Assembly: GCA_000002445.1 (NCBI GenBank)
Contig: CH464491.1
Location: 3,680,001-3,744,000 of the forward strand
Origin: Trypanosoma brucei
Lineage: Eukaryota
Length of the DNA: 64,000 nucleotides
Reading direction: 5' to 3'
The notes beneath the pieces are model-generated. The model saw only the letters and a list, made by a program, of their open reading frames with translations. It searched no databases and was not told the DNA's origin. Positions 1-64,000 of the stretch are shown in pieces. Position numbers and translations under genes: made by a program. Positions within the stretch are counted from its first letter, which is position 1. Each line of letters opens with the position of its first letter.

Positions 1-1109
1 TAACTGCTTACTACCGTTCTGTTGCCGCGTGACGGAGGGGGAACCACAGGCCTTTTTCCTTTCGTTTTCGTCTTTCCTCTTCATCTGCGTTTTTCCCTCT
101 TTTTCTTTCTGTCTGTGCGCGCGTATGAGGCCGCGGTGATTGACCTTCTCACCCCTGCATGCGAAGTTCCTTTTTTTTTTTTCATGGAGGCAAATCTGCG
201 TACCTTTAATCATTGCCATTATTGTTTTCCTTTGCTTCTCTTTTTGGTACCTTCTTCGCACGAGTGATACTAGCGTTTATATTCATATATATATGAATAT
301 TTTATTCTAACCTCGAAATCCCCTGATGGTGAGAAGGCTAGAGGACATCATGAACTGACGGTAATTTCCTCAGAATAGGGTCTGTAAAAGTCTTGCAAGA
401 TCAATCATACCCATAAGTTTCAACCGATCTGCTATTTTTCTCAACATCATTGCATGGTGGCGTTTGTGTTTTTGCTTCATTTGCCGGTCATCCACTGGCT
501 GCCGTGGCGTTAGTAAACCATGAGAATGATGTTTATGGTATTTAATTTGATTTGGACTGGAGAGTTTGTTCCTCAATCAATGGACCAGACGTTAAGGTTA
601 TGGCACTGAAGTGGAGGCTAATAATTCCGCCACTTAGTACAATGTTAACCACATATGAGTGTGTGTGGCGTATTATTTTCTCGTACATTTTTGTTGTAGA
701 TGCGACTCAATGATGCCTTGCGTGGGGCCCCGCACTGGTTTGAGGAGAAAAGTAAACACAAGAGAAGGTGCATTTGTGATAGCAGTTTTTTTTTGTTTAA
801 ACGGTTGGGCGGCTCCACACGCTGTCTTTTGGGATTCATTAGTATGACTCATAATAAAGAGATGCAGAATGTGAATATTTATGTGTCCTTACTAAGGCGC
901 CGTCGCCAACGGGAGTCCCTAACCGAAATCAGTACAAACTGTATGCGTTGTTATTACGGTTGCGTTGCCTGTAATATTTGTATTATTGTGTTAGGTCATT
1001 TCTGTCCCATTCTGCCGTTCTTATAACCAGCGTACAGTTACTTGTTGGGGTACTTTATATATATATATAATATAGGTCAATAAGTGTATAAATATAGACA
1101 AAGATACAA

Positions 1110-2420
1110 ATGGATGTGTGGGATGCCTCTCTTCCCGGTGCTGGAGCGCGAAGGGCCACGACTATTTTGCAAGTCTATATGAGAATGGGAAACTATAGCC
1201 CGCTTTCCATTCTTGTTGCCGATTCCCTTTGCCTAACTTTTAAATCAGATGGTGCAACAGTGGCTGAACTGGGTGCTTATTTGGGACTTACACAAGATCG
1301 TGTGGAGATCGGCATTAACGGAATGCCAAGGGAGGTGTACTGCACGTCACTTGAGTTTTCCCATGGGGATGAATACGGTGAAAACGAACAGCAGCGGAAA
1401 GATGGAGCAGAAAAGGAATGGGAAGGTACGAGCGGCATCCGGAAAGAGACGCAAGACACCGATGAGGGTGGGGGGATGCGTTACTATATAAATTATGCGA
1501 CGTTTCTCCCATTCGCATACGCCCATGGTTCCCACATGTTGCTAGCTCTCTGCCAGCTACCACTGCCGAAACGCGTGGAAGGTACTGTAAATAGCGGTGA
1601 GCTCAGTAACATAAGCATATCGCCTAATCTCCGCCGTGTGGATTGCCGAAGTGGACTGTGTTGTGTAAATTGCCGGTATTGGATGGGACTTTGGGACCTT
1701 CGCTCAACGATAGTTAAATGCCCATTGTGTCAAGCAGACATACTCGATGGTATTCTTCGTGATATCAGGTCTCGTTACAACAACAAACTTGCTGATGGTC
1801 GGCAGCTGCTGGTTTTTGGTCCCGTGCAACAGCGGCAACCGTGCCCGCAGCAGCGTTCAGGTGAGTCCGCCGAAAACACGAAGGGAAACGCACCGAAAGT
1901 GGGTAGTGATGATACTACAAATTATCCACTCGCACGTGATCCGTTTCTAGTCCAGCAGGCTCTCTTCTTCAAGTTTCTTTACTTGCATCCATTTGTTTGC
2001 GTTAATGTTGGTTCTTTCGCTGTGGATGCTGACGAGGTGATGACTAGGGAAGAGTATGCGCATCGTTCAAAGCACAAGGCAACCGTGCTTGACCAATTCC
2101 GTTTGGTTCACCGGAATCCGTCGGCCATCCGTGTACATTTGGTTGATCAAGTGAAGGTAGACGAGGAAAAATACGCACAGGCTGCAAAAAGGCTGGCGAA
2201 ACGTGTTCAACTTCCTCCGTGGTTGCAATCTGCCGACTTGTCCTCCAGTGCCACCGTTCTCAAGTCACTTTTGGCGCTGCGGCGTACTGAGGAAAGGACA
2301 GGTGGTTCTAAAAGGACTAGAAGGGATCGGGACGTCACTTCCATCGCTTCATACGTTGCAAGGGAGTTTTTCGATGATGACTTCGTGGAAATCCCGCTCC
2401 GCAGGGAATTCTCTATCTGA
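1110..2420 (+). CDS. hypothetical protein with a Cys-cluster (possible zinc-binding module)
   Basis: ATG-initiated 436-aa ORF. Composition is not low-complexity and it runs in the same direction as its neighbours. It contains DCRSGLCCVNCRYW...KCPLCQ (C-x4-CC-x2-C-x16-C-x2-C), which resembles a zinc ribbon or partial RING. I recognise no family. Confidence 0.55.
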   Translation: MDVWDASLPGAGARRATTILQVYMRMGNYSPLSILVADSLCLTFKSDGATVAELGAYLGLTQDRVEIGINGMPREVYCTSLEFSHGDEYGENEQQRKDGAEKEWEGTSGIRKETQDTDEGGGMRYYINYATFLPFAYAHGSHMLLALCQLPLPKRVEGTVNSGELSNISISPNLRRVDCRSGLCCVNCRYWMGLWDLRSTIVKCPLCQADILDGILRDIRSRYNNKLADGRQLLVFGPVQQRQPCPQQRSGESAENTKGNAPKVGSDDTTNYPLARDPFLVQQALFFKFLYLHPFVCVNVGSFAVDADEVMTREEYAHRSKHKATVLDQFRLVHRNPSAIRVHLVDQVKVDEEKYAQAAKRLAKRVQLPPWLQSADLSSSATVLKSLLALRRTEERTGGSKRTRRDRDVTSIASYVAREFFDDDFVEIPLRREFSI

Positions 2421-3024
2421 CACGCTGTTGGTGTTTGTGACATTTCCCTTTCTTGCGCTGACAGTGCTGCATTATTATCGGTAGCGGAAACTGAGTTGAG
2501 AGGTTTCAACCACTTTATTGGCTTCAGTAACCAAATAACAGGCATGTTTGCCACCTTTTTTTTCTCTTCCACCACATTGTTGATCCAACTCCAAAGTTTT
2601 GTGGTGCCGGTGAGCTTCGGCGGGGGCCTCTTGTCGTGTTTTTACATATGGACCCTCACACGCAGTGGAGTGGTGGTGATCCGAACGGAATTCCATTGCG
2701 TTGAAGAATTTGTGAGAGCCGTGTGCCCAGTGGGTTTGACGTTGAAACGATGGAGCAACGAGGACTGGAACCTCGTGAAGTGAATGACCGATATAATGGA
2801 GTGTGCCAACCCTGTTGTGTCATTCTTAAATGCATCAAAACATTGTCTTATGTTCTCGACTGTTCGTGTGCTCAATTTGGGCATGTGGTTGCGTGTCGTT
2901 CATATTAATGAGTGGATAAGAAAAATTGCGTTTCCCCATTTCCTTATTATTATTATGCTCACTCACCTCGCACCCTCTTCCACTTACTGTAACTGAGGCA
3001 TAAAACTCACTCGTTATTTAGTTA

Positions 3025-3060
3025 CATTTCATCCTTTCCTTTCTCTTTCTTTTTTTTGTC
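3025..3060 (+). promoter_or_regulatory. polypyrimidine tract (candidate trans-splicing/polyadenylation signal) upstream of PheRS alpha
   Basis: The run acatttcatcctttcctttctctttcttttttttgtc is almost pure pyrimidine. It lies ~110 nt upstream of ATG 3172, with AG dinucleotides downstream. Confidence 0.45.
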
Positions 3061-3171
3061 GGCCATTCAACCAACTGATTGGACTTCATCTACCGTGTTA
3101 CTGTGACCCTTTTGTAGAGGAAACGAGAGAAAGGAGGAGCACTGCTGGCGTTTACCGTTTAAAGAGGAACC

Positions 3172-4662
3172 ATGAGTACCATGGAGAACACCATTCTGAA
3201 AGCCCTTGTGGGAAGCGAGGTCATTAAATCTGATGTATTGGCTCAGGAACTGGGAGTTGATCACCAGGTGGTCGTTGGTGCCATTAAGTCGCTGGAAGCA
3301 GGTGGTTATGTAACGAGTGAAATAGAGAAGAGACCCACGTGGAAATTAACCGCCGAAGCAATTAAAATTTGTGAGGAGGGAAGCCCCGAGTTCCAACTTT
3401 GGGAACTACTCGCGGCAGGGGAGATGCCTCAGGATGCCGTCGCAGGGAAACTAGGCCGAGATGTCACGGCTGTTGCACTGTCAAATGGTATGAAGACAAA
3501 AACGTTCGTGTTGAGGAAAGAAGATGGAAAGGTAATTATCAACCGCTCTCCAAGCGTGTCATCCTTCCGGGATACAACACGTCTTGTTCTTTCCGACGCA
3601 GCCCGCAACCAACACATTGATCCCAAAGATGGTGACATGCTCAAGAAGCGCAAACTGGCAACACTTGAAGATATAAAAGTGTTTAGTGTTAGACGTGGGC
3701 CCAGTTTCGCTCCAGAGGTTCGTGGAAAGGCCGCCGGGGACCTTACGAAGGAGATGCTACTGGACGGTTCGTGGCGGACGACAGAGTTTAAGGCATATAA
3801 CCTGGCTGCTGCTGGCCGTGAGGTGAGTTGTGGGCAGCTTCATCCTTTACTGAAAGTACGACAGGAATTTCGGGAGATTTTTATGGAGATGGGCTTCCAG
3901 GAGATGGAGACGGACCACTGGGTGGAGTCCTCCTTCTGGAATTTCGACTCTCTCTTCATCCCGCAGAACCATCCTGCCCGTGACATGCAGGATACCTTCT
4001 TCATTTCAAAACCCGCCACAAGCGAACTAAAGCAGCAGGACGTTGTGGAGAACGTGCGGAAGATGCACGAAAAGAACTTTAAGTACACATGGAAGGAGTC
4101 AGAAGCACGACGTAATGTATTGCGTACCCACACAACGAGTTGTTCAGCTTTCTGGTTGCATCACTTGGCGCGCAACTCACCACTTCTACCAGATGGCCGG
4201 CGCGCATTCCGACCAGGGAGGTATTACAGCATTGACCGTGTCTTCCGCAATGAGGAAATGGATCGTACGCACCTGTGTGAGTTTCACCAGATTGAAGGAT
4301 GCGTTATTGATCGCAATATTTCTCTCGCCAACATGATGCACACCTTTGAACTGTTTTTCCGTCGGATAGGTGTGGAGCGCCTACGTTTCAAACCAGTGTT
4401 TAATCCCTACACGGAACCGTCCATGGAAATATTTGGTTGGCACACGCAGCTGAAACGTTGGATCGAGGTTGGAAACAGTGGATTGTTTCGCCCAGAGATG
4501 TTAGTGCCGCTCGGTTTCGACGAAGATGTTACTGTTATGGCGTGGGGGCTTTCACTGGAGCGGCCCACAATGATTAAATACGGCCTCTCAAGTATTCATG
4601 AACTTTTTGGACATAAGGTGGATTTGCGTTTCATCAGGAACTCAAAGCTAATGCGTTTTTAG
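3172..4662 (+). CDS. FARSA: phenylalanyl-tRNA synthetase alpha chain (cytosolic, class II)
   Basis: 496-aa ORF starting MSTMENTILKAL. C-terminal catalytic core has FRNEEMDRTHLCEFHQIEG and WGLSLERPTMIKYGL, typical of eukaryotic PheRS alpha. The N-terminal helix-turn-helix-like region also fits eukaryotic FARSA. A polypyrimidine tract lies upstream at 3025-3060. Confidence 0.9.
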   Translation: MSTMENTILKALVGSEVIKSDVLAQELGVDHQVVVGAIKSLEAGGYVTSEIEKRPTWKLTAEAIKICEEGSPEFQLWELLAAGEMPQDAVAGKLGRDVTAVALSNGMKTKTFVLRKEDGKVIINRSPSVSSFRDTTRLVLSDAARNQHIDPKDGDMLKKRKLATLEDIKVFSVRRGPSFAPEVRGKAAGDLTKEMLLDGSWRTTEFKAYNLAAAGREVSCGQLHPLLKVRQEFREIFMEMGFQEMETDHWVESSFWNFDSLFIPQNHPARDMQDTFFISKPATSELKQQDVVENVRKMHEKNFKYTWKESEARRNVLRTHTTSCSAFWLHHLARNSPLLPDGRRAFRPGRYYSIDRVFRNEEMDRTHLCEFHQIEGCVIDRNISLANMMHTFELFFRRIGVERLRFKPVFNPYTEPSMEIFGWHTQLKRWIEVGNSGLFRPEMLVPLGFDEDVTVMAWGLSLERPTMIKYGLSSIHELFGHKVDLRFIRNSKLMRF

Positions 4663-5396
4663 GTGCAGTACAAGATGTGGAGCATATTGAGGAGGAGAAG
4701 GAGGAAGCGAGGGAGGCGAAAAATGAGTTAAATATGAACAGATGACTACCAGGGGTGGTGTGGAAAGGAAAGAACAAAGGAGGGTGAATATTTGTTGACT
4801 GAATTGGGGAAGAAGTGTGCGATGGGGAACCGGAAGGTGATTGAAGGTTTTATATATTAAAAAAAAAACTCCAAAGGAAAGGTGCTACATGGGCATTTAA
4901 AGTTTTTTTTTTGAGGAGGTGGGAATGCACGAGCAGGGTGATACTTAGAGTGTGGGGCAAATCGATAGAGTAGTGACGGGTCCGATGTGAACGCATCTAA
5001 GGGACAGCACGAGGAAACCAGAATAGCTCGTGTTTTAGTTTGATCAATATGGATGATCGCACGTGACCTGAAAAGGTAAAGAACCCTTATTGACTTGGTG
5101 GCCCATATTATACACGAGGTACGTCGCAGTTTTCTTTCATGTTTGTTGATTCTACTGCGCTTCTCCCAGCTACTCATCAACTTCTTCATAAGGCGGCAAG
5201 TCATTTTGCTTTCTCTTCTCTCTTCGTTACGGTCTTCTTCTGTGCTCATCTGGTTCATCATCCGTCCTCACTCACGGCCAATTTTTCTTTGTTTTTAACG
5301 TTTTAATGGTGTCTGCTGTACTGACGGCGTGCCGTACGGTTCACTTCCCGGATCTCGTTTGTCCGTTTCGAACCATCTGTTGTGCCCCCTGAATTC

Positions 5397-5417
5397 TGTG
5401 TGTGTGTGTGTGTGTGT
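5397..5417 (+). repeat. (TG)n dinucleotide microsatellite
   Basis: tgtgtgtgtgtgtgtgtgtg read directly. Confidence 0.9.
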
Positions 5418-5470
5418 TTTCTTTCGGCATCAACCTTCAATGCCTTTCTTTCATTCCTTCACTTTACAAA
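5418..5470 (+). promoter_or_regulatory. polypyrimidine tract upstream of RPL18a (candidate SL acceptor region)
   Basis: The C/T-rich segment ttttctttcggcatcaaccttcaatgcctttctttcattccttcactttac comes directly after a (TG)n repeat and ~45 nt upstream of ATG 5513. Confidence 0.45.
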
Positions 5471-5512
5471 ATTTGGGACCTTCCCGAAGCATTGGAGTGA
5501 GGAAGTACAAAA

Positions 5513-6052
5513 ATGGTGAGACCGCACCTTCGTCACTACTGCGTGGTTGGGCGCGAGACGCCCTCGGAGAAGAATCCTCAACCCACCGTATACAAATTTG
5601 AGGTTTTCGCACCGAACTTTGTCGTGGCAAAGAGCCGCTTCTGGCGCATGATGCGTGAGAAAAACAAGGTGAAGTCGACTCATGGCGACGTTCTTTCCTG
5701 TAAGGTGGTGAAGGATCGCAAGCTGGCGGCCCGCAACTACAGCGTGGACATTGCATATTACAGCCAACGTTGCGGCTATACGCACATGGTGAAGGAGTTT
5801 CGTGACGTATGCAAGGCTGGGGCTGTAAGTCAGGCTTATAATGACCTCGCCTCTCGCCATCGCGCGCGGTATCACAACATTGAAGTGCTTGGCGTAAAGA
5901 GCATCCCGAACCACGAAGTACGCCGCCTGAACGTGGCACAGTTCCACCCACACAACCTGTCGTTCCCGCTCCTGCAGCGCCGTGTGAAGGCACCACGCAA
6001 GGACCGTGTCATATTTGTGAAGAAGAACTCGAAGCGGGCAGTGGTTGCATAA
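5513..6052 (+). CDS. RPL18A: 60S ribosomal protein L18a (eL20)
   Basis: 179-aa basic protein MVRPHLRHYCVVGRETPSEKNPQPTVYKFEVFAPNFVVAKSRFW... that matches the conserved L18a/eL20 family over its full length. It is preceded by a (GT)n repeat and a poly-Y tract. Confidence 0.92.
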   Translation: MVRPHLRHYCVVGRETPSEKNPQPTVYKFEVFAPNFVVAKSRFWRMMREKNKVKSTHGDVLSCKVVKDRKLAARNYSVDIAYYSQRCGYTHMVKEFRDVCKAGAVSQAYNDLASRHRARYHNIEVLGVKSIPNHEVRRLNVAQFHPHNLSFPLLQRRVKAPRKDRVIFVKKNSKRAVVA

Positions 6053-7080
6053 AGCTGCTATGCGATTGCACACGCTCAGGAATGCTTGTGTCATTTACTT
6101 GTTACTTCTTTCACCTCATTTCCCATGTCATTTTTGTGTTTTTCTGTTTGATTTGACACTCTAACCACAGGTGGAAGGTCGTGCGACCGAATAATTTCCC
6201 CCTTCTTTAATTCCCTTCTGTACGTATAGTGTGCACTTCTGCGGTGACCATTTGAGGAACTTTTCTCTTCCCTTTTTCTTTTTCTCCTACACCCGCTTCT
6301 TTAGTATTAGTAGCACCACATCCGTTTATTTGCTTATTGTCTTACAAATCCCTCCCTTTATCCCCTGCCCCACGTGAGTGTACTCATTCTTAACTTTAGT
6401 TACGCGTTACACCGGGGTTGAAAGAAAGAGTGTTTTCAGTAAAGGAAGGGAGTAACGTCGAGTGGGGAGGTCCCATTGTAACTGATTTTTGGTAGTATAC
6501 GTCGCCGTTTGATTAGGAGGACAACAACTACACAAATAACAAGAAATTAACTGTCGTGGGTCAAATCAACCTTCAGAAAAAAGTTTTCCCCCCCCCCAAA
6601 TTAAACTGTCGGTTCACTTTGACCGTACCCTTTAACTTCAAGTGAGTCGGGTAGGAGGGTTTATTTTCTCGAAACACCCCTCTTAGCGGGGTATTGGACT
6701 GAAATAAAGGGAGGAAAAAAAAACCGAAACTCAAATCAAGAAGGAAATAAAGAAACAAGAAAGAAAAAGGGAAATATCAAGGAGAAAATAACGGGGAATA
6801 AGCTAAAGGTGTTGGTGAAACTAGCGCAATAATATATAATAGGTATAAAATATCTAAATATATTTAATTTTACCTTTATTGCTTGCGCACACTACGTAAA
6901 AAAAAATAAATAAATAGTGAAGTAAACTAAGGAGCAGTGAAGAACAAAACAAAGCAAAAAAGGGATATATCAAAAACAGCGCGGTTTTGTGGTAGATCTC
7001 AGTGCGTTTTCTCACCCCTTTCACAGGTGCGACGCTATACCGGGAGGCTTCTAGCCGTATCTGTGGGTTTTACCCCTTTG

Positions 7081-8235
7081 ATGAAACGGTCGGTGTCGAA
7101 GGTATGGCTCAATGAGGATACTCCAAATGATCCGTACCCGCTTTATGCGCCTTCTCCTTTGCCTCCGAAGCGGCCGGGGACTATTCGCGTTTGGGTAGAC
7201 GGCTGCTTTGATATGCTGCACTTCGGGCATGCCAATGCACTGCGGCAGGCGCGGTCGATGGGTGATGAACTATTTGTTGGTTGCCATACTGATGAAGAGA
7301 TTATTCGGCATAAGGGGCCTCCGAGTATGCGGCAGGAAGAACGATATGAGGCGTTGCGTGCCTGCAAGTGGGTAGACGCTGTCATCGAGGGATATCCATA
7401 CGTCACGCGTGTGGAGGACATGAAGAGGTTTGAAGTGGATTTTGTTGTTCACGGTGATGACATTTCGGTGGACCTTAATGGTCGCAACTCATACCAAGCG
7501 ATTATAGACGCTGGGATGTTTAAAGCTGTGAGGCGGACGGAGTGTATCTCCACCACAGATCTCGTTGGCCGCATGCTGCTTTGCGTGCCGAGTGAGCTGC
7601 TGAGCGATGCAGATAAGAAACTACTTGACAGTGAGGTCGCTAGAAAGCGGGGTCCGCACTATCTGACAACCTCGAGGAAGATAGCGCAGTTCAGTAACAA
7701 ACTAGCGCCACCCGTTGGTGCAACAGTTGTGTATGTGGATGGCGCCTTTGATCTTTTCCATGCAGGGCACATTCGCTTCCTCCAGAAAGCGCGCGCTCTG
7801 GGTGATTACCTTATTGTTGGTATCCACGATGACCAACTGGTTCGTGAGTCGAAGGGAGAGCATTTCCCAATCATGAGTCTCAACGAGCGGGCGTTGGGCG
7901 TACTTTCGTGTAGGTACGTGGATGATGTTGTATTTGGTGCCCCGAGGGGTGTAACTCAAGAAATGATCAAGATACTCGATATCAAAATTGTCGCATGCGG
8001 TACGAGTTCAGAAACACGCAACTGCAAGGGAGCATTTGATGTTTACGAGGTTCCCAAGAGCCTCAATCTATTTAAGGTTGTGGAATCGGGAAGTGATTTG
8101 TCCACAGATATGATTGTTGAACGTGTCGTAAAGAATCACGTGGTTCTTCTGGAACGTCAGTTTTTGAAACACATGAAAGACTCCGAAGCGGAGCTACGAA
8201 AGCCAGATGTGTACAGAAATGTCAGAGAGGTGTGA
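7081..8235 (+). CDS. ECT: ethanolamine-phosphate cytidylyltransferase (tandem cytidylyltransferase domains)
   Basis: There are two CTP-transferase HxGH motifs, CFDMLHFGHANALRQA and AFDLFHAGHIRFLQKA. Each sits in a separate cytidylyltransferase fold, which is the ECT/PCYT2 architecture. The track ORF (6937) begins at GTG inside a purine-rich tract. The first in-frame ATG at 7081 (MKRSVSKVW...) gives 384 aa. Confidence 0.82.
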   Translation: MKRSVSKVWLNEDTPNDPYPLYAPSPLPPKRPGTIRVWVDGCFDMLHFGHANALRQARSMGDELFVGCHTDEEIIRHKGPPSMRQEERYEALRACKWVDAVIEGYPYVTRVEDMKRFEVDFVVHGDDISVDLNGRNSYQAIIDAGMFKAVRRTECISTTDLVGRMLLCVPSELLSDADKKLLDSEVARKRGPHYLTTSRKIAQFSNKLAPPVGATVVYVDGAFDLFHAGHIRFLQKARALGDYLIVGIHDDQLVRESKGEHFPIMSLNERALGVLSCRYVDDVVFGAPRGVTQEMIKILDIKIVACGTSSETRNCKGAFDVYEVPKSLNLFKVVESGSDLSTDMIVERVVKNHVVLLERQFLKHMKDSEAELRKPDVYRNVREV

Positions 8236-8883
8236 ACTTTTATCCTTCGTGAGGAATTTGGCGGTTTGGTTGTGGGCCATTACGGGAGAGAAAGGGTAAT
8301 GCCGGTCTTGCAAAATAGTAGTCCCTTCCTCAAACCAAAACAGATGGAGGGAGGTGCTGTAGGAAGGGGGGAGAATGCTTTTTGTTCGCATCTTACGAAT
8401 TTGTTCATTCTCTACTTATCCATGCAAAGCTTCTCCTTCTTTTTTGATGGGGAAATTCTTACTCGTCCCGGCCTTTCCCTCCCTTTTTGTTTGTGATCAT
8501 GCACAGTCACACAACGGAAGAAACTAAAAGGGATGGATGGAAAAATGGGTGTGACAAAAAGTTGCGTTTGTCCTATACCTTGTTATGGCGGGTTGAAAAG
8601 TTGAGGATGCGTTGTACTAACGTTTTGTTTCACCATTTTCCTTGCCACTCGTTAAAAATGTCTTAACCGCCTGCGATCTTGTCGGTTCTCCGTGGTAGGG
8701 CCCGCGGAAATATTTTCCCGGGCGTTTCACCTTTTTTTTTCACCTGTTTGTTTTCAAAAGAAAAAAAACCACTTTGTTGGTTGTTTACTTTTCTTTTGTA
8801 CTGTGTTTTAACATGCTATCCTTTTTAATACCTCTTCCCGCCGTGCCTCCTATTCTGTTGTTAGTGGCACTTTTATTGTCATT

Positions 8884-8908
8884 GTTATTATTATTATTAT
8901 TATTACTT
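8884..8908 (+). repeat. (TTA)n microsatellite
   Basis: tgttattattattattattattac read directly. Confidence 0.85.
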
Positions 8909-8957
8909 CTAACTAGTTGTTCTGTTCTGCTTCCTGTATTTAGTGAGAGGATCTCCA

Positions 8958-9602
8958 ATGCAGCCCATGGTGCTTCCTTACGTGGACCGCAAGCCACCGA
9001 TTAGCAAGGTTATGGATGCGCGGGTACTGGTGTGGCGGGAGTCGGAAAGAATGCTGAGGAATGGAGAAGGTGCTGCGGAGTGTAGTTATGCACAAAAACT
9101 TCAAGTTCTGCGCTCTCAGCAACTTGCTGACGCCCGAAAATATATGGATACAAGTGCGGCGATGCGGTCCGTAAAACCGGTCTTAGCAACATCATCAGTG
9201 GATGCAGATGACGATGACGAGTTCTGTCGGAAGCGGTCGCGGGAATCTGAAGGTCCATCTGTTGACGAAATCCGCCGCTTTGAGGGGAAACTTGGGGAGA
9301 CGTTGGCGCTAGAGCTAACATTGTGGTCGCTCCGTCGTGGCTCCCACGGAGGTGTTCGGTCTCAAAGGTACACCACCGCCCTTCACGCGCTGCAAGACAC
9401 ACAAAAGCTGCTGAGGAAAACACTTCAACAAATGGAAGAAATCAACGCTCTCCGGTTTCTGGAGCAGCAGCAGTTCTTGAAGGTCAACTCGGAGAAGGCG
9501 CGGTTACTTCATGTTAGGCTGAGAAACGTTCGGGCGTTGGAAAACATACTACGAGGCAATGGTAAACGGCGTGGTTCGACGCTTCTGGCGACTCTTGAAT
9601 AG
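8958..9602 (+). CDS. hypothetical protein, predicted coiled-coil
   Basis: The track ORF starts at GTG 8943. The first ATG is at 8958 (MQPMVLPYVDRK...). It has a charged heptad-like C-terminal half (LQDTQKLLRKTLQQMEEINALRFLEQQQFLKVNSEKARLL). I recognise no domain. It runs in the same direction as its neighbours. Confidence 0.5.
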   Translation: MQPMVLPYVDRKPPISKVMDARVLVWRESERMLRNGEGAAECSYAQKLQVLRSQQLADARKYMDTSAAMRSVKPVLATSSVDADDDDEFCRKRSRESEGPSVDEIRRFEGKLGETLALELTLWSLRRGSHGGVRSQRYTTALHALQDTQKLLRKTLQQMEEINALRFLEQQQFLKVNSEKARLLHVRLRNVRALENILRGNGKRRGSTLLATLE

Positions 9603-10051
9603 TTTATATTGTTATTCTCAATGCCAGCTGGTCGTTTGTTGATGGATGCGTGTTCGCGGGTGGCTCGGCCGGGATGCGGGTCGTTGGGCCTTTGAGTTGA
9701 TACCCAATTATTTGTGTATGTGTGAATATCGTTGGTAATTCTTGTTACCGCTATGATGGATGAGCCAATGCCCTTCTTTACCCCCCGGGTTGTGGGTAAA
9801 TGCATATACTGCCTCTTTCCTTTATTGCACTTTAACTTTGCTACCGTTGTAGGTCACAAAGCATCTTTCCGTAGAGCAGAAAATTTCAAACCATATAAAG
9901 GAGCGCACAATTATAGGCACCTAACCAAGGAAGGACAAGCTTGGGCGAGTAAACAAACAATCTTGATTACGGCCTCTTGCACCCTTTCTTCCTTGTGTAA
10001 TTTTTTTTCTTTGCATCGTTTAGTTCTTTCATTCTTTTTCTTTTGTGAGAC

Positions 10052-11038
10052 ATGCCGCTTGGTCCCATTGTCGTAGCCCCACATGAGGAACACAACATCA
10101 CACTTCCTTCTGGTGATGTATTTCGTCTCATTCTTTTTGGTGGATGTGATGGTGACTTGGTGCGGCGAGGGGAGAAACCGCCTCCGACACTATTTTGTTT
10201 ACATGGCGCTGGAATGAGCTCCTCCAATTTCCACGTATTGGCAACTCATATGACACAACATGCCAAGTCGTCTGCTCATGAGGAGTCACCTTATGCCGTA
10301 CGCGTTGTCACATTTGACATGCGATGCCACGGAGACTCCACGCGACGCGGTGGTGAGGGGTCCCTAACGCTGCAAGTTCTCGTGGACGACTTCAGGGCGT
10401 TGTTAAGAACAGTGAAGGAGTCACTTTTTTCCGCCACACCGCACTTCTATTTCGTCGGCCACTCCCTCGGTGGTTCTGTGCTGGTTCATGGGTTGCGTGG
10501 TGAGGCGGATTTGTTGCAGCTGGCCGCCGGCGTTGTGCTGCTTGACGTTGTGGAGGGTACCGCCCGCATTTCACTTCAGCACATGGATAAGTTTCTGGAG
10601 AACCGACCACGACAGTTCCATGAAGTAGCGGAGGCTACTCAATGGTTTCTTCGGCATGGTGGAATGAATAGCGCTGCATCTGCTGCGGTGACGGTGCCGC
10701 ATTTGCTTCGGAAGGAGGGGGATCATTTTGTGTGGAAATCGAACCTGGAGGCAATGGCACCCGTATGGCCTCAGTGGTTTGACGGACTGGACGAATGTTT
10801 CGTGACACTTCCCTGCCCTAAGATTCTTTGCTTAGCGAGCACAGAGAGGCTTGATACGGCTCTTACTATTGCACAGATGCAAGGGAAATTTCAACTTGAG
10901 GTGCTGGGCAACAGTTGTGGTCACTACGTTATGGATGACCAACCATCGGCTGTGGCTGCGGTGTTGCAACGCTTTATTCGGCGGATAGAGACCCTGACAG
11001 AGAAATTGAAATGCAGCATTCGTAAACCTGTCAAATGA
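10052..11038 (+). CDS. PPME1: protein phosphatase methylesterase 1 (PME-1-like alpha/beta hydrolase)
   Basis: Nucleophile elbow GHSLGGSV. LLDVVEGTA and CPKILCLASTERLDTALTIAQMQGKFQLEVLGNSCGHYVMDDQP closely parallel the PME-1 motifs DVVEGTA and LTIGQMQGKFQMQVL..CGH. Confidence 0.85.
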   Translation: MPLGPIVVAPHEEHNITLPSGDVFRLILFGGCDGDLVRRGEKPPPTLFCLHGAGMSSSNFHVLATHMTQHAKSSAHEESPYAVRVVTFDMRCHGDSTRRGGEGSLTLQVLVDDFRALLRTVKESLFSATPHFYFVGHSLGGSVLVHGLRGEADLLQLAAGVVLLDVVEGTARISLQHMDKFLENRPRQFHEVAEATQWFLRHGGMNSAASAAVTVPHLLRKEGDHFVWKSNLEAMAPVWPQWFDGLDECFVTLPCPKILCLASTERLDTALTIAQMQGKFQLEVLGNSCGHYVMDDQPSAVAAVLQRFIRRIETLTEKLKCSIRKPVK

Positions 11039-11333
11039 GTCGTAGTATTGCAATGACCAAAGCGCTGCTACCGGCGTTACGTTAAATCGTCATCTTTCTT
11101 TCCTGATCTGGCAATGGTTGTTTGGGGGAAACCGTAGTATATGAAGATCAAAGGAAAATAGGAAGATTTCCCCTTCATCTTTAAGGGGCTTCCTTCACCT
11201 TTCTATTTCAGGTATCACATGCGGAGGGTTGAATTTCCCCTGGCTTTGTGTGTATATCTGTGCGCGTGCTGCAAATGTGGAGCCTTGGTGCTGCTGCTCT
11301 CTCGTTCGTTTTCATTGATGCCGTTTACCTGAA

Positions 11334-11364
11334 GGGAGGGGAGGGGAGGGGGGGGGACGGGGGG
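11334..11364 (+). repeat. G-rich tract (G-quadruplex-capable)
   Basis: gggaggggaggggagggggggggacgggggg has at least four runs of 3 or more G within 31 nt on the + strand. Confidence 0.8.
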
Positions 11365-11871
11365 TTTATATCAATCTTTCCCATTCACCAGCTTAAGCCT
11401 CGTGTTGCATGGGAAGAAAATATCTTTTGACACTACCCACTGAAGTAAAGGAATCACGAACTTCTATTTGTATATATATATGCGTATGCGTGCGGGTGTT
11501 TGAATATATTGTATACAAGCAATAATAACTAAAGTTTATCAGTTTCTCTCAAGTGGTTATTTTTGAGGATCCGTGTAGGTTTGTGTTTTCTCTTTCCCTG
11601 CACGCTGCGCTGAGGCGCAGGGTTATGTACAAGGGAATCTGGCGGGTGCTACGGTATAAAACATTGTGGATCAACTCTTTTTTTTTTTTTTTACCGTCGT
11701 TGGTATACATTATTGTACCCGGCATGGTATTTTGCAGTACGAGTTGTATGAAAACATTTCATTTACAAATATATATTTTTTAAATGCAACTTTCCCCTGT
11801 TTTCCTTTTTTTTTAAAAAAAATTCTTTACTTCTTACCCATTAGTTTCCAAGCCGAATACGCGAAACGCAG

Positions 11872-11901
11872 TGCTTGTGTGCTTGTGTGTGTGTGTGTGT
11901 G
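11872..11901 (+). repeat. (GT)n microsatellite
   Basis: gcttgtgtgtgcttgtgtgtgtgtgtgtgtg read directly. Confidence 0.85.
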
Positions 11902-12021
11902 ATTTATTAGTTGTACAGGCGCCCGTCAGAAGTACTGGTGGTTGTATAGTAGGTATATTATTCTTTTAATACCTCCATAGTGCTAATAAACAAAACAAGT
12001 GGCTCAGTAAACTCTTTAACA

Positions 12022-12058
12022 AAACAAACAAACAAACAAACAAACACACACACACACA
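12022..12058 (+). repeat. (CAAA)n-(CA)n compound microsatellite
   Basis: aaacaaacaaacaaacaaacaaacacacacacacacata. The complementary (GTTT/GT)n follows at 12121-12150. Confidence 0.85.
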
Positions 12059-12154
12059 TACAGGAAAAAAAAAAGAGAGAGAAGGAGAGGGAAAAGCGGA
12101 AAGGTGAAACAAAGATTTGGGTTTGTTTGTGTGTTTGTGTGTTTGTGTGGGAAC

Positions 12155-12547
12155 ATGTCCATAAGTCAAGTGGATCTCGAGCACTCGCCTCATCCCGCAT
12201 TTCAAGTCGCCACCTTCTCAGCTACGGATGAATCCGCTGAAGGGGCCGCGACATCTCCTGTCGGTGACGGCGAGTGTTTTGGAGGTGTCCGCAACGGCGT
12301 GTCCACCAACTCCATAAAAAGTGCGGCGGAACTTCTGTCAGTGCATCAGAAAACATTGATAGATATTAGTCTAACATTTCCAGCAAGAGCACCAACATTA
12401 GATTTACTGGATATGCATGGTATTACGTTAAGTCGCCGTACGTTGCGAGCCGACTTGCCAGATCCCGATGGAAGGGATGCGGCATTCAGTAAACTTGAGG
12501 AGTTTCGGTTTGGAGATGATCATTCAGATGATCCGTCAAACCTTTGA
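12155..12547 (+). CDS. hypothetical small protein (weak)
   Basis: The track ORF starts at GTG 12104 within a (GTTT/GT)n tract. The first ATG is at 12155 (MSISQVDLEH...), giving 130 aa. Composition is not low-complexity, but I recognise no domain and it could be non-coding. Confidence 0.3.
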   Translation: MSISQVDLEHSPHPAFQVATFSATDESAEGAATSPVGDGECFGGVRNGVSTNSIKSAAELLSVHQKTLIDISLTFPARAPTLDLLDMHGITLSRRTLRADLPDPDGRDAAFSKLEEFRFGDDHSDDPSNL

Positions 12548-15500
12548 CATGTTTCTCTCTCTCTTTTTTTTTATTTAAACTTTTCCCTTCCCTTCCCTTC
12601 TATTCTGTTTTTTTTTGTAAAATGATAATAGAAGAATAAATTATTATGCATTGTGTCCGTATTCGACTTACTGACGACACCTTTTTTGGTATTCCTTTTC
12701 CTGTTTGTATATTCTGCCTCCACTTTTCATATATATTTAGTTACATCTATGAATAATTTTTTTTTTGTCCAAAAGTTTCTTCTTTTTTTAAAAAAATTTT
12801 ATTTTGATCAAGACGCGTAACGTGATTATATATAAGTGAATTTACTGTTTATTATTATTTTTTTTGCCAGTGTTGTTATTTTTGTTGTTGTCTTACTTAT
12901 TATCTGAGCGGTTACCAGTGTGGCGTAGTTAAAAAGAGTTTTTTTTTTTAATAATTAAAAAAAAAAAAGAAAGACAGCTCCGCAGGTGTGGAGAAAGAAA
13001 TGATATGATGAGAAGATAAAAAGGAGTGGGACAACAAATGTCAACAGATTGACTGTGAGAAAGTGTTGTTATGAAAGGAAGTTTTTTTTTTTAATTATAA
13101 AAAAAAGGAAAAAGTAGAATAATTTGAGTGAAGGAAGTAAAGGATTAATTACATTTTTTGTTTTTTTTGTTCTTTTAATGAGTCGAAGCCACCACAGTCT
13201 TATGCATGTTTTTTGATTCATATAAATAAATAAACATTCCATTATCTACTTATATGTTTGGGAAAACGTCCAGCGATTTATGATGGAGGGAAGTTGAAAA
13301 AGTAAAATAGATGAATAATTAAATAAATTAAATAAGAAGAGAAAGTGATGTTTGGTGGAAGGATTAAAAAAAAAAAGTAAATGCTTCAAATAAAATATAT
13401 ACCAATTAAAGGAGATGCAAACACTCGCGTACCCTACGTAGTTGGGAAGGGGGAGAAGGAAGTAAATAAATAAGTAGAGAGAGCGAGAGAGAGAAAAAGA
13501 AAATGAAGAGAAAAAGTGAAAGTAAAAGTTAAGGAAGAAAAAAAAAAAGAACAGAGAGAAGAGAGGGAGAGAGCAATGGAAGGTGACGCGCCGTTTCCGT
13601 GTTGTTTGTTTTTTTTTTCCCCCTCCTTTTATTTTATTTCATTTTATTTTATTTTCTTTACTTGTGGTTGAGTGGAAGCGTTCTTTCGGCGGCTATAAAT
13701 ATGTTATTGTTTTGTCGTGTGCGAGTCTGTACTTATGCAAATAAGTATAAATATACAATACATAAATATATGTGTGGCACGGTGTGTTAGGGTTAGGGAA
13801 AGGGGGGGGGAAACCAAAAAAAGAGGAAAAAAAGAGGATAATAAATATTATAAACTGTGACATAACGAATTGTTTTTTTTAAAAAATAGTTGTCACAGTT
13901 GTTTTCTTTTCTTTTTCTTTTTTGTTGTTCTACCCCATTTCTACCCATTATTCAGCATGAGGGAACATATATTTATTTTGGTGGTTTGATTCCTCTTTTA
14001 GTTTTTTTGACTTTAATTTTGTATTTGCGAACGTTTGAACACTTTCTTCATCTAATGTTGTTTTTTTTTTCAAATTTTCTACTTTTGTGACTATGTTTAT
14101 ACTTGACGGCACCACATAAGCAAGATTCAGCCGTTACTTCTTTTTTTTTTCGTTATGAACTGTTGTTGTTAAGAATAACATTTTATGTTTATTACTGCTT
14201 TTTTTTTCTTTTTGTTCGATGCCCGTTGCATAATTGTGGTTTTGTGAAGCGTACTGATTTTGTAGTGCTGCTACAACCTCGGGACGTAAATGCGGTGAAA
14301 CATCATTGGGTTAACACCTTTTCTCTTCCATTTTCATTTTTATTTCTCAAATAGTTTCTGTTTCTTTTTTTTTTTGTATTACCACTCACCATTATCTTTT
14401 CCATTTATTTGTTTATTTTCCCTCCCCTCCGTGTGATCCCTCAAATATTATTTCTGCGAACATCAATTTTTGTTTTTATTGTTTATTATTAATTTTGAGG
14501 ATAGGGAGGGGAGGAGGCGGTTGAAATGCCGAATATATGGTAGAGAGGTGAGAGGAAAAAAAAAAACGAATAGGGACTAAAAAAAAAAATAAAGTCTTGA
14601 AAAGATAAGGAAATATTGAATGGGGCGATGGTGACAGGAAAGGAAAAGAAAGGGAAGGGAAACGCCGCTTATTTTTTCCTTTTTTTTCTTTTTTTTCCTT
14701 TTTTAGTTTCGTTATAAATTTTAAATTATGAATGGAGCGATGAGGTGGACCGTATGGTGATGTTACCGCACAAAACGGGGAATGAAAGAAGCACAATAAA
14801 GAAAGAAAAAAAAAGAAGGAAAATGGTTAATATTCATGTGTCTTGCATATCCTGCCTTTTCTTTTTCTTTCCTCTAGAACATCGTAATTCGCATTCTGTT
14901 GAACAAACGAAACTCTTTTTTTCTTCTTTTTTCTCTTTTTTTTTATTCAAAAAATTCTTTTCTCTTCTTTTTAATTTATTTAACGTATTTATATATTGTT
15001 GTTTTCATCTCCTTTTGAGATGGTATCAGTTAGCACACACACACAGAAGTGTCAGCTACAGGTAGTTGGAGATGAACTAAAAGAGAGAGAAAAGAAAAAC
15101 TAACAGCGAAAAGCGATGGGAAAGTTTACAGCGGTCGAAGTAGGTGAGCAGAAAAAAGCAACAATAAAAAGCTTAAAAGAAAAACAAAACAAAACAGAAA
15201 TAACAACAACAACAACAACGAAATATTGAGTAAAAAAAAGAAAAGAGGAATTGTCATCACAATTATAATTATTATTATTGTTGTTGTTTTTTTAAAGAGA
15301 AAAACAAAGGGAAGTAAGTACGATAAATGAATTGAAATACAAGAGAATATGAGGGACCAGAAAAAAGTATTTTAAAAAAAATTTAGTATTAATAGTTGGA
15401 GTGACGTTGAATGGAAAGGGGTGAGGTGTGAAGTTATTTAAGGAAGAAAAAATGTATTACACCAAGTAAAGAAGAGGGGAATGTTTTTGCATTTGTTTGT

Positions 15501-16094
15501 TTTTTTTATTTTTGTGGGTGCAAAACAGAAGGGTAATTCGTTTGTTATTTTGTTTTTTTTAAGTACTCAGCGATAGCTGAAGTGCGGGGTGTATATATAT
15601 ATATATAAGGTGGGTACGATTCGGGGAATGGTAAAAAATTAAGAAAAAGAAAGGATATCATGCAAAATAAACCAATGAGCTTACCGATGACGTTTTTTTT
15701 AAAAATCTAAACAAAAAGAACACTTTTGTTTATTGGGAACTTGTTTTTGTTTTTTTTTATTTTTCCTTTGTTGATTACTGTCAATATCTTCTTCATTTTG
15801 TTGTACCATTGTTATCAGGTAAAGTTAATGGCTGACAAATCAATTGGGTTGCTTATGCTTCCATCCATCGCATTTGATGAACAACACACCAACGAATATC
15901 TGCTCCCTCATCTTCTTTTTTTCTTTCTTTTCTTTTAATGCTGTTATTTCATCAGTGACATCTCATTCCATTCTTTAAAGACTGTTACTTTTTGTTTTGC
16001 ATGTCAATTTATATGCTTATTTCCCCTTCTTTTCTCTTCTTTGAAATGCCGTTTTGATTATGTCAGCGCGCGTAGGCACCAATCCGCGTACTTA
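12548..16094. other. 3.5-kb ORF-free AT-rich low-complexity block
   Basis: This has the same character as the block at 34.5-48.1 kb. Purine-rich (12960-13560, 14476-14700, 15061-15480) and T-rich (13600-14460, 15480-16040) blocks alternate. Only short low-complexity ORFs are present. Confidence 0.8.
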
Positions 16095-17951
16095 ATGCTT
16101 CTCGTAGCGCTGTTTATCGCTGCTGTTGTGGTGATTATCGTGCACCATTGTGCAACCACTCTCTTTCCACATATTCAGAAGATGTGCGATGCAAGACACA
16201 ACCGAGTTACATGTACCGAAGTGGATTATATTGTCATCGGTGCGGGACCCGGTGGTATCGCCGCTGCTCAACATCTCCTGCAGCATGATCCGCAAGGCCG
16301 CGTGTTAATTGTTGAGCGCGGTGAGGATCCTTCACCAGGTGGTGTTTTTGCATCTCTTCATAACTTTTTCCAACCTTACGATCTTTTATGTCACACTTTA
16401 GACCTTGTGGGGTCGAGGTTCGGCGAGTTGTTTTACATTCGGCATCCCCTGCGGAGGTGTTCTTCCGCATCTTGCAGTATTTGCGATGATGCCTCCATCT
16501 CAGTTTCTCCGAGGCTCTCTAACTTTGTCGAGCATCGTCGCGGATGTGGACTCGGAGGGACTTCTATCATCGACTGGGCCATGTACTTTCCGTCTATCCC
16601 TGTGGAGCCCGCTGCACGGAACCATGCGGGTTTTGAAGACCTTCAGGCGGTGCCGCATCGACTCGCGCGGGGGAGAAATCCGCTTTCATGGGCCTTCGCT
16701 GAAGCGGCTGCGGTTGTAACGGATCGTAGGGGGTCACCCGCAGGGGCGGAATCATCTGTGGACAGAAAATGCGGGGATCAACCTTCTCTGTTGCGTATTG
16801 ATGGGAATGGACGCCGCATCTTTCTTTTTAATCACATGCTGAAGAATGAAGGTGGTCGCTTAACCGTTTTATCGGGCACGGAAGTCGTTGGCATGACAAC
16901 TAGTGATGATGGCGAAGCCATTGTGTGCGTTAAGTGCAAACCAAAAGATCAAGAACCCTTTACTGTGAGTCTTCGGCGCGGTGTTATTCTGTCAGGCGGG
17001 ACTTTTGGGACGCCAAATCTCCTTAAAGGAGTTCTTTCAAAGCCACCTGGACCCTATCTCTCTCGAGATTCTATTGCTGTACCGTTAATTTTCCAAGCAC
17101 TTCCCGGCCTCTCGGACGACAGGGTGAACATACATTCCTTTGTTGCTCATACGGGTTTATGGTTTGGAGGCCGTGGTCCTTTACTGAACCCCTTCTGCGA
17201 CACGCTTGCAACCATTGATGTGCCTTCGTTAGGCCCACGAGCAAAGTTAGTAATATTTTTGCTTCCCTTTGGTGGTCGCGACTCGCTTGCATATGGCCGA
17301 TTGGGGTTTAATTACGTTTTCGGCGCATTCAGGGAAGGTTTCACAATGCTCATAACCCTCAGTGGTGTTGAAGACATTCGGTTTGATGTGAGTGATACTC
17401 AGAAGGAAGGTGCGACGGAAGGAAGCAATGCTCACTTTTCTGTCATTGACGAGAAAATGAGGCACAAAGTGTCAAATGCATTCATAGATGGCATGGAATT
17501 TTGCCGTCAAGTTGTTGCGGAGGCCCCACTTAGGTATCTTACGACAGGTTGTGAGGCGGCCGATGTCATGCTGTTCCGTGACGCGGTACAAATGAAAGAA
17601 TACGTAAGGGTTTTGTGCCCATCTCGGCGTAAACTCACTGAAGGGCAGCGTGCCCATGCGCGCGGCGTCCTCTTATGGGTTAAGGAGATGGTGTCGCGTC
17701 AAGATTACATGGAAGAATATGTTCGACGCCACGCGATGTGGTTGGGGTTTGCAAGTGGTGGTTGTGAGCAGGTGCTCCCGGCTGACGGGGGTCTGCGCGT
17801 CGCATGCATGCGGAATCTTTTTATCGGCGATTGCACAGCGGTAACAGACGCGATGTGGAGAGCTGGCGGTTGCGATACCCTCCGTGCGGGTTCAGTCGCA
17901 ACGGCTGTGGCTGTAGGAAAGGCGGCGGCTGCCGAGCTTCTATCGATTTAG
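16095..17951 (+). CDS. GMC-type FAD-dependent oxidoreductase-like protein with N-terminal hydrophobic anchor
   Basis: DYIVIGAGPGGIAAAQHLLQHDPQGRVLIVERGED is a Rossmann GxGxxG FAD-binding fingerprint of the GMC family. The N-terminus MLLVALFIAAVVVIIVHH is a predicted TM/signal anchor. The track start (TTG 16041) was replaced by the first in-frame ATG at 16095. ATG 16182 (MCDARH) is an alternative start. Confidence 0.7.
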   Translation: MLLVALFIAAVVVIIVHHCATTLFPHIQKMCDARHNRVTCTEVDYIVIGAGPGGIAAAQHLLQHDPQGRVLIVERGEDPSPGGVFASLHNFFQPYDLLCHTLDLVGSRFGELFYIRHPLRRCSSASCSICDDASISVSPRLSNFVEHRRGCGLGGTSIIDWAMYFPSIPVEPAARNHAGFEDLQAVPHRLARGRNPLSWAFAEAAAVVTDRRGSPAGAESSVDRKCGDQPSLLRIDGNGRRIFLFNHMLKNEGGRLTVLSGTEVVGMTTSDDGEAIVCVKCKPKDQEPFTVSLRRGVILSGGTFGTPNLLKGVLSKPPGPYLSRDSIAVPLIFQALPGLSDDRVNIHSFVAHTGLWFGGRGPLLNPFCDTLATIDVPSLGPRAKLVIFLLPFGGRDSLAYGRLGFNYVFGAFREGFTMLITLSGVEDIRFDVSDTQKEGATEGSNAHFSVIDEKMRHKVSNAFIDGMEFCRQVVAEAPLRYLTTGCEAADVMLFRDAVQMKEYVRVLCPSRRKLTEGQRAHARGVLLWVKEMVSRQDYMEEYVRRHAMWLGFASGGCEQVLPADGGLRVACMRNLFIGDCTAVTDAMWRAGGCDTLRAGSVATAVAVGKAAAAELLSI

Positions 17952-18296
17952 ATGGTAAGCACATTACAGAAGGAGTCGTACAGATGTCTTTGAGTATTCA
18001 TAGTGGAGGTATGGTTGTGATCGAACGATGTTGTCGCCGTTTTTGTAACGCATCCGTCGGCACCTATAAGAATGTTTTTGTTGTTGGTTTCAGCACTCCG
18101 TTCCTATATGAATGAGCGTAGTTGAAATATATATATTTTTATTAACTGCTTTCAGCTGAATAATTTCGTGTTTGCTTTCTTGTGTTGCTTTCATAGCGTT
18201 GCAGGTCCCAACAGAAACACAAAGTATTGGCACTGTGCTACTGGCCCACGCAGTGTGCGGTGGAAGTGTCGCCGCGCAGTCCCTGGAGTTGCAATA

Positions 18297-21194
18297 ATGA
18301 AGACGGGTGCGTCCTGCGTTGAGCATCCATCGAGCATGCCCGATAAGGTGTTTGCTGCGCAGCTACAGTTAATTTGTGAGGCACTAAACACTTCGGGCGA
18401 AAACTCGGGCAAGTGGGGAGGACGTTTGGAGGCCCTTCGGCAACTTGAAGTCTTTTCCAGAGCTGACATGTCGAATCGTCGCGATTTCATGATGCTTATG
18501 AATACTTTCGTGAAGGTTCCCCTTCAAAAACACATTGAAGAGGATCGTGCTGCGCTAAGCAACGAAGCATGTCGAGTGGTTACATCGCTGGCTAAACACT
18601 GCAGCAACCGCCGCGCGTGGCAGGCTGTCAGTGAGTGGTTTATTCAACCGCTCCTTAGGATTACTGTGCGGAAGAAGAAAGTATTTGTGGATGCTGCTGT
18701 GGAGACACTGTGTAACCTGGCCAGGACAAATAGTTTTGGGCCGAGGGCGTTTGCAGAACTTCTTCGTGGTTGTACCGCCGCTCACGCAGCGACGCGAAGT
18801 TACACTTTCAGCGTACTCCAGCTCTTTATACAACAATGTAAGAACAATGAGGGTGAATTTGCCCTTTCGCCATACCTTGGCGATGTATGCCGAGTGTTGC
18901 GTTCGGGGCTGTCAGATGCTGACGCTCAGACGAGGCGGTGCGCGCGTGACTGCTACTGGAATTTTCGTTCTGCAGAGGCGGAAGCCGCAGAGACATTGTA
19001 TAACGAACTTGAAGCACCTGTAAAACGTATGTTAGGACAGGACCGGAATAGGTTAACTATCGAGAATATGGTTCCTAAGATTGACAGAAACCCCACTACT
19101 GCCGCAACTCCTGCTTCTAAACTTGCCCGCGGGACGGATCGTGCCCTCTCGACACCGCAGGAGGAACCAGGAGCAGTGGAAGCCGCTGCACCTCCGGAGA
19201 ACTCGAAAACTAAGGGAGAACCCGAGGCAGGTGGGAAAGCCACTGAGGAGTGTGGGCCCGATGTACTACTTGAGTCTCTTTCCAGTTCTGCGTGGGAGGA
19301 GCGTTTACGAGGCGTGCGTCGGGTTGTGGAAGACTTCCCGTATCTCCGGCATAAGGAGGAGTGCGTGAAGCTGCTGGTCGTTCGACTGAATGACTCAAAT
19401 GGTCAAGTTGCGCTGGCGGCCCTTGAGGTGTTGCCGCTGGTTTTCCGTCTTGCGCCTTCGTTGTTCAAGGCTCTGCTACCTGAATTAATCACCTCACTAC
19501 TAATCAATGTGAGTGAACGCAAGGGATTCTCAGGGGTGTCAAGGAGACTTCTTGTTAGTACCATTAGAGCTAATTCCATTGACGATGTGATGGATGCAAT
19601 TTACTGCGAACTGCGGAGGATTGTCTCTCCGAGCCTGAAGGTACACGCTTTAGAATACGCCAAATATCTGTATATCGACAACGCTGTACACTTTGCGCAA
19701 CTGACGCCGATGCGACGCGCCGTGGAGGAGCTGCTGCCGATTATACAAACTGAGGGACCCCACAACCTCGTGCGTAAATCAGCTGCTTCAGCACTCACTG
19801 CCCTGTACGTCACTTCTAGGGGTACGTTCATACGCGTTCTGTCACATCATCTTTCGCCTAGTGACTGTGAAAGTATAGTTGACGAGCTTCAATTGGCAAT
19901 TCCGCACCTCGGACAGGAGTGTCGTCGTACTTTGACTGGACAGAAGCCGCTTCCGCACCCAGTGCCGGTTGTGCGATGCGCGTTTGCTGACATTTTGACA
20001 AAAGAGGACAGAACACCACCAAAGGATGCGAATGCGAAGGAGTTAACGGTGTCCAAGTCGACTGACCGTGGAAATGCTACACACAGTACCATTCAAAGAC
20101 CTTCTACAGCTTGTGCGAAGGGAGTTCATGACCGCCCCCCTGAAAGACGAAGTAACAAAAGATACCTCGGAGAACGCAAGGTTGCCAGTCCAGCACCTAT
20201 GGATCGGCGGAGATCCCCCATGGGTAGGACTTCAAATGGTGATGGTGTTTCGCCTCTGCGTGGTAAAGGCGCCACTCACCACGTTCCAATGACTCTGCCG
20301 TATGCACTTCCCATTCACGGTGGGGGCAATGACTACAGCCCAGCGGATTTGTTAGAATGGCTAGACAGGACGAACGTCTCTACCGACACTCGTGATATTT
20401 TGGATGCCATTGCTTTTGCGATTGCGAAAAATCCCTCATCGTGGGGGGAAGTGTTTAACCGCCTTCTCGTTCTGTTAGAGAGGCTCATCCCCGACTCGTG
20501 CGAGCCAAGTCATACGGTACGTTTTCTTGCTCTTAAGGTGCTTCATACAGTGGTGGGAAGTGGAGTCCTCCGTCAGGCTGTGAATCGATCTCTAAAGCGT
20601 ATACTTCTTCTTGTGCGCGCGGGGATTGATGATGTGTTCCCAGAGGTTCATATGGATGCTGCGGCAGTCCTTCATTTGATTATCAACAGCGGGTTGTACT
20701 CAACTGATCATCTCCTCAACGCTGTCGCTATGACTTTGGACACGTGGTTGCGGAGCAATAAGGTGGGTTACAGCAGCAGGGGTTGGTTGACGATGTTAGA
20801 AGCCATTAAACATATTTTCTTTCAACTTGGATGCTCAGCCGTGCTAGTTCCGTGTGCCTTCAAGGAATATGCAGAACTGAAAGATACCACCCCGGGTGTT
20901 GTGAGCGAACCAGTTCTCCACCGCGTTTGCAGTACTGTGGTGTCTGCCGTTCATCATAGCGTCCCTGAAGTGCGTTTAACAGCGGTTGTTGCTTGTGTTG
21001 CTATTTGGATGACATTTGACACTGCTGCATTGCCTTATTTTGTTGATCTCACAGCAAGCCAACGGAAACTTATTTCAATGTACTTCACAAAGTTGGCCGA
21101 TGTTCCTGTGGATGATTTGAAGATTACAAATACTGAACGCGACATGACGAGTGATATGCGTGCAGCCGGACTGCCATATGCCACTCACCTGTAA
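18297..21194 (+). CDS. HEAT/TOG-like repeat protein (CLASP N-terminal-like), hypothetical
   Basis: About 965 aa counted from the first ATG (the track starts at GTG 18168). N-terminal and C-terminal helical-repeat regions are separated by a Ser/Pro/Arg-rich disordered linker (aa ~300-700). The overall pattern, LxxLxxxL amphipathic repeats, resembles TOG/HEAT arrays. The family assignment is tentative. Confidence 0.6.
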   Translation: MKTGASCVEHPSSMPDKVFAAQLQLICEALNTSGENSGKWGGRLEALRQLEVFSRADMSNRRDFMMLMNTFVKVPLQKHIEEDRAALSNEACRVVTSLAKHCSNRRAWQAVSEWFIQPLLRITVRKKKVFVDAAVETLCNLARTNSFGPRAFAELLRGCTAAHAATRSYTFSVLQLFIQQCKNNEGEFALSPYLGDVCRVLRSGLSDADAQTRRCARDCYWNFRSAEAEAAETLYNELEAPVKRMLGQDRNRLTIENMVPKIDRNPTTAATPASKLARGTDRALSTPQEEPGAVEAAAPPENSKTKGEPEAGGKATEECGPDVLLESLSSSAWEERLRGVRRVVEDFPYLRHKEECVKLLVVRLNDSNGQVALAALEVLPLVFRLAPSLFKALLPELITSLLINVSERKGFSGVSRRLLVSTIRANSIDDVMDAIYCELRRIVSPSLKVHALEYAKYLYIDNAVHFAQLTPMRRAVEELLPIIQTEGPHNLVRKSAASALTALYVTSRGTFIRVLSHHLSPSDCESIVDELQLAIPHLGQECRRTLTGQKPLPHPVPVVRCAFADILTKEDRTPPKDANAKELTVSKSTDRGNATHSTIQRPSTACAKGVHDRPPERRSNKRYLGERKVASPAPMDRRRSPMGRTSNGDGVSPLRGKGATHHVPMTLPYALPIHGGGNDYSPADLLEWLDRTNVSTDTRDILDAIAFAIAKNPSSWGEVFNRLLVLLERLIPDSCEPSHTVRFLALKVLHTVVGSGVLRQAVNRSLKRILLLVRAGIDDVFPEVHMDAAAVLHLIINSGLYSTDHLLNAVAMTLDTWLRSNKVGYSSRGWLTMLEAIKHIFFQLGCSAVLVPCAFKEYAELKDTTPGVVSEPVLHRVCSTVVSAVHHSVPEVRLTAVVACVAIWMTFDTAALPYFVDLTASQRKLISMYFTKLADVPVDDLKITNTERDMTSDMRAAGLPYATHL

Positions 21195-21693
21195 AGTTAC
21201 ACCTTCAACAAACGTACTGCATTTAGATTTATAGAATGGTAAATCCATAGAAGAAAGACAATGCCATGTGGCACTTGCTGCGTCGCGGCTGCTTTGACAG
21301 AAGATGTGACCACATTCATCTAATGCTTTTTCCTGGAACAAAACTCTCCGACTTATCGGCTGCTTTCGCACTAACTGCACGTACAACTGACTGGTATTTT
21401 TCGAAGTCTCTGTTTACTATTTGCATCACTCGTTGTGCTCCCAAGGTGTTGCTTCTTGCTATTCCTCTCCTTTCTATTCTTGTGTGTGTGTGTTTTACGT
21501 GCGTTACCATTTGGCGGTGATGTCCATCTAGAGAGAGAGGAGAGACGCAACGAATAGTGACACCGTAAGCGTTTTTTTTTTTAAAGGAAAGAAAGAAAAA
21601 CTTCATTCTTGATATTTAGATAATATATTAAACCGTTACATTTACGTAAATTGAGGGCGCGAATTCAACAGGGGTAACAGAGGACATACTCAA

Positions 21694-24468
21694 ATGTCTT
21701 TTCTTGTGTATGCCGTTGATGGTGCCGACCGACTGACACTCCTCGGACCTCCAACACCCGAGGGCCCAAATCTTAAGCAAGTGGCATTAAGTTACATTCA
21801 AGCACCGAAGGTGGCGAAGCGGAACGCCACTGGTGAGTTCGGTTCTGAGGATCCCTGTGCGTTTGAGGCGGTGGAGTTGATTCGTAATACATTTATTGGT
21901 AAGCCCGTAAAATTTTCGGAGGACTATGTAATTGACGTATTGCAAAGGCGAGCAGGGAGATTAACACTTGTTGACGGGGAAGATGCATCAATCCTACTGT
22001 TGCGCAATGGCCTTGCCACCGTCCCTGAACGCATTCCCCAACGCATGGACAAGGAACTGTTTGCAAAGTACACCAAACTCATGAGCGAAGCGAAGGCGGC
22101 GAAGAAGGGTATTTTTGCCCCTTCTGCCTCAAGCCGCGTGCGCACGCTCACTGACTTGAGCCCAGAGGAGAAGATAAAACTTGCAGAAAAACTAAAAGGA
22201 AAGGAGGCTCTGGTGCGCCTTGAGCATGTGCTGCTTCCAACTGTCCTTGTTGTATCAGGAGGGGATTTTGGCGATGCACAGGTTACTGTGCACATGCCGG
22301 GCGTTACGGTGAAGGACCCCGACTGTGAAACTGTATCTCGTGAAAGCCGATACCACGTGGAACGATTTTTACTGCACCGGAGAGTGAAAATCCTCTTTGA
22401 GGGTGCCGATGGTTACGGAAACATTCTCGGTTCCGTCACTTCGTCAAAAGGTTGCTTCCAACAGGAACTGCTTTCTCGCGGGTTGGTGAAGCTTAACGGC
22501 AATACGCTGGGGAGCACGAAGTTTGCCGCTGATATGGAAACTGCTGAGAAGGAGGCTCGTGAGAAGTGCGTAGGGATGTGGAAAAATCGTGGTGAATCCG
22601 GTGCTAGAGTCCCTCTCAAAGTGGTTGGTGGGGCCGGTGTTTCTACCGCAGCTGCAACGGGAGGTAGCAGTGCTTTGCCAGTTTCCAACGCCGCCACTGC
22701 AGCTACGGTGGTATATAAAGGGCCCACACAATTTACCGCCTCAATCGTTCAGATTATCACCGGTGACACACTTGGTGTGCGACACGAGGAAAGCGGAGAA
22801 CTGATCCGTGTGTCACTTGCCGGCGTGCGTTCTAGCAAAAATATCACTCGAGAACAAGATGGGCGATCCCCCGAAACTCGTGTCACTTACGGTGATTATG
22901 AGTGGGAGGCCCGTGAGTTCCTGCGGGTGCATTTTGCTGGCAAGCGGGTAACAGTAAAGGTTGAGTACTGCCGCCAAATTGCTGAAACGGGAGAAGTTCG
23001 ACCAGTGGCTCTGATTACCGTTCTCGAAACAGGGGAGAATGTGGGTTCGGCGTTGCTTGAGACTGGTTATGTTAACTTCTTCCTCGGCAGAAATGATATA
23101 TGTTCGGCGGCGGCAGAGTTACAATGCGCCAGCGAAAGGGCGGAAGCAAAAGGTGTTGGTGTACATGGTAAGGCCCCGGCCCCGGTAGTGAAGGTACTCG
23201 AGTTGGTTCACTTAGGGAGTGCGCGTGGAAAGTACTACCTGAGCTTTCTTCAGCGTGGGATGCAAGGAAATCGGCCACCGGTGCTGAAGGGCATCGTCGA
23301 TGTTGTAATTGGTGGCAGCTCCCTTCGCGTGTTTGTCCCGAGGGAACACTTTCAGATACCGGTGAAGGTGGCTGGTATAATCACACCCATGGGAGCAGCT
23401 GGTGGATCATCGGAAGGCGGTGAACCGTTCGCTGAGGAGTCCAAAAGATTTGCCGTAGACAAACTTCAACACATGGAGGTTGGCATTCAGGTGCACGCAG
23501 CGGACAAGGTGGGGAACTTCATTTCGTCAGTGACGCTCCCTGATGGCACTAATTTTGCTGTGGCTATGGTGGAGATGGGTTTTGCAACCGTTGCGAATGC
23601 CGATCGCCTCCCGCACAATCAACAGCTTCTCGAGGCTGAGGCGAAAGCGAAGGCGGAGAAGAGAAACATCTGGTCAAATAACTCATCCGTCCCCCAACGT
23701 GCCGCAAAGCTCGAAGCACAGAAAATTCGGACAGGTCCCATACGTTACACCTCATCGAGTGGTCCCAAGGCCGAGTTCCAGCAGTACATGCTTTCCGAGG
23801 TTGGTGAGAATGGTTATTCCGTTTACTTGCAGGAGGCAACTGAGGATGTTGAGAAGAAATTGTTCACGATGCAGGACCTTCTCGGGCAGATTTCTTCCAG
23901 TAGCACGGAATACAAGCCAAAGAAGGGTGAGCTCGTGGCTGCACTGTACAAGACAGACAAAACATGGAATAGGGCCAAGGTGGTCCAAGTCAGCAAGAAG
24001 GACCCAACTGTCACGGTTTGTTTCGTTGATTTCGGAACAAAGTCAGAGATTCGTTTGAAGGATGTTCGTGCGATACCGCGTGGACCAGAGTTTGCCATCG
24101 CGCGCGATTCAGCCCCACTTGCTCGCCTTGTGAGACTCGCGTTCCTGAAGTCAAAGATTCATACTGAAGCATACATTGACTACGCTTGTGACATCGCTTA
24201 CGAGTACACGGATGGACCTGTTGTTGCTAAGGAGGTTTATCAGGACCCTGAGGGTAATGTTTACTGCATTGTAAGTACAAGTGAGAATTCGAATTCCCTC
24301 AATGAGGTGCTGCTTCAGCGGGGTGCTGCGGTGCTCGATCGGGCTGCGGAAAGTGTTGATCCTGAAGGGCATAAGCGCCACGTTACTGCGCAGAATGTTG
24401 CAAGGAAAGGCCACAAGGGGATGTGGCAATATGGTGATATTGATAACGAAAGCGACGAGGATAACTGA
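21694..24468 (+). CDS. TSN: Tudor staphylococcal nuclease (Tudor-SN / SND1-like)
   Basis: 924 aa with repeated staphylococcal-nuclease-like (SNase) domains. The Tudor domain segment is KKGELVAALYKTDKTWNRAKVVQVSKKDPTVTVCFVDFGTKSEIRLKDVRAI. A partial C-terminal SN domain follows. This is the classic 4xSN + Tudor-SN5 architecture. Confidence 0.9.
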   Translation: MSFLVYAVDGADRLTLLGPPTPEGPNLKQVALSYIQAPKVAKRNATGEFGSEDPCAFEAVELIRNTFIGKPVKFSEDYVIDVLQRRAGRLTLVDGEDASILLLRNGLATVPERIPQRMDKELFAKYTKLMSEAKAAKKGIFAPSASSRVRTLTDLSPEEKIKLAEKLKGKEALVRLEHVLLPTVLVVSGGDFGDAQVTVHMPGVTVKDPDCETVSRESRYHVERFLLHRRVKILFEGADGYGNILGSVTSSKGCFQQELLSRGLVKLNGNTLGSTKFAADMETAEKEAREKCVGMWKNRGESGARVPLKVVGGAGVSTAAATGGSSALPVSNAATAATVVYKGPTQFTASIVQIITGDTLGVRHEESGELIRVSLAGVRSSKNITREQDGRSPETRVTYGDYEWEAREFLRVHFAGKRVTVKVEYCRQIAETGEVRPVALITVLETGENVGSALLETGYVNFFLGRNDICSAAAELQCASERAEAKGVGVHGKAPAPVVKVLELVHLGSARGKYYLSFLQRGMQGNRPPVLKGIVDVVIGGSSLRVFVPREHFQIPVKVAGIITPMGAAGGSSEGGEPFAEESKRFAVDKLQHMEVGIQVHAADKVGNFISSVTLPDGTNFAVAMVEMGFATVANADRLPHNQQLLEAEAKAKAEKRNIWSNNSSVPQRAAKLEAQKIRTGPIRYTSSSGPKAEFQQYMLSEVGENGYSVYLQEATEDVEKKLFTMQDLLGQISSSSTEYKPKKGELVAALYKTDKTWNRAKVVQVSKKDPTVTVCFVDFGTKSEIRLKDVRAIPRGPEFAIARDSAPLARLVRLAFLKSKIHTEAYIDYACDIAYEYTDGPVVAKEVYQDPEGNVYCIVSTSENSNSLNEVLLQRGAAVLDRAAESVDPEGHKRHVTAQNVARKGHKGMWQYGDIDNESDEDN

Positions 24469-25077
24469 TTTTTTCCCCTCCTCCTCCCCTCTCGTATCTG
24501 GTGGTTTGACAAATTATTGAATGAGACACCAACGAGGGGTGAAGCGTAGGACGTGTTAACGACGGGGAAACTTTATTTGGATTCCTGGGTGTCTTTTTTT
24601 TTTTCTTCTTTTTGTTTCTGTACCCTTGTCACATTTTTTTTCGCATATCTTTGTGAAGGAGTCTGGTCACGCCTTCACAGAAGTTTTCGGATACGTGCAC
24701 GGATAACTCTAATTTGTTTCCCTTCCCTTTTCAATTATTTGTGGAGCTACTATACCTTGAAGTGCGCTCCTATTCTGCGGGGGGGGATTTTTTTTTTTTT
24801 TTGAGGTGAGGTAATTTTTTCGCACATTTTGTGCGCTCGGCCCCTTTCCTATACCTTTGTTAAAAAAAATATGAAGGGGGGATATTGCATGAATTGTATC
24901 AAACGGTGAAGAAAACATATTTTTTGAAATATGCTTTCTTGATTCTTTCTTTGTCTTTATTTATTTTTTTGATTTGCTGTAGCGAAGAGGTATCTTTGTG
25001 AAGGAGAAGGAAACATTGTTGTGCCTTTTTTTTTCGTAGTTGATCGAGCAAAAATCGTTCGAAAAGATAGAAATTAC

Positions 25078-25821
25078 ATGTCTGCAATCCCTTACTTGCA
25101 AAAACAACTTCATGAGCTTACGACGTGCCCGCCAGCAGGGTTTCGTATAGAGTCGGAAGATATTTATGTGTGGACCGTTTGGTTTACTGGACCTCAGGAA
25201 ACTCCTTACGCCCCTGGTGTTTACCGTGCTGAGCTGCGGTTCCCCAAAGACTTCCCGATGGAGCCCCCAACCTTTAAAATGTTGTCAAGCATTTGGCACC
25301 CGAATGTTTATCCCGATGGTCGTGTGTGCATTTCTATTCTTCATCCACCCGGAGAGGATGAGATGAACAAAGAGGAGACTGCCATGATGCGGTGGACGCC
25401 AATTCAGACTATACGGTCCGTACTTCTTTCTGTTGTTTCACTTTTTAGCGACCCCGATCCCAAGGACGCCGGGGCCCCGGCCAATGTTGAAGCCTTAGTG
25501 CAATACCGCAAGAACCGTGAAGAGTTCAATGAGCACTGCCGTCGGCTAGCAAACAAGTCGCTGTCGGAGCTTCCGGAAGATTTTGTGCCCATTCCTCAAG
25601 AGGAACCACCCGAGCGACCTACAAACTACGCTGCCTCCATAGCAATGGGGTATGATGACGACTACGAGGTGGTGGTGTGCGATGCTCAAAATAAGTTTCC
25701 TGACGAATTGAGGCAAGTACGGGAAATGGCTCTTGCACCTGATAAGTCTGATGCTGAACTTATTGATATGCTCATTAAAGTGAAGGGTGACGTGGCAACT
25801 CTAATGGAGGCATTGATGTAG
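25078..25821 (+). CDS. ubiquitin-conjugating enzyme E2, UBC7/UBE2G-type, with C-terminal UBA/CUE-like extension
   Basis: UBC core with HPNVYPDGRVCISILH (active-site Cys). The acidic loop insertion HPPGEDEMNKEETAMMRWTPIQT is diagnostic of the UBC7/UBE2G subfamily. An extra ~90-aa tail ends in DELRQVREMALAPDKSDAELIDMLIKVKGDVATLMEALM, which looks like a UBA/CUE-like three-helix motif. The track start is GTG 25021. The first ATG is at 25078 (MSAIPYLQKQL). Confidence 0.88.
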   Translation: MSAIPYLQKQLHELTTCPPAGFRIESEDIYVWTVWFTGPQETPYAPGVYRAELRFPKDFPMEPPTFKMLSSIWHPNVYPDGRVCISILHPPGEDEMNKEETAMMRWTPIQTIRSVLLSVVSLFSDPDPKDAGAPANVEALVQYRKNREEFNEHCRRLANKSLSELPEDFVPIPQEEPPERPTNYAASIAMGYDDDYEVVVCDAQNKFPDELRQVREMALAPDKSDAELIDMLIKVKGDVATLMEALM

Positions 25822-25918
25822 CCGTATTTGTTTACGCAGACATGAGCTGCGTGACAGAAGAAGTGTTCGTGCAGAGCAAGGGTACAGAGCGGAAATAAAT
25901 TGTGTATATGTATGAGGA

Positions 25919-25957
25919 TATATATATATATATATATATTTGTGTGTGTGTGTGTGT
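25919..25957 (+). repeat. (TA)n-(TG)n compound microsatellite
   Basis: tatatatatatatatatatatttgtgtgtgtgtgtgtgt lies downstream of the E2 gene. Confidence 0.85.
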
Positions 25958-26480
25958 AACATAATGGTGCAGGGATGTAACAGATAAAAGGGAAAGCAAT
26001 AAGAAGGTAAAAAAGAAAAAAAAATAAAAAAAATAGGTGATGTGGGGAAAGGTGAGAGATGTTGGAGGAAAACAATGTCAAACAGTAGTTTCACTATTGT
26101 GACCAAAGTGCACATAACCTGTTCACTCATCCCTTGTAACCTTCTTCAACTTATTGTTGCAATAGCGCTGAACGGGCGGGAGCTTCTCACGTTTCCGTTT
26201 TTAGGGCTATGACGTTATCTCAACACTCACAACCCTAAAATCACCGGGTACTTCTACCACCTTCTTCCCGTTTCCTCTTTTTTTTGTTTTTACTGATGTG
26301 ACGCCATCATCATTTTTCCTGTTCAAGAAATGAAGACTCTGACAATTGCTGGTTCTTTTTTTGAGGTCTTTTTTTTTTTTTGTGTTTCCTTTTGCGCACA
26401 CGCGGAAGATGACGTCTTTTGAAGCGATGAGCGGAAAGGAGGGGGAAAAAGAAGGCGGGATGCAACGGATGAGATGCGAA

Positions 26481-26500
26481 ATAAATAAATATAAATATAA

Positions 26501-26537
<37 letters not shown>
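26481..26537 (+). repeat. (AAATAT)5-(AT)n compound repeat
   Basis: aaataaataaatataaatataaatataaatataaatatatatatatatatatatata read directly. Confidence 0.85.
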
Positions 26538-27124
26538 CGACCCTCATATCAGAGGTATTACGTTGACCCAATTGTCAGTACAGAGTGAGGGACAATAAGT
26601 GAAGGTTGCGGTTTTTTTTCTTAAAAGTTTCGTACTCATATTTTACTTTCCCCCCCTCCCCACACCTTTATGTCAATATCTGCACGTGTGTGCTTAAATG
26701 AAACAGAGCGGGCTTGGAAGAAAAGGATAATGTGGAGACAGGGGTAAGGTAGAAATACTGGTATGTGTGAAAGTGCTGGTGCGTAGACTGAGAAAAATGT
26801 GCAAAACATAAAGTAATGAGGGAGTAAAGAGATGATGGATTGTTAGGAAGATCCGGGGAGAACGCAACTTAGAGAACAGGAAAAATAAATATAAATAAAT
26901 ATATGTATTCGATGTGTGAGGAGGTGTGAAATGGTTTCATTCGCCTGTCAAATATAGTTTGAGTTGATTCTTTCCCCCCTCTCCTTCTACTCGTTGCTGA
27001 TTTTGATGACAATTTTTTAAGTTTTAACTTTCTTACTCCGCCTTCTCCCCCTCGTCATTGGTGCCGCTTCCGTTGGAGCGGTGTGCAACACTTTCGTGTA
27101 AGCCAGTTTGCGCGGATGTTAACT

Positions 27125-27249
27125 ATCCCACTACCTTTGTCCCTTGTTTATTTTCGCACTGTACTCCTCATTACTGCGTTTCCTTGCAATTATTTCGCCT
27201 GCGCGAACGACACCGAACGTCTTCCCCCCTTTTTTCTTTGCCTTCGCAC
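27125..27249 (+). promoter_or_regulatory. extended polypyrimidine tract plus AG upstream of calpain-like gene
   Basis: About 120 nt are strongly C/T-biased (ccactacctttgtcccttgtttattttcgcactgtactcctcattactgcgtttccttgc...cttccccccttttttctttgccttcgcacag), ending in AG 11 nt before ATG 27260. Confidence 0.45.
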
Positions 27250-27259
27250 AGCTTCACGC

Positions 27260-30200
27260 ATGTCACAAAGATCGAGGAAAGTTCCCACGGAAGGTGGTGT
27301 TTTATCTGTTAACAGCGGAAGCGGTCTTGCAATATGGAACGAATTACAGATACAACAGGAAAATTGGGGCGGTAATTTGGGTTTGCCGGCGAGGGAGCCT
27401 GGTGCCGTAGTGGAACTCGCCAGCACAGAAGGGAAAATTGTAGTGTCGACCGATCCGGAGCAGCGTAACATTTTCAAGGAGTGTATTTTGGGTTTGAGTG
27501 GTTCTGTAGGGGATATCACGTGTACAGATTTCGAGGTGAATTGGAAGCGACCGGTGGAGATATTCGCTCCGTTTCGCCCTCTAGTGCACCGTAATGTGAC
27601 TCCCTTTTTTGATCCGTACGATACGGAGCGGGTGATTGGTAGTAGGGTTCCAGCTATGACGTCTCCTTCACGAAGGGCGGATTCAAAATCAAGTGCGGCA
27701 GCAATTCCTTTGCACATTCAGTTCCCTGAGATTGTGACGACCGCAGAGTTTCCCACTCCTGAAGCCCCTGCCACTGAATCACTGGCTTTCTCTGAGGAGG
27801 GGGTTGTTGGGCAATACCGCAAGGTACAACCTCTAACGCAGGCTTATGATGTCGGCCTTGAATTGGGTTGCGCAGCAACGCCTGCGGAGGCTTGCGGGTC
27901 GCGCTACAGCACGGACCTTCGCCGCCGGCTTAACCAAGCGGATGCTATTTCTCGCTTGTCAGAACCTCCACCGTTTGTGATGGACGCTTTCAACACTGCA
28001 ATCCGATTTGTTGAGAGTGAACAGAACATCTTAACGAAGGGGAACTACTTGTGGGAGCTGATCCACCCACATGCCCCAGGGACGTGCCACCCGGTTTACA
28101 ACCCATATGGAAAATACGTTGTTCGACTTTTCATTGACGGCTACTTTCGTCAAGTGCCGATTGATGACTATCTCCCCGTGGATGCTCTTGGTCGGCCATT
28201 TTTCAGCGTTACGGCGCAAAAAGAAATTTGGCCGGCACTCATCGCGAAGGCTCTCTTCGTGGCTTTGGGCCCAAACAGACATTTACTCTTTACTGACTCG
28301 GAGGCCATCATCGCATGTTTGTTAGGTGAATGGGTGCCGCAGCGTATTAACCCTCGAACTCAACCCGCAACGGCATGTGCACTGTTATTGAATGCCCGAA
28401 AAGATCAGTTGTACAACGACAGTGACGCGACGCACTTCTCGGCGTCCCAGGTGCTCACTCCGGACAAGGATAAGGGTGTTTCAGTGAGCACACAAGAACA
28501 GTGTAACACATCTCCTTGGGTGGATAACCAAATTAATGAGAGACCGGCTAGCCAAAGTAAGCGGGCGTCAAGACTGGAGACATCCTTTGCAAACGGCGCG
28601 AACAGTCCCTTGAGTTACGACATATCGGTTACTAACGTTCCAGCCGTTCCTGAGACTCCGGTTATTTGTGCTGTTGGAGTTCTGCCACATGACATGCGGA
28701 AATTGTACGTAATACACAAAGTAGTTGTTTTTCGGGATACCCTGGCCCTGAAAATTTCGACGAACCCACCATCAAGCATTATAGAACCGAAGGAGCTCAC
28801 ACTAGATAATAAAGACGAGGCAGTGCAGGGCTTGCTGCACCATCCATCTTGCGGTGATTTGGATCAAAGGGGAACCGGTTGGGCGGCATCTCAAGAATCA
28901 GCGGTGGCGTCATCCGCGTTTTGGGTCACCTTTGAGGAATTGGCAGAGTCACTAGACATAATAATTTGGCGGCAACTAGGTCAAGAGAGTCCATTTACAT
29001 TTAATAGTCGAATTACCTATACAGATACTTCAAGTCATCCCAGGAAAAAGGGTGCCGCTTCTGCTGCAGCCGCTGCAACTACTGTGGCACGACAGACTGT
29101 CGTTCGGTGGATGCACATATCATCCAAAGCCCCAGAGCAGATTGCCATTGTTAATCTTGGGGGAAGCGCATCATGTCGTGCTGCAAGTGCTGTAATTGGT
29201 TCTCCCACCCCTTCTTTATTGGCTGCGGCGCACCAAACTCCGGCGCTGTCGATGATGGGGAGCGAATCGAGCCAGCTGAAAGCATTATCGGGAGAAGGGA
29301 GGGAGGTGCATCTCGATTTGTACAGGTGGGATCGAGGTGATGTGTTATGTCGTGCGGCCTCTTTTGCGTGCGAACCGAGTAGGCTAGAATGCATGCTCCA
29401 CACTGTACCGGCCGGTTCACATGTGTTTCGCGTGACGGTTGTTGGACTAGAACCCCAGGAAGTAGTGGGCCTGTTTTCGACACGGAATTTTATACTAGGA
29501 GACGAAAAGGAAGCTCTTCGCTCAGCTAATATATTCAAAATGAGTGATGCAGGTGCTCATCCCGGGGTGGAAAAACCCAATGAAGAAGTTATATGGTTTA
29601 AGCACCGCTTTGCGGTGAAGGAACCAACAATTGTCTCCTTTGTTTTGAGCACGCTCGAAAGCGGTGAAGAGCTTTCGATGTACCGAGATATGCCTGGGGC
29701 TAGCGGGAAAGAGTCGAAGGGAGTTAAAACGCGCAACACAAACGTAAGGTTACATTCAAAGGAGGCTGCCGAGGGTTCCCCCCCGCGGGGGGCGCACGCA
29801 GAAATTATACCGTACTGCAACGTTTTGTTGGTGGATTTGGACGCGGGTACTTCAAAGCGTGGGGCGGTAGGCCATCTCGTGCGGCAGCGTATTGAACCCA
29901 ATCAGAGGGGATATCTTGTTATGGCCTATGCGTTGGTTGAGGCGGACTCCATCTCATTTTCGTTGAAACCGGCAGATTTGTGTGCCGACTCTCCTTTAGA
30001 ATATGGCTCGCCACGTGAGAAGGAAACCAATGGTCTCTCTCCATGCGGCGACAAAGGCCCCTTAACCCCCTTTGGAGTGAGACCGCATCTCTTTTCAAAG
30101 GGATGGTGGCGGCTTGTGGTGCTTTCTAGCGTTCCATTAGATTCATACAGGGCAATACCCAAAGATACGTGGTCGTTTGCCGAAAAGGGGCAACTTAAGC

Positions 30201-31630
30201 AAGGATCTAACGCCCTGCTCTTTTCCTACGCATGCACCGTGTCGGATCGTACGGATATTACTTTACTTCTTGATGTTCACTCACAGAGACCCATTCCGTT
30301 TCGTATCAAAATATTTCGTGCCGGTGTTGAAGGTCCACCAGTGTTTGTCTCCGAGGAGTGTGTTAACCACCTCTTTGTCCCACACGTTGCTGTGGACGTT
30401 CCTGAAAAGGTGAAAAACGTCGCGTATATTATCGAGGCGTGGTTAGATAAGGAGAAGGTGGAGGAGTGGGAGCGTATGCGTCGTCTGTCTCAGGAGTTAA
30501 AGTTTCTGCTTGCGGCTGAAGCAGCCAGAGTGAAGGCGGAAATGAAGCAACAGAAGGAGCTTCAGGAGTATCATGAGGATCCTCGTGCTTTTAAAGAACG
30601 TCTTTTGAATCAAGAGATGGGACCGGTCGAGAACCTTGTTCCGACTCCTTTAAGGGAACAAATGTCAGTGTCGTCTAAAAAAGGTCGACCATCTGTAGAT
30701 AAGCGCAGGACGCTGAGTAACGCTGCGCCCAGTAGGCAAACGATTGTGAGGACCTCTGTAACACCCTCCACGCCAGCCAGTGCCGTCGCCGTCCACATCG
30801 ATTCTATTGATCCCGAGCTTGTGGTAACTTATGACCTCAGGCTCTATTTTTCCGCAAAAACTGATGTCAAGTGTGTGGCCACTGGTAAGGATCCTCTGAC
30901 GACTATGCGGGGCCTTTGGGTTCCACCAATTGATCCTCTTTTTGGGGAAGCCCCTCCGCTCTCCGGTGGTCGCTCGGGAGGGCAGCGTGGGAAGCAGAAG
31001 GATTCTTCTCCATCTCCTGAAGAATTATACAAGGCGGATCAGGGCCGTTTGAGCCGTCAAAATTTTCTTGAAAATCCCAGGAACCTCCTTTTTCCATATC
31101 TTCCACAGGGTGAAAAGATACGAGGGGTTGAGGAGAGCGCGCCGAACGCATTAGCAAGCACCCCTTCCATAGCGTTAGTGGTTGGGGTAGAGGATGAGCC
31201 CAACTTTTTGCATGCCCCTATTTTGGATGAATCAGCCCATCGTGTTCAACATTTCTCTCTGTACGCTACGGAAGTGGTACCACCAACGCACGGTTCACCA
31301 ACGCAGAGCGCTTCCGGTGTTCCTTTTCTGCGAACTCGGTCCCCCAACGGCCGAATTGCACCGCCAACCTTTGGGAACAATCCGCCTCCGACGGATGATG
31401 ACGCTCTTGCAATTGAACTGAAGACGCCGGTAAACGAAGTGTGTTTGTGGCTTGGTGAGGAACTCAGGCGGCAAGAGGAAAGACGTGCGGAATGCAGAAA
31501 TGGAATAAAAACCCTAATGCGCGAATATTGGGAAACTCGAAAACCCGGAGCCGCAGTACTGGCGCTTCCCCATGCGAGGGAAGATGAGGGCAACAAACGA
31601 CCGAGACCACGCTCGAAGATGTCGAGCTAA
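27260..31630 (+). CDS. calpain-like protein with degenerate catalytic residues (large multidomain)
   Basis: GNYLWELIHPHAPGTCHPVYNPYGKYVVRLFIDGYFRQVPIDDYLPVD...KEIWPALIAKALFVALG follows the calpain protease-core pattern (W..LLEKAYAKL and Y.F.F...GEWVEVVIDDRLP). The QGxLGDCWLLAA Cys motif and the GHAY/NPWG His/Asn motifs are not conserved. The track start is GTG 27083. I prefer ATG 27260 (MSQRSRKVPTEGG). It is preceded by a poly-Y tract at 27125-27248 and an AG at 27248. ATG 27116 is an alternative. Confidence 0.72.
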   Translation: MSQRSRKVPTEGGVLSVNSGSGLAIWNELQIQQENWGGNLGLPAREPGAVVELASTEGKIVVSTDPEQRNIFKECILGLSGSVGDITCTDFEVNWKRPVEIFAPFRPLVHRNVTPFFDPYDTERVIGSRVPAMTSPSRRADSKSSAAAIPLHIQFPEIVTTAEFPTPEAPATESLAFSEEGVVGQYRKVQPLTQAYDVGLELGCAATPAEACGSRYSTDLRRRLNQADAISRLSEPPPFVMDAFNTAIRFVESEQNILTKGNYLWELIHPHAPGTCHPVYNPYGKYVVRLFIDGYFRQVPIDDYLPVDALGRPFFSVTAQKEIWPALIAKALFVALGPNRHLLFTDSEAIIACLLGEWVPQRINPRTQPATACALLLNARKDQLYNDSDATHFSASQVLTPDKDKGVSVSTQEQCNTSPWVDNQINERPASQSKRASRLETSFANGANSPLSYDISVTNVPAVPETPVICAVGVLPHDMRKLYVIHKVVVFRDTLALKISTNPPSSIIEPKELTLDNKDEAVQGLLHHPSCGDLDQRGTGWAASQESAVASSAFWVTFEELAESLDIIIWRQLGQESPFTFNSRITYTDTSSHPRKKGAASAAAAATTVARQTVVRWMHISSKAPEQIAIVNLGGSASCRAASAVIGSPTPSLLAAAHQTPALSMMGSESSQLKALSGEGREVHLDLYRWDRGDVLCRAASFACEPSRLECMLHTVPAGSHVFRVTVVGLEPQEVVGLFSTRNFILGDEKEALRSANIFKMSDAGAHPGVEKPNEEVIWFKHRFAVKEPTIVSFVLSTLESGEELSMYRDMPGASGKESKGVKTRNTNVRLHSKEAAEGSPPRGAHAEIIPYCNVLLVDLDAGTSKRGAVGHLVRQRIEPNQRGYLVMAYALVEADSISFSLKPADLCADSPLEYGSPREKETNGLSPCGDKGPLTPFGVRPHLFSKGWWRLVVLSSVPLDSYRAIPKDTWSFAEKGQLKQGSNALLFSYACTVSDRTDITLLLDVHSQRPIPFRIKIFRAGVEGPPVFVSEECVNHLFVPHVAVDVPEKVKNVAYIIEAWLDKEKVEEWERMRRLSQELKFLLAAEAARVKAEMKQQKELQEYHEDPRAFKERLLNQEMGPVENLVPTPLREQMSVSSKKGRPSVDKRRTLSNAAPSRQTIVRTSVTPSTPASAVAVHIDSIDPELVVTYDLRLYFSAKTDVKCVATGKDPLTTMRGLWVPPIDPLFGEAPPLSGGRSGGQRGKQKDSSPSPEELYKADQGRLSRQNFLENPRNLLFPYLPQGEKIRGVEESAPNALASTPSIALVVGVEDEPNFLHAPILDESAHRVQHFSLYATEVVPPTHGSPTQSASGVPFLRTRSPNGRIAPPTFGNNPPPTDDDALAIELKTPVNEVCLWLGEELRRQEERRAECRNGIKTLMREYWETRKPGAAVLALPHAREDEGNKRPRPRSKMSS

Positions 31631-31730
31631 ATGTATGTGGTTGGGAAAAGTTTACCGATTTGTGACACCTTTTTCCCCTTTTCTTTTTATTTTTAGACCG
31701 GTGGAAGCGTGCCATCGTACAACAGCGTCG

Positions 31731-31780
31731 CTATTATTATTATTATTATTATTTGTGTGTATGTGTGTGCGTAGGTGTGT
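31731..31780 (+). repeat. (ATT)n-(GT)n microsatellite
   Basis: ctattattattattattattatttgtgtgtatgtgtgtgcgtaggtgtgtg lies downstream of the calpain-like gene. Confidence 0.8.
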
Positions 31781-32951
31781 GCCTGCTTGTTTTTGTTATA
31801 TTCTTCCTTTTTCCCTCCCCGCTAATGTGAACAGCAGGTGACTCGTATACAATGTAATTTAGTGACTCGCGTTCGCACGCATTTCAATTGGAGGTATGTG
31901 AACTTTTTTTTTTGTTCAGCCTCCTTTTTTTTTTGTTGCAGTGCACTCGTTGAGATGATTTGCTCGTGCGTTCATTACGTGTCATAAATATACGTGCATC
32001 GGTCTGTTTATATTTGTGCATTTGTAAGAAGTATTGTATCTGTTGTTGGTATGTAACGTGTTGCACCGCGTCGGCAACTCATTTCCCCCCCTTTATTCTT
32101 TTATGCTTCTGCGCTTTTAATTCTCCCATTTTTCTTTTTCTTTACGTATGTGTCTATTTCCTCATCCCCTTTCTGCAACGATACTGCGGTAACGGGAACA
32201 ATAGGACTTTAGGAGACAAAAAGAGAAAATAAAGCCACACAACGGGTAAGTGTGAAGGAAGGGAAACAACAGAAGAGTAAAAAACAAAGGAAGTGAAAAC
32301 GAAGCAAGGAGAAATAAAAGAAAGGTCAGCGAAAATTGGGAAAAAAGTGCAAAAAAAGAAAAGGAATTAGAAAGCCCCCAAACAAAAACATACGTTTATA
32401 GAAACAGCACCTATCAAGGAAAGTTAGAAGGAAGGAAATCCGTCCAAAAAGAAAAAAAAAGAGGTTGGTGCCAGTGACCGCAATCATAATCGCTTTTTGA
32501 TCTCTCAAGGACTTTCCACAGGAGGAAAGGGAAAGGAGGAGAGAAAAGCACATCAGTTTGCGAGTTTCTTGCATAGCGTAGAAACAGAGAGAACGAGAAA
32601 AGTGTTTCTGTCCCTAGTGATTTAAATAAGAGGAAGTTGACGCAAAGGGAGGAAACCAAGAGGAAGTGTAAAAGAGAGAGAGACGGAGGAGAATATATAT
32701 ATATATATATAAATATATATACTGTGTTTTTGTTTTTGAACTTTATTTTCCCATATTCGATAACCGGCGCGATTGTTTGATAAATCACTTCTGTCGTTGT
32801 GTTGATTGATTTGAATCCCTTGAAAAGTATTGAACCCGGAAACATCCGTCGGTTTCTCTGCACAGAGCTGTACGCCTTGTGCTGAAAAGCCGCAGACATT
32901 CAACCATAGGTATCCACTTCAACCCGAGCTTGTGCATCCTCCACGTGAGTA

Positions 32952-34502
32952 ATGGACAGCATCACTGCAAACGATTACGATACGGAGTCAATGAAAGGTT
33001 TGTACAATGTCACACTCGAGGTTACAAAGTCCCCCTCCGGGGTCCATAGTGACAACAATGGTGACGCCGATGAGGCAGAAACCAATAAAGGCTACAAAAA
33101 TGTCAATCCAGATTGTGTGAATGCATTAGCCGCCAATAACTCTCGCAAGCAGGAGGAGAAGTACCTCGCGATGTTTAACGATTTTAATTCACACAATCTA
33201 CTCGATGTCCCAGATTCTGCGAGTCCGCCAAGATATCAACCAACTCTCTCAGGTGTGGATTACACCTTTTCCTACGTGGGGTCATCCCCCTTCGCCTCTG
33301 TTGTGCAAACAAACGATGCAGATGGTACCCCGGAAGGAAGAATGGAGCCGCTTTCAGACGCGTACCCTTCTGCTAACGGAAACGCACATCAGTCGTCGGC
33401 AAATGAACCGTCAAACAATGCGCCCTGCGTTTACGCCTCCATTGAAACATCTCCACTGCAAGGCCGTCGTCTTAATTTTCGAGCGTTTCTCACGAAGAAA
33501 ACCGTCCCCACTTCGATTATGAAAGAGGGCCAGGCTGGAGTGTTTGTTGGGCAGCTTCCTTCCACTTACACGGAGGAGGATACTGCTGCGTTGCTACGGG
33601 CGATTGGTGACGACGCGGGTGTACCAGTTCACGTACGAGACGTGAAGAGTCACAACCAAAGCCGTACATGCGCCTTCGTAACAGTCAATCAAGGGGCTCT
33701 GCAGGTGCTACTTGGCTATTCGAAGCGTGTTTTGTGTGATTCCGTTTGCGTATGGGTTGTAGAACCTGAGAAGGCACAGTATCTGAAGGACTTTGTAGAT
33801 GGATTGGTGCGGGAGCGATTGCGTGGCGTCCCGAAGGCAGCACTTGTGTTGGAACAACTCACACCGCAGTATGTAAGAGGGCAGGCTAGTGGCGGAAAGG
33901 AGTGGAAAGGTGCAAGTCCCCATGGAAGAGATGTTATGGGTCCTGTGGATGGTTTCTTTATGGCAATGCCCACTATGATAACTTCCACCGCTCCTCCACC
34001 ACCGCCGCCCAATGGCTCCGAAGGCCAAGTTGTCGCAGGCACTCATATGCCGATGAGTGTTTTGATGCCTTCGTGGGGAGCCGTCCAGCAAACGGCGGGA
34101 AGACGACCCACCGCTGCTCCTAACGGGTCGCAGGTGGTGGGTGCATTTCCTGGTGCTAATATTTATGGTAATCCAGGTGCTTGCTTTATTGCGGTACCTC
34201 CACCAGGCCCTGTTGCGGCTCGTTCACAGCAAGTGAATCTTTGCGTGATGGCCCCGGGTACGGGCGCTATGCAACCGGTGCCATATGTAACAAATTATGC
34301 CGGTGGAAATATGTACGCCCAAGCCGCCACTGCTGGTAGTGCCCCTGCTACGGTAACTATGCAACAGGCGGGTACGAGTGCATCACCCGTGCAAGTTGGA
34401 ATGGGTGGTTTCGGCCAGCAGGTTGCAGGTGGCTCTACCGTATATTTGCAATCCGTCCCACCTTATGCGTTACATCAGGTATTGCAGCAGCCGCAACAAT
34501 AG
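32952..34502 (+). CDS. putative RNA-binding protein with RRM-like domain and Q/G/P/A-rich low-complexity C-terminus
   Basis: RNP2-like GVFVGQLP and RNP1-like RTCAFVTV lie within a ~80-aa block (aa ~185-265). The C-terminal ~200 aa are rich in P, G, A, Q, M and V (PPPPPNGSEGQ..., QQPQQ end), i.e. prion-like. Confidence 0.62.
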   Translation: MDSITANDYDTESMKGLYNVTLEVTKSPSGVHSDNNGDADEAETNKGYKNVNPDCVNALAANNSRKQEEKYLAMFNDFNSHNLLDVPDSASPPRYQPTLSGVDYTFSYVGSSPFASVVQTNDADGTPEGRMEPLSDAYPSANGNAHQSSANEPSNNAPCVYASIETSPLQGRRLNFRAFLTKKTVPTSIMKEGQAGVFVGQLPSTYTEEDTAALLRAIGDDAGVPVHVRDVKSHNQSRTCAFVTVNQGALQVLLGYSKRVLCDSVCVWVVEPEKAQYLKDFVDGLVRERLRGVPKAALVLEQLTPQYVRGQASGGKEWKGASPHGRDVMGPVDGFFMAMPTMITSTAPPPPPPNGSEGQVVAGTHMPMSVLMPSWGAVQQTAGRRPTAAPNGSQVVGAFPGANIYGNPGACFIAVPPPGPVAARSQQVNLCVMAPGTGAMQPVPYVTNYAGGNMYAQAATAGSAPATVTMQQAGTSASPVQVGMGGFGQQVAGGSTVYLQSVPPYALHQVLQQPQQ

Positions 34503-37500
34503 GGGGAAAGTGTGCGTGTGAGTAAAAACCTGCCCTTCGTCCTTTCGACTCATGTTTGCGTATATAAATATATATATATATATTTATTTTTATATGTGTG
34601 TGTGTTTGCGACATTTGATGGTGGAAACTATTTTGACACGAAACGCTTTTCTTTTCTTGACTGTATATTTACGTGATCGTACACCACTTCTTGTGCTTTT
34701 GTTTTTGTTTTTCTTGTTATTTATGATTCGAACAGTATTTGGGAAAGTTTGTTGGTTTGTTTGTTTTTTGTCGATATTGCTTTTTGGGAGTATTTTTGTT
34801 TTTTTTTTGTAGAAGATGATACTAATGCTAAACACAAGGGATATTTGTAAATACAGCAAAGATATGAAGTCGAAACAATAACAAAGAAAAAAAGCTTTAA
34901 AAAAAAATCACTCTACCAGCGTGAGCATCTTACAGAGTTTGGAGCAGTCGTAAATTTCCTCTTTTATTTGGTTGATCAAATCATTTGTCCTTTTTTTTTC
35001 TTTGTATCACTTCTATTTTTTCTTTATTTCTCGTTGAAAGAGGACAGAGACGAGAGGAATTCGCTGCTCTAATGATGTTGGGTGACTCAAAGGAATTGTG
35101 ATTTCTTTTTTTTTTTCCTTTTTTCCTTTTTTTTTCTTCGTTACCTTATTTGAATGGGAAAGGGAGGGAAAGGATGAGCGTTTGAAATGAAGGAGAGTTG
35201 AGTCTGACTCCCCCATTCCTTCAAAATATTATTTAAAAAAAATGACAAATAATATTTAATAACTAATATACGATAAAGTGAAGAAAAAAATGGGGATAAT
35301 TTTTTTTTTTATTTAAAACAAAGTCAAGAAAGAAAAAAAAGAAGGAAAGAAAATATCGACAATAGTGAACACGCTGCCTGTCGATTTTTTTTTTCTTTCC
35401 TTCTTTTTTTTCTTTTCTTTCATTTTCCTATTTTCTTGTGTGGGATTTGTGACGGTGGGGACATCACCCCAACTATGGGAACCGTGGGATATAATTTGGG
35501 AAGTGAAATAAATAAATAAATGGAAAAACTCATCGCACTGTTGTGGATAAAAACAATACCAATGGAGTGAATGAGTAAATTGAAAAAAAAATCAGATTTA
35601 AATAAATAAACAAAGGAATGGGGGAAAATGAAATTAAAATAAGGGAAAAAACAAAAATCATCCCGACAGCGCTTGAGTGGGTGAAGACGAAGTTAAAGCA
35701 TAATTAATGGGAGAAGGGAAGAGGGAAAAAATCAATGGCGTACGGAATATATAAATAAATTTAATATGTAAGTTGTAAGATGATATATAAATAAACAAAT
35801 ATATATATATATTAACACATACAAAAAAGGGCAAACGTAAAGTGAGGGGTATGTGTATGTTTTGTATACGTGGAGTGCGGTAGCTTTGGAATGAACGAGA
35901 GGGAAAAGGAAAACAAGAAGCGAGTCGGTGGGTGTACACAACAACAATATAAAAGAGAAATAATAATAATAATAATAATAATATATATATTTGTATAAAT
36001 ATGATAGAAAGTGTGATGAAAGGGAAGTGGTGCTGGTGCTTATTCGTTTAGGTTTTTCTTTTCTCTAAAAGTTTTCCACTTGTTTGGTTTTGTAAACTCA
36101 ATGATGCACATAATTGAAGTGTGACAACAGTTTTGAGCCGGTTATCTTTTTTTTTTGTTTTGCACGCTAGTGGAGGAAAAGAAATTGAGGACAAGAATAT
36201 GAAAGTTTCACACAAATACACAAATAAATAGTTAAAGCGCGCACATTTACAAAAAAATATGAGAGAAGGAAGCCCTGTCCTCAATTGTTATCTTTATTAT
36301 TATTGTTATTATTATTTTTTTCCCCCTTAGCGTTGCTTTCTCATGTCTTCTCTTTTTTTCTTTTTTACTCTTTTTACTTTTTTTTACTTTTTTTTTTAAA
36401 AAAATATTTTACTTCTTCATTGTATTTGCCTCTGTTCGTTCACACCTTTCTTTTACTTTTTTTTTTCTCCCCGTTCGTGTTTTTTTTTTTGACTGCTTAC
36501 GCTTTCCTTTGTTTTTGTTTTTTGTTATATTATTTTGGTTGAACGTATAACTTCTTCGCGTTGTCGTATACCATATGACCAGAAGAAAGGAGAATTAAAG
36601 GAAAAAAGAAAAAGAAAAAGAAAACAAAAATAAAAGAAAAGAAAGGACGCTTTCATTTTTTTTTTCCCCCTTTCCTTTTCTTTTGCAATCCCTTTTTTCT
36701 TTTCTTTTCTCTTTCCTTTTTTTTCTTTGCGTGTGTTTTTTTTTTTTTACATTTCCCTCACATTTTAAGAGATGAGAGAAGGAACGAGTTAGTGATGTAA
36801 TATGAAAAAAGAGGAAAAAAGAAAACAATATTGACGAGAGGATATATATATATATATGCTTTGAATGAAAAAAAAAATAAAGTAATGATTAAAAAATCAC
36901 TGATTTTATTATTACTATTATTATTACTGTTATTATTATTATTACTCATATCAGCTTACTCATAGTTGTCGTTGACTGTGTTTTGTTTCTTATTATTTTT
37001 ATTTCCGTGCTTCTTTTCGGTTTATTTCCGTTTGGTACACTTTTGGACCAATGGAAGAAAAAAAAAAAAAGAAAATAAATGAAACGAAAAGAGAGAATTT
37101 CTCACTCTTTGTTTATTTTACTTTCCTTACTTTTTCTCTTTTTCTTTTTTTTTCTCAAATTTTTTTGTTAAAATTCTTTTCTTTCTGTCGTTGTGTTCCC
37201 ATGAAACCGTGTTGGTAACACTGACAAAGAAAGAAAGGGGATTATTTTATATTTACCAGGGAGAAAAAGAAAAAAAAAAGGTAAATAACAATGAAGCAAC
37301 AGATGAAAACAGAAGCAACAAAATATAGATAAAAAGAAGGAAAAAAGAAAAAGAAAAAAAGGAGAAGAAAAAAAAAAGAGAAAGAACTTTTAGGACAAAA
37401 CATGAAACAAAGCAAAAAAAAAAGAAAAAATGAAAAAAAAAAGAACAAACACACACTAAAAACACGAAAGAAAGGAAAAGGAAAAGGAAAAGAAAAAGAA

Positions 37501-40500
37501 AAAATGAAAAAAAAAAGAAAAACACGTTTGTATTTAATAATGGGGAAATGGAGTCCCTTTCTTTTCATTTCATTTCTTTCCTTCTTTATTCTCTCTCACA
37601 TAGATGGACAGTACGAGATATGCATTCACAGCAAACCAAAAAAATAAATAAATAAATAAAACAACCACTAATGATAATAATAACAGCGACAGCTAAATAT
37701 ATTAGTTTATGTTGCTTTTTTTCTTTTTTCTTTTTTCTTTTTTGTTTTTAACACTTTCACTCACTCTTTCACTTTTCCTCTTGTGTTATATATTTTTACA
37801 TTTTTATATTTTGAAATTTTTTTTTTTAAAAAATGCGCGGGCCCCCCCTTTTATTAAAGTTCCACCCCCCATTTCCCTTTCCACTGGCCTTCTTTTTTTT
37901 TTTTTATCTTTTTTTTTTAAAGGAGGAAAAAAAAGCAACAACAGCAACGACAAAAAGAGAGAAGTGAAGGAATGAAAATGAAAATGAAATAAATGGAGGT
38001 GCGTGTGTTGGGGGTTTGGGGGAGGGAAAATGAAATTTCAGTTTTTGGGCCCGTGCTTCACCTCAAACAAAAATAAAAAATAAAAAAGAATAATAATAAT
38101 AATAACAACAACAACTATTATTATTACTGTTAAAAAAAAGGAGATTTTTTTTCTTTTTTGGAGAGATGGAAGGAAGGGAAAATATTTTTGTGTTTGATGT
38201 TTGTGGGTGTGTGCGTTTTGATGTTCTTATGTCGTTTTTTTTGTTTTTTTGTTTTATTTTGTTCCCCTTTTGTATACTTATTTATGTAATGGAAGTGGAG
38301 AGGAAAAGAATGAGGAGAGAGGTGAATAAAATAAAGATAATAAAAAAAATAAAAGTAATAACACAACGTTATATCAAATGCAATGGAAGAGAGAAACAAG
38401 AGGAAGGGGGAAAAAATGAAAAAAAAAAAGGAAACACACATTTTTTGAACATGCACTTGAACGCTTGAATGAATAAGCGGATGTATGAATACAAATTAAA
38501 GAAAAAAAACAGGTGGAGTATATGAAAAATATGAATGGAGAAAATGAAAGACATGTTGAATTCGTTGAATTGCATTTGGTTGAAATGAAATGAAAAGAGA
38601 AGAAAAGAAAAGATGTACGTATGAATGAATGGATGATTGAAAGCATTACATTGACGAAAGAAAGAAAAGAGAGAAAAGTATACGAGAAAAAACACACATA
38701 CATACACATGAGTACATATATATATTTTTATACATTAGTATATGTTTATATAAATGTGTATGTATCAAACAAACAAACAAAAGAAAGTAAATATGTGATG
38801 GAGAGGCAGAACAAATTGAAGGAAATATTGCGAATGTTTCAGCAGAGAATAAAAACTGGAAAACAAAAAGAAAAAGGAAAAAGGAAAAAGAAAGAAAGAG
38901 AGGGAACGGAACAGCAATAGCACCCATACACACATACACAAACAGAAAAAAAAAAAAGAACAAAAGAAAAACAAAGGCAGAAACAAGAGCGATTAACAGA
39001 AACATTTTTTTTTAAAAAAAAGAGAAAGAAAGAAAGAAGGAAAGAGAAAGAAAATTTAAGTTGAAATTTTTATTTCTTTTCAACTTAAAACGTTTGTGGT
39101 GACGGCTGTGAAGGAAAGTAATAATAATGAGATGGATGATGGAGGGGAGCCCAACGTGGAGATGAAAAGAGCGTTTTATTTTGTTTTAATTTTTCCTTGA
39201 ACACTGAAGGGGGAGGGAAGCTTCTTTTTTTTTTTTCACTTAAAAAAAAAAAATTAAAACTCTGCGAGAGCAGAGAAGAGGGGAGGTGTGGAGATCTTCT
39301 TTTTTTTCTTTTTATCTTTAAATAAGTATCAATTAGATAATGGAGGGACGAGTTTATTAATATAAATTCTGTAGAAGGATACAGAACGACAAACTAATTG
39401 AAATATGAAAGGAAAAAAAAATGAAAATAATAACAATAATAATAATATTAAGGTAGGAGAAAGTCAGTTATTTACAAATTAATCAAACGTCTCACATGCA
39501 CCTCACACATTGAAAGGAAGGAAAGTAAATAGATCAATTAATTAATTAATTCAAAGGCCGATGGAAGTGAAAGGAGTGAAAGAAAAAGAAAAATGAAATA
39601 AAATAACAAAGACAGAAAAAAGAAAAAGACCAAACAAAAGAAGTGGTGTTGCGTATATTTGTACCGAATGGGAAGCCAATGGCGCAAGGCGGTGAGTTGA
39701 AGGGGACTTTTTTTTTTTGTGGAAGTTCCACCTTTTGCTCTTGCTTATTTTTTTTTTTTAAAAAAGAATTTAAATGCTTTTATTTTTCTTTTTTCTTTTT
39801 CTTCTTCTTTTTCGTTTTGTCACGCTGATATTATCAACTTCACCGTCCGTTTCGCTATTTTTGTTTTGTCTTCCTTCACTTCCTTTCCGTCAAAACGTTA
39901 AGCGGCAAAGCGAAAACAAAAAAAAGGTGTGGGGATGGGAGTGGGAAAAAAAAAATGGAAAATTTTCGTGAGAGTTTTTTTTTTTGTGGGAGAATTATAA
40001 TATTTGGTGGAAATTTTCTTTTTTCTTTTTGTTTTTTTTTAATTTTGTAAGTTGAACGAAACAAAATATATATATTTCTATGGATGAAAATGCGCATACA
40101 AAAGTGCATCGTAATTTTGAAAATATGAGGGATAATAAAAAAGGATTAAAAAAAAAAGAGAAGAGAAGCGTAGGGAATAGCTACTTTTCTTTTCCTTTTT
40201 TATTTTATTTTTCGTTGTAACATTAAACTATTTGAAGAAACTAAAGCGATGGGAGGGGAATAAATAATAATAATAATAATGATAAGAGAGAAAGAGATAT
40301 GGAGGAATAGATAAAAGATAAATTTTGCATTTTATGCGTATGTGTGAAGGAGATGGGAGAGGTGTGAAATATAAATTTATAAATAAAGGGAAATGGACCA
40401 AAAGGAGAGAGAGGGGTTGGAACAGAGGAGGAGGAGGAGGAGGAAAAAAAAAAGAAAGACAGGAAGAATAAAAATACAATTAAGAGGAAAACCTGAAGGA

Positions 40501-43500
40501 TAGCAAAAAATATATCAACAAAGAAACAAAAAAAAACAAAAAAAATAAAATGCTTGGTTGCATGACATAATATGAACATGCAATACTTTGATGGATTTTT
40601 CTTTTTCTTTTTTTTTTCTTTGGAGGGAGAGGTGTATGGGAGTGGGGTTTGCCTATCTTTTTGTTTAGTTTTGTACGCCATTCCTTTTTATTTTTATTTT
40701 GTTATTTACTTATATTCATTTATATTGTTGTATTTTTCCATTTGTACGCCATATGCACGTGTGAGATACGCGCTCACATTTTTGGCTCCCACTTGTTAAT
40801 TTCGTTCTTGTTTTTTTTTGTTTGTGTGTGTGGCTCCTTTTCCGCCCTCTTTTCTTTTCTTTCCCTTTTTTTTTGTTTTTTGCATTTGTATTTGCATTTG
40901 TGTGACTCATGCTGCTGCTTTGAATATCACATTTTTTTTTTTGTGAATCTGTAGAGTCGAAGACGGTGAGATGATGATATCAAAGAAAAAAAAAGAAAAG
41001 GGAAAACAAAAAAAATGTTAATGAAAAAAATGTATTGAAAAAAAAAGAGAAATACAAAAAAGGCACAAATGGAAATTAAGTCACGGAGGAAGTGGCTGTG
41101 TTAAGTTTTGTTTTCCTTTTGGCTCTTATAAATATATGTTTGCATTATATTGTGCCTTTTTTGTATTTCTTTTTTTTTTTTGTTAGGGAACTGCTTTTTA
41201 TTTTCCTTATTTTGGAGAGTCTCTGGAAAGAAAAAAAAACAATCGAAATAGGTGAATAGCGGAAATCGACAGTGCATGAAAAAAGAAAAAATGAAAAAAA
41301 AAGGAAAATGAGATTCATTTGAGGAAATATTTCGAAAAGAAAAGATTTGGTACATTACGGCTTCTCATTTGTGTTATGTTTTGAAGTTGATGAAAGCACA
41401 GACATGTAAGTGTGTGCTTGAAGATGTATATATTTATATATTTATATATGAATGGAGGATTTTTTTTTTCCAAGAGAAAAATCATTATTGTGAAGGTCAC
41501 GCACCGCTTCCTTTTCTTGTATATATTTGTATTGAAGAAAAAGAAAATGGAAATGGAAATCCATACGGTTGCTTATAATATAAATATGGACGACAGGACA
41601 GAAGATATAACATTGATATGAAGGAGGGAGAAAGAGAAAAAGAAAAAAAGAAAGAGAAAGGAATGTGATATTATTTTATCATATGGTACACAATGGTGAA
41701 ATGCATTGTCGTCCGCTTCTTCTTTCTTTCTTTTTTTTAAAAAAAAACTGTTTGTTTGATTTCTAATTTTATTCCTTAATGTGAAGCGATGCCACAGGCC
41801 TCGTTTTTTTCTTTTTCTTTTTCTCCTTGTTTTTTCGTGCTTTTTAACTTTCGCTACTCTTTCATTGCTTCTGTTGCTGCTGTCGTCAATATCATACTCG
41901 CTTTTTTTTTTCAAATTAATTCTCTTCCGCTACGGTGGGGCGGGCGGTGCCGCGTATCCCCTTCAACTTTCCAACATTTTAAGCGGTTCCTTCAAAATAT
42001 ATTTTTAAAAAATGAAAAAAATGAAAAAAAAATCAAGAGAAAACAGAAATGGAAATGTGAGAGAAGGGGGAGGGGAAAAAAAAAAAGAAGAAAAGGCACC
42101 ACCACGCTTTTGGATATCCGCACATGACTGATGTGCGTTTCTTTTTTTTTTTTTGCTGTGATAGGTTTATTATTATTATTAATATTATTAATATTACCAT
42201 CTTTTTTTTTTTTTAAAGAAAAAACTTTTTCGCTCTTCGCTCCTTTGAATAATATGCTAGCGGGAAGCGAAATATGTCCATTGTTCCTTTTGTTTCTTGC
42301 TTCTGTACGTGTTTTCTTTCCCCCCTCTTTTTTATTGCTTTGCTTCAGTAGGAAAATTAGTGGAGGTTGAATATATATTTCAGTTCGGAAGAAGAGGAGG
42401 AAATAAAATATGAAATGAAATAAAAAAAAATGAAATGAAAATTAAATTAAATTTGAGCAGAGAGAGGCTCCAAGGGAAGTAAATAAAATTAAGAAAACAA
42501 CAACAACAACAAAGAATGAATGATTTAATTAATTAACATAAATGAATAGGAGAGGAGTCAGGTGAGAAGATGAGAAGGAAGGGTAAAAGATTTGAATAAA
42601 TCGGAGAGATTTATCCGTTTGGTTGTTTTTGGAGAAGCGAAACTTTAAACTCTTTTCTTTCCTGATTTGTTTTTTTCTCCTGTACATTGTTTTCTATATA
42701 TATATAAATATATATATATGTATTCTTTATGTATGTATGCATTTATGTATTTGCTTCATCTTCTGCAGGCCCATCCATCCATTCATCCATCCTAAAATGA
42801 AAGTAATATATAAATATTGCAAACAACAAAAGGAAAATAATTTTATATAATTTTTTTTTTTCGTGTGGGGGTGTATGCAGATGAGATTTTATATTGCGTT
42901 TTGGTGCTCAATCAACACCATCACAGCTGGTGGAGAGTTTTTTTGTTAGAAGAAAAAAAAAGAAAGCAAAAAAGAGAAGAAAAGGATAATAATAAAAAAA
43001 AAGAGTGTTTTGGGGGAAATGGAGAGAATTAAAAAATAAGAAGAAATAATACCAGTGAGTTGCATGGGATTGTGGTACATAAATTATTCCGTAGCGATAT
43101 TTCTTCTTTTTTTTCTTTTTTACATTTTAATTGAAGGGCTGCCGCACAGACGCCTTCCTTTTATGCCTTTGGACTACAATAATTTATGGAGTTTCACTTT
43201 ACTTTTTTCTTTTGGGTTTTTTTGTTTTGTTTTCGGTGGAAACAATCCGTTGTTATAATTATAAATAAGTGAGTGTGAACAGGAGGTGTTATTTTATTAA
43301 TTTTCTCATTACTGTTGTTGTAAACGTTTATTACTGTTTTCTGTTTTGCATCGCTTGGGTGCTTGTGTGTGGTTTATTTGTATTTGTGTCGGAAGCATAT
43401 AAATATAAGTTTTTTTTTAAAAAAAAGAATAAATTTATTTGTATTTTGTTACTGTTTTTTTTTTCCCCTTTGCTTCCGCTGTTGTTGTTATTGCTGTTGT

Positions 43501-44050
43501 TCGGTTTTACATCCCTATGGCACGACGTTAAGCAAAATTTTTATTTTTCGATTCAAACGATTCTTCAGACGATTTCTTCGTATGCTTCTTCCATTTTCCC
43601 TAATCGCTTTTTCATGTCTGTTTTTGTTCGTTTTTTTTTTTGTACTTCACTGATTGCTCACTACTTCCGCTTCCCTCTTCCCTCTTTTCTCTTCTCCATT
43701 ACTTTTTATTTTTATTATTTTATTGTTATTATCAATATTATTATTATTATTACTGCTCGCATATTGCAGGGGTTTGAGCGAGGAGAAAAGGAGGAAAATA
43801 GTATATATATATATATATATATATAATTTATATAATATATATAATATATTTATATATTTTTCAGAGTGGTTGTGCACTTTAGGGACATCGTCTCGTTTTC
43901 GTATCTCCTCCCCACACACAAAAAGAAAAATTATGCAAATTTACGTCGCTGCTGTTAACTTCCTTTTGTTGTTTTTTTTTCTTATATTCATTCCTTATTT
44001 CATTTAAATTATATTGTAACCGTCTTACATCATTATTAGTGTCGTCATTA

Positions 44051-44099
44051 CTATTATTATTATTATTACCGTTGAGTTGTTGTTGTTGTTGTTGTTGTT
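44051..44099 (+). repeat. (ATT)n-(GTT)n compound microsatellite
   Basis: ctattattattattattaccgttgagttgttgttgttgttgttgttgtt read directly. Confidence 0.85.
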
Positions 44100-44708
44100 C
44101 TTTGTGTGTTTATTTATCTATGAAATGTTACTGTTACTATTACCTGATGTTCGTTGATGCCGTCTCTGTTTTTTTTCTTCTGTTTCTTATGTTTTATTTT
44201 CTTCTTTTTTTCCCCCTTTTTTTTTCCTCCTCCCCGCCATTACCCGTTGATTTGTTATTTCCGGCTCCTCCAACCTGCCGTCAACAACTATTTCTCTCTC
44301 TTTTTTCTCTCTCTCTTTTTTTTTGATTTATTATTTCGTTCACTGCCATCTTTTCTTTACCTTTTTAGTTTTTTTTTTGTTTTCCATTCCGTTACTTTGT
44401 GTATTTGATGCCGCTGCCGCTTTTGGAGGAAGGACAAATAACCCAAGTGGTGTGATGATTATCATCACAAAAAGTAATAGTAATATCAATATTTGTTTTT
44501 TTGTTGTTATTATTAATAATTAAGAGAAAAAAGTTATCATTTTTTTTTCTTGGTTTTTGATATTGAGTGGTATGGGAAAGCTGAATATAGAAATATATAT
44601 CTCGAAAGCGAAGAGTCGAAACGGTACATGAAACTTAAGATCATTTTCTTCTTTTTTTTAATTTGTTTTTTACTTTTTTCCTTCTTCTTTCACATATACA
44701 CACATATA

Positions 44709-44739
<31 letters not shown>

Positions 44740-44840
44740 TGTGTAAGTGTATTTTTATGTATGTATGTGTGTAACCCTTCTATAAGGGCTCGGAGGAAAA
44801 AAAAGTAAAAGATAAAATAAAATAAAATGAAAAGAAATGC

Positions 44841-44865
44841 AATGGAATGGAATGAAATGAAATGG
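44841..44865 (+). repeat. (AATGR)5 pentanucleotide repeat
   Basis: aatggaatggaatgaaatgaaatgg. Related aatgaaatgaaa motifs recur at ~37971, 38571, 42411 and 45826. Confidence 0.7.
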
Positions 44866-46450
44866 AAAGAAGTAAATTAAATGAGTGGAGGAAAATTTAT
44901 AAAGTTGATTACTTTGGTTTTTTTATATTTATTTATCGTTTGGTACGTGTGCGTGCATGCGTGTGAGGTGTGCTGTCCCAGAACATATCATATCATATTA
45001 TATTATAATATAATAAAATATATCTTTGCGTATCTTTTTTTTTTTTTGCACACAGGTATATATAAATATATAAATAAATAATAAATAAATAATAATAATA
45101 ATATATATATATATTTGGCATTTTCCCTGAAGGAAATGCTTTTATTATGTCAGAAGGAAGGGGGAAAACAAAAAAAAAATAATTTCATATGGACAACAAC
45201 AACAGCAACAAAACTTTTCTTTTAAAATGTCTGCTGAAAGCGAGGTGTTTGAATGTTTTTTTGTTTTTTCTTTAATTTTTACCTTCTTTCCGTTTCTTTT
45301 TATTCAAAGGGTTCCTCTTCATATACGGACGTAATATTATATATTATATCAAAATATTAACATGTTGTCCGGACCCTTGTGCGAGTGTGTTTTATTCATT
45401 TATTTTGTTTTATTTTGTTTTTAAAAATATATAATTCATGCATGGTGGCAGTTCCACCACGCTGAGCGATATTGGACAAACAAACATCGAAAGTGAAAAA
45501 TATTAATAAAAATAGTAATAATAATGATAATAGTGGTGATGAAGGAAATAAGAACAAAAAAAAGGTAAATAAGTGGAAAGTAAGAAGAAAAAGAAGTTGC
45601 AACTCAGAAAAATTATTAGAAATTTGAAAAAAAAATAAAGGAAGGTAAAGCAGCTGAACTTCCGTGATCCTTCCGCTGGATCATTTTTTTTTTTTAATCC
45701 TTCTTTTCTTTTCTTTTGTGCTTGCGCTTGCTTCCCTTTCTTTTCTCTGTTTCCCCCTTATTTTTGTTAAAATTTGTGTTAGCCACGGACCACGTCAGGG
45801 AATATCACAAAAAGAGAAAACAAAACAAAAAAATGAAATGAAATGATATGAAGTAAAAAATAAATACAGAAATAAATATAGTTAAACCCAAACATATTCA
45901 TATGCCTACAGCCTACTGTCAGGCGGGTCTGAAAGGAAAATGAGAAATGAATGTTTTCACTTTAAATTCTAATATTTACTGCACATTTTCTTTTTTGTCT
46001 GTCCTTTTTTTTCTTTATCCCCCTCTTCTCCTCTACCCTTCTTAAAATTCATTTTCCCCCGTGCACTTATTTGGCAAATATTACCATTACCATCACCATT
46101 ACAACTTCCACCTCTTCCTTTTTGCATCATTTGTTCCCACTTTTTTTCCCCCTCTTTTCTATTTTTCGTGTATTTGCCTTTCCCTTTGTCATTACTCTTC
46201 TTTTTTTCTTACTTTTTCTTTTTTTACTTTTTTTCCTTAATATTAAATATCATTTCTTATGCGCACAACCATTTCTTCGTGCTTCTTTTTTTTTTTGTTC
46301 CCCCATTTCCCCCTCCTTTTCCGCCTAAATATGCATTTACTTCGTGTTCCGCTGATGTATTTACTTTTTGTCTTAAGGTGAGACATGAGAGGACGTGAGA
46401 TAAAATGAAAAGGGGACGAAAAATACTGAAGGAATTTTATCGAATGATCG

Positions 46451-46502
46451 CCGATTATTATTACTATTATTACTACTACTATTATTATTATTATTACTAC
46501 TG
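46451..46502 (+). repeat. (TTA/TAC)n trinucleotide repeat
   Basis: gattattattactattattactactactattattattattattactactg gives poly-Tyr (YYYYYY) in ORF 46405. Confidence 0.85.
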
Positions 46503-48129
46503 TTTTTGTTATTTTTCATGTTGGCGCCGTCGTTTCGTCTTGGTTTCTTCACAGTGCATTTTTATTTTTGTCTCTTTGTTGTTTGGGTCGTTTTGCTCTT
46601 TTTTTTTTCTCTTTTTTTTTTTAAAAAAAAGGGGGGGAGGAGCAACCACTTCGGAATACCCGCGTATTGTTTTTTTTTCATTTAATCAGGAAGCGATTTT
46701 AAGGGAAAAGAATAGCGGAGTGAGGGGGAAAGAAAGCAAAAAAAAAAAGAACAAAAAAAGGAGGAAGAAAGAAAGTCAGCATAAGGTGAAGAAATGGGAG
46801 AGAAATGTAGTAAATTTTTTTTTAAAAAAAGAAAAGGTGTGCGCATAGGAAGTAATACGAGGGTGGAGGGAGGACCGAGTTTTTACTTACTTTTTTTTTT
46901 TTTACTTGTTGTTGTCGCTTACATGTGTTTCAGCAAAATAAATGTGTGGGGCAATGTATTTGCCATGTTTGGTGTTGTTTTCTTTTTTAATGGTTCGTGT
47001 TGTATTGTGTGAGTTCCTTTTTCTGTTTCGGATGTTGTTACGCTGATGGCTAGTTTTGTTGTTACACTGGCACTGAATAGCTCGCTATGTTATAACACTT
47101 ACATATCAATCAACATTTCCTTTATCTTACGTTGTTATATGGACATTAATTTTTGTAAGAGTTTTTTGTTGTAATCCCCCCCCTATTTCCTACATATTAT
47201 TATACAAGAGGCTTCCCTTCCTTTGCCACTGTTTTCTTTTCTTTTCTTTCTTCTTCTTCATGGTCTCGTCTGGATGACTTTCCATTTTGTTTGTTTTTCA
47301 TGTGTCTTGTGTGTTTCCTGCACGTCTACTTGTTAACATTATTCAGATATTGTTATTGTCATTATCATCACTTTCTTTCCTTTTCTTTTCCTCTTTTTTT
47401 AAAAAAATCTCTCTGACTGTTGGATTTTGTCCTCGTCGACTCACAGTGCTGACAAGAAAGTAAAAAAAAAGGAAAAAAAACATATATGCGCGTATATGCA
47501 TGTAAAGGTTGGATTTCTCCTGTACTTTCATTTATTCATGGATAATATGGATAATGTGGATAAATGGTTCTTGTTGATTTATTAATTCTACGTTTTTATC
47601 CTTACTTTTATCATTTTCTTCCCCCTCTCTTTCTCTTCCTCTCTGTGTCTGTTTATGTATCATTTTCAATAAAGATTTTGCGGCCTAGTCGAACTACCTT
47701 AAATTTGATCCTCATATCACCCGTTTCTATTCTCATTGTTATTGTTATCATTTTGAATGTTTTAAATTTGCGTGCTGCATTATTATTATTATTATTATTT
47801 GAATCGCAGCGAGTGAGTAATTCATTGAACTTAATCGAGGTATTTTAGCAAGGAAGGAAGGGGGAAAAGCAAAAAAAAAAACAAAAGAAGAAAACTACAT
47901 AAATTAACCGACCTACTGGAGATCGCAAAAAGGGACTTCACTTTGTTTTGTTTTCACTCTCCAGAAAGCAAAACATAACCAAAGTGGTGGTTTAATATTT
48001 TTTTTCTTTCAAGGATATACACAAAAATAAGCCAAATTAGTGGAGGCGCTACAGTTAAGTTTTAGGGCCCAGTCTATACATATATATTTCTCTCTAGGTA
48101 CAGTTTCTCCTTCTGTTTCTTCTGAGAAA

Positions 48130-49494
48130 ATGAATGATAGGGAGTTGCGGGCTTACACAAAACTCGATGTCCTCAAGAGGCACTATAGCGCACTAGCGGC
48201 GGAAGCACTGCACGACTACATCAACGACTTTATGCCATACACAGAAAATTTCAAAAACATTTCATGTCACTTCTGCAACAATGACAAACAACTTCTTTTA
48301 ACTTTGGATTGTCCGATCTATGTGATGCCGCCAGGTGTAAATGCCGCTGCTGCACCCCGTCAGGGTTTGGTGCATCCGCTGCGTGTTGAAGTTGTTTTTT
48401 TGGCCAACTTCCCAAACTCTGCTCCCACCGTTAAACTCCTTCCGAATACGTTTCGTTGCGGCAATTTAACCGAATGGCGTGTGCGTCCGGCTTCTAGCAT
48501 CATGGATGAAGATGGTGCCATTCACTTGGAGAAGTTGGCGCTTCTTGAACAGGCTGTGGTCCCGTATTCTCTTTTAGAAATACTTGTGGCACTTACTGAG
48601 CAGTTCGAAGCGGAATTCCCGCTAACTCCATCAGAGAGGGAACCCATCGGACAAAACCCCCCCATAGCCACTGCCACGCCACCCGTTTCCTCGATTGTAA
48701 ATTCTGTTGTTAATAGTACTTTTTGTCCCACAGACGGTTCGGCTCCACCCAACGTTATGCCTGTGCCTGAAATGCCGACAAGTGACCCATCTGTTGTTGG
48801 CCCACATAACCAACTTATTCAAGGGGCGTGCGATGCAGTCATGATTCATTTGCTCTTCAAGGCAGATGCTTATTTGGATACGCGAGCTAAGGCTTTGGAA
48901 TACCTAAAAACGTTAGACAAGGCATCAAATGAACTGCGCAGTGCACTTGCAACACTTGAGAAGAATAAGGAAGAGCTACTGAAGTTCTCTCCCGCCCCCG
49001 GCAGAGTTGAAGACCTCACCACCACCCTGGAGCAAGTCGCGAATTCTATGGAAACACACTCCGATTGTATCGTACCAGCGGATGAGGTGCACGCTCGGGC
49101 GTTAGAGTTGTTAGGGGACATTCACTCCCTGGACGATGTGTTGGAGTTGTTGGAGCGGTCTCTACGGCATGGGCAAATAACGTGCGAGGAATACGTTCGT
49201 CGTGTTTCTGATGTTGGTCGGCAGCAATTTGAAGCTCGGTTTCTCTTTGACCGTTTAACGGCTGCGGTCCGTGGTACCCAAAGATGTGGTACGCCGCTTC
49301 CTTCTGATGTCGTGCCGACGGCAAATGCACGAGAAGAGCCATCCGCAACTCAACCGACAACACTGGCCGAGGTGATTAAACAGCTGCATGAGGAGTTTCC
49401 TGATGTTGAATTGGATGTTGTTAAAGCGGTGCTGGAGGTGACGGAGATGAACCTTTCTGAGACCCGCGTACAGCTTCATGCCATTATGTCGTAG
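48130..49494 (+). CDS. VPS23: Vps23/TSG101-like ESCRT-I subunit (UEV domain) with CUE-like C-terminal motif
   Basis: N-terminal UEV-like fold (YTKLDVLKRHYSALAAEALHDYINDF...PIYVMPPGV...LVHPLRVEVVFLANFPNSAPTVKL: an inactive E2 variant lacking the catalytic Cys context). A Pro/Ser-rich linker and a coiled coil (KALEYLKTLDKASNELRSALATLEKNKEELLKF) follow. The C-terminal segment is LAEVIKQLHEEFPDVELDVVKAVLEVTEMNLSETRVQL. The track start is GTG 48040. The first ATG is at 48130. Confidence 0.68.
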   Translation: MNDRELRAYTKLDVLKRHYSALAAEALHDYINDFMPYTENFKNISCHFCNNDKQLLLTLDCPIYVMPPGVNAAAAPRQGLVHPLRVEVVFLANFPNSAPTVKLLPNTFRCGNLTEWRVRPASSIMDEDGAIHLEKLALLEQAVVPYSLLEILVALTEQFEAEFPLTPSEREPIGQNPPIATATPPVSSIVNSVVNSTFCPTDGSAPPNVMPVPEMPTSDPSVVGPHNQLIQGACDAVMIHLLFKADAYLDTRAKALEYLKTLDKASNELRSALATLEKNKEELLKFSPAPGRVEDLTTTLEQVANSMETHSDCIVPADEVHARALELLGDIHSLDDVLELLERSLRHGQITCEEYVRRVSDVGRQQFEARFLFDRLTAAVRGTQRCGTPLPSDVVPTANAREEPSATQPTTLAEVIKQLHEEFPDVELDVVKAVLEVTEMNLSETRVQLHAIMS

Positions 49495-49644
49495 TGGAGA
49501 AGCAACTCTATTGGGATATGCGCGAACGTGTTGTGAGAAGTGGAATTGGTTGGTATGTTACGTACAATAGCGCTGCTGCACTCCCTACTTGTGTTGTAAC
49601 ATTTGGAGTGTTTGTATAAATTCGAGTGGTCAGTGTTTGTTTGT

Positions 49645-49668
49645 GCGTGTGTGTGTGTGTGTGTGTGT
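49645..49668 (+). repeat. (GT)n microsatellite
   Basis: gcgtgtgtgtgtgtgtgtgtgtgtg lies downstream of the Vps23-like gene. Confidence 0.9.
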
Positions 49669-50176
49669 TGAGCGCTTTTCCTTTTTATAGACGCCCGCGC
49701 CAACGGGGTCGCACGATAGGTGCGACTTATTAGCAGGAATTGGGAAGTAATAGCGATAGTAAACTACTGTCGATTTTGTTTTTAGTGATGCAGAGGTGGG
49801 CTGTTGGTTCCGTTTGCGTATTTAAAAAAAAAATTGTTATTCTGTGTAGTCGGACGGCGGGCTGTAACTCTCGTTTTTTTTTCTATGTCGGCTGCCTCCC
49901 GGCTACGTTATTTATTTGCTTGAGTGGGATATAGCTTGGCCGATGATTACTCAACTGTGATTAAAGTCCTTGACACCAGTTTAAATATTCAGTATTTCTT
50001 TTTCCCCCTTTTTTGTAGCTGCGCTGCTGCCTCGACAAGTTCAGTTTGAATACGTTGTTGTTGGAGACGAGGAAAAGATTGATTTTCTTCTCTCTTTTGG
50101 GCTTGTGGCCCTTAACCTCTTTTTGTACCCCTTCGTATAAAGGGAAAGGGAACGTCTCCCACCTCTTAAGACGTGT

Positions 50177-50196
50177 AATGTGTGTGTGTGTGTGTG
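50177..50196 (+). repeat. (GT)n microsatellite
   Basis: aatgtgtgtgtgtgtgtgtgc lies upstream of the WD40 gene. Confidence 0.9.
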
Positions 50197-50271
50197 CAAG
50201 GGGGCGGGACCATATGTTATGCACGAAAAAGTTGTACCGTAATGTACGAATGCGTGGTGAAACCTAAAGGC

Positions 50272-50335
50272 ACTCTTCTCCCTTTTCTGCCCATATGTAG
50301 GCTTATTCGTACCGTTGTCTTTGTTCTCTTTGCAA
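50272..50335 (+). promoter_or_regulatory. polypyrimidine tract upstream of WD40 gene
   Basis: cactcttctcccttttctgcccatatgtaggcttattcgtaccgttgtctttgttctctttgc sits between the (GT)n repeat and ATG 50467. Confidence 0.4.
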
Positions 50336-50466
50336 CCATTTGTTACATTGGAAATGTTAGGCAAGATAAGGTGCCACTTCTTCGACATCTCCTGAGTTAC
50401 CACTTCCCTTTGTCGCCGTCAGGTAGCTCCCGTTCCGCAGTACCGAACATATTTTACAAAGCAAAC

Positions 50467-53427
50467 ATGACTAGCTTAAATGGCAGCAAGAGTTCTGCAT
50501 ATGGAACGTTGAAGTTCACTAACCGGATGGGTACGCCATTGCCATCACCTTCAAAGAAGTTGAAGTCGGCACCGGCAGCTACCGGCGTCCCACCGCCACC
50601 CTTCACTTTAGCGGTTGGGAATCGGACCTCCTCCACCAGCCCGAGGACACCTGTTGCCATGGGTGAAACTTCTGTGGTTTCTTCACCCAATGGTTACAAC
50701 CCTCCTTTGCCCACAATTTCAGATGCAGCTTCGGGGCAGGGGACTGGAAACGGTACTACGAACATAGACGGTGTCGCATATAACCACAGTCGTCGCCGTA
50801 GGCAGCGTGGGCCAACCGGAAAAGCGAGTACGGATAACAATAACACCGCGGAGGTTGCCGCATCATCTCCGGGTGCTCAACCATCTTGTAATTCGTACGA
50901 TTCCGGTGGCACATATAATTCATTCTGGTCCCCCAGAGCAACAAATGCGGATGTTTTAGGATGGCCAAAAGTTGAGGATCACCAAGTTCCTACGGATGAT
51001 GTGCAATTAGGCTCTCACACACGTAGATATGGTGGTTCCCTCGGAGCTGTACCGCGACTATCTGTAAAGGTGCTGGGGATGAGCCCACTTCACGCCAATC
51101 TGCTTGTTGCTCGTCCGTTCGTACGCGTATGGCTGCTAGACGGCCACACCGGGAGAAATCTGATCAAAACAGAGTTTCTACGTTCGTCTTTTGGGGTAAC
51201 GCACCCCGTTGATCTCCGGTGTCGTCACACAAGAGCGCCGTGGTGGGGTGCCGAGCTCCTTTTCTGTGTGCATTCATCTCTCATTGAGGAACCATCAGTA
51301 GATCCACTCTTACTGATGGAGGTGCTTGAAAGTGGTGAGGAGGCGATTAACGGTGTTCCCGTTCCGCGAGACGGTTTCTACCCCGTGTGTTGGGGATTCC
51401 TGAAGCTGAGGAGTGCGAATGGAAGGATGAACATGGGGAAACGTTTGAATATTCAAATGTTTCCTTTCCCCGGGCGTGTATCTGTTCTCACAAGGCTAAT
51501 GCAACAGTTGCCATCCTTCTTGTTTCGCTCCCGAAGGGGGGTGGACGGGGATGATATTGGGCCTTTACACAGCCAAGAAACCACAGAATACGAGATGTGT
51601 TGTGCCTCCGATGCGGTTAAAGGCAACGGTAACACGTCCACGCCACCGGCAATCTTTTACACGTACAAGCGCGCCCAAAACCGTCAGGTTCCATACGCTG
51701 CAACTCTACTCATTTCGCTGAGATGGGAAGATGACATTTCATATGTCCCCAGTGAAGCGCATATATTACCGAGTGAGGAATGTTTTCTCGATCAAATGCC
51801 GGTTTCGCAGGACCACAAACCCAGGAGCACCGCAAGAAGTGCATACTCCGGACGTCCGTGGTCCACGGAAGACAAGAGTGCCAGATATGGTATAAATACC
51901 ACAGCTTTAGGGAGATCTTACTTGCGCAATGAGGATGAGCGAGTGGTGCCTCCACCATTGGTTGTACAGAGCACTCAGATTGTCGGAAAAGTTACTTGTA
52001 TAACATTTGCCGGCGTTGAATCTCTGATGGCACTCGGTGTAACGGACGGAGCTGATTACTTGATTCAGCTTCGCCATGCGCTGGTGTGTGGCGCTCCGAT
52101 TTTTGGTGTTTGCCGTGGGCATGCTGGTCACATACATAGTGTTACATTTCGAAGGGATAGCCAACTGTTGCTATCTAGTTCATCAGACAAAACTGTGAGG
52201 GTGTGGCGGTTGGATAATTTTCCTTCCGCCACAATTTCCTACCAGGTGATGATCGTTCCGTGCCTATGTACCCTGCCACATAGTTTCCCGCTGTATGATA
52301 GCGTGTTCTTTGAAAGCGTTATTGTAACTTGCGGTTTTGATCCGCGGCTCTTTGTATGGAACTACAAAGAATTCGACAACCAAGAAGTGGAAACCACGAT
52401 TGAAAGGGAGCAGTACAACCACAGCGGTGCGGCATGGCAACCCGGAAGAGTTGGCAGCGTACCATTGAGTAGTACAAACTTCAACATCACCACGGCGGGG
52501 TGTGGTGTGGGGCAGGTTGTGTATGAAACAACTGGCGATGATGGAGTAGTCGTTCGTGCGCTTTCCGCTTCGGATCGTGGACGTCTCTGGTCTGTCGATA
52601 CTTTAGGGAATGTGTTGATTTGGCATTCTGAGGATGGTGTCACGCTTGATGGCAGTACCCAATGGAGGATAAGGACGCGCTACCGTTTCAAATGCCCAGG
52701 GGCTACTAAAGTAGAAGTGCATGGAGATAGGGCTTTAGTGACGTGTGAGAAACATCCTGTGGCGTATTTGATTGATGTCATGAGCCACCAACTGCTACAC
52801 ACCATTTATATGCATCAGAAACCGTACATCCCTGTCGTTACACTCCTCCCTGATGGCGAGGCATTTGTGGCGTGTACCTGTGATGGGCGGTTGCTGTATT
52901 GGGAGTGCTTCTCCGGTACGCTATGTACTCCACTTAGTGGTTATGGTGCCATTCGCACTCACGGGAGTCCTCGCCGCATTGTGTGGTCGCCCAACCAACA
53001 GCTAGCAGCCGTTCTCGGTTCGTGGAACCACAGCAGTTTGGCAAGGAGGGAATCACATAGTTCGTTTATGGCACTTACAATCGTTGGTGCTCCAAGGGAA
53101 GAGGGAAATGTTTTACTGCGGACAGATGCTCATTCTGAAGCTAAGTTTCGCTCTCGCCTTATCAGTGGTGAGGCGAGTCCTCCTCTAACGAGAGTCAGCT
53201 CAGCAGGAACGTCGGAATCACCCCTATGGGCCACCTCTGGCCAACCCCAGTCCTCGCGACCCGTCGGGGCGATGCCTTCCTCCATTTTTGAGAGTAAAAG
53301 TTCTCGCATAGACAACATCGTTGCTGTATGGAAGCAACTTACATCCCGTCACCGATGTCGTAGGAGTGAGGAACCTCCGTTTACTGCCAACAGTGGTATC
53401 GACAAGTATGTTGCAGAAAATGTGTAA
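50467..53427 (+). CDS. WD40-repeat protein, hypothetical
   Basis: WD-repeat signatures, e.g. GHAGHIHSVTFRRDSQLLLSSSSDKTVRVWRL, and further beta-propeller-like repeats in the C-terminal two thirds. The Ser/Thr/Pro-rich N-terminus has low complexity. The track start (GTG 50182) lies within a (GT)n repeat. I prefer ATG 50467 (MTSLNGSK), which follows a poly-Y tract at 50272-50335. Confidence 0.68.
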   Translation: MTSLNGSKSSAYGTLKFTNRMGTPLPSPSKKLKSAPAATGVPPPPFTLAVGNRTSSTSPRTPVAMGETSVVSSPNGYNPPLPTISDAASGQGTGNGTTNIDGVAYNHSRRRRQRGPTGKASTDNNNTAEVAASSPGAQPSCNSYDSGGTYNSFWSPRATNADVLGWPKVEDHQVPTDDVQLGSHTRRYGGSLGAVPRLSVKVLGMSPLHANLLVARPFVRVWLLDGHTGRNLIKTEFLRSSFGVTHPVDLRCRHTRAPWWGAELLFCVHSSLIEEPSVDPLLLMEVLESGEEAINGVPVPRDGFYPVCWGFLKLRSANGRMNMGKRLNIQMFPFPGRVSVLTRLMQQLPSFLFRSRRGVDGDDIGPLHSQETTEYEMCCASDAVKGNGNTSTPPAIFYTYKRAQNRQVPYAATLLISLRWEDDISYVPSEAHILPSEECFLDQMPVSQDHKPRSTARSAYSGRPWSTEDKSARYGINTTALGRSYLRNEDERVVPPPLVVQSTQIVGKVTCITFAGVESLMALGVTDGADYLIQLRHALVCGAPIFGVCRGHAGHIHSVTFRRDSQLLLSSSSDKTVRVWRLDNFPSATISYQVMIVPCLCTLPHSFPLYDSVFFESVIVTCGFDPRLFVWNYKEFDNQEVETTIEREQYNHSGAAWQPGRVGSVPLSSTNFNITTAGCGVGQVVYETTGDDGVVVRALSASDRGRLWSVDTLGNVLIWHSEDGVTLDGSTQWRIRTRYRFKCPGATKVEVHGDRALVTCEKHPVAYLIDVMSHQLLHTIYMHQKPYIPVVTLLPDGEAFVACTCDGRLLYWECFSGTLCTPLSGYGAIRTHGSPRRIVWSPNQQLAAVLGSWNHSSLARRESHSSFMALTIVGAPREEGNVLLRTDAHSEAKFRSRLISGEASPPLTRVSSAGTSESPLWATSGQPQSSRPVGAMPSSIFESKSSRIDNIVAVWKQLTSRHRCRRSEEPPFTANSGIDKYVAENV

Positions 53428-53927
53428 AGTTTTCATTTGGTTACTTCTTAACACTGCATAAGCGCGTTGTGGGGAACGTCACAACGCCGAGATAAGCACG
53501 CGTGCGATGTGTGAAAAAAAAATTGTCTGTTTGATTTGTTGTGCGCTATCACTCACTGCAAGCACTGCTGCAGTCACGTGCATTTTATTTTTACCCTTGA
53601 CCGTAGGGGGATGTTATTTTTTTTTTCTTGCTGTTGTGTCGTAGAAGAAGAGAGGTATGTATAGAGCGGTGGAGGAGACTGCTTTTCATTTTATCGGATC
53701 CATGGGTTTGTTGGGATAAACATTAACTTATTTTTTTTTATTCTTATGCCCTTCACCAATACAGTGCTTGCTGTGGCCACCAATGACATAGTTTCTGCGT
53801 ATTTGCTCACCTGCTACACTTACGAATTTGACTGTATGTGCCACACCCAACTTTTTCCCTCCCCCTTGTAATATCTTTCATTCGTAGAGATAACCACTAC
53901 TGACATTATACACAGTTATAAGGAGAC

Positions 53928-55544
53928 ATGTCTCTGGCCTTTGATGAGTACGGCCGCCCCTTCCTTCTAGTGAAGGAGCAGGCAAATAAGGAGCGTGTGA
54001 CTGGCGTGGAGGCTCAGAAGGCAAACATACTCGCGGCCATAAGTGTATCCAACGTCTTAAAGACTAGCCTAGGTCCACGTGGAATGGACAAGATCCTTGT
54101 CACACAAGATAACGAGGTTGTCGTTACCAACGATGGGGCCACCATCATGGACCTCATGGACATTGACAACGAGATCGGGCAGCTTATGGTGGAACTCAGC
54201 AAGTCGCAGGATTCTGAGATCGGTGACGGTACCACTGGTGTTGTTTGCCTCGCTGGTGCTCTGTTGGAACAAGCGTCTGGCCTCCTTGACAAGGGGATCC
54301 ACAGCTCTCGCATCTCTGAGGGGTTTGAGAAGGCATGTGAAATTGCCTGTAAGCGGTTGGAGGAGATCGCAGACACCGTGCCCGTCAGCCGTGAGGAATA
54401 CAGTTATTTGCTGCAAACCGCGCGCTCAACACTCAACTCGAAGGTGGTAAACCGTGACCGTGATCGGTTGGCAAAGATATGTGTTGATGCGGTTCTTTCG
54501 GTCGCAGACATGGAACGCCGTGACGTCAATCTCGATCTAATTAAGATGGAGGGTAAAGTCGGTGGATGCCTTGAGGAAACATGCTTAGTGAACGGCATCG
54601 TCATTGACAAGGACTTCTCCCATCCTCAAATGCCCAAGGTGCTGAAGAATCCAAAGATTGCCATCCTCACATGCCCATTTGAGCCCCCGAAACCCAAAAC
54701 TAAACACACCGTGCACATTTCGAGTGCCGAGCACATGAAAGAAATTCACGAGCAAGAGCAGGAATACTTCCGCAACCAGGTCAAACTCTGCAAACAGGCG
54801 GGGGCAGACCTTGTCATCTGTCAGTGGGGATTCGACGATGAGGCAAATTATCTTCTCTATCGTAACGATCTACCAGCTGTGCGTTGGGTGGGTGGTGTAG
54901 AGCTTGAGATGATCGCCATTGCGACCGGCGGAAGGATTATTCCCCGCTTTGAAGATCTTCAGAGCGCCAAGCTTGGAACCTGTGGAACGGTGCGTGAGGT
55001 CGGGTTTGGAACCACAAAAGATCGTATGATCTTCATTGAGGAATGCCCAAGCAGCAAGGCTGTCACGATCTTCATTCGTGGTGGTAACAAAATGATGATT
55101 GAGGAGGCCAAACGTTCTCTTCATGACGCCGTTTGCATGGTCCGCAATCTCATTCGTGACAACCGTATCGTATATGGTGGTGGATCTGCGGAGATAGCGG
55201 CCTCAATGGCTGTGCTTAACTACGCCGATACGGTTTCCACAGTCGATCAGTACGCTATTCGGCGGTTTGCGGATGCCCTTGAGTCGATTCCCATCAACTT
55301 AGCCCTAAACAGTGGATTGGAACCCATCAAATGCCTCTCGCGTGCTCGCATTGAGCAAGTGGAGGGGAAGAACCCCTATGCCGGCGTGGACTGCATGGAT
55401 AGTGGAACACTTGACATGAAGAAGCAGCAGGTGTTCGAAACACTTCAGGGGAAGTGCTCACAACTCCGGCTCGCCACGCAGGTTGTGAAAATGATTTTGA
55501 AGGTTGATGACGTTATCGTAACAAAGCCCGAAGAGGAGGAATAG
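53928..55544 (+). CDS. CCT5: T-complex protein 1 subunit epsilon (CCT5 chaperonin subunit)
   Basis: [18 protein letters not shown]...[12 protein letters not shown]...[10 protein letters not shown]...GDGTTGVV: group II chaperonin ATP-binding motifs. The FDEYGRPF N-terminus is characteristic of the epsilon subunit. The 538-aa length fits. Confidence 0.92.
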
Positions 55545-56427
55545 ATGTGCTGTTGCAGGAGGTACGGGATGGAACGCTATGTTGGAGCGGGAGGGGGTCA
55601 TGCGCACGAACATATACACTTCGACTACTGTAAGGGCTGAAGGGAAATCAGGGGATCGTGTGGTTAGACCGTAGTCGTAGGGCACTTAAATGAATGATTA
55701 AGTAAACAAAAAAAAGAAGAGAATGAAGAAAGGACAAAAAAAACAACAAAAAAAACAAAAAGAGGTACGCGCTAGTCATTACACCCTTTGGCACACGTCT
55801 TTGTTCGCTTTTTACCGAGCTTTCAGGAATGGAGCGGGGAAGTGGATGCGGAGAGAAAGCTACTGAAGGTACACGGCGAGGAGAACAGGCAGAACATCAC
55901 GGTCGAACGGGTGGAGAAAGGTGAGGTGAAATAAAAATAAATGAAATATGATTAATATCTTTAAGTGGGATGCGCGAAATCAGACTGCAAGGGGAAGTAG
56001 AGGAATGCGTGGAAATGTGTAGACACCACCCCATTATTTGGATCGTGCACATCGACTCGCTCATTCTATATATTAACCCATTCATAGGAATGTGCAGGCG
56101 CTTTCCTTTACCCCCTTTTTTCTTTTCTTTTTTTAGCTTCTCTACTTGAAATAGCCGCTGTTGCCTCTGACGGTGATAGAACCCACCACAGGGCGTAGGG
56201 TGTTTGTGTGGAGGGTTCGGTGTTCCAATTAATGGTTTATTCGTGTTCTGAGAGCGTCTCTAAGTTTCTTTTCTTCTTTTCTATCTTTCTCCTCTTTTTC
56301 TTTATTTTACGCCATACCTTTCTGTCTCGTTGGTCACTCCGTACCAGCACTGTTACTTCAGTATAAACGTGGAGTGGTGGTTGTGGTAGAGGAGGTGAAG
56401 AACGGGGAGTAACTCCACGCCGTTTAT

Positions 56428-57513
56428 ATGTATCAAGGACGTAGTCAACAGCCGTTGTGGACCCCACCACCAAATTTTTCCCAGGTGGAAACCGGTATCT
56501 ATCGCAGTGCATACCCCACACTTGCGAGCGTCCCATTCCTCCACCATATTGGAATAAAAACGATTGTATTGCTTTCCATAGAGTTGTTACCAGTTCCTGT
56601 GGTAAGGGCAATCTCGGAGGGGGATGTGGTTGCAGGCACCACGTCCGTGTCGGATGACGTCCACGCATGGAAGGATAACGAGTGCATAAAGTGGCCCATA
56701 CGCATAGTTTCCACGGCTGATTTGTCAGAGTGGATGAATGAATACGTTTGTGCAAAAGACGATTTTGCTGTCTCAAGTGTTCAACGCGCTTTAGACTTTG
56801 CCTTGCAGCCAGACTTTCAACCTGTTCTTTTCACATGCCCGACGGGTGAGCTGCAGACCAGCGTTATTGTCGGATGTATGCGACGGCACCAGGGCTGGTC
56901 TCTAGCTGCCGTGCTTGCGGAGTGTGAGTTGTTTGTCAACGTTACGGGAGGCGTGCGCCAAAGTGTGATGAATTTTATAGAACAGTGGGACCCCGACGAA
57001 CATCCGGTTCGTGAAGAAGATATCGCGAAGAGAAAGCGTGAGTTGCTGTTGAGAGACCCTTCACTTTCTTATAGTGTCAAACGACACCGGAGGACGGTGA
57101 CCCACTCTGCGAGCGATCCTGATTCTGAATACGATGACCCTTTGGCTATGGGTACCTCACGACTTGGGCAAAAGGGTACCGCCGGAAACTCAGCGGGTAT
57201 GGGATTGTCACTATCGCCATATAAGAGTTCAGGATTCGATAGGTCTACATTGAGTTCGACGAGGGTAGGTGGTGACGAGTTGGGTTTGTCGCACTCGTCT
57301 CATGTCGTTATCAAACTCGCGTCCTGGTATACGGCTGCCATGAAGAGGCGTGCGGCTGCCGCTGAAGCAATCGTTGCGGCGAGGGCGAAGGTTCGTGCGC
57401 CCAGTGATCCCCTTCCAGAACCACACGAAAGGTATTTCGGTGTGCTGAATCCTCCGGCTTTGGATGAGCGCTCAACGTTTACAAAGAAGTCAATTGTCCA
57501 GGACCTTGACTAG
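56428..57513 (+). CDS. Siw14/PFA-DSP-like atypical dual-specificity phosphatase homologue with substituted P-loop (probable pseudophosphatase) and long C-terminal tail
   Basis: PPNFSQVETGIYRSAYP...LHHIGIKTIVLL parallels the plant/fungal PFA-DSP N-terminal region (PPLNF..V..GIFRSGFP). The P-loop position reads QPVLFTCPTGELQTSVIVGCMRRHQGWSL against the family HC(x)2G(x)2R + VGCLRKLQKW. The Cys and Gly are retained, but His becomes Thr and Arg becomes Gln. The ~170-aa Ser-rich C-terminal extension has an Ala-rich helix (RRAAAAEAIVAARAKV). Confidence 0.72.
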   Translation: MYQGRSQQPLWTPPPNFSQVETGIYRSAYPTLASVPFLHHIGIKTIVLLSIELLPVPVVRAISEGDVVAGTTSVSDDVHAWKDNECIKWPIRIVSTADLSEWMNEYVCAKDDFAVSSVQRALDFALQPDFQPVLFTCPTGELQTSVIVGCMRRHQGWSLAAVLAECELFVNVTGGVRQSVMNFIEQWDPDEHPVREEDIAKRKRELLLRDPSLSYSVKRHRRTVTHSASDPDSEYDDPLAMGTSRLGQKGTAGNSAGMGLSLSPYKSSGFDRSTLSSTRVGGDELGLSHSSHVVIKLASWYTAAMKRRAAAAEAIVAARAKVRAPSDPLPEPHERYFGVLNPPALDERSTFTKKSIVQDLD

Positions 57514-58055
57514 GGTATGCACTTTCGTGTATGCAAGTACCGTATGTGGCTACCGTGGCACCGAGAGTGCATTTATATGCACATGACTTTCAACTTTATT
57601 TGTGGTGTCGCCGTTGCAGTTTGTTACGCTGGTCACCTCACGACCCCTCCATAGTGCTGCTCCCATGCGTTTTTTTTTTGCGCGCGTGAAGTTGAGTAGC
57701 GAAGCACCTCATGCACACTGTCTATCTCTTCACTACGGCGTGTGTGTTGTTCAATTGTAGTGAGGATTGCATTTGTCAGGTTTCATTTATCTCGGCTATC
57801 TGCCGTTAGCCACATTTGAGGGTGCCTAACTCTATTGTAAGTGCTCACATATGCCTTTATCTTTTCACATCATCTGTTTTTCTTCCTTCTTGCCCTTGTC
57901 GTATAATCAATATACATCGCAAATGAAAAGGTTGATCGGGGTTTGATCCTTCTAACCTCGCCATTGCCTCCCACAAATTATCAGTGCTAACAATTCAACA
58001 AAGGATCAAGTCGGTGAAACTGTACTCCGTCAGTTAAGGTGGGTGGTGAAAGAAA

Positions 58056-60311
58056 ATGGTCTCTCTCCGGATCAGGAAAACACGACCCCCTCCTTTGGGG
58101 TTCTCTTTGGCTCTTCCTCCACCAAGTGTTGTAGGGGAGGTACGGGTCCAGCAGGGGAATGAGCTTTTTATTAACGTGGATGACACAAACATTTCACCCA
58201 TAATAACAATGGATGGTTCTCTTCCCACAGGGCAGTTCGTTCACGTGACTAATACAAATCTTTTTGTGCTTGTCGATGGTGCATCGTTGTTCACCGAGGC
58301 GAAAACGACACAGAGGGAAGAGCCACAATCTAATCATATTGGCGATTTGGTAGATAACAGTGCTTCCGCGGAGAAGGGAAGATCACCGCAGCGCTCTCCG
58401 TGCAGCAATTTGGGTGCGTCTGTAGACTCAGTTGAAGCAGCGATACGGGGCATTGAAGATGATAGCGGTGAGGTGCGCAGGGATTTATCGTCCTCCTTTA
58501 GTTTGTTGCCTAAAACTGAGGGCGATTCACCCGTACTGTCGCGGTGCTCTTCCCGCTGTCGGATGTCGTGCCAAGGCACGAAGGGGGTAAAATACCACGG
58601 CGGAGCGAGTCTGCCTCATCAGTACACGGCACTGTTTACAAAAGGGGCAGGTGCAGTGTCAGGGCTTGCTGCTGCCACAGCGGGCGCGAATAGGGTTGGT
58701 AATCGTGAAGTCAGGTGTAACGTTTTGCGTGGCAAGATACGTGGTTTCCTTCCTTGGTATGTTGTTGAACAGAACTGGACCACCTCACCAAAGTGTAGCA
58801 ATGCATCGACGAGTGGTACGCTAGGGGCGGCAACAGGTACATCGGCGGTGGCCTCACAATCCTCCGCTTCCTCTGTGCTTGTGGACACTGCCGTTGGCGA
58901 CAAAGTAGACAAGCATGCAAAGAGGAAAAACACCTTACTTGCCCGTGGGAGGGGGAATAACAGCAGATCAGCTTCGCTCTACGAAGTCGGACGCACTAAT
59001 CGATCATTGGATTTGAAAGAGGTAGAGGTTTTGGGGTTCGTAGGAAAGGGAACACAAGGAGCAGTGTACCGCGTTCTTCTGGACAACAAACTGTACGGCC
59101 TGAAGTGCATTGATGTAAGGGAGCTAACGGAGGCCAGCAGTTTGGTAGAGCACCAAAGCAGGAAGGGTGGACTCGTGAAAGAGCTCAATATGATTCGACT
59201 CCAAAGATCAAAAAGTCCACCACAATACCTGCTACGGTTGTTTGATGCCTCGGTTACAAGGGATCGTGAGAAGCTACACCTCCACATTCTCATGGAGCTA
59301 ATGAGTTTTAGCGTCGAGGACGCTCAGCGCATGGTTTCCCGTATCCCATCGGATGAAATGGTGAAGTTAACTGAGTCAGCCTTTCGAAAGCACATGGCTG
59401 GATCGCACTCCGTAAAGTTGAAACCCGATACATTCCTACAGAGGAACTCGGAATCCTGCGTGCATCTAACGGGAAGGAGGTCATACAAGACACCAGAGGA
59501 CTGGGAGATGAACATAGATCGACAAACGCCAGTACCGGAGATAATTCTGTCGATGCTTGCAGCTGATGTGCTTGGGGGCTTGAAAGAACTTCATGAAGAT
59601 TACGCTATTGTTCACTGTGACATCAAACCAGCAAATATATTAATTGACTACGATATGGAGCGCTTTCGACTTGCAGATTTTGGATGTGGTTGTCAGATGG
59701 ACCCACAGAGCCGGAAGACACGACCGGTGACTTTCGACTTGGGCTCAAAACTCTACAAGGCACCGGAGCGGCTGAGCAATGAGTTGTATAACGCAGGCGT
59801 TGAGGGTGGTTTATCGGAAGTAGAGTTCTCCTTCGATGCTGACGTATGGTCGTTGGGTGTAACGTTGCTTGAATTGAGAAATGGTGTTCATCCTTGCCAC
59901 CCTTTCAAGTCGGATTACTGGAACTACAGGAATAACCTTAAACTATCGCGTATGGTAAAGCCTGTTTCTTGGTCATATTCTTTCTACGACTTTATTGTTC
60001 GCTGCCTTATGAGGAAACCAGAACAGCGTTGGAGCGTCAGTAGGTTGCTGCAACACCCTTTTATTGTAAAATACAGCGAACTTCCCAGGGCCAAATTGAG
60101 GGTCTGGATGGAGAAGTTGAGAAGTGAGTCGGAGACCTTCCAGCGGCGACAGCAGCGTGAGTTGCTTGAGGAACATATTCTCTTGAGCACTGGCAGAAAA
60201 GGGCCGGACATGTACCGCCATCGGAGTCGCTCCAGCTGGGAGAGTTTCACGAAGTTCCTCAAAGTAGCTCCACATTATCAAGATGATGAAAAATTTCCCC
60301 ACTTGTGTTGA
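58056..60311 (+). CDS. serine/threonine protein kinase (STE-like, non-RD: HCD catalytic loop) with long N-terminal region
   Basis: Kinase domain in the C-terminal half: Gly loop LGFVGKGTQGAVYRV, the VAIK-equivalent YGLKCIDV, catalytic loop HCDIKPANILID (Cys in place of the Arg of HRD), then DFGCGC ... YKAPE. The N-terminal ~330 aa are Ser/Ala-rich and non-kinase. Confidence 0.88.
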   Translation: MVSLRIRKTRPPPLGFSLALPPPSVVGEVRVQQGNELFINVDDTNISPIITMDGSLPTGQFVHVTNTNLFVLVDGASLFTEAKTTQREEPQSNHIGDLVDNSASAEKGRSPQRSPCSNLGASVDSVEAAIRGIEDDSGEVRRDLSSSFSLLPKTEGDSPVLSRCSSRCRMSCQGTKGVKYHGGASLPHQYTALFTKGAGAVSGLAAATAGANRVGNREVRCNVLRGKIRGFLPWYVVEQNWTTSPKCSNASTSGTLGAATGTSAVASQSSASSVLVDTAVGDKVDKHAKRKNTLLARGRGNNSRSASLYEVGRTNRSLDLKEVEVLGFVGKGTQGAVYRVLLDNKLYGLKCIDVRELTEASSLVEHQSRKGGLVKELNMIRLQRSKSPPQYLLRLFDASVTRDREKLHLHILMELMSFSVEDAQRMVSRIPSDEMVKLTESAFRKHMAGSHSVKLKPDTFLQRNSESCVHLTGRRSYKTPEDWEMNIDRQTPVPEIILSMLAADVLGGLKELHEDYAIVHCDIKPANILIDYDMERFRLADFGCGCQMDPQSRKTRPVTFDLGSKLYKAPERLSNELYNAGVEGGLSEVEFSFDADVWSLGVTLLELRNGVHPCHPFKSDYWNYRNNLKLSRMVKPVSWSYSFYDFIVRCLMRKPEQRWSVSRLLQHPFIVKYSELPRAKLRVWMEKLRSESETFQRRQQRELLEEHILLSTGRKGPDMYRHRSRSSWESFTKFLKVAPHYQDDEKFPHLC

Positions 60312-61060
60312 CTGCGTTGATGTGTTGAATCTTGTTGTCTTTCTTCTTCGCTTTCTTTCCGTACCATCTTTCCTGTATCGTTCTAAGAAGAAGCGGCATG
60401 TCATATTAAAGTTCACGTGGGGGTGTGCATGCCCGGGACATCATTGAACACTATCGCGGAACAACATTTCTAGCCGTTCCGTTTTCGACCCGCAGGGTGT
60501 TGGCACGAATGGCCGTCTTTCTTTTACTTTTTGTCCGGTGGTTCTTTGAGATATCCTATTTGTTTCTACTCTTTTTACCGCGGGTGTGCTTGGGGTGTGA
60601 GTGTGTAGAGGGCTATGTGTACAGGCATCTGTTTAAAATTTCTGTTTTGAAGCTTTTCTGTATGTTTTTTTTGTTTCTACAACGTTACGTCATCATTCAA
60701 CCATTACACCATCCAACAGGGTTCCCCGCCGTGCTGGTTACTGGCTGCTGACAACTTTCTTTTTTTCGTTCTTATCTTTTTCGTGTAATAACAAATAATA
60801 AAGGGAATATATCCTTACTCCCTCCGTCCTCACAGCCGCTAAAGCAACCTTTTCTTTGTTTTTATATGAAATTCTCCCACTTCTTTTATTAGCTACTTTT
60901 TTCTTGTTGTACTGTGTGATATTTGTGATGCCACATTTATTGTGAAGCTCTTGTTGTGCATGGCTGTCTCCTCTTCAACTGCGTCCCTCTGCGCTGTCGG
61001 AAGAGACACAGAGAAGCAACAACAAAAAAAAAAGAAGGGGAGAGATCAAATTGCCTTTGA

Positions 61061-61681
<621 letters not shown>

Positions 61682-62749
61682 GAAAGGCACTTGGCACAGT
61701 GCTTTTTTTTCCCCCTTTCTTTCTCCCTTCCATTACATTGGAAAGGTAAGAGGTCTGTAGTAACGTCCCTGTCAGCTTTTTACAGAGCCACCGGCGGTCC
61801 CCATTCACAAAGTGCAGGCTTTATGGATGTGTGTGTGGACGGTCATTTAGTGTTGTTTCCGCTTTCGACCCTTTGTTGTTACTTTTTAAAATATTAAATG
61901 CTTAGCAGGTGGAGACGGCGCTAATTGTGAAGCCGCACCGATAGATTTTTTTTTTTTACTTTCTCACATCACTTGTGTCAGCACATGCCACTCGTTGATT
62001 TCTCTGAGCGGGAAGGTGAATTATGGGATATTCGGGGTTGGGGCACTTCGTTCATTAAAGCTGAATTCTGCATAGGTGAGAGTATACAACTGGTTGCATG
62101 TGCGAACCTCAATGACTTGTTGTGACTTGCTTGCGGTGAAAGCGCGAGAAGAAGTGGAAAACAAAAACAAAACGTTTTGTTGTGTTTGTGACTGGTGCTG
62201 TTCAAAAGCGTGGTGTGCGCGGTTGACTGGCACCTGGATGTTTCGTGCAGTCACAACCCCTGTGATCCGCTTTGAATGGTCGGTCGTGTGTTCACCCTTT
62301 GAGAAAAATGTTGGAACATAGTCTCCTTTTTTTTTTTACGTTAGTTTTTTGACCCTTAGAGTTTGCGACCTAGAATTCCCGATGACTGTGCCGCTGCTCC
62401 CGATACATTTAAGTAAGTAGATACATGCATGTTTATTTTTGTTTCTATTTGTTTATTTGTGACAAATCTGCATGGTAAACGCTTCCAATACCTTCAAAGT
62501 TTTTATGTTCGGTATTCCCCTTTTCTCCCCCGCCTTTCCTCTGGTGATTAATTGGAACGACACCGATCGTCATTTGGCAACTCCAAAATCAAGTTCTTTT
62601 TTTTCTTTTGTTTATTATACATATTGACATAAGTCTAATCTGGGAAGGAATACGCTAGTGCAAAAACAGCAGTGTCGGAAAGGAGTGTTTCGGTTCTGCG
62701 TGAGGAGTCTACTGGGGTTATTCTAGCTTAGAGAGAAGTGAAGGAAGAG

Positions 62750-63430
62750 ATGGTTCTTGTGCTTGTTGTTGGTGACCTCCATGTTCCGCAGCGTGCAGCC
62801 TCCATTCCGAAGGTATTCACTCAGATGTTTACACCTGGCCGCATACAGTTAGTACTAATAACCGGAAACGTAGGTTGTCGAGAGATGTATGACTACTTTC
62901 GCAGCATTGTACCGGATGTGTACTGCGCCAAGGGTGAGTTTGACTCGTGTTGGTGGCCTAACGTTAACAGTAAGCATGCTAGCGATACAGATAAGCTTTT
63001 GCAAGACACTCACGTGATAAATGTGGAATCACTGCGTATAGGCCTTATCCACGGCCACCAGGCGATACCGTGCGGTGACAGAGACATGCTTGCCATGCTG
63101 CAGCGCAAGTTAGATGTGGATGTATTAGTGTCTGGTGCAACGCACAACAACAAGGTATTTGAGTTTGGCGGGCACCTCTTTGTAAACCCTGGTTCAATCA
63201 CCGGTGCTTTTACAACAAGGAGGTTGGATGTTGTCCCAACGTTCGTGCTTTTGGATATTCAAGACAAGAAGGTAACATCATTTTCTTATGCCTACGCCCC
63301 CGGTGAGGGAGTGGGTGGAGAAGACTTTAAGATCAAACGGAAGACGTGGATCAAAGACGAGGAAGAGGAGGGAGAGGAGACACAAAAACCCCCTGCTTCC
63401 GCTGTTCCTCCTCCTCCACCTCCTGAATGA
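62750..63430 (+). CDS. VPS29: vacuolar protein sorting-associated protein 29 (retromer subunit) with acidic/Pro-rich C-terminal extension
   Basis: MVLVLVVGDLHVPQRA...VLITGNVGC...GLIHGHQ...LVSGATHN are metallophosphoesterase-fold motifs, in the order and spacing characteristic of VPS29. There is an extra tail KDEEEEGEETQKPPASAVPPPPPPE. The track start is GTG 62738. ATG is at 62750. Confidence 0.9.
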   Translation: MVLVLVVGDLHVPQRAASIPKVFTQMFTPGRIQLVLITGNVGCREMYDYFRSIVPDVYCAKGEFDSCWWPNVNSKHASDTDKLLQDTHVINVESLRIGLIHGHQAIPCGDRDMLAMLQRKLDVDVLVSGATHNNKVFEFGGHLFVNPGSITGAFTTRRLDVVPTFVLLDIQDKKVTSFSYAYAPGEGVGGEDFKIKRKTWIKDEEEEGEETQKPPASAVPPPPPPE

Positions 63431-64000
63431 GTACGGTTGGGTAAGTGAGGGAAGGGGAGGGGGAAAAAAAAAGATGAGCATTGAATTCTCTACTCGCATT
63501 ACCATGTGAATCCGTGGGTAAGCGGAAACTTCGCACGTATCTTCGAGTAGGTGATATGTTCTACACTTCTGTAACGTGTTGTTCGACATCCTTTCCTTTT
63601 TTCCCTCCCCTCTTTCCCTTTTATTGCTGATTGTAAGAGACTACCTTGTGGCTCAGTGGTGGTTAAGTACCGTTATCAAGCGAGTTTGCTTGATTCATTA
63701 TGCTTCACAATTATGTGCCCTCCTGCAATTACAACTAAGAACCGCTGCGGTTGCGCGCCATTATTGCTTTAACTTTCTGTCGATTGGTCGCGACGACATC
63801 AGTGAAGTGACAGGATGTCAGAAGAGTGTACACTCACTGAGGTGTGCGCATGCGGCCCGAAACTGAAGCGCTAAGAGTCGATACGTGCCTCCGTCCATTG
63901 TGAAACACGATGGTTTCATGTCTATATTATCGTCATTTACACAATATCACACCCACCTTTTTTTTGTTTCTTTCCCATTTCCCGTCTTGTGGTGCGTATG

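What the first reader, a model, noticed from the sequence alone, without database searches (positions are those of the whole stretch)
34503..48129. 13.6-kb gene-free, low-complexity, strand-skew-alternating block inside a single-direction gene array
The gene spacers elsewhere in this window are ~0.5-1.5 kb. Here 13.6 kb separate the stop of the RRM gene (34502) from the start of the Vps23-like gene (48130), although both are on the + strand. The block is extremely AT-rich with no credible ORF. It is built from alternating ~200-600 bp segments that are poly-pyrimidine on + (e.g. 36285-36540, 37700-37930, 43270-43700) or poly-purine on + (36595-36830, 37240-37570, 38800-39060). These are interspersed with (ATT)n, (TA)n, (GTT)n and (AATGR)n microsatellites and with short direct repeats (e.g. 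aaaaagaaaaaatgaaaaaaaaaagaa at ~37418 and ~37491). I can think of four explanations. (1) It is an internal head-to-tail boundary of Pol II transcription units, i.e. termination plus re-initiation. In trypanosomes such sites are marked by histone variants and base J rather than by sequence-defined promoters. (2) It is a giant UTR or long non-coding RNA locus. (3) It is an origin-proximal or chromatin-organising region. (4) It is a degenerate satellite expansion that tends to collapse or expand in assemblies. The alternating purine/pyrimidine blocks would give transcripts of either strand U-rich or A-rich segments, and they could also form triplex or H-DNA.
Basis: partly seen in the sequence, partly recalled or inferred. 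Interest (0 to 1): 0.65.

Follow-up and report, generated by a model that had tools for sequence, protein, structure and literature searches.

The report
Giant 3'UTR of trypanosome REG9.1 gene
The 13.6-kb "empty" AT-rich stretch is the very long, low-complexity 3' untranslated region of the Trypanosoma brucei developmental regulator REG9.1, plus non-coding RNAs cut from its far end; it has already been mapped in published transcriptome tables, so it is real but explained.

Summary
Window 34503-48129 has GC 0.30, against 0.51 in coding sequence. It has no credible or conserved ORF. 46% of it lies in purine- or pyrimidine-rich stretches, against about 0.3% in simulations.

The window is T. brucei TREU927 chromosome 11 (v4 3,680,001-3,744,000). 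The upstream RRM gene is REG9.1 (Tb927.11.14220, old name Tb11.01.5820). The downstream gene is Vps23 (Tb927.11.14230).

Kolev et al. 2010 mapped the REG9.1 transcript from window 32150 to 47654, which gives a 13,152-nt 3'UTR. A published northern blot shows the transcript is larger than 6 kb. Guegan et al. annotate + strand non-coding RNAs inside the distal part of the block. Their 5' ends follow a pyrimidine tract and an AG, and the mapped poly(A) sites lie 156-171 nt upstream of the next splice site.

Kolev's table of transcription units puts the locus inside one unit, with no initiation site in the gap. Three independent assemblies, one of which I believe is long-read, agree on the length to within 40 bp. 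A long non-coding spacer follows REG9.1 in four other trypanosomatids.

The unit boundary and the satellite or assembly artefact are not supported. The origin idea was not tested. The feature is already known, and interest is low to moderate.

The parts
32150..32951 (+). REG9.1 5' region. It holds the mapped transcript 5' end (32150), the alternative 5'UTR, and the non-coding RNA KS17gene_4295a (32205-32761).
   Evidence: Kolev 2010 Table S3 lists 5' end 3712150 (v4), flagged 'alt 5UTR'. Guegan lists 3771742-3772298 (v5.1). Offsets were solved.
32952..34502 (+). REG9.1 coding sequence (Tb927.11.14220 = Tb11.01.5820; UniProt Q382B5). It encodes a 516-aa RRM-type repressor of stumpy-form transcripts.
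   Evidence: The protein is 100% identical to EAN80366.1/Q382B5. Q382B5 is listed as Tb927.11.14220, 'Regulator of ESAG9-1'. The v4 ORF 3712952-3714502 matches the window ORF exactly. Function comes from PMC5380359 and PMC4055773.
34503..47654 (+). Full-length REG9.1 3'UTR (13,152 nt). It is AT-rich and low-complexity and carries 73 pyrimidine tracts of 15 nt or more on the sense strand.
   Evidence: Kolev 2010 Table S3 maps the transcript 3' end at 3727654 (v4), which is window 47654. The same position is the 3' end of Guegan's KS17gene_4297a (offset). A northern blot shows a transcript above 6 kb.
42275..42348 (+). Internal pyrimidine tract ending in AG (42347-42348). This is the internal trans-splice signal whose use would cut the REG9.1 3'UTR to about 7.7 kb.
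   Evidence: The pyrimidine block at 42275-42349 is listed. The sequence 'gctttgcttcag|TAGG' lies immediately before the KS17gene_4296a 5' end. That the short REG9.1 isoform exists is inferred.
42349..47276 (+). The 4,928-nt non-coding RNA KS17gene_4296a, derived from the distal part of the block.
   Evidence: Guegan supplementary table: Tb927_11_v5.1 3781886-3786813, + strand, classed 'intergenic'. The mapping uses offset 3,739,537. No conserved ORF was found.
47447..47654 (+). Short spliced RNA KS17gene_4297a. Its acceptor AG is at 47445-47446, after the pyrimidine tract at 47347-47414, and lies 171 nt downstream of the poly(A) site at 47276.
   Evidence: The published median distance from poly(A) site to splice site is 142 nt, interquartile range 123-178.
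47655..48129 (+). The true intergenic segment plus the Vps23 5'UTR. An (ATT)7/T-rich tract at 47779-47800 is followed by AG, giving a splice site at 47810 (KS17gene_4298a, 47810-48022, classed '5'UTR of Tb927.11.14230'). A second tract at 47990-48010 is followed by AG at 48012-48013, a predicted proximal acceptor.
   Evidence: The proximal acceptor at 48014 is inferred from the sequence only.
48130..49494 (+). Vps23 (ESCRT-I) gene Tb927.11.14230, 454 aa.
   Evidence: Pfam Vps23_core, E = 3e-16. The protein is identical to EAN80367.1. [quoted passage not shown]

Best explanation
The block is not an empty spacer. It is the transcribed, non-coding tail of the REG9.1 gene, inside one continuous Pol II polycistronic unit.

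In trypanosomes an mRNA's 3' end is set by the next trans-splice signal that is actually used downstream. Almost none of the roughly 70 sense-strand pyrimidine tracts in these 13 kb are used. So the REG9.1 mRNA runs from about window 32150 to a poly(A) site at 47654, which gives a 13.15-kb 3'UTR.

A few internal acceptors are used some of the time: 42349, 47447 and 47810. This releases spliced, polyadenylated non-coding RNAs from the distal third. By inference, it also yields a shorter REG9.1 mRNA with a 3'UTR of about 7.7 kb.

The purine/pyrimidine block texture and the microsatellites are the ordinary low-complexity fabric of T. brucei UTRs. Here it is simply very long and fast-evolving, with many small indels.

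The likely role (inferred, not shown) is a large landing platform for RNA-binding proteins. These would keep this dosage-sensitive differentiation regulator low in abundance and stage-regulated. It would also need factors such as DRBD18 to mask the internal pyrimidine tracts.
For: Identity:
- The window proteins equal TREU927 EAN80363-EAN80371.
- TSN is Tb927.11.14190, old name Tb11.01.5780.
- Q382B5 is Tb927.11.14220, REG9.1.

Transcript mapping:
- Kolev 2010 Table S3 lists Tb11.01.5820 with ORF 3712952-3714502 and mapped ends 3712150 and 3727654. These correspond to window 32150-47654.
- The transcript is present at about 13 RNAs per cell in procyclic forms.
- Rico 2017 describes the REG9.1 northern signal as larger than 6 kb.
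- Guegan's + strand lncRNAs 4296a, 4297a and 4298a tile window 42349-48022.
- With a single offset, 4 of 5 of their listed 5' ends (counting 4295a upstream of REG9.1 and one alternative boundary) sit directly after an AG. The three ends inside the block follow a pyrimidine tract.
- With the same offset, the 4297a 3' end equals Kolev's poly(A) site.
- The distances from poly(A) site to splice site are 171 and 156 nt, which fit the published interquartile range of 123-178 nt.

Single transcription unit: Kolev Table S14 gives one unit from Tb11.01.5320 to Tb11.01.6250.

Non-coding nature:
- No credible ORF.
- No DNA or ORF conservation against the T. vivax, T. melophagium or Leptomonas spacers.
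- No Rfam family or tRNA gene.

Conserved architecture: REG9.1 is followed by the longest local spacer in each species examined.
- T. vivax: 9.3 kb.
- T. cruzi: 5.4 kb.
- T. melophagium: 3.9 kb.
- Leptomonas: 3.7 kb.

Known pattern: mRNAs for RNA-binding proteins have multi-kb, low-complexity 3'UTRs full of pyrimidine tracts. Use of internal tracts yields truncated mRNAs plus non-coding RNAs.
Against: - Continuity of a single 15.5-kb molecule is not directly shown. Kolev's ends come from short reads plus visual inspection, and that paper's own text gives a 3'UTR range of only 'about 6,000 nt'.
- Guegan classed KS17gene_4296a as 'intergenic'. This implies that the database 3'UTR annotation ends upstream of 42.35 kb.
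- The northern blot only says above 6 kb.
- Kolev flagged the gene 'alt 5UTR', not 'alt 3UTR', so the two datasets disagree on how the distal part is processed.
- No functional test of this UTR exists in the papers I read.
- The chromatin marks (H2A.Z, H3.V, base J) at this locus were not examined.
Confidence: 0.85

Rival explanations
1. The REG9.1 3'UTR is shorter: a few kb, up to about 7.7 kb, ending before 42.3 kb. The rest of the block would then be one or more autonomous long non-coding RNA genes (KS17gene_4296a and others) with their own function, analogous to the grumpy lncRNA next to RBP7.
For: Guegan lists a 4.9-kb + strand RNA, classed 'intergenic', whose 5' end sits at a pyrimidine tract followed by AG. 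Tinti et al. single out a sub-polysomal lncRNA next to REG9.1 as a candidate regulator. The northern blot only requires a transcript above 6 kb.
Against: Kolev maps the REG9.1 3' end at 47654 and did not flag an alternative 3'UTR. RNAs derived from UTR-internal splicing are common by-products. The lncRNA region shows no sequence conservation in T. vivax or other species. This rival is largely a matter of isoform proportions and is compatible with the main explanation.
Confidence: 0.3
2. The block is an internal head-to-tail boundary of Pol II transcription units, with termination followed by re-initiation, marked by histone variants and base J.
For: It is a large gene-free gap between genes on the same strand. 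Positive GC skew runs over 35-43 kb. Internal initiation sites do exist elsewhere in T. brucei.
Against: Kolev's 5'-triphosphate-based table has a single unit from Tb11.01.5320 to Tb11.01.6250 that spans this locus. Transcripts mapped on the + strand cover the gap. There is no tRNA, snRNA or Rfam gene. Gene order is conserved from Leptomonas to T. brucei. The 35-43 kb stretch is A+G-rich, not G+T-rich.
Confidence: 0.05
3. The block is a degenerate satellite or an assembly artefact whose true length is different.
For: Short-read assemblies break here. The T. equiperdum OVI contigs end inside the block, and the T. grayi contig ends 2.3 kb after REG9.1.
Against: The distance from the REG9.1 stop to the CCT-epsilon start is 19,426 bp in TREU927, 19,459 bp in DAL972 and 19,389 bp in T. 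b. equiperdum IVM-t1. The three are colinear and contain no N. TRF finds only microsatellites, with a top score of 85. The repeat families are 60-80% low-complexity matches.
Confidence: 0.02
4. The block additionally acts at the DNA level, as a replication origin, a nucleosome-free or chromatin-organising region, or an H-DNA-forming region.
For: It has 27 perfect homopurine or homopyrimidine runs of 25 nt or more, the longest 56 nt. It has 78 T-runs and 60 A-runs of 7 nt or more, with a strict T(n)A(n) polarity.
Against: No data were examined. According to my recollection of Tiengwe et al. 2012 (not re-read here), T. brucei origins and ORC1 sites coincide with transcription-unit boundaries, and this locus is not a boundary in Kolev's table. 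The same texture occurs in other long UTRs of the window.
Confidence: 0.05

Closest known systems
RBP10 (Tb927.8.2780) 3'UTR, 7.3-8.5 kb
   Same: Both are very long, low-complexity 3'UTRs full of pyrimidine tracts on the mRNA of a developmental RNA-binding protein. In both, internal tracts can be used to give truncated mRNAs plus spliced non-coding RNAs. Both have an adjacent annotated lncRNA.
   Different: The REG9.1 tail mapped by Kolev is 13.15 kb, about 1.5-1.8 times longer. It has not been dissected functionally, and its dependence on DRBD18 or RBP10 is unknown. [quoted passage not shown]
ZC3H20/21/22 and other RBP or kinase mRNAs with 3'UTRs above 4 kb (Clayton 2019)
   Same: They belong to the same class: regulators carrying multi-kb 3'UTRs, proposed to keep mRNA abundance low and to allow control by many factors.
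   Different: The length here is an outlier. Published ranges quote a median of about 400 nt, 6% above 2 kb, and 'some of 5 kb or more'.
grumpy lncRNA next to RBP7 (Guegan et al.)
   Same: KS17gene_4295a to 4298a come from the same lncRNA catalogue and flank a differentiation regulator.
   Different: No function has been shown for the REG9.1-adjacent RNAs. They may be processing by-products, and no snoRNA or Rfam element is embedded in them.
Internal (head-to-tail) Pol II transcription start regions of T. brucei
   Same: Both are several-kb stretches between genes on the same strand.
   Different: No initiation site is listed here in Kolev Table S14, and sense transcripts cover the region.

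Membership tests
Trypanosomatid long 3'UTR of a regulatory RNA-binding-protein mRNA | Lies directly downstream of the coding sequence, on the same strand, inside a polycistronic unit | tested here: met
   All 19 genes of the window are on the + strand. The unit Tb11.01.5320-6250 spans the locus.
Trypanosomatid long 3'UTR of a regulatory RNA-binding-protein mRNA | Experimentally mapped poly(A) site far downstream, and a transcript size consistent with it | tested here: met
   This was checked in published data, not measured by me. The mapped 3' end is 3727654 (v4), which is window 47654. A northern blot shows a transcript above 6 kb. A single 15.5-kb molecule has not been directly shown.
Trypanosomatid long 3'UTR of a regulatory RNA-binding-protein mRNA | Poly(A) site about 100-200 nt upstream of the next used pyrimidine tract and AG acceptor | tested here: met
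   47654 to 47810 is 156 nt, and 47276 to 47447 is 171 nt. The published interquartile range is 123-178 nt.
Trypanosomatid long 3'UTR of a regulatory RNA-binding-protein mRNA | Non-coding: no credible or conserved ORF | tested here: met
   303 stop-to-stop ORFs were searched against three orthologous spacers, and no significant hit was found.
Trypanosomatid long 3'UTR of a regulatory RNA-binding-protein mRNA | Regulatory function of the UTR (binding of RNA-binding proteins, effect on mRNA level or translation) | not testable with these tools
   None of the papers I read reports reporter or CLIP data for this UTR.
Pol II transcription-unit boundary (termination plus initiation) | Enrichment of 5'-triphosphate RNA, H2A.Z or H4K10ac (initiation) | tested here: not met
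   Kolev Table S14 lists no start between Tb11.01.5320 and Tb11.01.6250. ChIP tracks were not available to me.
Pol II transcription-unit boundary (termination plus initiation) | H3.V, H4.V or base J enrichment (termination) | not testable with these tools
   No coordinate tables were found for this locus.
Pol II transcription-unit boundary (termination plus initiation) | Associated tRNA or snRNA genes, or a break in synteny (frequent, not obligatory) | tested here: not met
   No tRNA gene or Rfam family was found. The order calpain-like, REG9.1, Vps23, WD40 is kept in T. vivax, T. cruzi, T. melophagium and Leptomonas.
Satellite or higher-order tandem repeat array | Many head-to-tail copies of a unit, or a cryptic higher-order period | tested here: not met
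   TRF finds only short microsatellites, with a top score of 85. The repeat finder returns only low-complexity families at 60-80% identity.
Trans-spliced long non-coding RNA (Guegan catalogue) | 5' end at an AG acceptor preceded by a pyrimidine tract, a polyadenylated 3' end, and no coding potential | tested here: met
   The 5' ends at 42349, 47447 and 47810 each follow an AG. The catalogue entries scored in the held supplement (4295a, 4297a, 4298a) are marked 'noncoding'; 4296a was not found in that file.
H-DNA / triplex-forming tract | Long homopurine/homopyrimidine mirror repeats that adopt a triplex in vivo | tested here: inconclusive
   There are 27 perfect runs of 25 nt or more, the longest 56 nt at 37331-37386. 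Mirror symmetry and in vivo structure were not tested.

The most novel reading that the evidence does not exclude
The choice between read-through to 47654 and use of the internal acceptor at 42349 could be a stage-regulated switch. Read-through gives the 13.15-kb 3'UTR. Using the acceptor gives a 3'UTR of about 7.7 kb plus a 4.9-kb lncRNA. Such a switch would set REG9.1 dosage and so influence stumpy-form and procyclic differentiation, with the released lncRNA acting like grumpy. If the full tail is real, this would also be among the longest 3'UTRs described in the papers read here, and a natural test-bed for how some 70 good pyrimidine tracts are kept silent.
Probability: 0.12. Interest if true: 0.6.

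Novelty: already known. Interest (0 to 1): 0.25.

Why it matters
REG9.1 controls transmission-stage gene expression in African trypanosomes, so how its own expression is set is biologically relevant. A 13-kb 3'UTR is an extreme case of the rule that regulators carry long UTRs.

For genome scanning the lesson is practical. In trypanosomatids, a long AT-rich block with no ORFs and patchy purine/pyrimidine texture between genes on the same strand is first of all a 3'UTR. It should be checked against spliced-leader and poly(A) maps before chromatin or boundary explanations are invoked.

Tried and rejected
- Rfam at gathering thresholds over the whole window and at E <= 1 over the block, plus ARAGORN. 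The only hits were sub-threshold miRNA-like matches on (TA)n and low-complexity sequence.
- TRF and a direct/inverted repeat search for cryptic higher-order repeats found none.
- blastn of the block, and tblastn of its 303 ORFs, against the orthologous spacers of T. vivax, T. melophagium and Leptomonas gave only low-complexity matches.
- A look-up of the T. congolense orthologue's contig found no record.
- Searches for the Vps23 gene ID and for published H2A.Z or start-region coordinates at this locus led nowhere. The Staneva supplement gave only the gene-ID mapping.
- RBP10-motif and ARE-like motif counts on the sense strand gave a mixed picture. UAUUUUUU occurs 4 times against about 8 expected, and UAUUUAU 9 times against about 3.6 expected. 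No conclusion was drawn from these counts.
- The four CDS models that the DAL972 annotation places inside the block (142, 110, 213 and 141 aa) have no Pfam hit. I infer from their positions, not from an alignment, that they correspond to the low-complexity ORFs seen in this window, and I rejected them as genes.


Full report
**Observation.** The block is as described. The upstream ORF (32952-34502, 516 aa) and the downstream ORF (ATG at 48130, 454 aa, Pfam Vps23_core E = 3e-16) are both on the + strand, as are all other genes of the window.
- GC is 0.28-0.34 per kb inside the block and about 0.5 in the genes. Over the whole block it is 0.304, against 0.509 for pooled coding sequence.
- The only ORF of 150 aa or more is a 185-aa low-complexity string. 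All 58 ORFs of 60 aa or more are F/L/K/S-rich.
- I measured the purine/pyrimidine patchwork with 50-nt windows. This gave 66 blocks of 50-285 nt that are at least 80% purine (25.7% of bases) or at least 80% pyrimidine (20.2%). Two hundred first-order Markov simulations gave 0.26% and 0.09%.
- The other long spacers of the window have the same texture at lower density, 28-32%.
For example, 36595-36830 is purine, then pyrimidine, then purine.
- The microsatellites and the 27-nt direct repeat are confirmed.

**Identity of the locus.** The RRM protein is 100% identical to T. brucei TREU927 EAN80366.1 (UniProt Q382B5). The neighbouring proteins are EAN80363-EAN80371.
- The Tudor-SN gene of the window is Tb927.11.14190, old name Tb11.01.5780.
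- Q382B5 is listed as Tb927.11.14220, 'Regulator of ESAG9-1'.
- REG9.1 is an RRM protein that represses a tethered reporter. It represses stumpy-enriched transcripts and is most abundant and essential in procyclic forms.
- The downstream gene is Tb927.11.14230, Vps23.

**What is transcribed.** Kolev et al. [quoted passage not shown]
- The ORF coordinates match the window ORF to the base. The window is therefore Tb927_11_01_v4 3,680,001-3,744,000.
- The mapped REG9.1 transcript is window 32150-47654. That is 15.5 kb, with a 13,152-nt 3'UTR covering 96.5% of the block.
- Its abundance was about 13 RNAs per cell in procyclic forms.
- Independently, Rico et al. 2017 note that the REG9.1 northern signal smears because the transcript is larger than 6 kb.

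**The lncRNA catalogue agrees.** Guegan et al. list + strand RNAs on Tb927_11_v5.1:
- KS17gene_4295a, 3771742-3772298;
- KS17gene_4296a, 3781886-3786813 (4,928 nt, classed 'intergenic');
- KS17gene_4297a, 3786984-3787191;
- KS17gene_4298a, to 3787559 (classed '5'UTR of Tb927.11.14230').

I scanned offsets from 3,739,200 to 3,739,799. Only 3,739,537 puts four of the five listed 5' ends directly after an AG. The three inside the block (42349, 47447, 47810) follow a pyrimidine tract. That offset also makes the 3' end of 4297a equal to window 47654, which is exactly Kolev's poly(A) site. So two independent data sets agree.

In window coordinates the RNAs are 4295a 32205-32761, 4296a 42349-47276, 4297a 47447-47654 and 4298a 47810-48022. 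The distances from poly(A) site to the next splice site are 171 and 156 nt. These lie within the published interquartile range of 123-178 nt.

**Not a transcription-unit boundary.** Kolev Table S14 was derived from 5'-triphosphate-enriched RNA and checked against histone-mark sites. It lists one + strand unit from Tb11.01.5320 to Tb11.01.6250. That unit contains Tb11.01.5780, 5800, 5820, 5850 and 5860, which are the genes of this window. There is no tRNA, snRNA or Rfam family in the window. I found no coordinate tables for H2A.Z, H3.V or base J at this locus, so those marks remain unexamined.

**Not an artefact or a satellite.** The distance from the REG9.1 stop to the CCT-epsilon start is:
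- 19,426 bp in the window;
- 19,459 bp in T. b. gambiense DAL972;
- 19,389 bp in T. b. equiperdum IVM-t1, which is a chromosome-scale assembly and, as I recall, long-read-based.

Both other assemblies are colinear with the window and contain no N. A three-way alignment shows 1-3% substitutions per kb in the block, against 0-0.9% in the coding bins. It also shows 10-140 gap columns per kb, yet the total length is conserved. Short-read assemblies do break here: the T. equiperdum OVI contigs cover only up to 41046 and from 43808 onward, and the T. grayi contig ends 2.3 kb after the gene. TRF and repeat searches give only microsatellites and low-identity low-complexity families.

**Comparative evidence.** The gene order calpain-like, REG9.1, Vps23, WD40 is conserved. 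The spacer after REG9.1 is the longest spacer in each locus examined:
- T. vivax: 9.3 kb.
- T. cruzi: 5.4 kb, with neighbouring spacers of 0.36-0.83 kb.
- T. melophagium: 3.9 kb, with neighbouring spacers of 0.35-0.78 kb.
- Leptomonas pyrrhocoris: 3.7 kb.

No gene is called in any of these spacers. Neither DNA nor translated ORFs of the T. brucei block find a significant match in the three spacers searched, those of T. vivax, T. melophagium and Leptomonas. What is conserved is the presence of a long non-coding tail on this gene, not its sequence. The tail has expanded in the African trypanosomes.

**Mechanism.** The following is established knowledge, cited.
- Pol II transcription in trypanosomes is polycistronic.
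- Polyadenylation is dictated by the next used trans-splice signal, which is a pyrimidine tract plus AG.
- mRNAs for RNA-binding proteins and kinases have the longest 3'UTRs.
- Loss of DRBD18 unmasks internal tracts, giving truncated mRNAs and spliced non-coding RNAs derived from the UTR.

The block fits this pattern. It has 73 pyrimidine tracts of 15 nt or more on the sense strand and 64 on the antisense strand, so there is no strand selection. Only three internal acceptors are recorded.

- *Shown:* the transcript ends, the lncRNA models, the acceptor sequences and the spacing.
- *Inferred:* that a single molecule spans the full 15.5 kb; that use of 42349 yields a REG9.1 isoform with a 3'UTR of about 7.7 kb; and that the UTR serves to bind regulators and keep REG9.1 dosage controlled.

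**Discrepancies.**
- Kolev's text gives a 3'UTR range up to about 6,000 nt for its 1,902-gene subset. Its own Table S3 implies 13 kb for this gene.
- Kolev flags this gene 'alt 5UTR' only, whereas Guegan splits off the distal 4.9 kb as 'intergenic'.
- Tinti et al. name the REG9.1-adjacent lncRNA 4296a in the text and 4295a in the figure legend.

**Verdict.** The finding is real, statistically robust and correctly delimited. It is an extreme member of a well-known class and is longer than the much-studied 7.3-8.5-kb RBP10 3'UTR. Novelty: already known. Interest: 0.25.

The residual open points are the isoform proportions across life stages, whether the distal lncRNA has a function, and the unexplained T(n)A(n) polarity noted in passing.

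Noticed in passing
window 36391, 37821, 39007, 39753, 41732, 43412, 46616, 46817, 47394 (block) and 11808, 12783, 13874 (other long spacer): There is a strict polarity at T-run/A-run junctions. T(n)A(n) with n >= 5 occurs 15 times in the window, and all 15 lie in the two long AT-rich spacers. A(n)T(n) with n >= 5 occurs 0 times. For the 13-mers searched (T7A6 and A6T7), shuffles expect about 0.1 matches of each. Both motifs are self-complementary, so this is not a strand effect. By eye, about half of the T(n)A(n) sites are followed directly by G, which makes a U-tract plus AG. The polarity is unexplained.
   Followed up: partly
window 11039-16040: A second gene-free, AT-rich spacer of 5.0 kb (GC 0.344, 30% in purine/pyrimidine blocks) lies downstream of the alpha/beta-hydrolase gene at 10052-11038. 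Counting genes from the known IDs, I infer that this gene is Tb927.11.14160.
   Followed up: partly
window 27083-27220 and 50182-50301: Kolev 2010 Table S1 lists both the calpain-like gene (Tb11.01.5800, ORF from 27116, transcript 5' end at 27220) and the WD40 gene (Tb11.01.5850, ORF from 50242, 5' end at 50301) as having splice sites inside the annotated ORF. Their annotated start codons are therefore too far upstream.
   Followed up: no
L007 13572-14000, 14198-14530, 20687-21328; L009 2029-2454 (T. b. gambiense DAL972): The DAL972 annotation places four CDS models (142, 110, 213 and 141 aa, no Pfam hit) inside the orthologous block. TREU927 has none between EAN80366 and EAN80367. I take these to be spurious low-complexity ORFs.
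   Followed up: partly
L001 end / L002 start (T. equiperdum OVI); L015 end (T. grayi): Short-read assemblies break within or just after this spacer. The OVI contigs lack window 41047-43807, and the T. grayi contig ends 2.3 kb past REG9.1. This is a practical marker of how hard the region is to assemble.
   Followed up: yes
window 36952-38951: This is the most indel-rich part of the block among T. brucei subspecies. It has about 120-140 gap columns per kb and BLAST identity down to 90-93%. It is centred on the long A/G-rich tract at 37253-37537. Total block length nevertheless stays within 40 bp.
   Followed up: partly
window 34503-48129, + versus - strand: AU-rich motifs differ between strands. 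TTATTTATT occurs 0 times on the sense strand and 10 times on the antisense strand. TATTTAT occurs 9 times against 26. The sense RNA is therefore rich in AAUAAAUAA-type repeats rather than in classic UAUUUAU elements.
   Followed up: no
PMC8240603 text versus Figure 16 legend: Tinti et al. name the sub-polysomal lncRNA 'at the 5' end of REG9.1' KS17gene_4296a in the text and KS17gene_4295a in the legend. By coordinates, 4295a is upstream of REG9.1 (32205-32761), while 4296a is the 4.9-kb RNA inside the downstream block.
   Followed up: yes

What the first reader, a model, noticed from the sequence alone, without database searches (positions are those of the whole stretch)
56428..57513. Siw14/PFA-DSP-family phosphatase homologue whose catalytic P-loop Arg (and preceding His) are replaced
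The N-terminal 170 aa align along their length with plant and fungal atypical dual-specificity phosphatases (Siw14/Oca/PFA-DSP), which act as inositol-pyrophosphate phosphatases. The signature HC-x2-G-x2-R here reads T-C-P-T-G-E-L-Q-T. The nucleophilic Cys and the Gly are kept, but the invariant Arg that binds and stabilises the phosphate is Gln, and the His is Thr. This predicts either a pseudophosphatase (a substrate-trapping or regulatory paralogue) or an enzyme with altered chemistry. The protein also carries a ~170-aa Ser-rich, probably phospho-regulated, C-terminal tail with an Ala-rich helix. An inactive Siw14-like protein could act as a sensor or scaffold for inositol pyrophosphates in kinetoplastids.
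Basis: partly seen in the sequence, partly recalled or inferred. Interest (0 to 1): 0.55.

Follow-up and report, generated by a model that had tools for sequence, protein, structure and literature searches.

The report
Known Arg-less Siw14-like pseudophosphatase gene
This trypanosome gene encodes a Siw14/PFA-DSP-fold protein whose phosphate-binding loop lacks the essential arginine, but the same gene and loop sequence were tabulated in the 2007 TriTryp phosphatome, so it is a known kind of probably inactive phosphatase relative.

Summary
The ORF at 56428-57513 (+) encodes 361 aa. Residues 13-192 match Pfam Y_phosphatase2 (E 5.7e-24). Pairwise, profile and predicted-structure alignments all place T-C-P-T-G-E-L-Q-T under Siw14/AtPFA-DSP1 H-C-x-x-G-x-x-R-T.

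It is not new. Brenchley et al. 2007 list Tb11.01.5870 (361 aa) with P-loop FTCPTGELQT in atypical-DSP group 4, described as lacking the catalytic Arg. They also list a canonical paralogue, Tb09.v1.0350 (IHCNKGKHRT).

All orthologues I aligned across trypanosomatids keep Gln-Thr. Every basic P-loop side chain that holds 5-InsP7 in AtPFA-DSP1 is replaced (P, T, E, L, Q). That argues against an inositol-pyrophosphate sensor. It favours a non-catalytic, OCA-like partner or regulator of the active paralogue.

Among the homologues sampled, an acidic C-terminus of this kind occurs only in Arg-less ones, including non-kinetoplastid ones.

Orthology to a particular yeast Oca protein could not be tested. 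Interest is low.

The parts
56428..57513 (+). Complete CDS, 361 aa plus stop. It corresponds to T. brucei Tb11.01.5870 / UniProt Q382B1 of the 2007 phosphatome.
   Evidence: ORF list and translation. A 99% identical protein occurs in a public assembly. Table 1 and Table S4 of PMC2175518 give the same length (361 aa) and an identical P-loop.
56464..57003 (+). PFA-DSP / Siw14-like phosphatase-fold domain, residues 13-192.
   Evidence: Pfam PF03162 at E 5.7e-24. AF2 pLDDT is about 90. Foldseek target TM is 0.8-0.9 to AtPFA-DSP1 7mo* and Siw14 6byf/6e3b.
56617..56697 (+). Lineage-specific, poorly conserved insert, residues 64-90. It lies inside the stretch (residues 57-117) that interrupts the match to canonical enzymes.
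   Evidence: pLDDT is 46-65. Mean column identity is 0.30-0.46. HMMER alignments to PDB chains break here.
56833..56859 (+). Degenerate P-loop T136-C-P-T-G-E-L-Q-T144, in place of H-C-x-x-G-x-x-R-T.
   Evidence: Translation. Register. P138, G140, Q143 and T144 are invariant and C137 is present in 27 of 28 kinetoplastid orthologues.
57094..57297 (+). Ser/Gly-rich disordered linker, residues 223-290.
   Evidence: 21% Ser and 15% Gly; column identity about 0.3-0.4. pLDDT is below 50. The linker is absent from the 253-aa syntenic orthologue.
57322..57387 (+). Ala-rich helix, residues 299-320, carrying the invariant Trp300.
   Evidence: DSSP helix 299-320 with pLDDT 83-89. W300 is invariant. The equivalent helix has pLDDT 83-87 in the short orthologue.
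57412..57510 (+). Conserved C-terminal linear motif LPEPHERYFGVLNPPALDERSTFTKKSIVQDLD. The family consensus is PHxRYxGVRNPPALDxRSTFTKESIVEEDDD.
   Evidence: Translation. Residues 341-360 are the best-conserved 20-residue block of the protein, at 0.86. The motif is shared with non-kinetoplastid Arg-less homologues. pLDDT is 49-73, so it is flexible rather than folded.

Best explanation
The gene encodes a catalytically dead or nearly dead member of the PFA-DSP/Siw14 phosphatase fold, a kinetoplastid counterpart of the fungal and protist OCA-type pseudophosphatases.

Shown:
- The fold is kept.
- The catalytic Arg and His and all basic substrate-binding residues of the P-loop are replaced.
- The replacement loop itself (C-P-[TL]-G-[ED]-x-Q-T) and an extreme C-terminal peptide are under strong purifying selection across kinetoplastids.

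Inferred:
- The protein works by binding rather than by hydrolysis.
- It uses the remodelled, uncharged pocket and the flexible C-terminal motif as protein-interaction surfaces.
- Its most likely partners are the active Siw14-type paralogue (Tb09.v1.0350) and/or the other PFA-DSP-like paralogues. This would mirror yeast, where Oca proteins and Siw14 interact physically, their deletion mutants share phenotypes, and SIW14 overexpression suppresses the caffeine sensitivity of oca1, oca2, oca4 and oca6 mutants.
- In that way it would tune the activity or location of inositol-pyrophosphate phosphatase.
For: Fold and register.

Loss of the AtPFA-DSP1 ligand residues K151, R152, K154, H155 and R156 (PMC9038691), which become P138, T139, E141, L142 and Q143. 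D191 becomes V180, while R188 is kept as the invariant R177 (alignment).

The nucleophile is dispensable in relatives. One trypanosomatid orthologue has Asp at that position (P0013). Arg-less homologues from red algae and some fungi have Asp, and others of unknown source have Ser.

Conservation of the new loop and of the tail across Trypanosoma, Leishmania, Leptomonas, Novymonas, Angomonas and a syntenic 253-aa orthologue.

The acidic C-terminal tail is found only in Arg-less homologues: 24 of 86 non-kinetoplastid Arg-less sequences against 0 of 72 Arg-containing ones, Fisher p = 1e-7.

A canonical Siw14-type paralogue is present in the same genome.

Yeast precedent: Oca1 is inactive in vitro, OCA proteins interact physically, their deletion mutants behave alike, and SIW14 overexpression suppresses the caffeine sensitivity of oca mutants (PMC13573052; PMC8421204).
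Against: No experiment or interaction prediction for the trypanosome protein was available.

Cys137, Gly140 and Thr144, which contribute to a reactive thiolate in AtPFA-DSP1, are kept in almost all kinetoplastids, so residual or different chemistry is not excluded.

In yeast, Oca6, the protein whose loop (HCTNGELI) most resembles this one, is the one OCA member without recorded physical interactions.

Deep common ancestry with the fungal and red-algal Arg-less proteins is not robust. In 100 NJ bootstraps with the P-loop masked, no replicate gave a clean clade. Outside the loop, the domain fits a profile of distant Arg-less proteins no better than a profile of Arg-containing ones, 130.8 against 130.3 bits.
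Confidence: 0.6

Rival explanations
1. It is a stand-alone adaptor unrelated to the active paralogues. The remodelled pocket and the C-terminal peptide would bind other conserved partners, such as a trafficking or chaperone component that recognises an acidic C-terminus, and the phosphatase fold would serve only as a scaffold.
For: The tail is the best-conserved block and is predicted to be flexible, as expected for a short linear motif. It carries a Ser followed by acidic residues in most species. Yeast Oca6 has no recorded interaction with the other OCA proteins.
Against: No partner is identified. The motif matches no linear motif that I could name with confidence. In yeast, the oca mutants and siw14 share phenotypes, and SIW14 overexpression suppresses the oca mutants' caffeine sensitivity.
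Confidence: 0.2
2. It is still an enzyme, or a redox switch, with altered chemistry. The retained Cys137 thiolate, supported by Thr144, the P-loop backbone amides and the helix dipole, would act on a neutral or less charged substrate, or would serve as an oxidation sensor.
For: C137 is kept in 27 of 28 kinetoplastid orthologues. G140, Q143 and T144 are invariant. R177, the equivalent of AtPFA-DSP1 R188 near the active site, is invariant. Oxidation of the active-site Cys regulates PFA-DSPs, and OCA genes were found through an oxidant response (PMC13573052).
Against: The Arg that stabilises the transition state is absent, and so are the His and Asp (H155, D191) whose mutation removes more than 90% of AtPFA-DSP1 activity. 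One trypanosomatid orthologue and many Arg-less relatives lack the Cys altogether. I know of no PTP-fold enzyme with CX5Q chemistry (my own knowledge, not tested here).
Confidence: 0.1
3. One reading: it is a non-hydrolysing receptor or substrate trap for inositol pyrophosphates that uses the former active site.
For: It is homologous to PP-InsP phosphatases. The Cys and the P-loop backbone, which bind phosphate through amide groups, are kept.
Against: All five basic P-loop side chains that contact the 1-, 4-, 5-beta- and 6-phosphates are replaced by P, T, E, L and Q, and K186 has no basic equivalent. The loop gains a conserved acidic residue (E/D141). An uncharged or acidic pocket is a poor receptor for a ligand that carries about 13 negative charges (the charge figure is my inference from the chemistry, not a tool result).
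Confidence: 0.07

Closest known systems
TriTryp atypical DSP group 4 (Brenchley et al. 2007, BMC Genomics 8:434): Tb11.01.5870, Tc00.1047053511725.240, LmjF32.1010
   Same: It is the same gene. The length is identical (361 aa), the InterPro assignment is IPR004861 (SIW14-like), and the P-loop string FTCPTGELQT is identical. [quoted passage not shown]
   Different: Nothing differs at the level of the observation. The paper gives no function and does not describe the conserved C-terminal motif or relatives outside kinetoplastids.
Fungal OCA-clade pseudophosphatases (S. cerevisiae Oca1, Oca2, Oca4, Oca6), sisters of Siw14/Oca3
   Same: They have a PFA-DSP-like fold with substituted active-site residues and coexist with one active Siw14-type enzyme. 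The Oca6 loop HCTNGELI shares G-E-L with C-P-T-G-E-L-Q (PMC13573052; PMC13216928).
   Different: One-to-one orthology with any yeast Oca protein was not tested, because the yeast sequences could not be obtained with these tools. Oca1 keeps the Arg (CCGMGRHR), Oca2 loses the Cys and Oca4 loses the loop. Whether the yeast proteins carry the C-terminal acidic motif is unknown to me.
Siw14 (S. cerevisiae) and AtPFA-DSP1 (Arabidopsis), active 5-PP-InsP phosphatases
   Same: The fold is shared (predicted; target TM 0.8-0.9). Conserved framework motifs are shared: PPxNF, YRSxxP, the VGCxRR helix and FIExxD. Cys, Gly and Thr of the signature are kept, as is the Arg equivalent to R188.
   Different: The catalytic Arg, the Janus His, the preceding His, D191, K186 and all basic P-loop residues are lost. 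The protein has an extra insert in the N-terminal half of the domain, a long disordered linker and a conserved C-terminal peptide.
Pseudophosphatase-active phosphatase pairs (MTMR5/13 with MTMR2) and catalytically dead paralogues that regulate the active enzyme in T. brucei (AdoMetDC prozyme)
   Same: A dead paralogue is retained under selection beside an active one. This is the working model for how it acts. The concept is cited in PMC2175518 and PMC13573052, and the prozyme example appears in the title and abstract of PMC5201418.
   Different: These are different folds and families. No interaction has been shown for this protein.
STYX-type pseudophosphatases
   Same: They are non-catalytic DSP-fold proteins.
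   Different: STYX proteins are defined by replacement of the nucleophilic Cys. Here the Cys is kept and the Arg is lost. The TriTryp STYX group is a different set of genes (group 6).

Membership tests
PFA-DSP / Siw14-like family (Pfam PF03162, InterPro IPR004861) | Sequence match to the family profile above the curated threshold | tested here: met
   85 bits against a cutoff of 27, E 5.7e-24, residues 13-192. A profile against Siw14/AtPFA-DSP1 chains gives E 1e-17 to 1e-25.
PFA-DSP / Siw14-like family (Pfam PF03162, InterPro IPR004861) | Cys-phosphatase (DSP-like) fold as in 1xri, 7mo* and 6byf | tested here: met
   The AF2 model has domain pLDDT of about 90. Foldseek gives probability 1.00 and target TM 0.79-0.91. 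This is a predicted structure, not a solved one.
Active PFA-DSP inositol-pyrophosphate phosphatases (Siw14, AtPFA-DSP1-5) | Catalytic signature H-C-x-x-G-x-x-R-(S/T) | tested here: not met
   The loop reads T-C-P-T-G-E-L-Q-T. Arg->Gln143 is invariant in 28 orthologues, and the His position is Thr here and variable elsewhere.
Active PFA-DSP inositol-pyrophosphate phosphatases (Siw14, AtPFA-DSP1-5) | Basic P-loop and alpha5-alpha6 loop residues that bind PP-InsP and support catalysis (AtPFA-DSP1 K151, R152, K154, H155, K186, D191) | tested here: not met
   The aligned residues are P138, T139, E141 and L142, with no basic residue at the K186 position and V180 at D191. Only R188 is kept, as R177.
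Active PFA-DSP inositol-pyrophosphate phosphatases (Siw14, AtPFA-DSP1-5) | Hydrolysis of the beta-phosphate of 5-InsP7 | not testable with these tools
   This needs a recombinant enzyme assay.
TriTryp aDSP group 4 (Brenchley 2007) | P-loop F-[TA]-C-P-[TL]-G-[ED]-[LI]-Q-T, with no recognisable D-loop or R-motif, and IPR004861 | tested here: met
   The loop string and the length match Tb11.01.5870 exactly. Orthologues from T. cruzi and Leishmania are recovered as top hits.
OCA-clade pseudophosphatases | PFA-DSP-like fold with substitutions of critical active-site residues | tested here: met
   See the rows above. The definition is taken from PMC13573052.
OCA-clade pseudophosphatases | Phylogenetic placement with yeast Oca1, Oca2, Oca4 or Oca6 rather than with Siw14 | tested here: inconclusive
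   Yeast Oca sequences were not obtainable. An NJ tree with the P-loop masked puts the protein among Arg-less homologues, apart from the Siw14-type (HCNKGKHRT) and Oca1-type (CCGMGRHRT) sequences. However, no bootstrap replicate gave a clean clade (0 of 100). Profile scores favour only the nearer tail-bearing group (154-168 bits against 115-122 for the Siw14 type) and not the distant Arg-less group.
OCA-clade pseudophosphatases | Lack of phosphatase activity; physical and genetic association with Siw14 and other OCA proteins | not testable with these tools
   There is yeast precedent only.
STYX pseudophosphatases | Replacement of the nucleophilic Cys | tested here: not met
   Cys137 is present and is kept in 27 of 28 orthologues.

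The most novel reading that the evidence does not exclude
Arg-less PFA-DSP-like proteins may share an ancient module that has not been described: a flexible extreme-C-terminal peptide, ...NPPxLxxxSxFxxxES(I/L)VEEDDD-COOH, with a CK2-type Ser. It is better conserved than the phosphatase domain itself. In my sample it occurs only in Arg-less homologues. These comprise the kinetoplastids, one diplonemid with a related acidic C-terminus, and several non-kinetoplastid sequences of unknown source.

This peptide could act as a polyanionic pseudo-substrate or tether that plugs the strongly basic pocket of the Siw14-type enzyme. That would give a concrete mechanism for how OCA-type pseudophosphatases control inositol-pyrophosphate turnover.

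Caveat: in the window's own species the acidic tip is eroded, reading KKSIVQDLD.
Probability: 0.1. Interest if true: 0.55.

Novelty: already known. Interest (0 to 1): 0.2.

Why it matters
As reported, the finding matters little. The Arg-less loop of this gene has been in the literature since 2007, and dead relatives of Siw14 are a recognised class. It has some residual value. No kinetoplastid PFA-DSP-like protein has been characterised in the papers I could search, and the roles of OCA-type proteins are still described as undefined in a 2026 review (PMC13573052). The very strongly conserved C-terminal peptide gives a specific handle, through tail deletion or peptide pull-down, for finding what these pseudophosphatases bind.

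Tried and rejected
1. Assigning the current TriTrypDB identifier. From memory of old-to-new ID spacing I guessed Tb927.11.14060, next to RDK1 (Tb927.11.14070). This was rejected. The neighbouring kinase has no match to the description of RDK1 as membrane-integrated with a sensor-like domain, and the downstream genes are Maf-like and metallophosphoesterase, not DRBD18. Only the old identifier is given.

2. Orthology to yeast Oca6.
- The third homologue search with a 40-sequence Arg-less profile was limited by its word filter and returned only kinetoplastid and red-algal proteins.
- The Roma-Mateo 2011 paper is not held.
- The 2026 fungal pseudophosphatome paper has no supplements held as text.
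- The afdb50 fold library was not available.

3. Monophyly of all Arg-less homologues. The NJ topology is suggestive, but bootstrap support fails and the profile comparison with distant Arg-less proteins is neutral. I therefore do not claim it.

4. Docking of the C-terminal motif onto its own domain. Two AF2 models give only pLDDT 49-73 and 55-66 for it, so there is no evidence for binding in cis. Model coordinates cannot be inspected with these tools.

5. Literature on this gene. Full-text searches for Tb11.01.5870, Q382B1 and the T. congolense identifier found nothing. The L. major identifier (LmjF32.1010) turned up only in a table listing in one review.

6. The antisense ORF 56237-56776 (179 aa, TTG start) overlaps the 5' end of the gene on the minus strand. 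I set it aside as a chance ORF without searching it for homologues; it lies antisense to a conserved CDS.

Full report
**What is there**

The window is from an African trypanosome of the T. brucei group. All long ORFs lie on the + strand. The nearest public protein is 99% identical, and the next, from T. congolense, is 67% identical. The ORF at 56428-57513 (+) encodes 361 aa. It sits between a CCT chaperonin subunit gene and a protein kinase gene, followed by a Maf-like gene. The same gene order surrounds a 253-aa orthologue in a distant kinetoplastid contig, which confirms positional orthology.

**Checking the observation**

Residues 13-192 match Pfam Y_phosphatase2 (PF03162) at 85 bits against a cutoff of 27. 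Three methods fix the P-loop register.
- phmmer against PDB aligns FTCPTGELQT with IHCNRGKHRT of Siw14 and IHCKRGKHRT of AtPFA-DSP1.
- A profile of 11 kinetoplastid domains gives the same register at E 1.4e-25.
- An AlphaFold2 model (domain pLDDT about 90) superposes on AtPFA-DSP1 and Siw14 crystal structures with target TM 0.8-0.9.

The loop is therefore T136-C-P-T-G-E-L-Q-T144. His and Arg are lost, and Cys, Gly and Thr are kept.

Some details need adjusting.
- The similarity comes in two blocks around a lineage-specific insert.
- Only residues 223-290 are truly Ser/Gly-rich and disordered.
- The tail is not merely a phospho-regulated linker.

**It is already in the literature**

Brenchley et al. 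2007, "The TriTryp Phosphatome" (PMC2175518), list Tb11.01.5870 (Q382B1, 361 aa, IPR004861 SIW14-like) as an atypical DSP. Their Table S4 places it in group 4 with P-loop FTCPTGELQT, beside Tc00.1047053511725.240 (FTCPTGDIQT) and LmjF32.1010 (FACPLGELQT). [quoted passage not shown]

T. brucei has:
- a canonical Siw14-type protein, Tb09.v1.0350 (IHCNKGKHRT), called TbPTP3 in PMC2994645;
- a second CX5R protein, Tb11.03.0500 (LTCSMGRYRT);
- a second Arg-less one, Tb09.211.0210 (IHCLDGRHTT).

Arg-less or otherwise degenerate relatives of Siw14 are an established class, the OCA clade. It has fungal and protist members and is predicted to consist of pseudophosphatases. The yeast Oca6 loop reads HCTNGELI (PMC13573052; PMC13216928).

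**Conservation**

In 28 kinetoplastid orthologues (Trypanosoma, Leishmania, Leptomonas, Novymonas and unnamed assemblies), P138, G140, Q143 and T144 are invariant and C137 is present in 27. Angomonas, recovered in the profile search, reads C-P-T-G-E-V-Q-T. The degenerate loop is thus fixed and selected, not decaying.

One orthologue (P0013) has Asp at the nucleophile position. More distant Arg-less homologues from red algae and some fungi have Asp there, and others of unknown source have Ser.

**Why the inositol-pyrophosphate sensor idea is unlikely**

In AtPFA-DSP1 the substrate is held by K151, R152, K154, H155 and R156 of the P-loop and by K186. H155 and D191 are needed for more than 90% of activity (PMC9038691). 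Through the alignment these positions map to P138, T139, E141, L142, Q143, no basic residue at the K186 position (it falls beside a two-residue gap, at about T173), and V180. Only R188 is kept, as the invariant R177. The loop has lost all positive charge and gained a conserved acidic residue, which is the opposite of what a receptor for a polyanion needs.

The best-conserved 20-residue block of the protein is not the P-loop region (0.81 mean column identity) but residues 341-360 (0.86). They belong to the C-terminal motif, which reads PHxRYxGVRNPPALDxRSTFTKESIVEEDDD in most species and LPEPHERYFGVLNPPALDERSTFTKKSIVQDLD here. It is preceded by a helix carrying an invariant Trp.

AlphaFold gives the Trp helix pLDDT 83-89. 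The last 40 or so residues score only 49-73 here and 55-66 in the 253-aa orthologue. This is the behaviour of a flexible linear motif rather than a folded element.

An exhaustive search of 1.84 billion cluster representatives found the same kind of tail in non-kinetoplastid homologues, for example CATGELQT...CLVESDDD, CTSGIHQT...ESLVDDDD and CASGVHET...VSIVIEDDD. Among the sequences sampled, an acidic C-terminus occurs in 24 of 86 non-kinetoplastid Arg-less proteins and in 0 of 72 Arg-containing ones (Fisher p = 1e-7). This count is not corrected for shared ancestry, and truncated metagenomic proteins make it a lower bound.

Named Arg-less relatives come from:
- Malassezia, Kockovaella, Catenaria and Blastocladiella (fungi);
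- Fonticula;
- Galdieria and Porphyridium (red algae);
- the diplonemid Namystynia.

Of these named relatives, only the diplonemid shows a related acidic C-terminus; the other tail-bearing sequences come from unnamed sources.

In salivarian trypanosomes, including this window, the acidic tip is partly eroded: KKSIVQDLD here, KKSIVEDVD in T. congolense and KESIVEDVD in T. vivax.

**Limits of the phylogenetic claim**

An NJ tree with the P-loop columns masked places the kinetoplastid proteins among the Arg-less homologues, apart from the Siw14-type and Oca1-type sequences. Three results weaken this.
- None of 100 bootstrap replicates gave a clean clade.
- With the loop removed, the kinetoplastid domains score 25-50 bits better against the nearer tail-bearing group than against Siw14-type profiles.
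- They score no better against the distant Arg-less group than against all Arg-containing sequences, 130.8 against 130.3 bits.

I therefore treat a single ancient Arg-less clade as plausible, chiefly because of the shared tail, but not as shown. Orthology to a specific yeast Oca protein could not be tested.

**Mechanism**

My best-supported reading (confidence about 0.6) is a non-catalytic PFA-DSP-fold protein that acts by binding. The likely partners are the active Siw14-type paralogue and/or the other family members. This would parallel yeast, where OCA proteins interact physically, their deletion mutants behave alike, and SIW14 overexpression suppresses the caffeine sensitivity of oca mutants.

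The fold, the loss of catalytic and ligand-binding residues, the selection on the new loop and tail, and the presence of canonical paralogues are shown. The partnership itself is inferred.

The rivals are:
- a stand-alone adaptor (0.2);
- retained Cys-based chemistry or redox sensing (0.1);

**Verdict**

The finding is already known at the level of this very gene. Interest is low (0.2). The one new lead is the conserved C-terminal peptide, which is a possible handle on how OCA-type pseudophosphatases work.

Noticed in passing
window 34503-48039 (also 11039-16040): A 13.5-kb stretch has no ORF of 200 aa or more, GC of 0.28-0.34 and purine-rich low-complexity sequence. It lies between two + strand genes inside what looks like a single same-strand gene cluster. 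It has no tandem array and no Rfam match. A second gap of this kind, about 5 kb long, lies at 11-16 kb. These are unusually long gene-free intervals for a trypanosome core region. Very long UTRs are one possibility.
   Followed up: partly
window 57412-57510; alignments A1 and A4: The extreme C-terminal motif (consensus PHxRYxGVRNPPALDxRSTFTKESIVEEDDD) is the most conserved part of the protein. It recurs in non-kinetoplastid Arg-less PFA-DSP-like proteins and in none of the 72 Arg-containing homologues sampled.
   Followed up: yes
L002 171-6388 compared with window 53928-61681: The gene order CCT subunit, PFA-DSP-like gene, protein kinase, Maf-like gene is conserved in a distant kinetoplastid contig. 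There the orthologue is only 253 aa, so the Ser/Gly-rich linker in trypanosomes is a later expansion.
   Followed up: yes
P0013 (trypanosomatid orthologue from a public read assembly), P-loop: The loop reads F-C-D-P-T-G-E-L-Q-T, with Asp at the nucleophile position and a Cys one residue earlier. This may be a lineage in which the catalytic Cys was lost, or it may be an assembly error.
   Followed up: no
window 58056-60311: The downstream 751-aa protein has a kinase domain match only in its C-terminal third (Pfam residues 486-670). No Pfam family at E<=0.001 was reported for the N-terminal ~480 residues. It is not RDK1, contrary to my first guess.
   Followed up: partly
window 56237-56776, minus strand: A 179-aa TTG-initiated ORF lies antisense to the 5' end of the gene. 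It was not searched for homologues; I treated it as a chance ORF because it overlaps a conserved CDS on the opposite strand.
   Followed up: no
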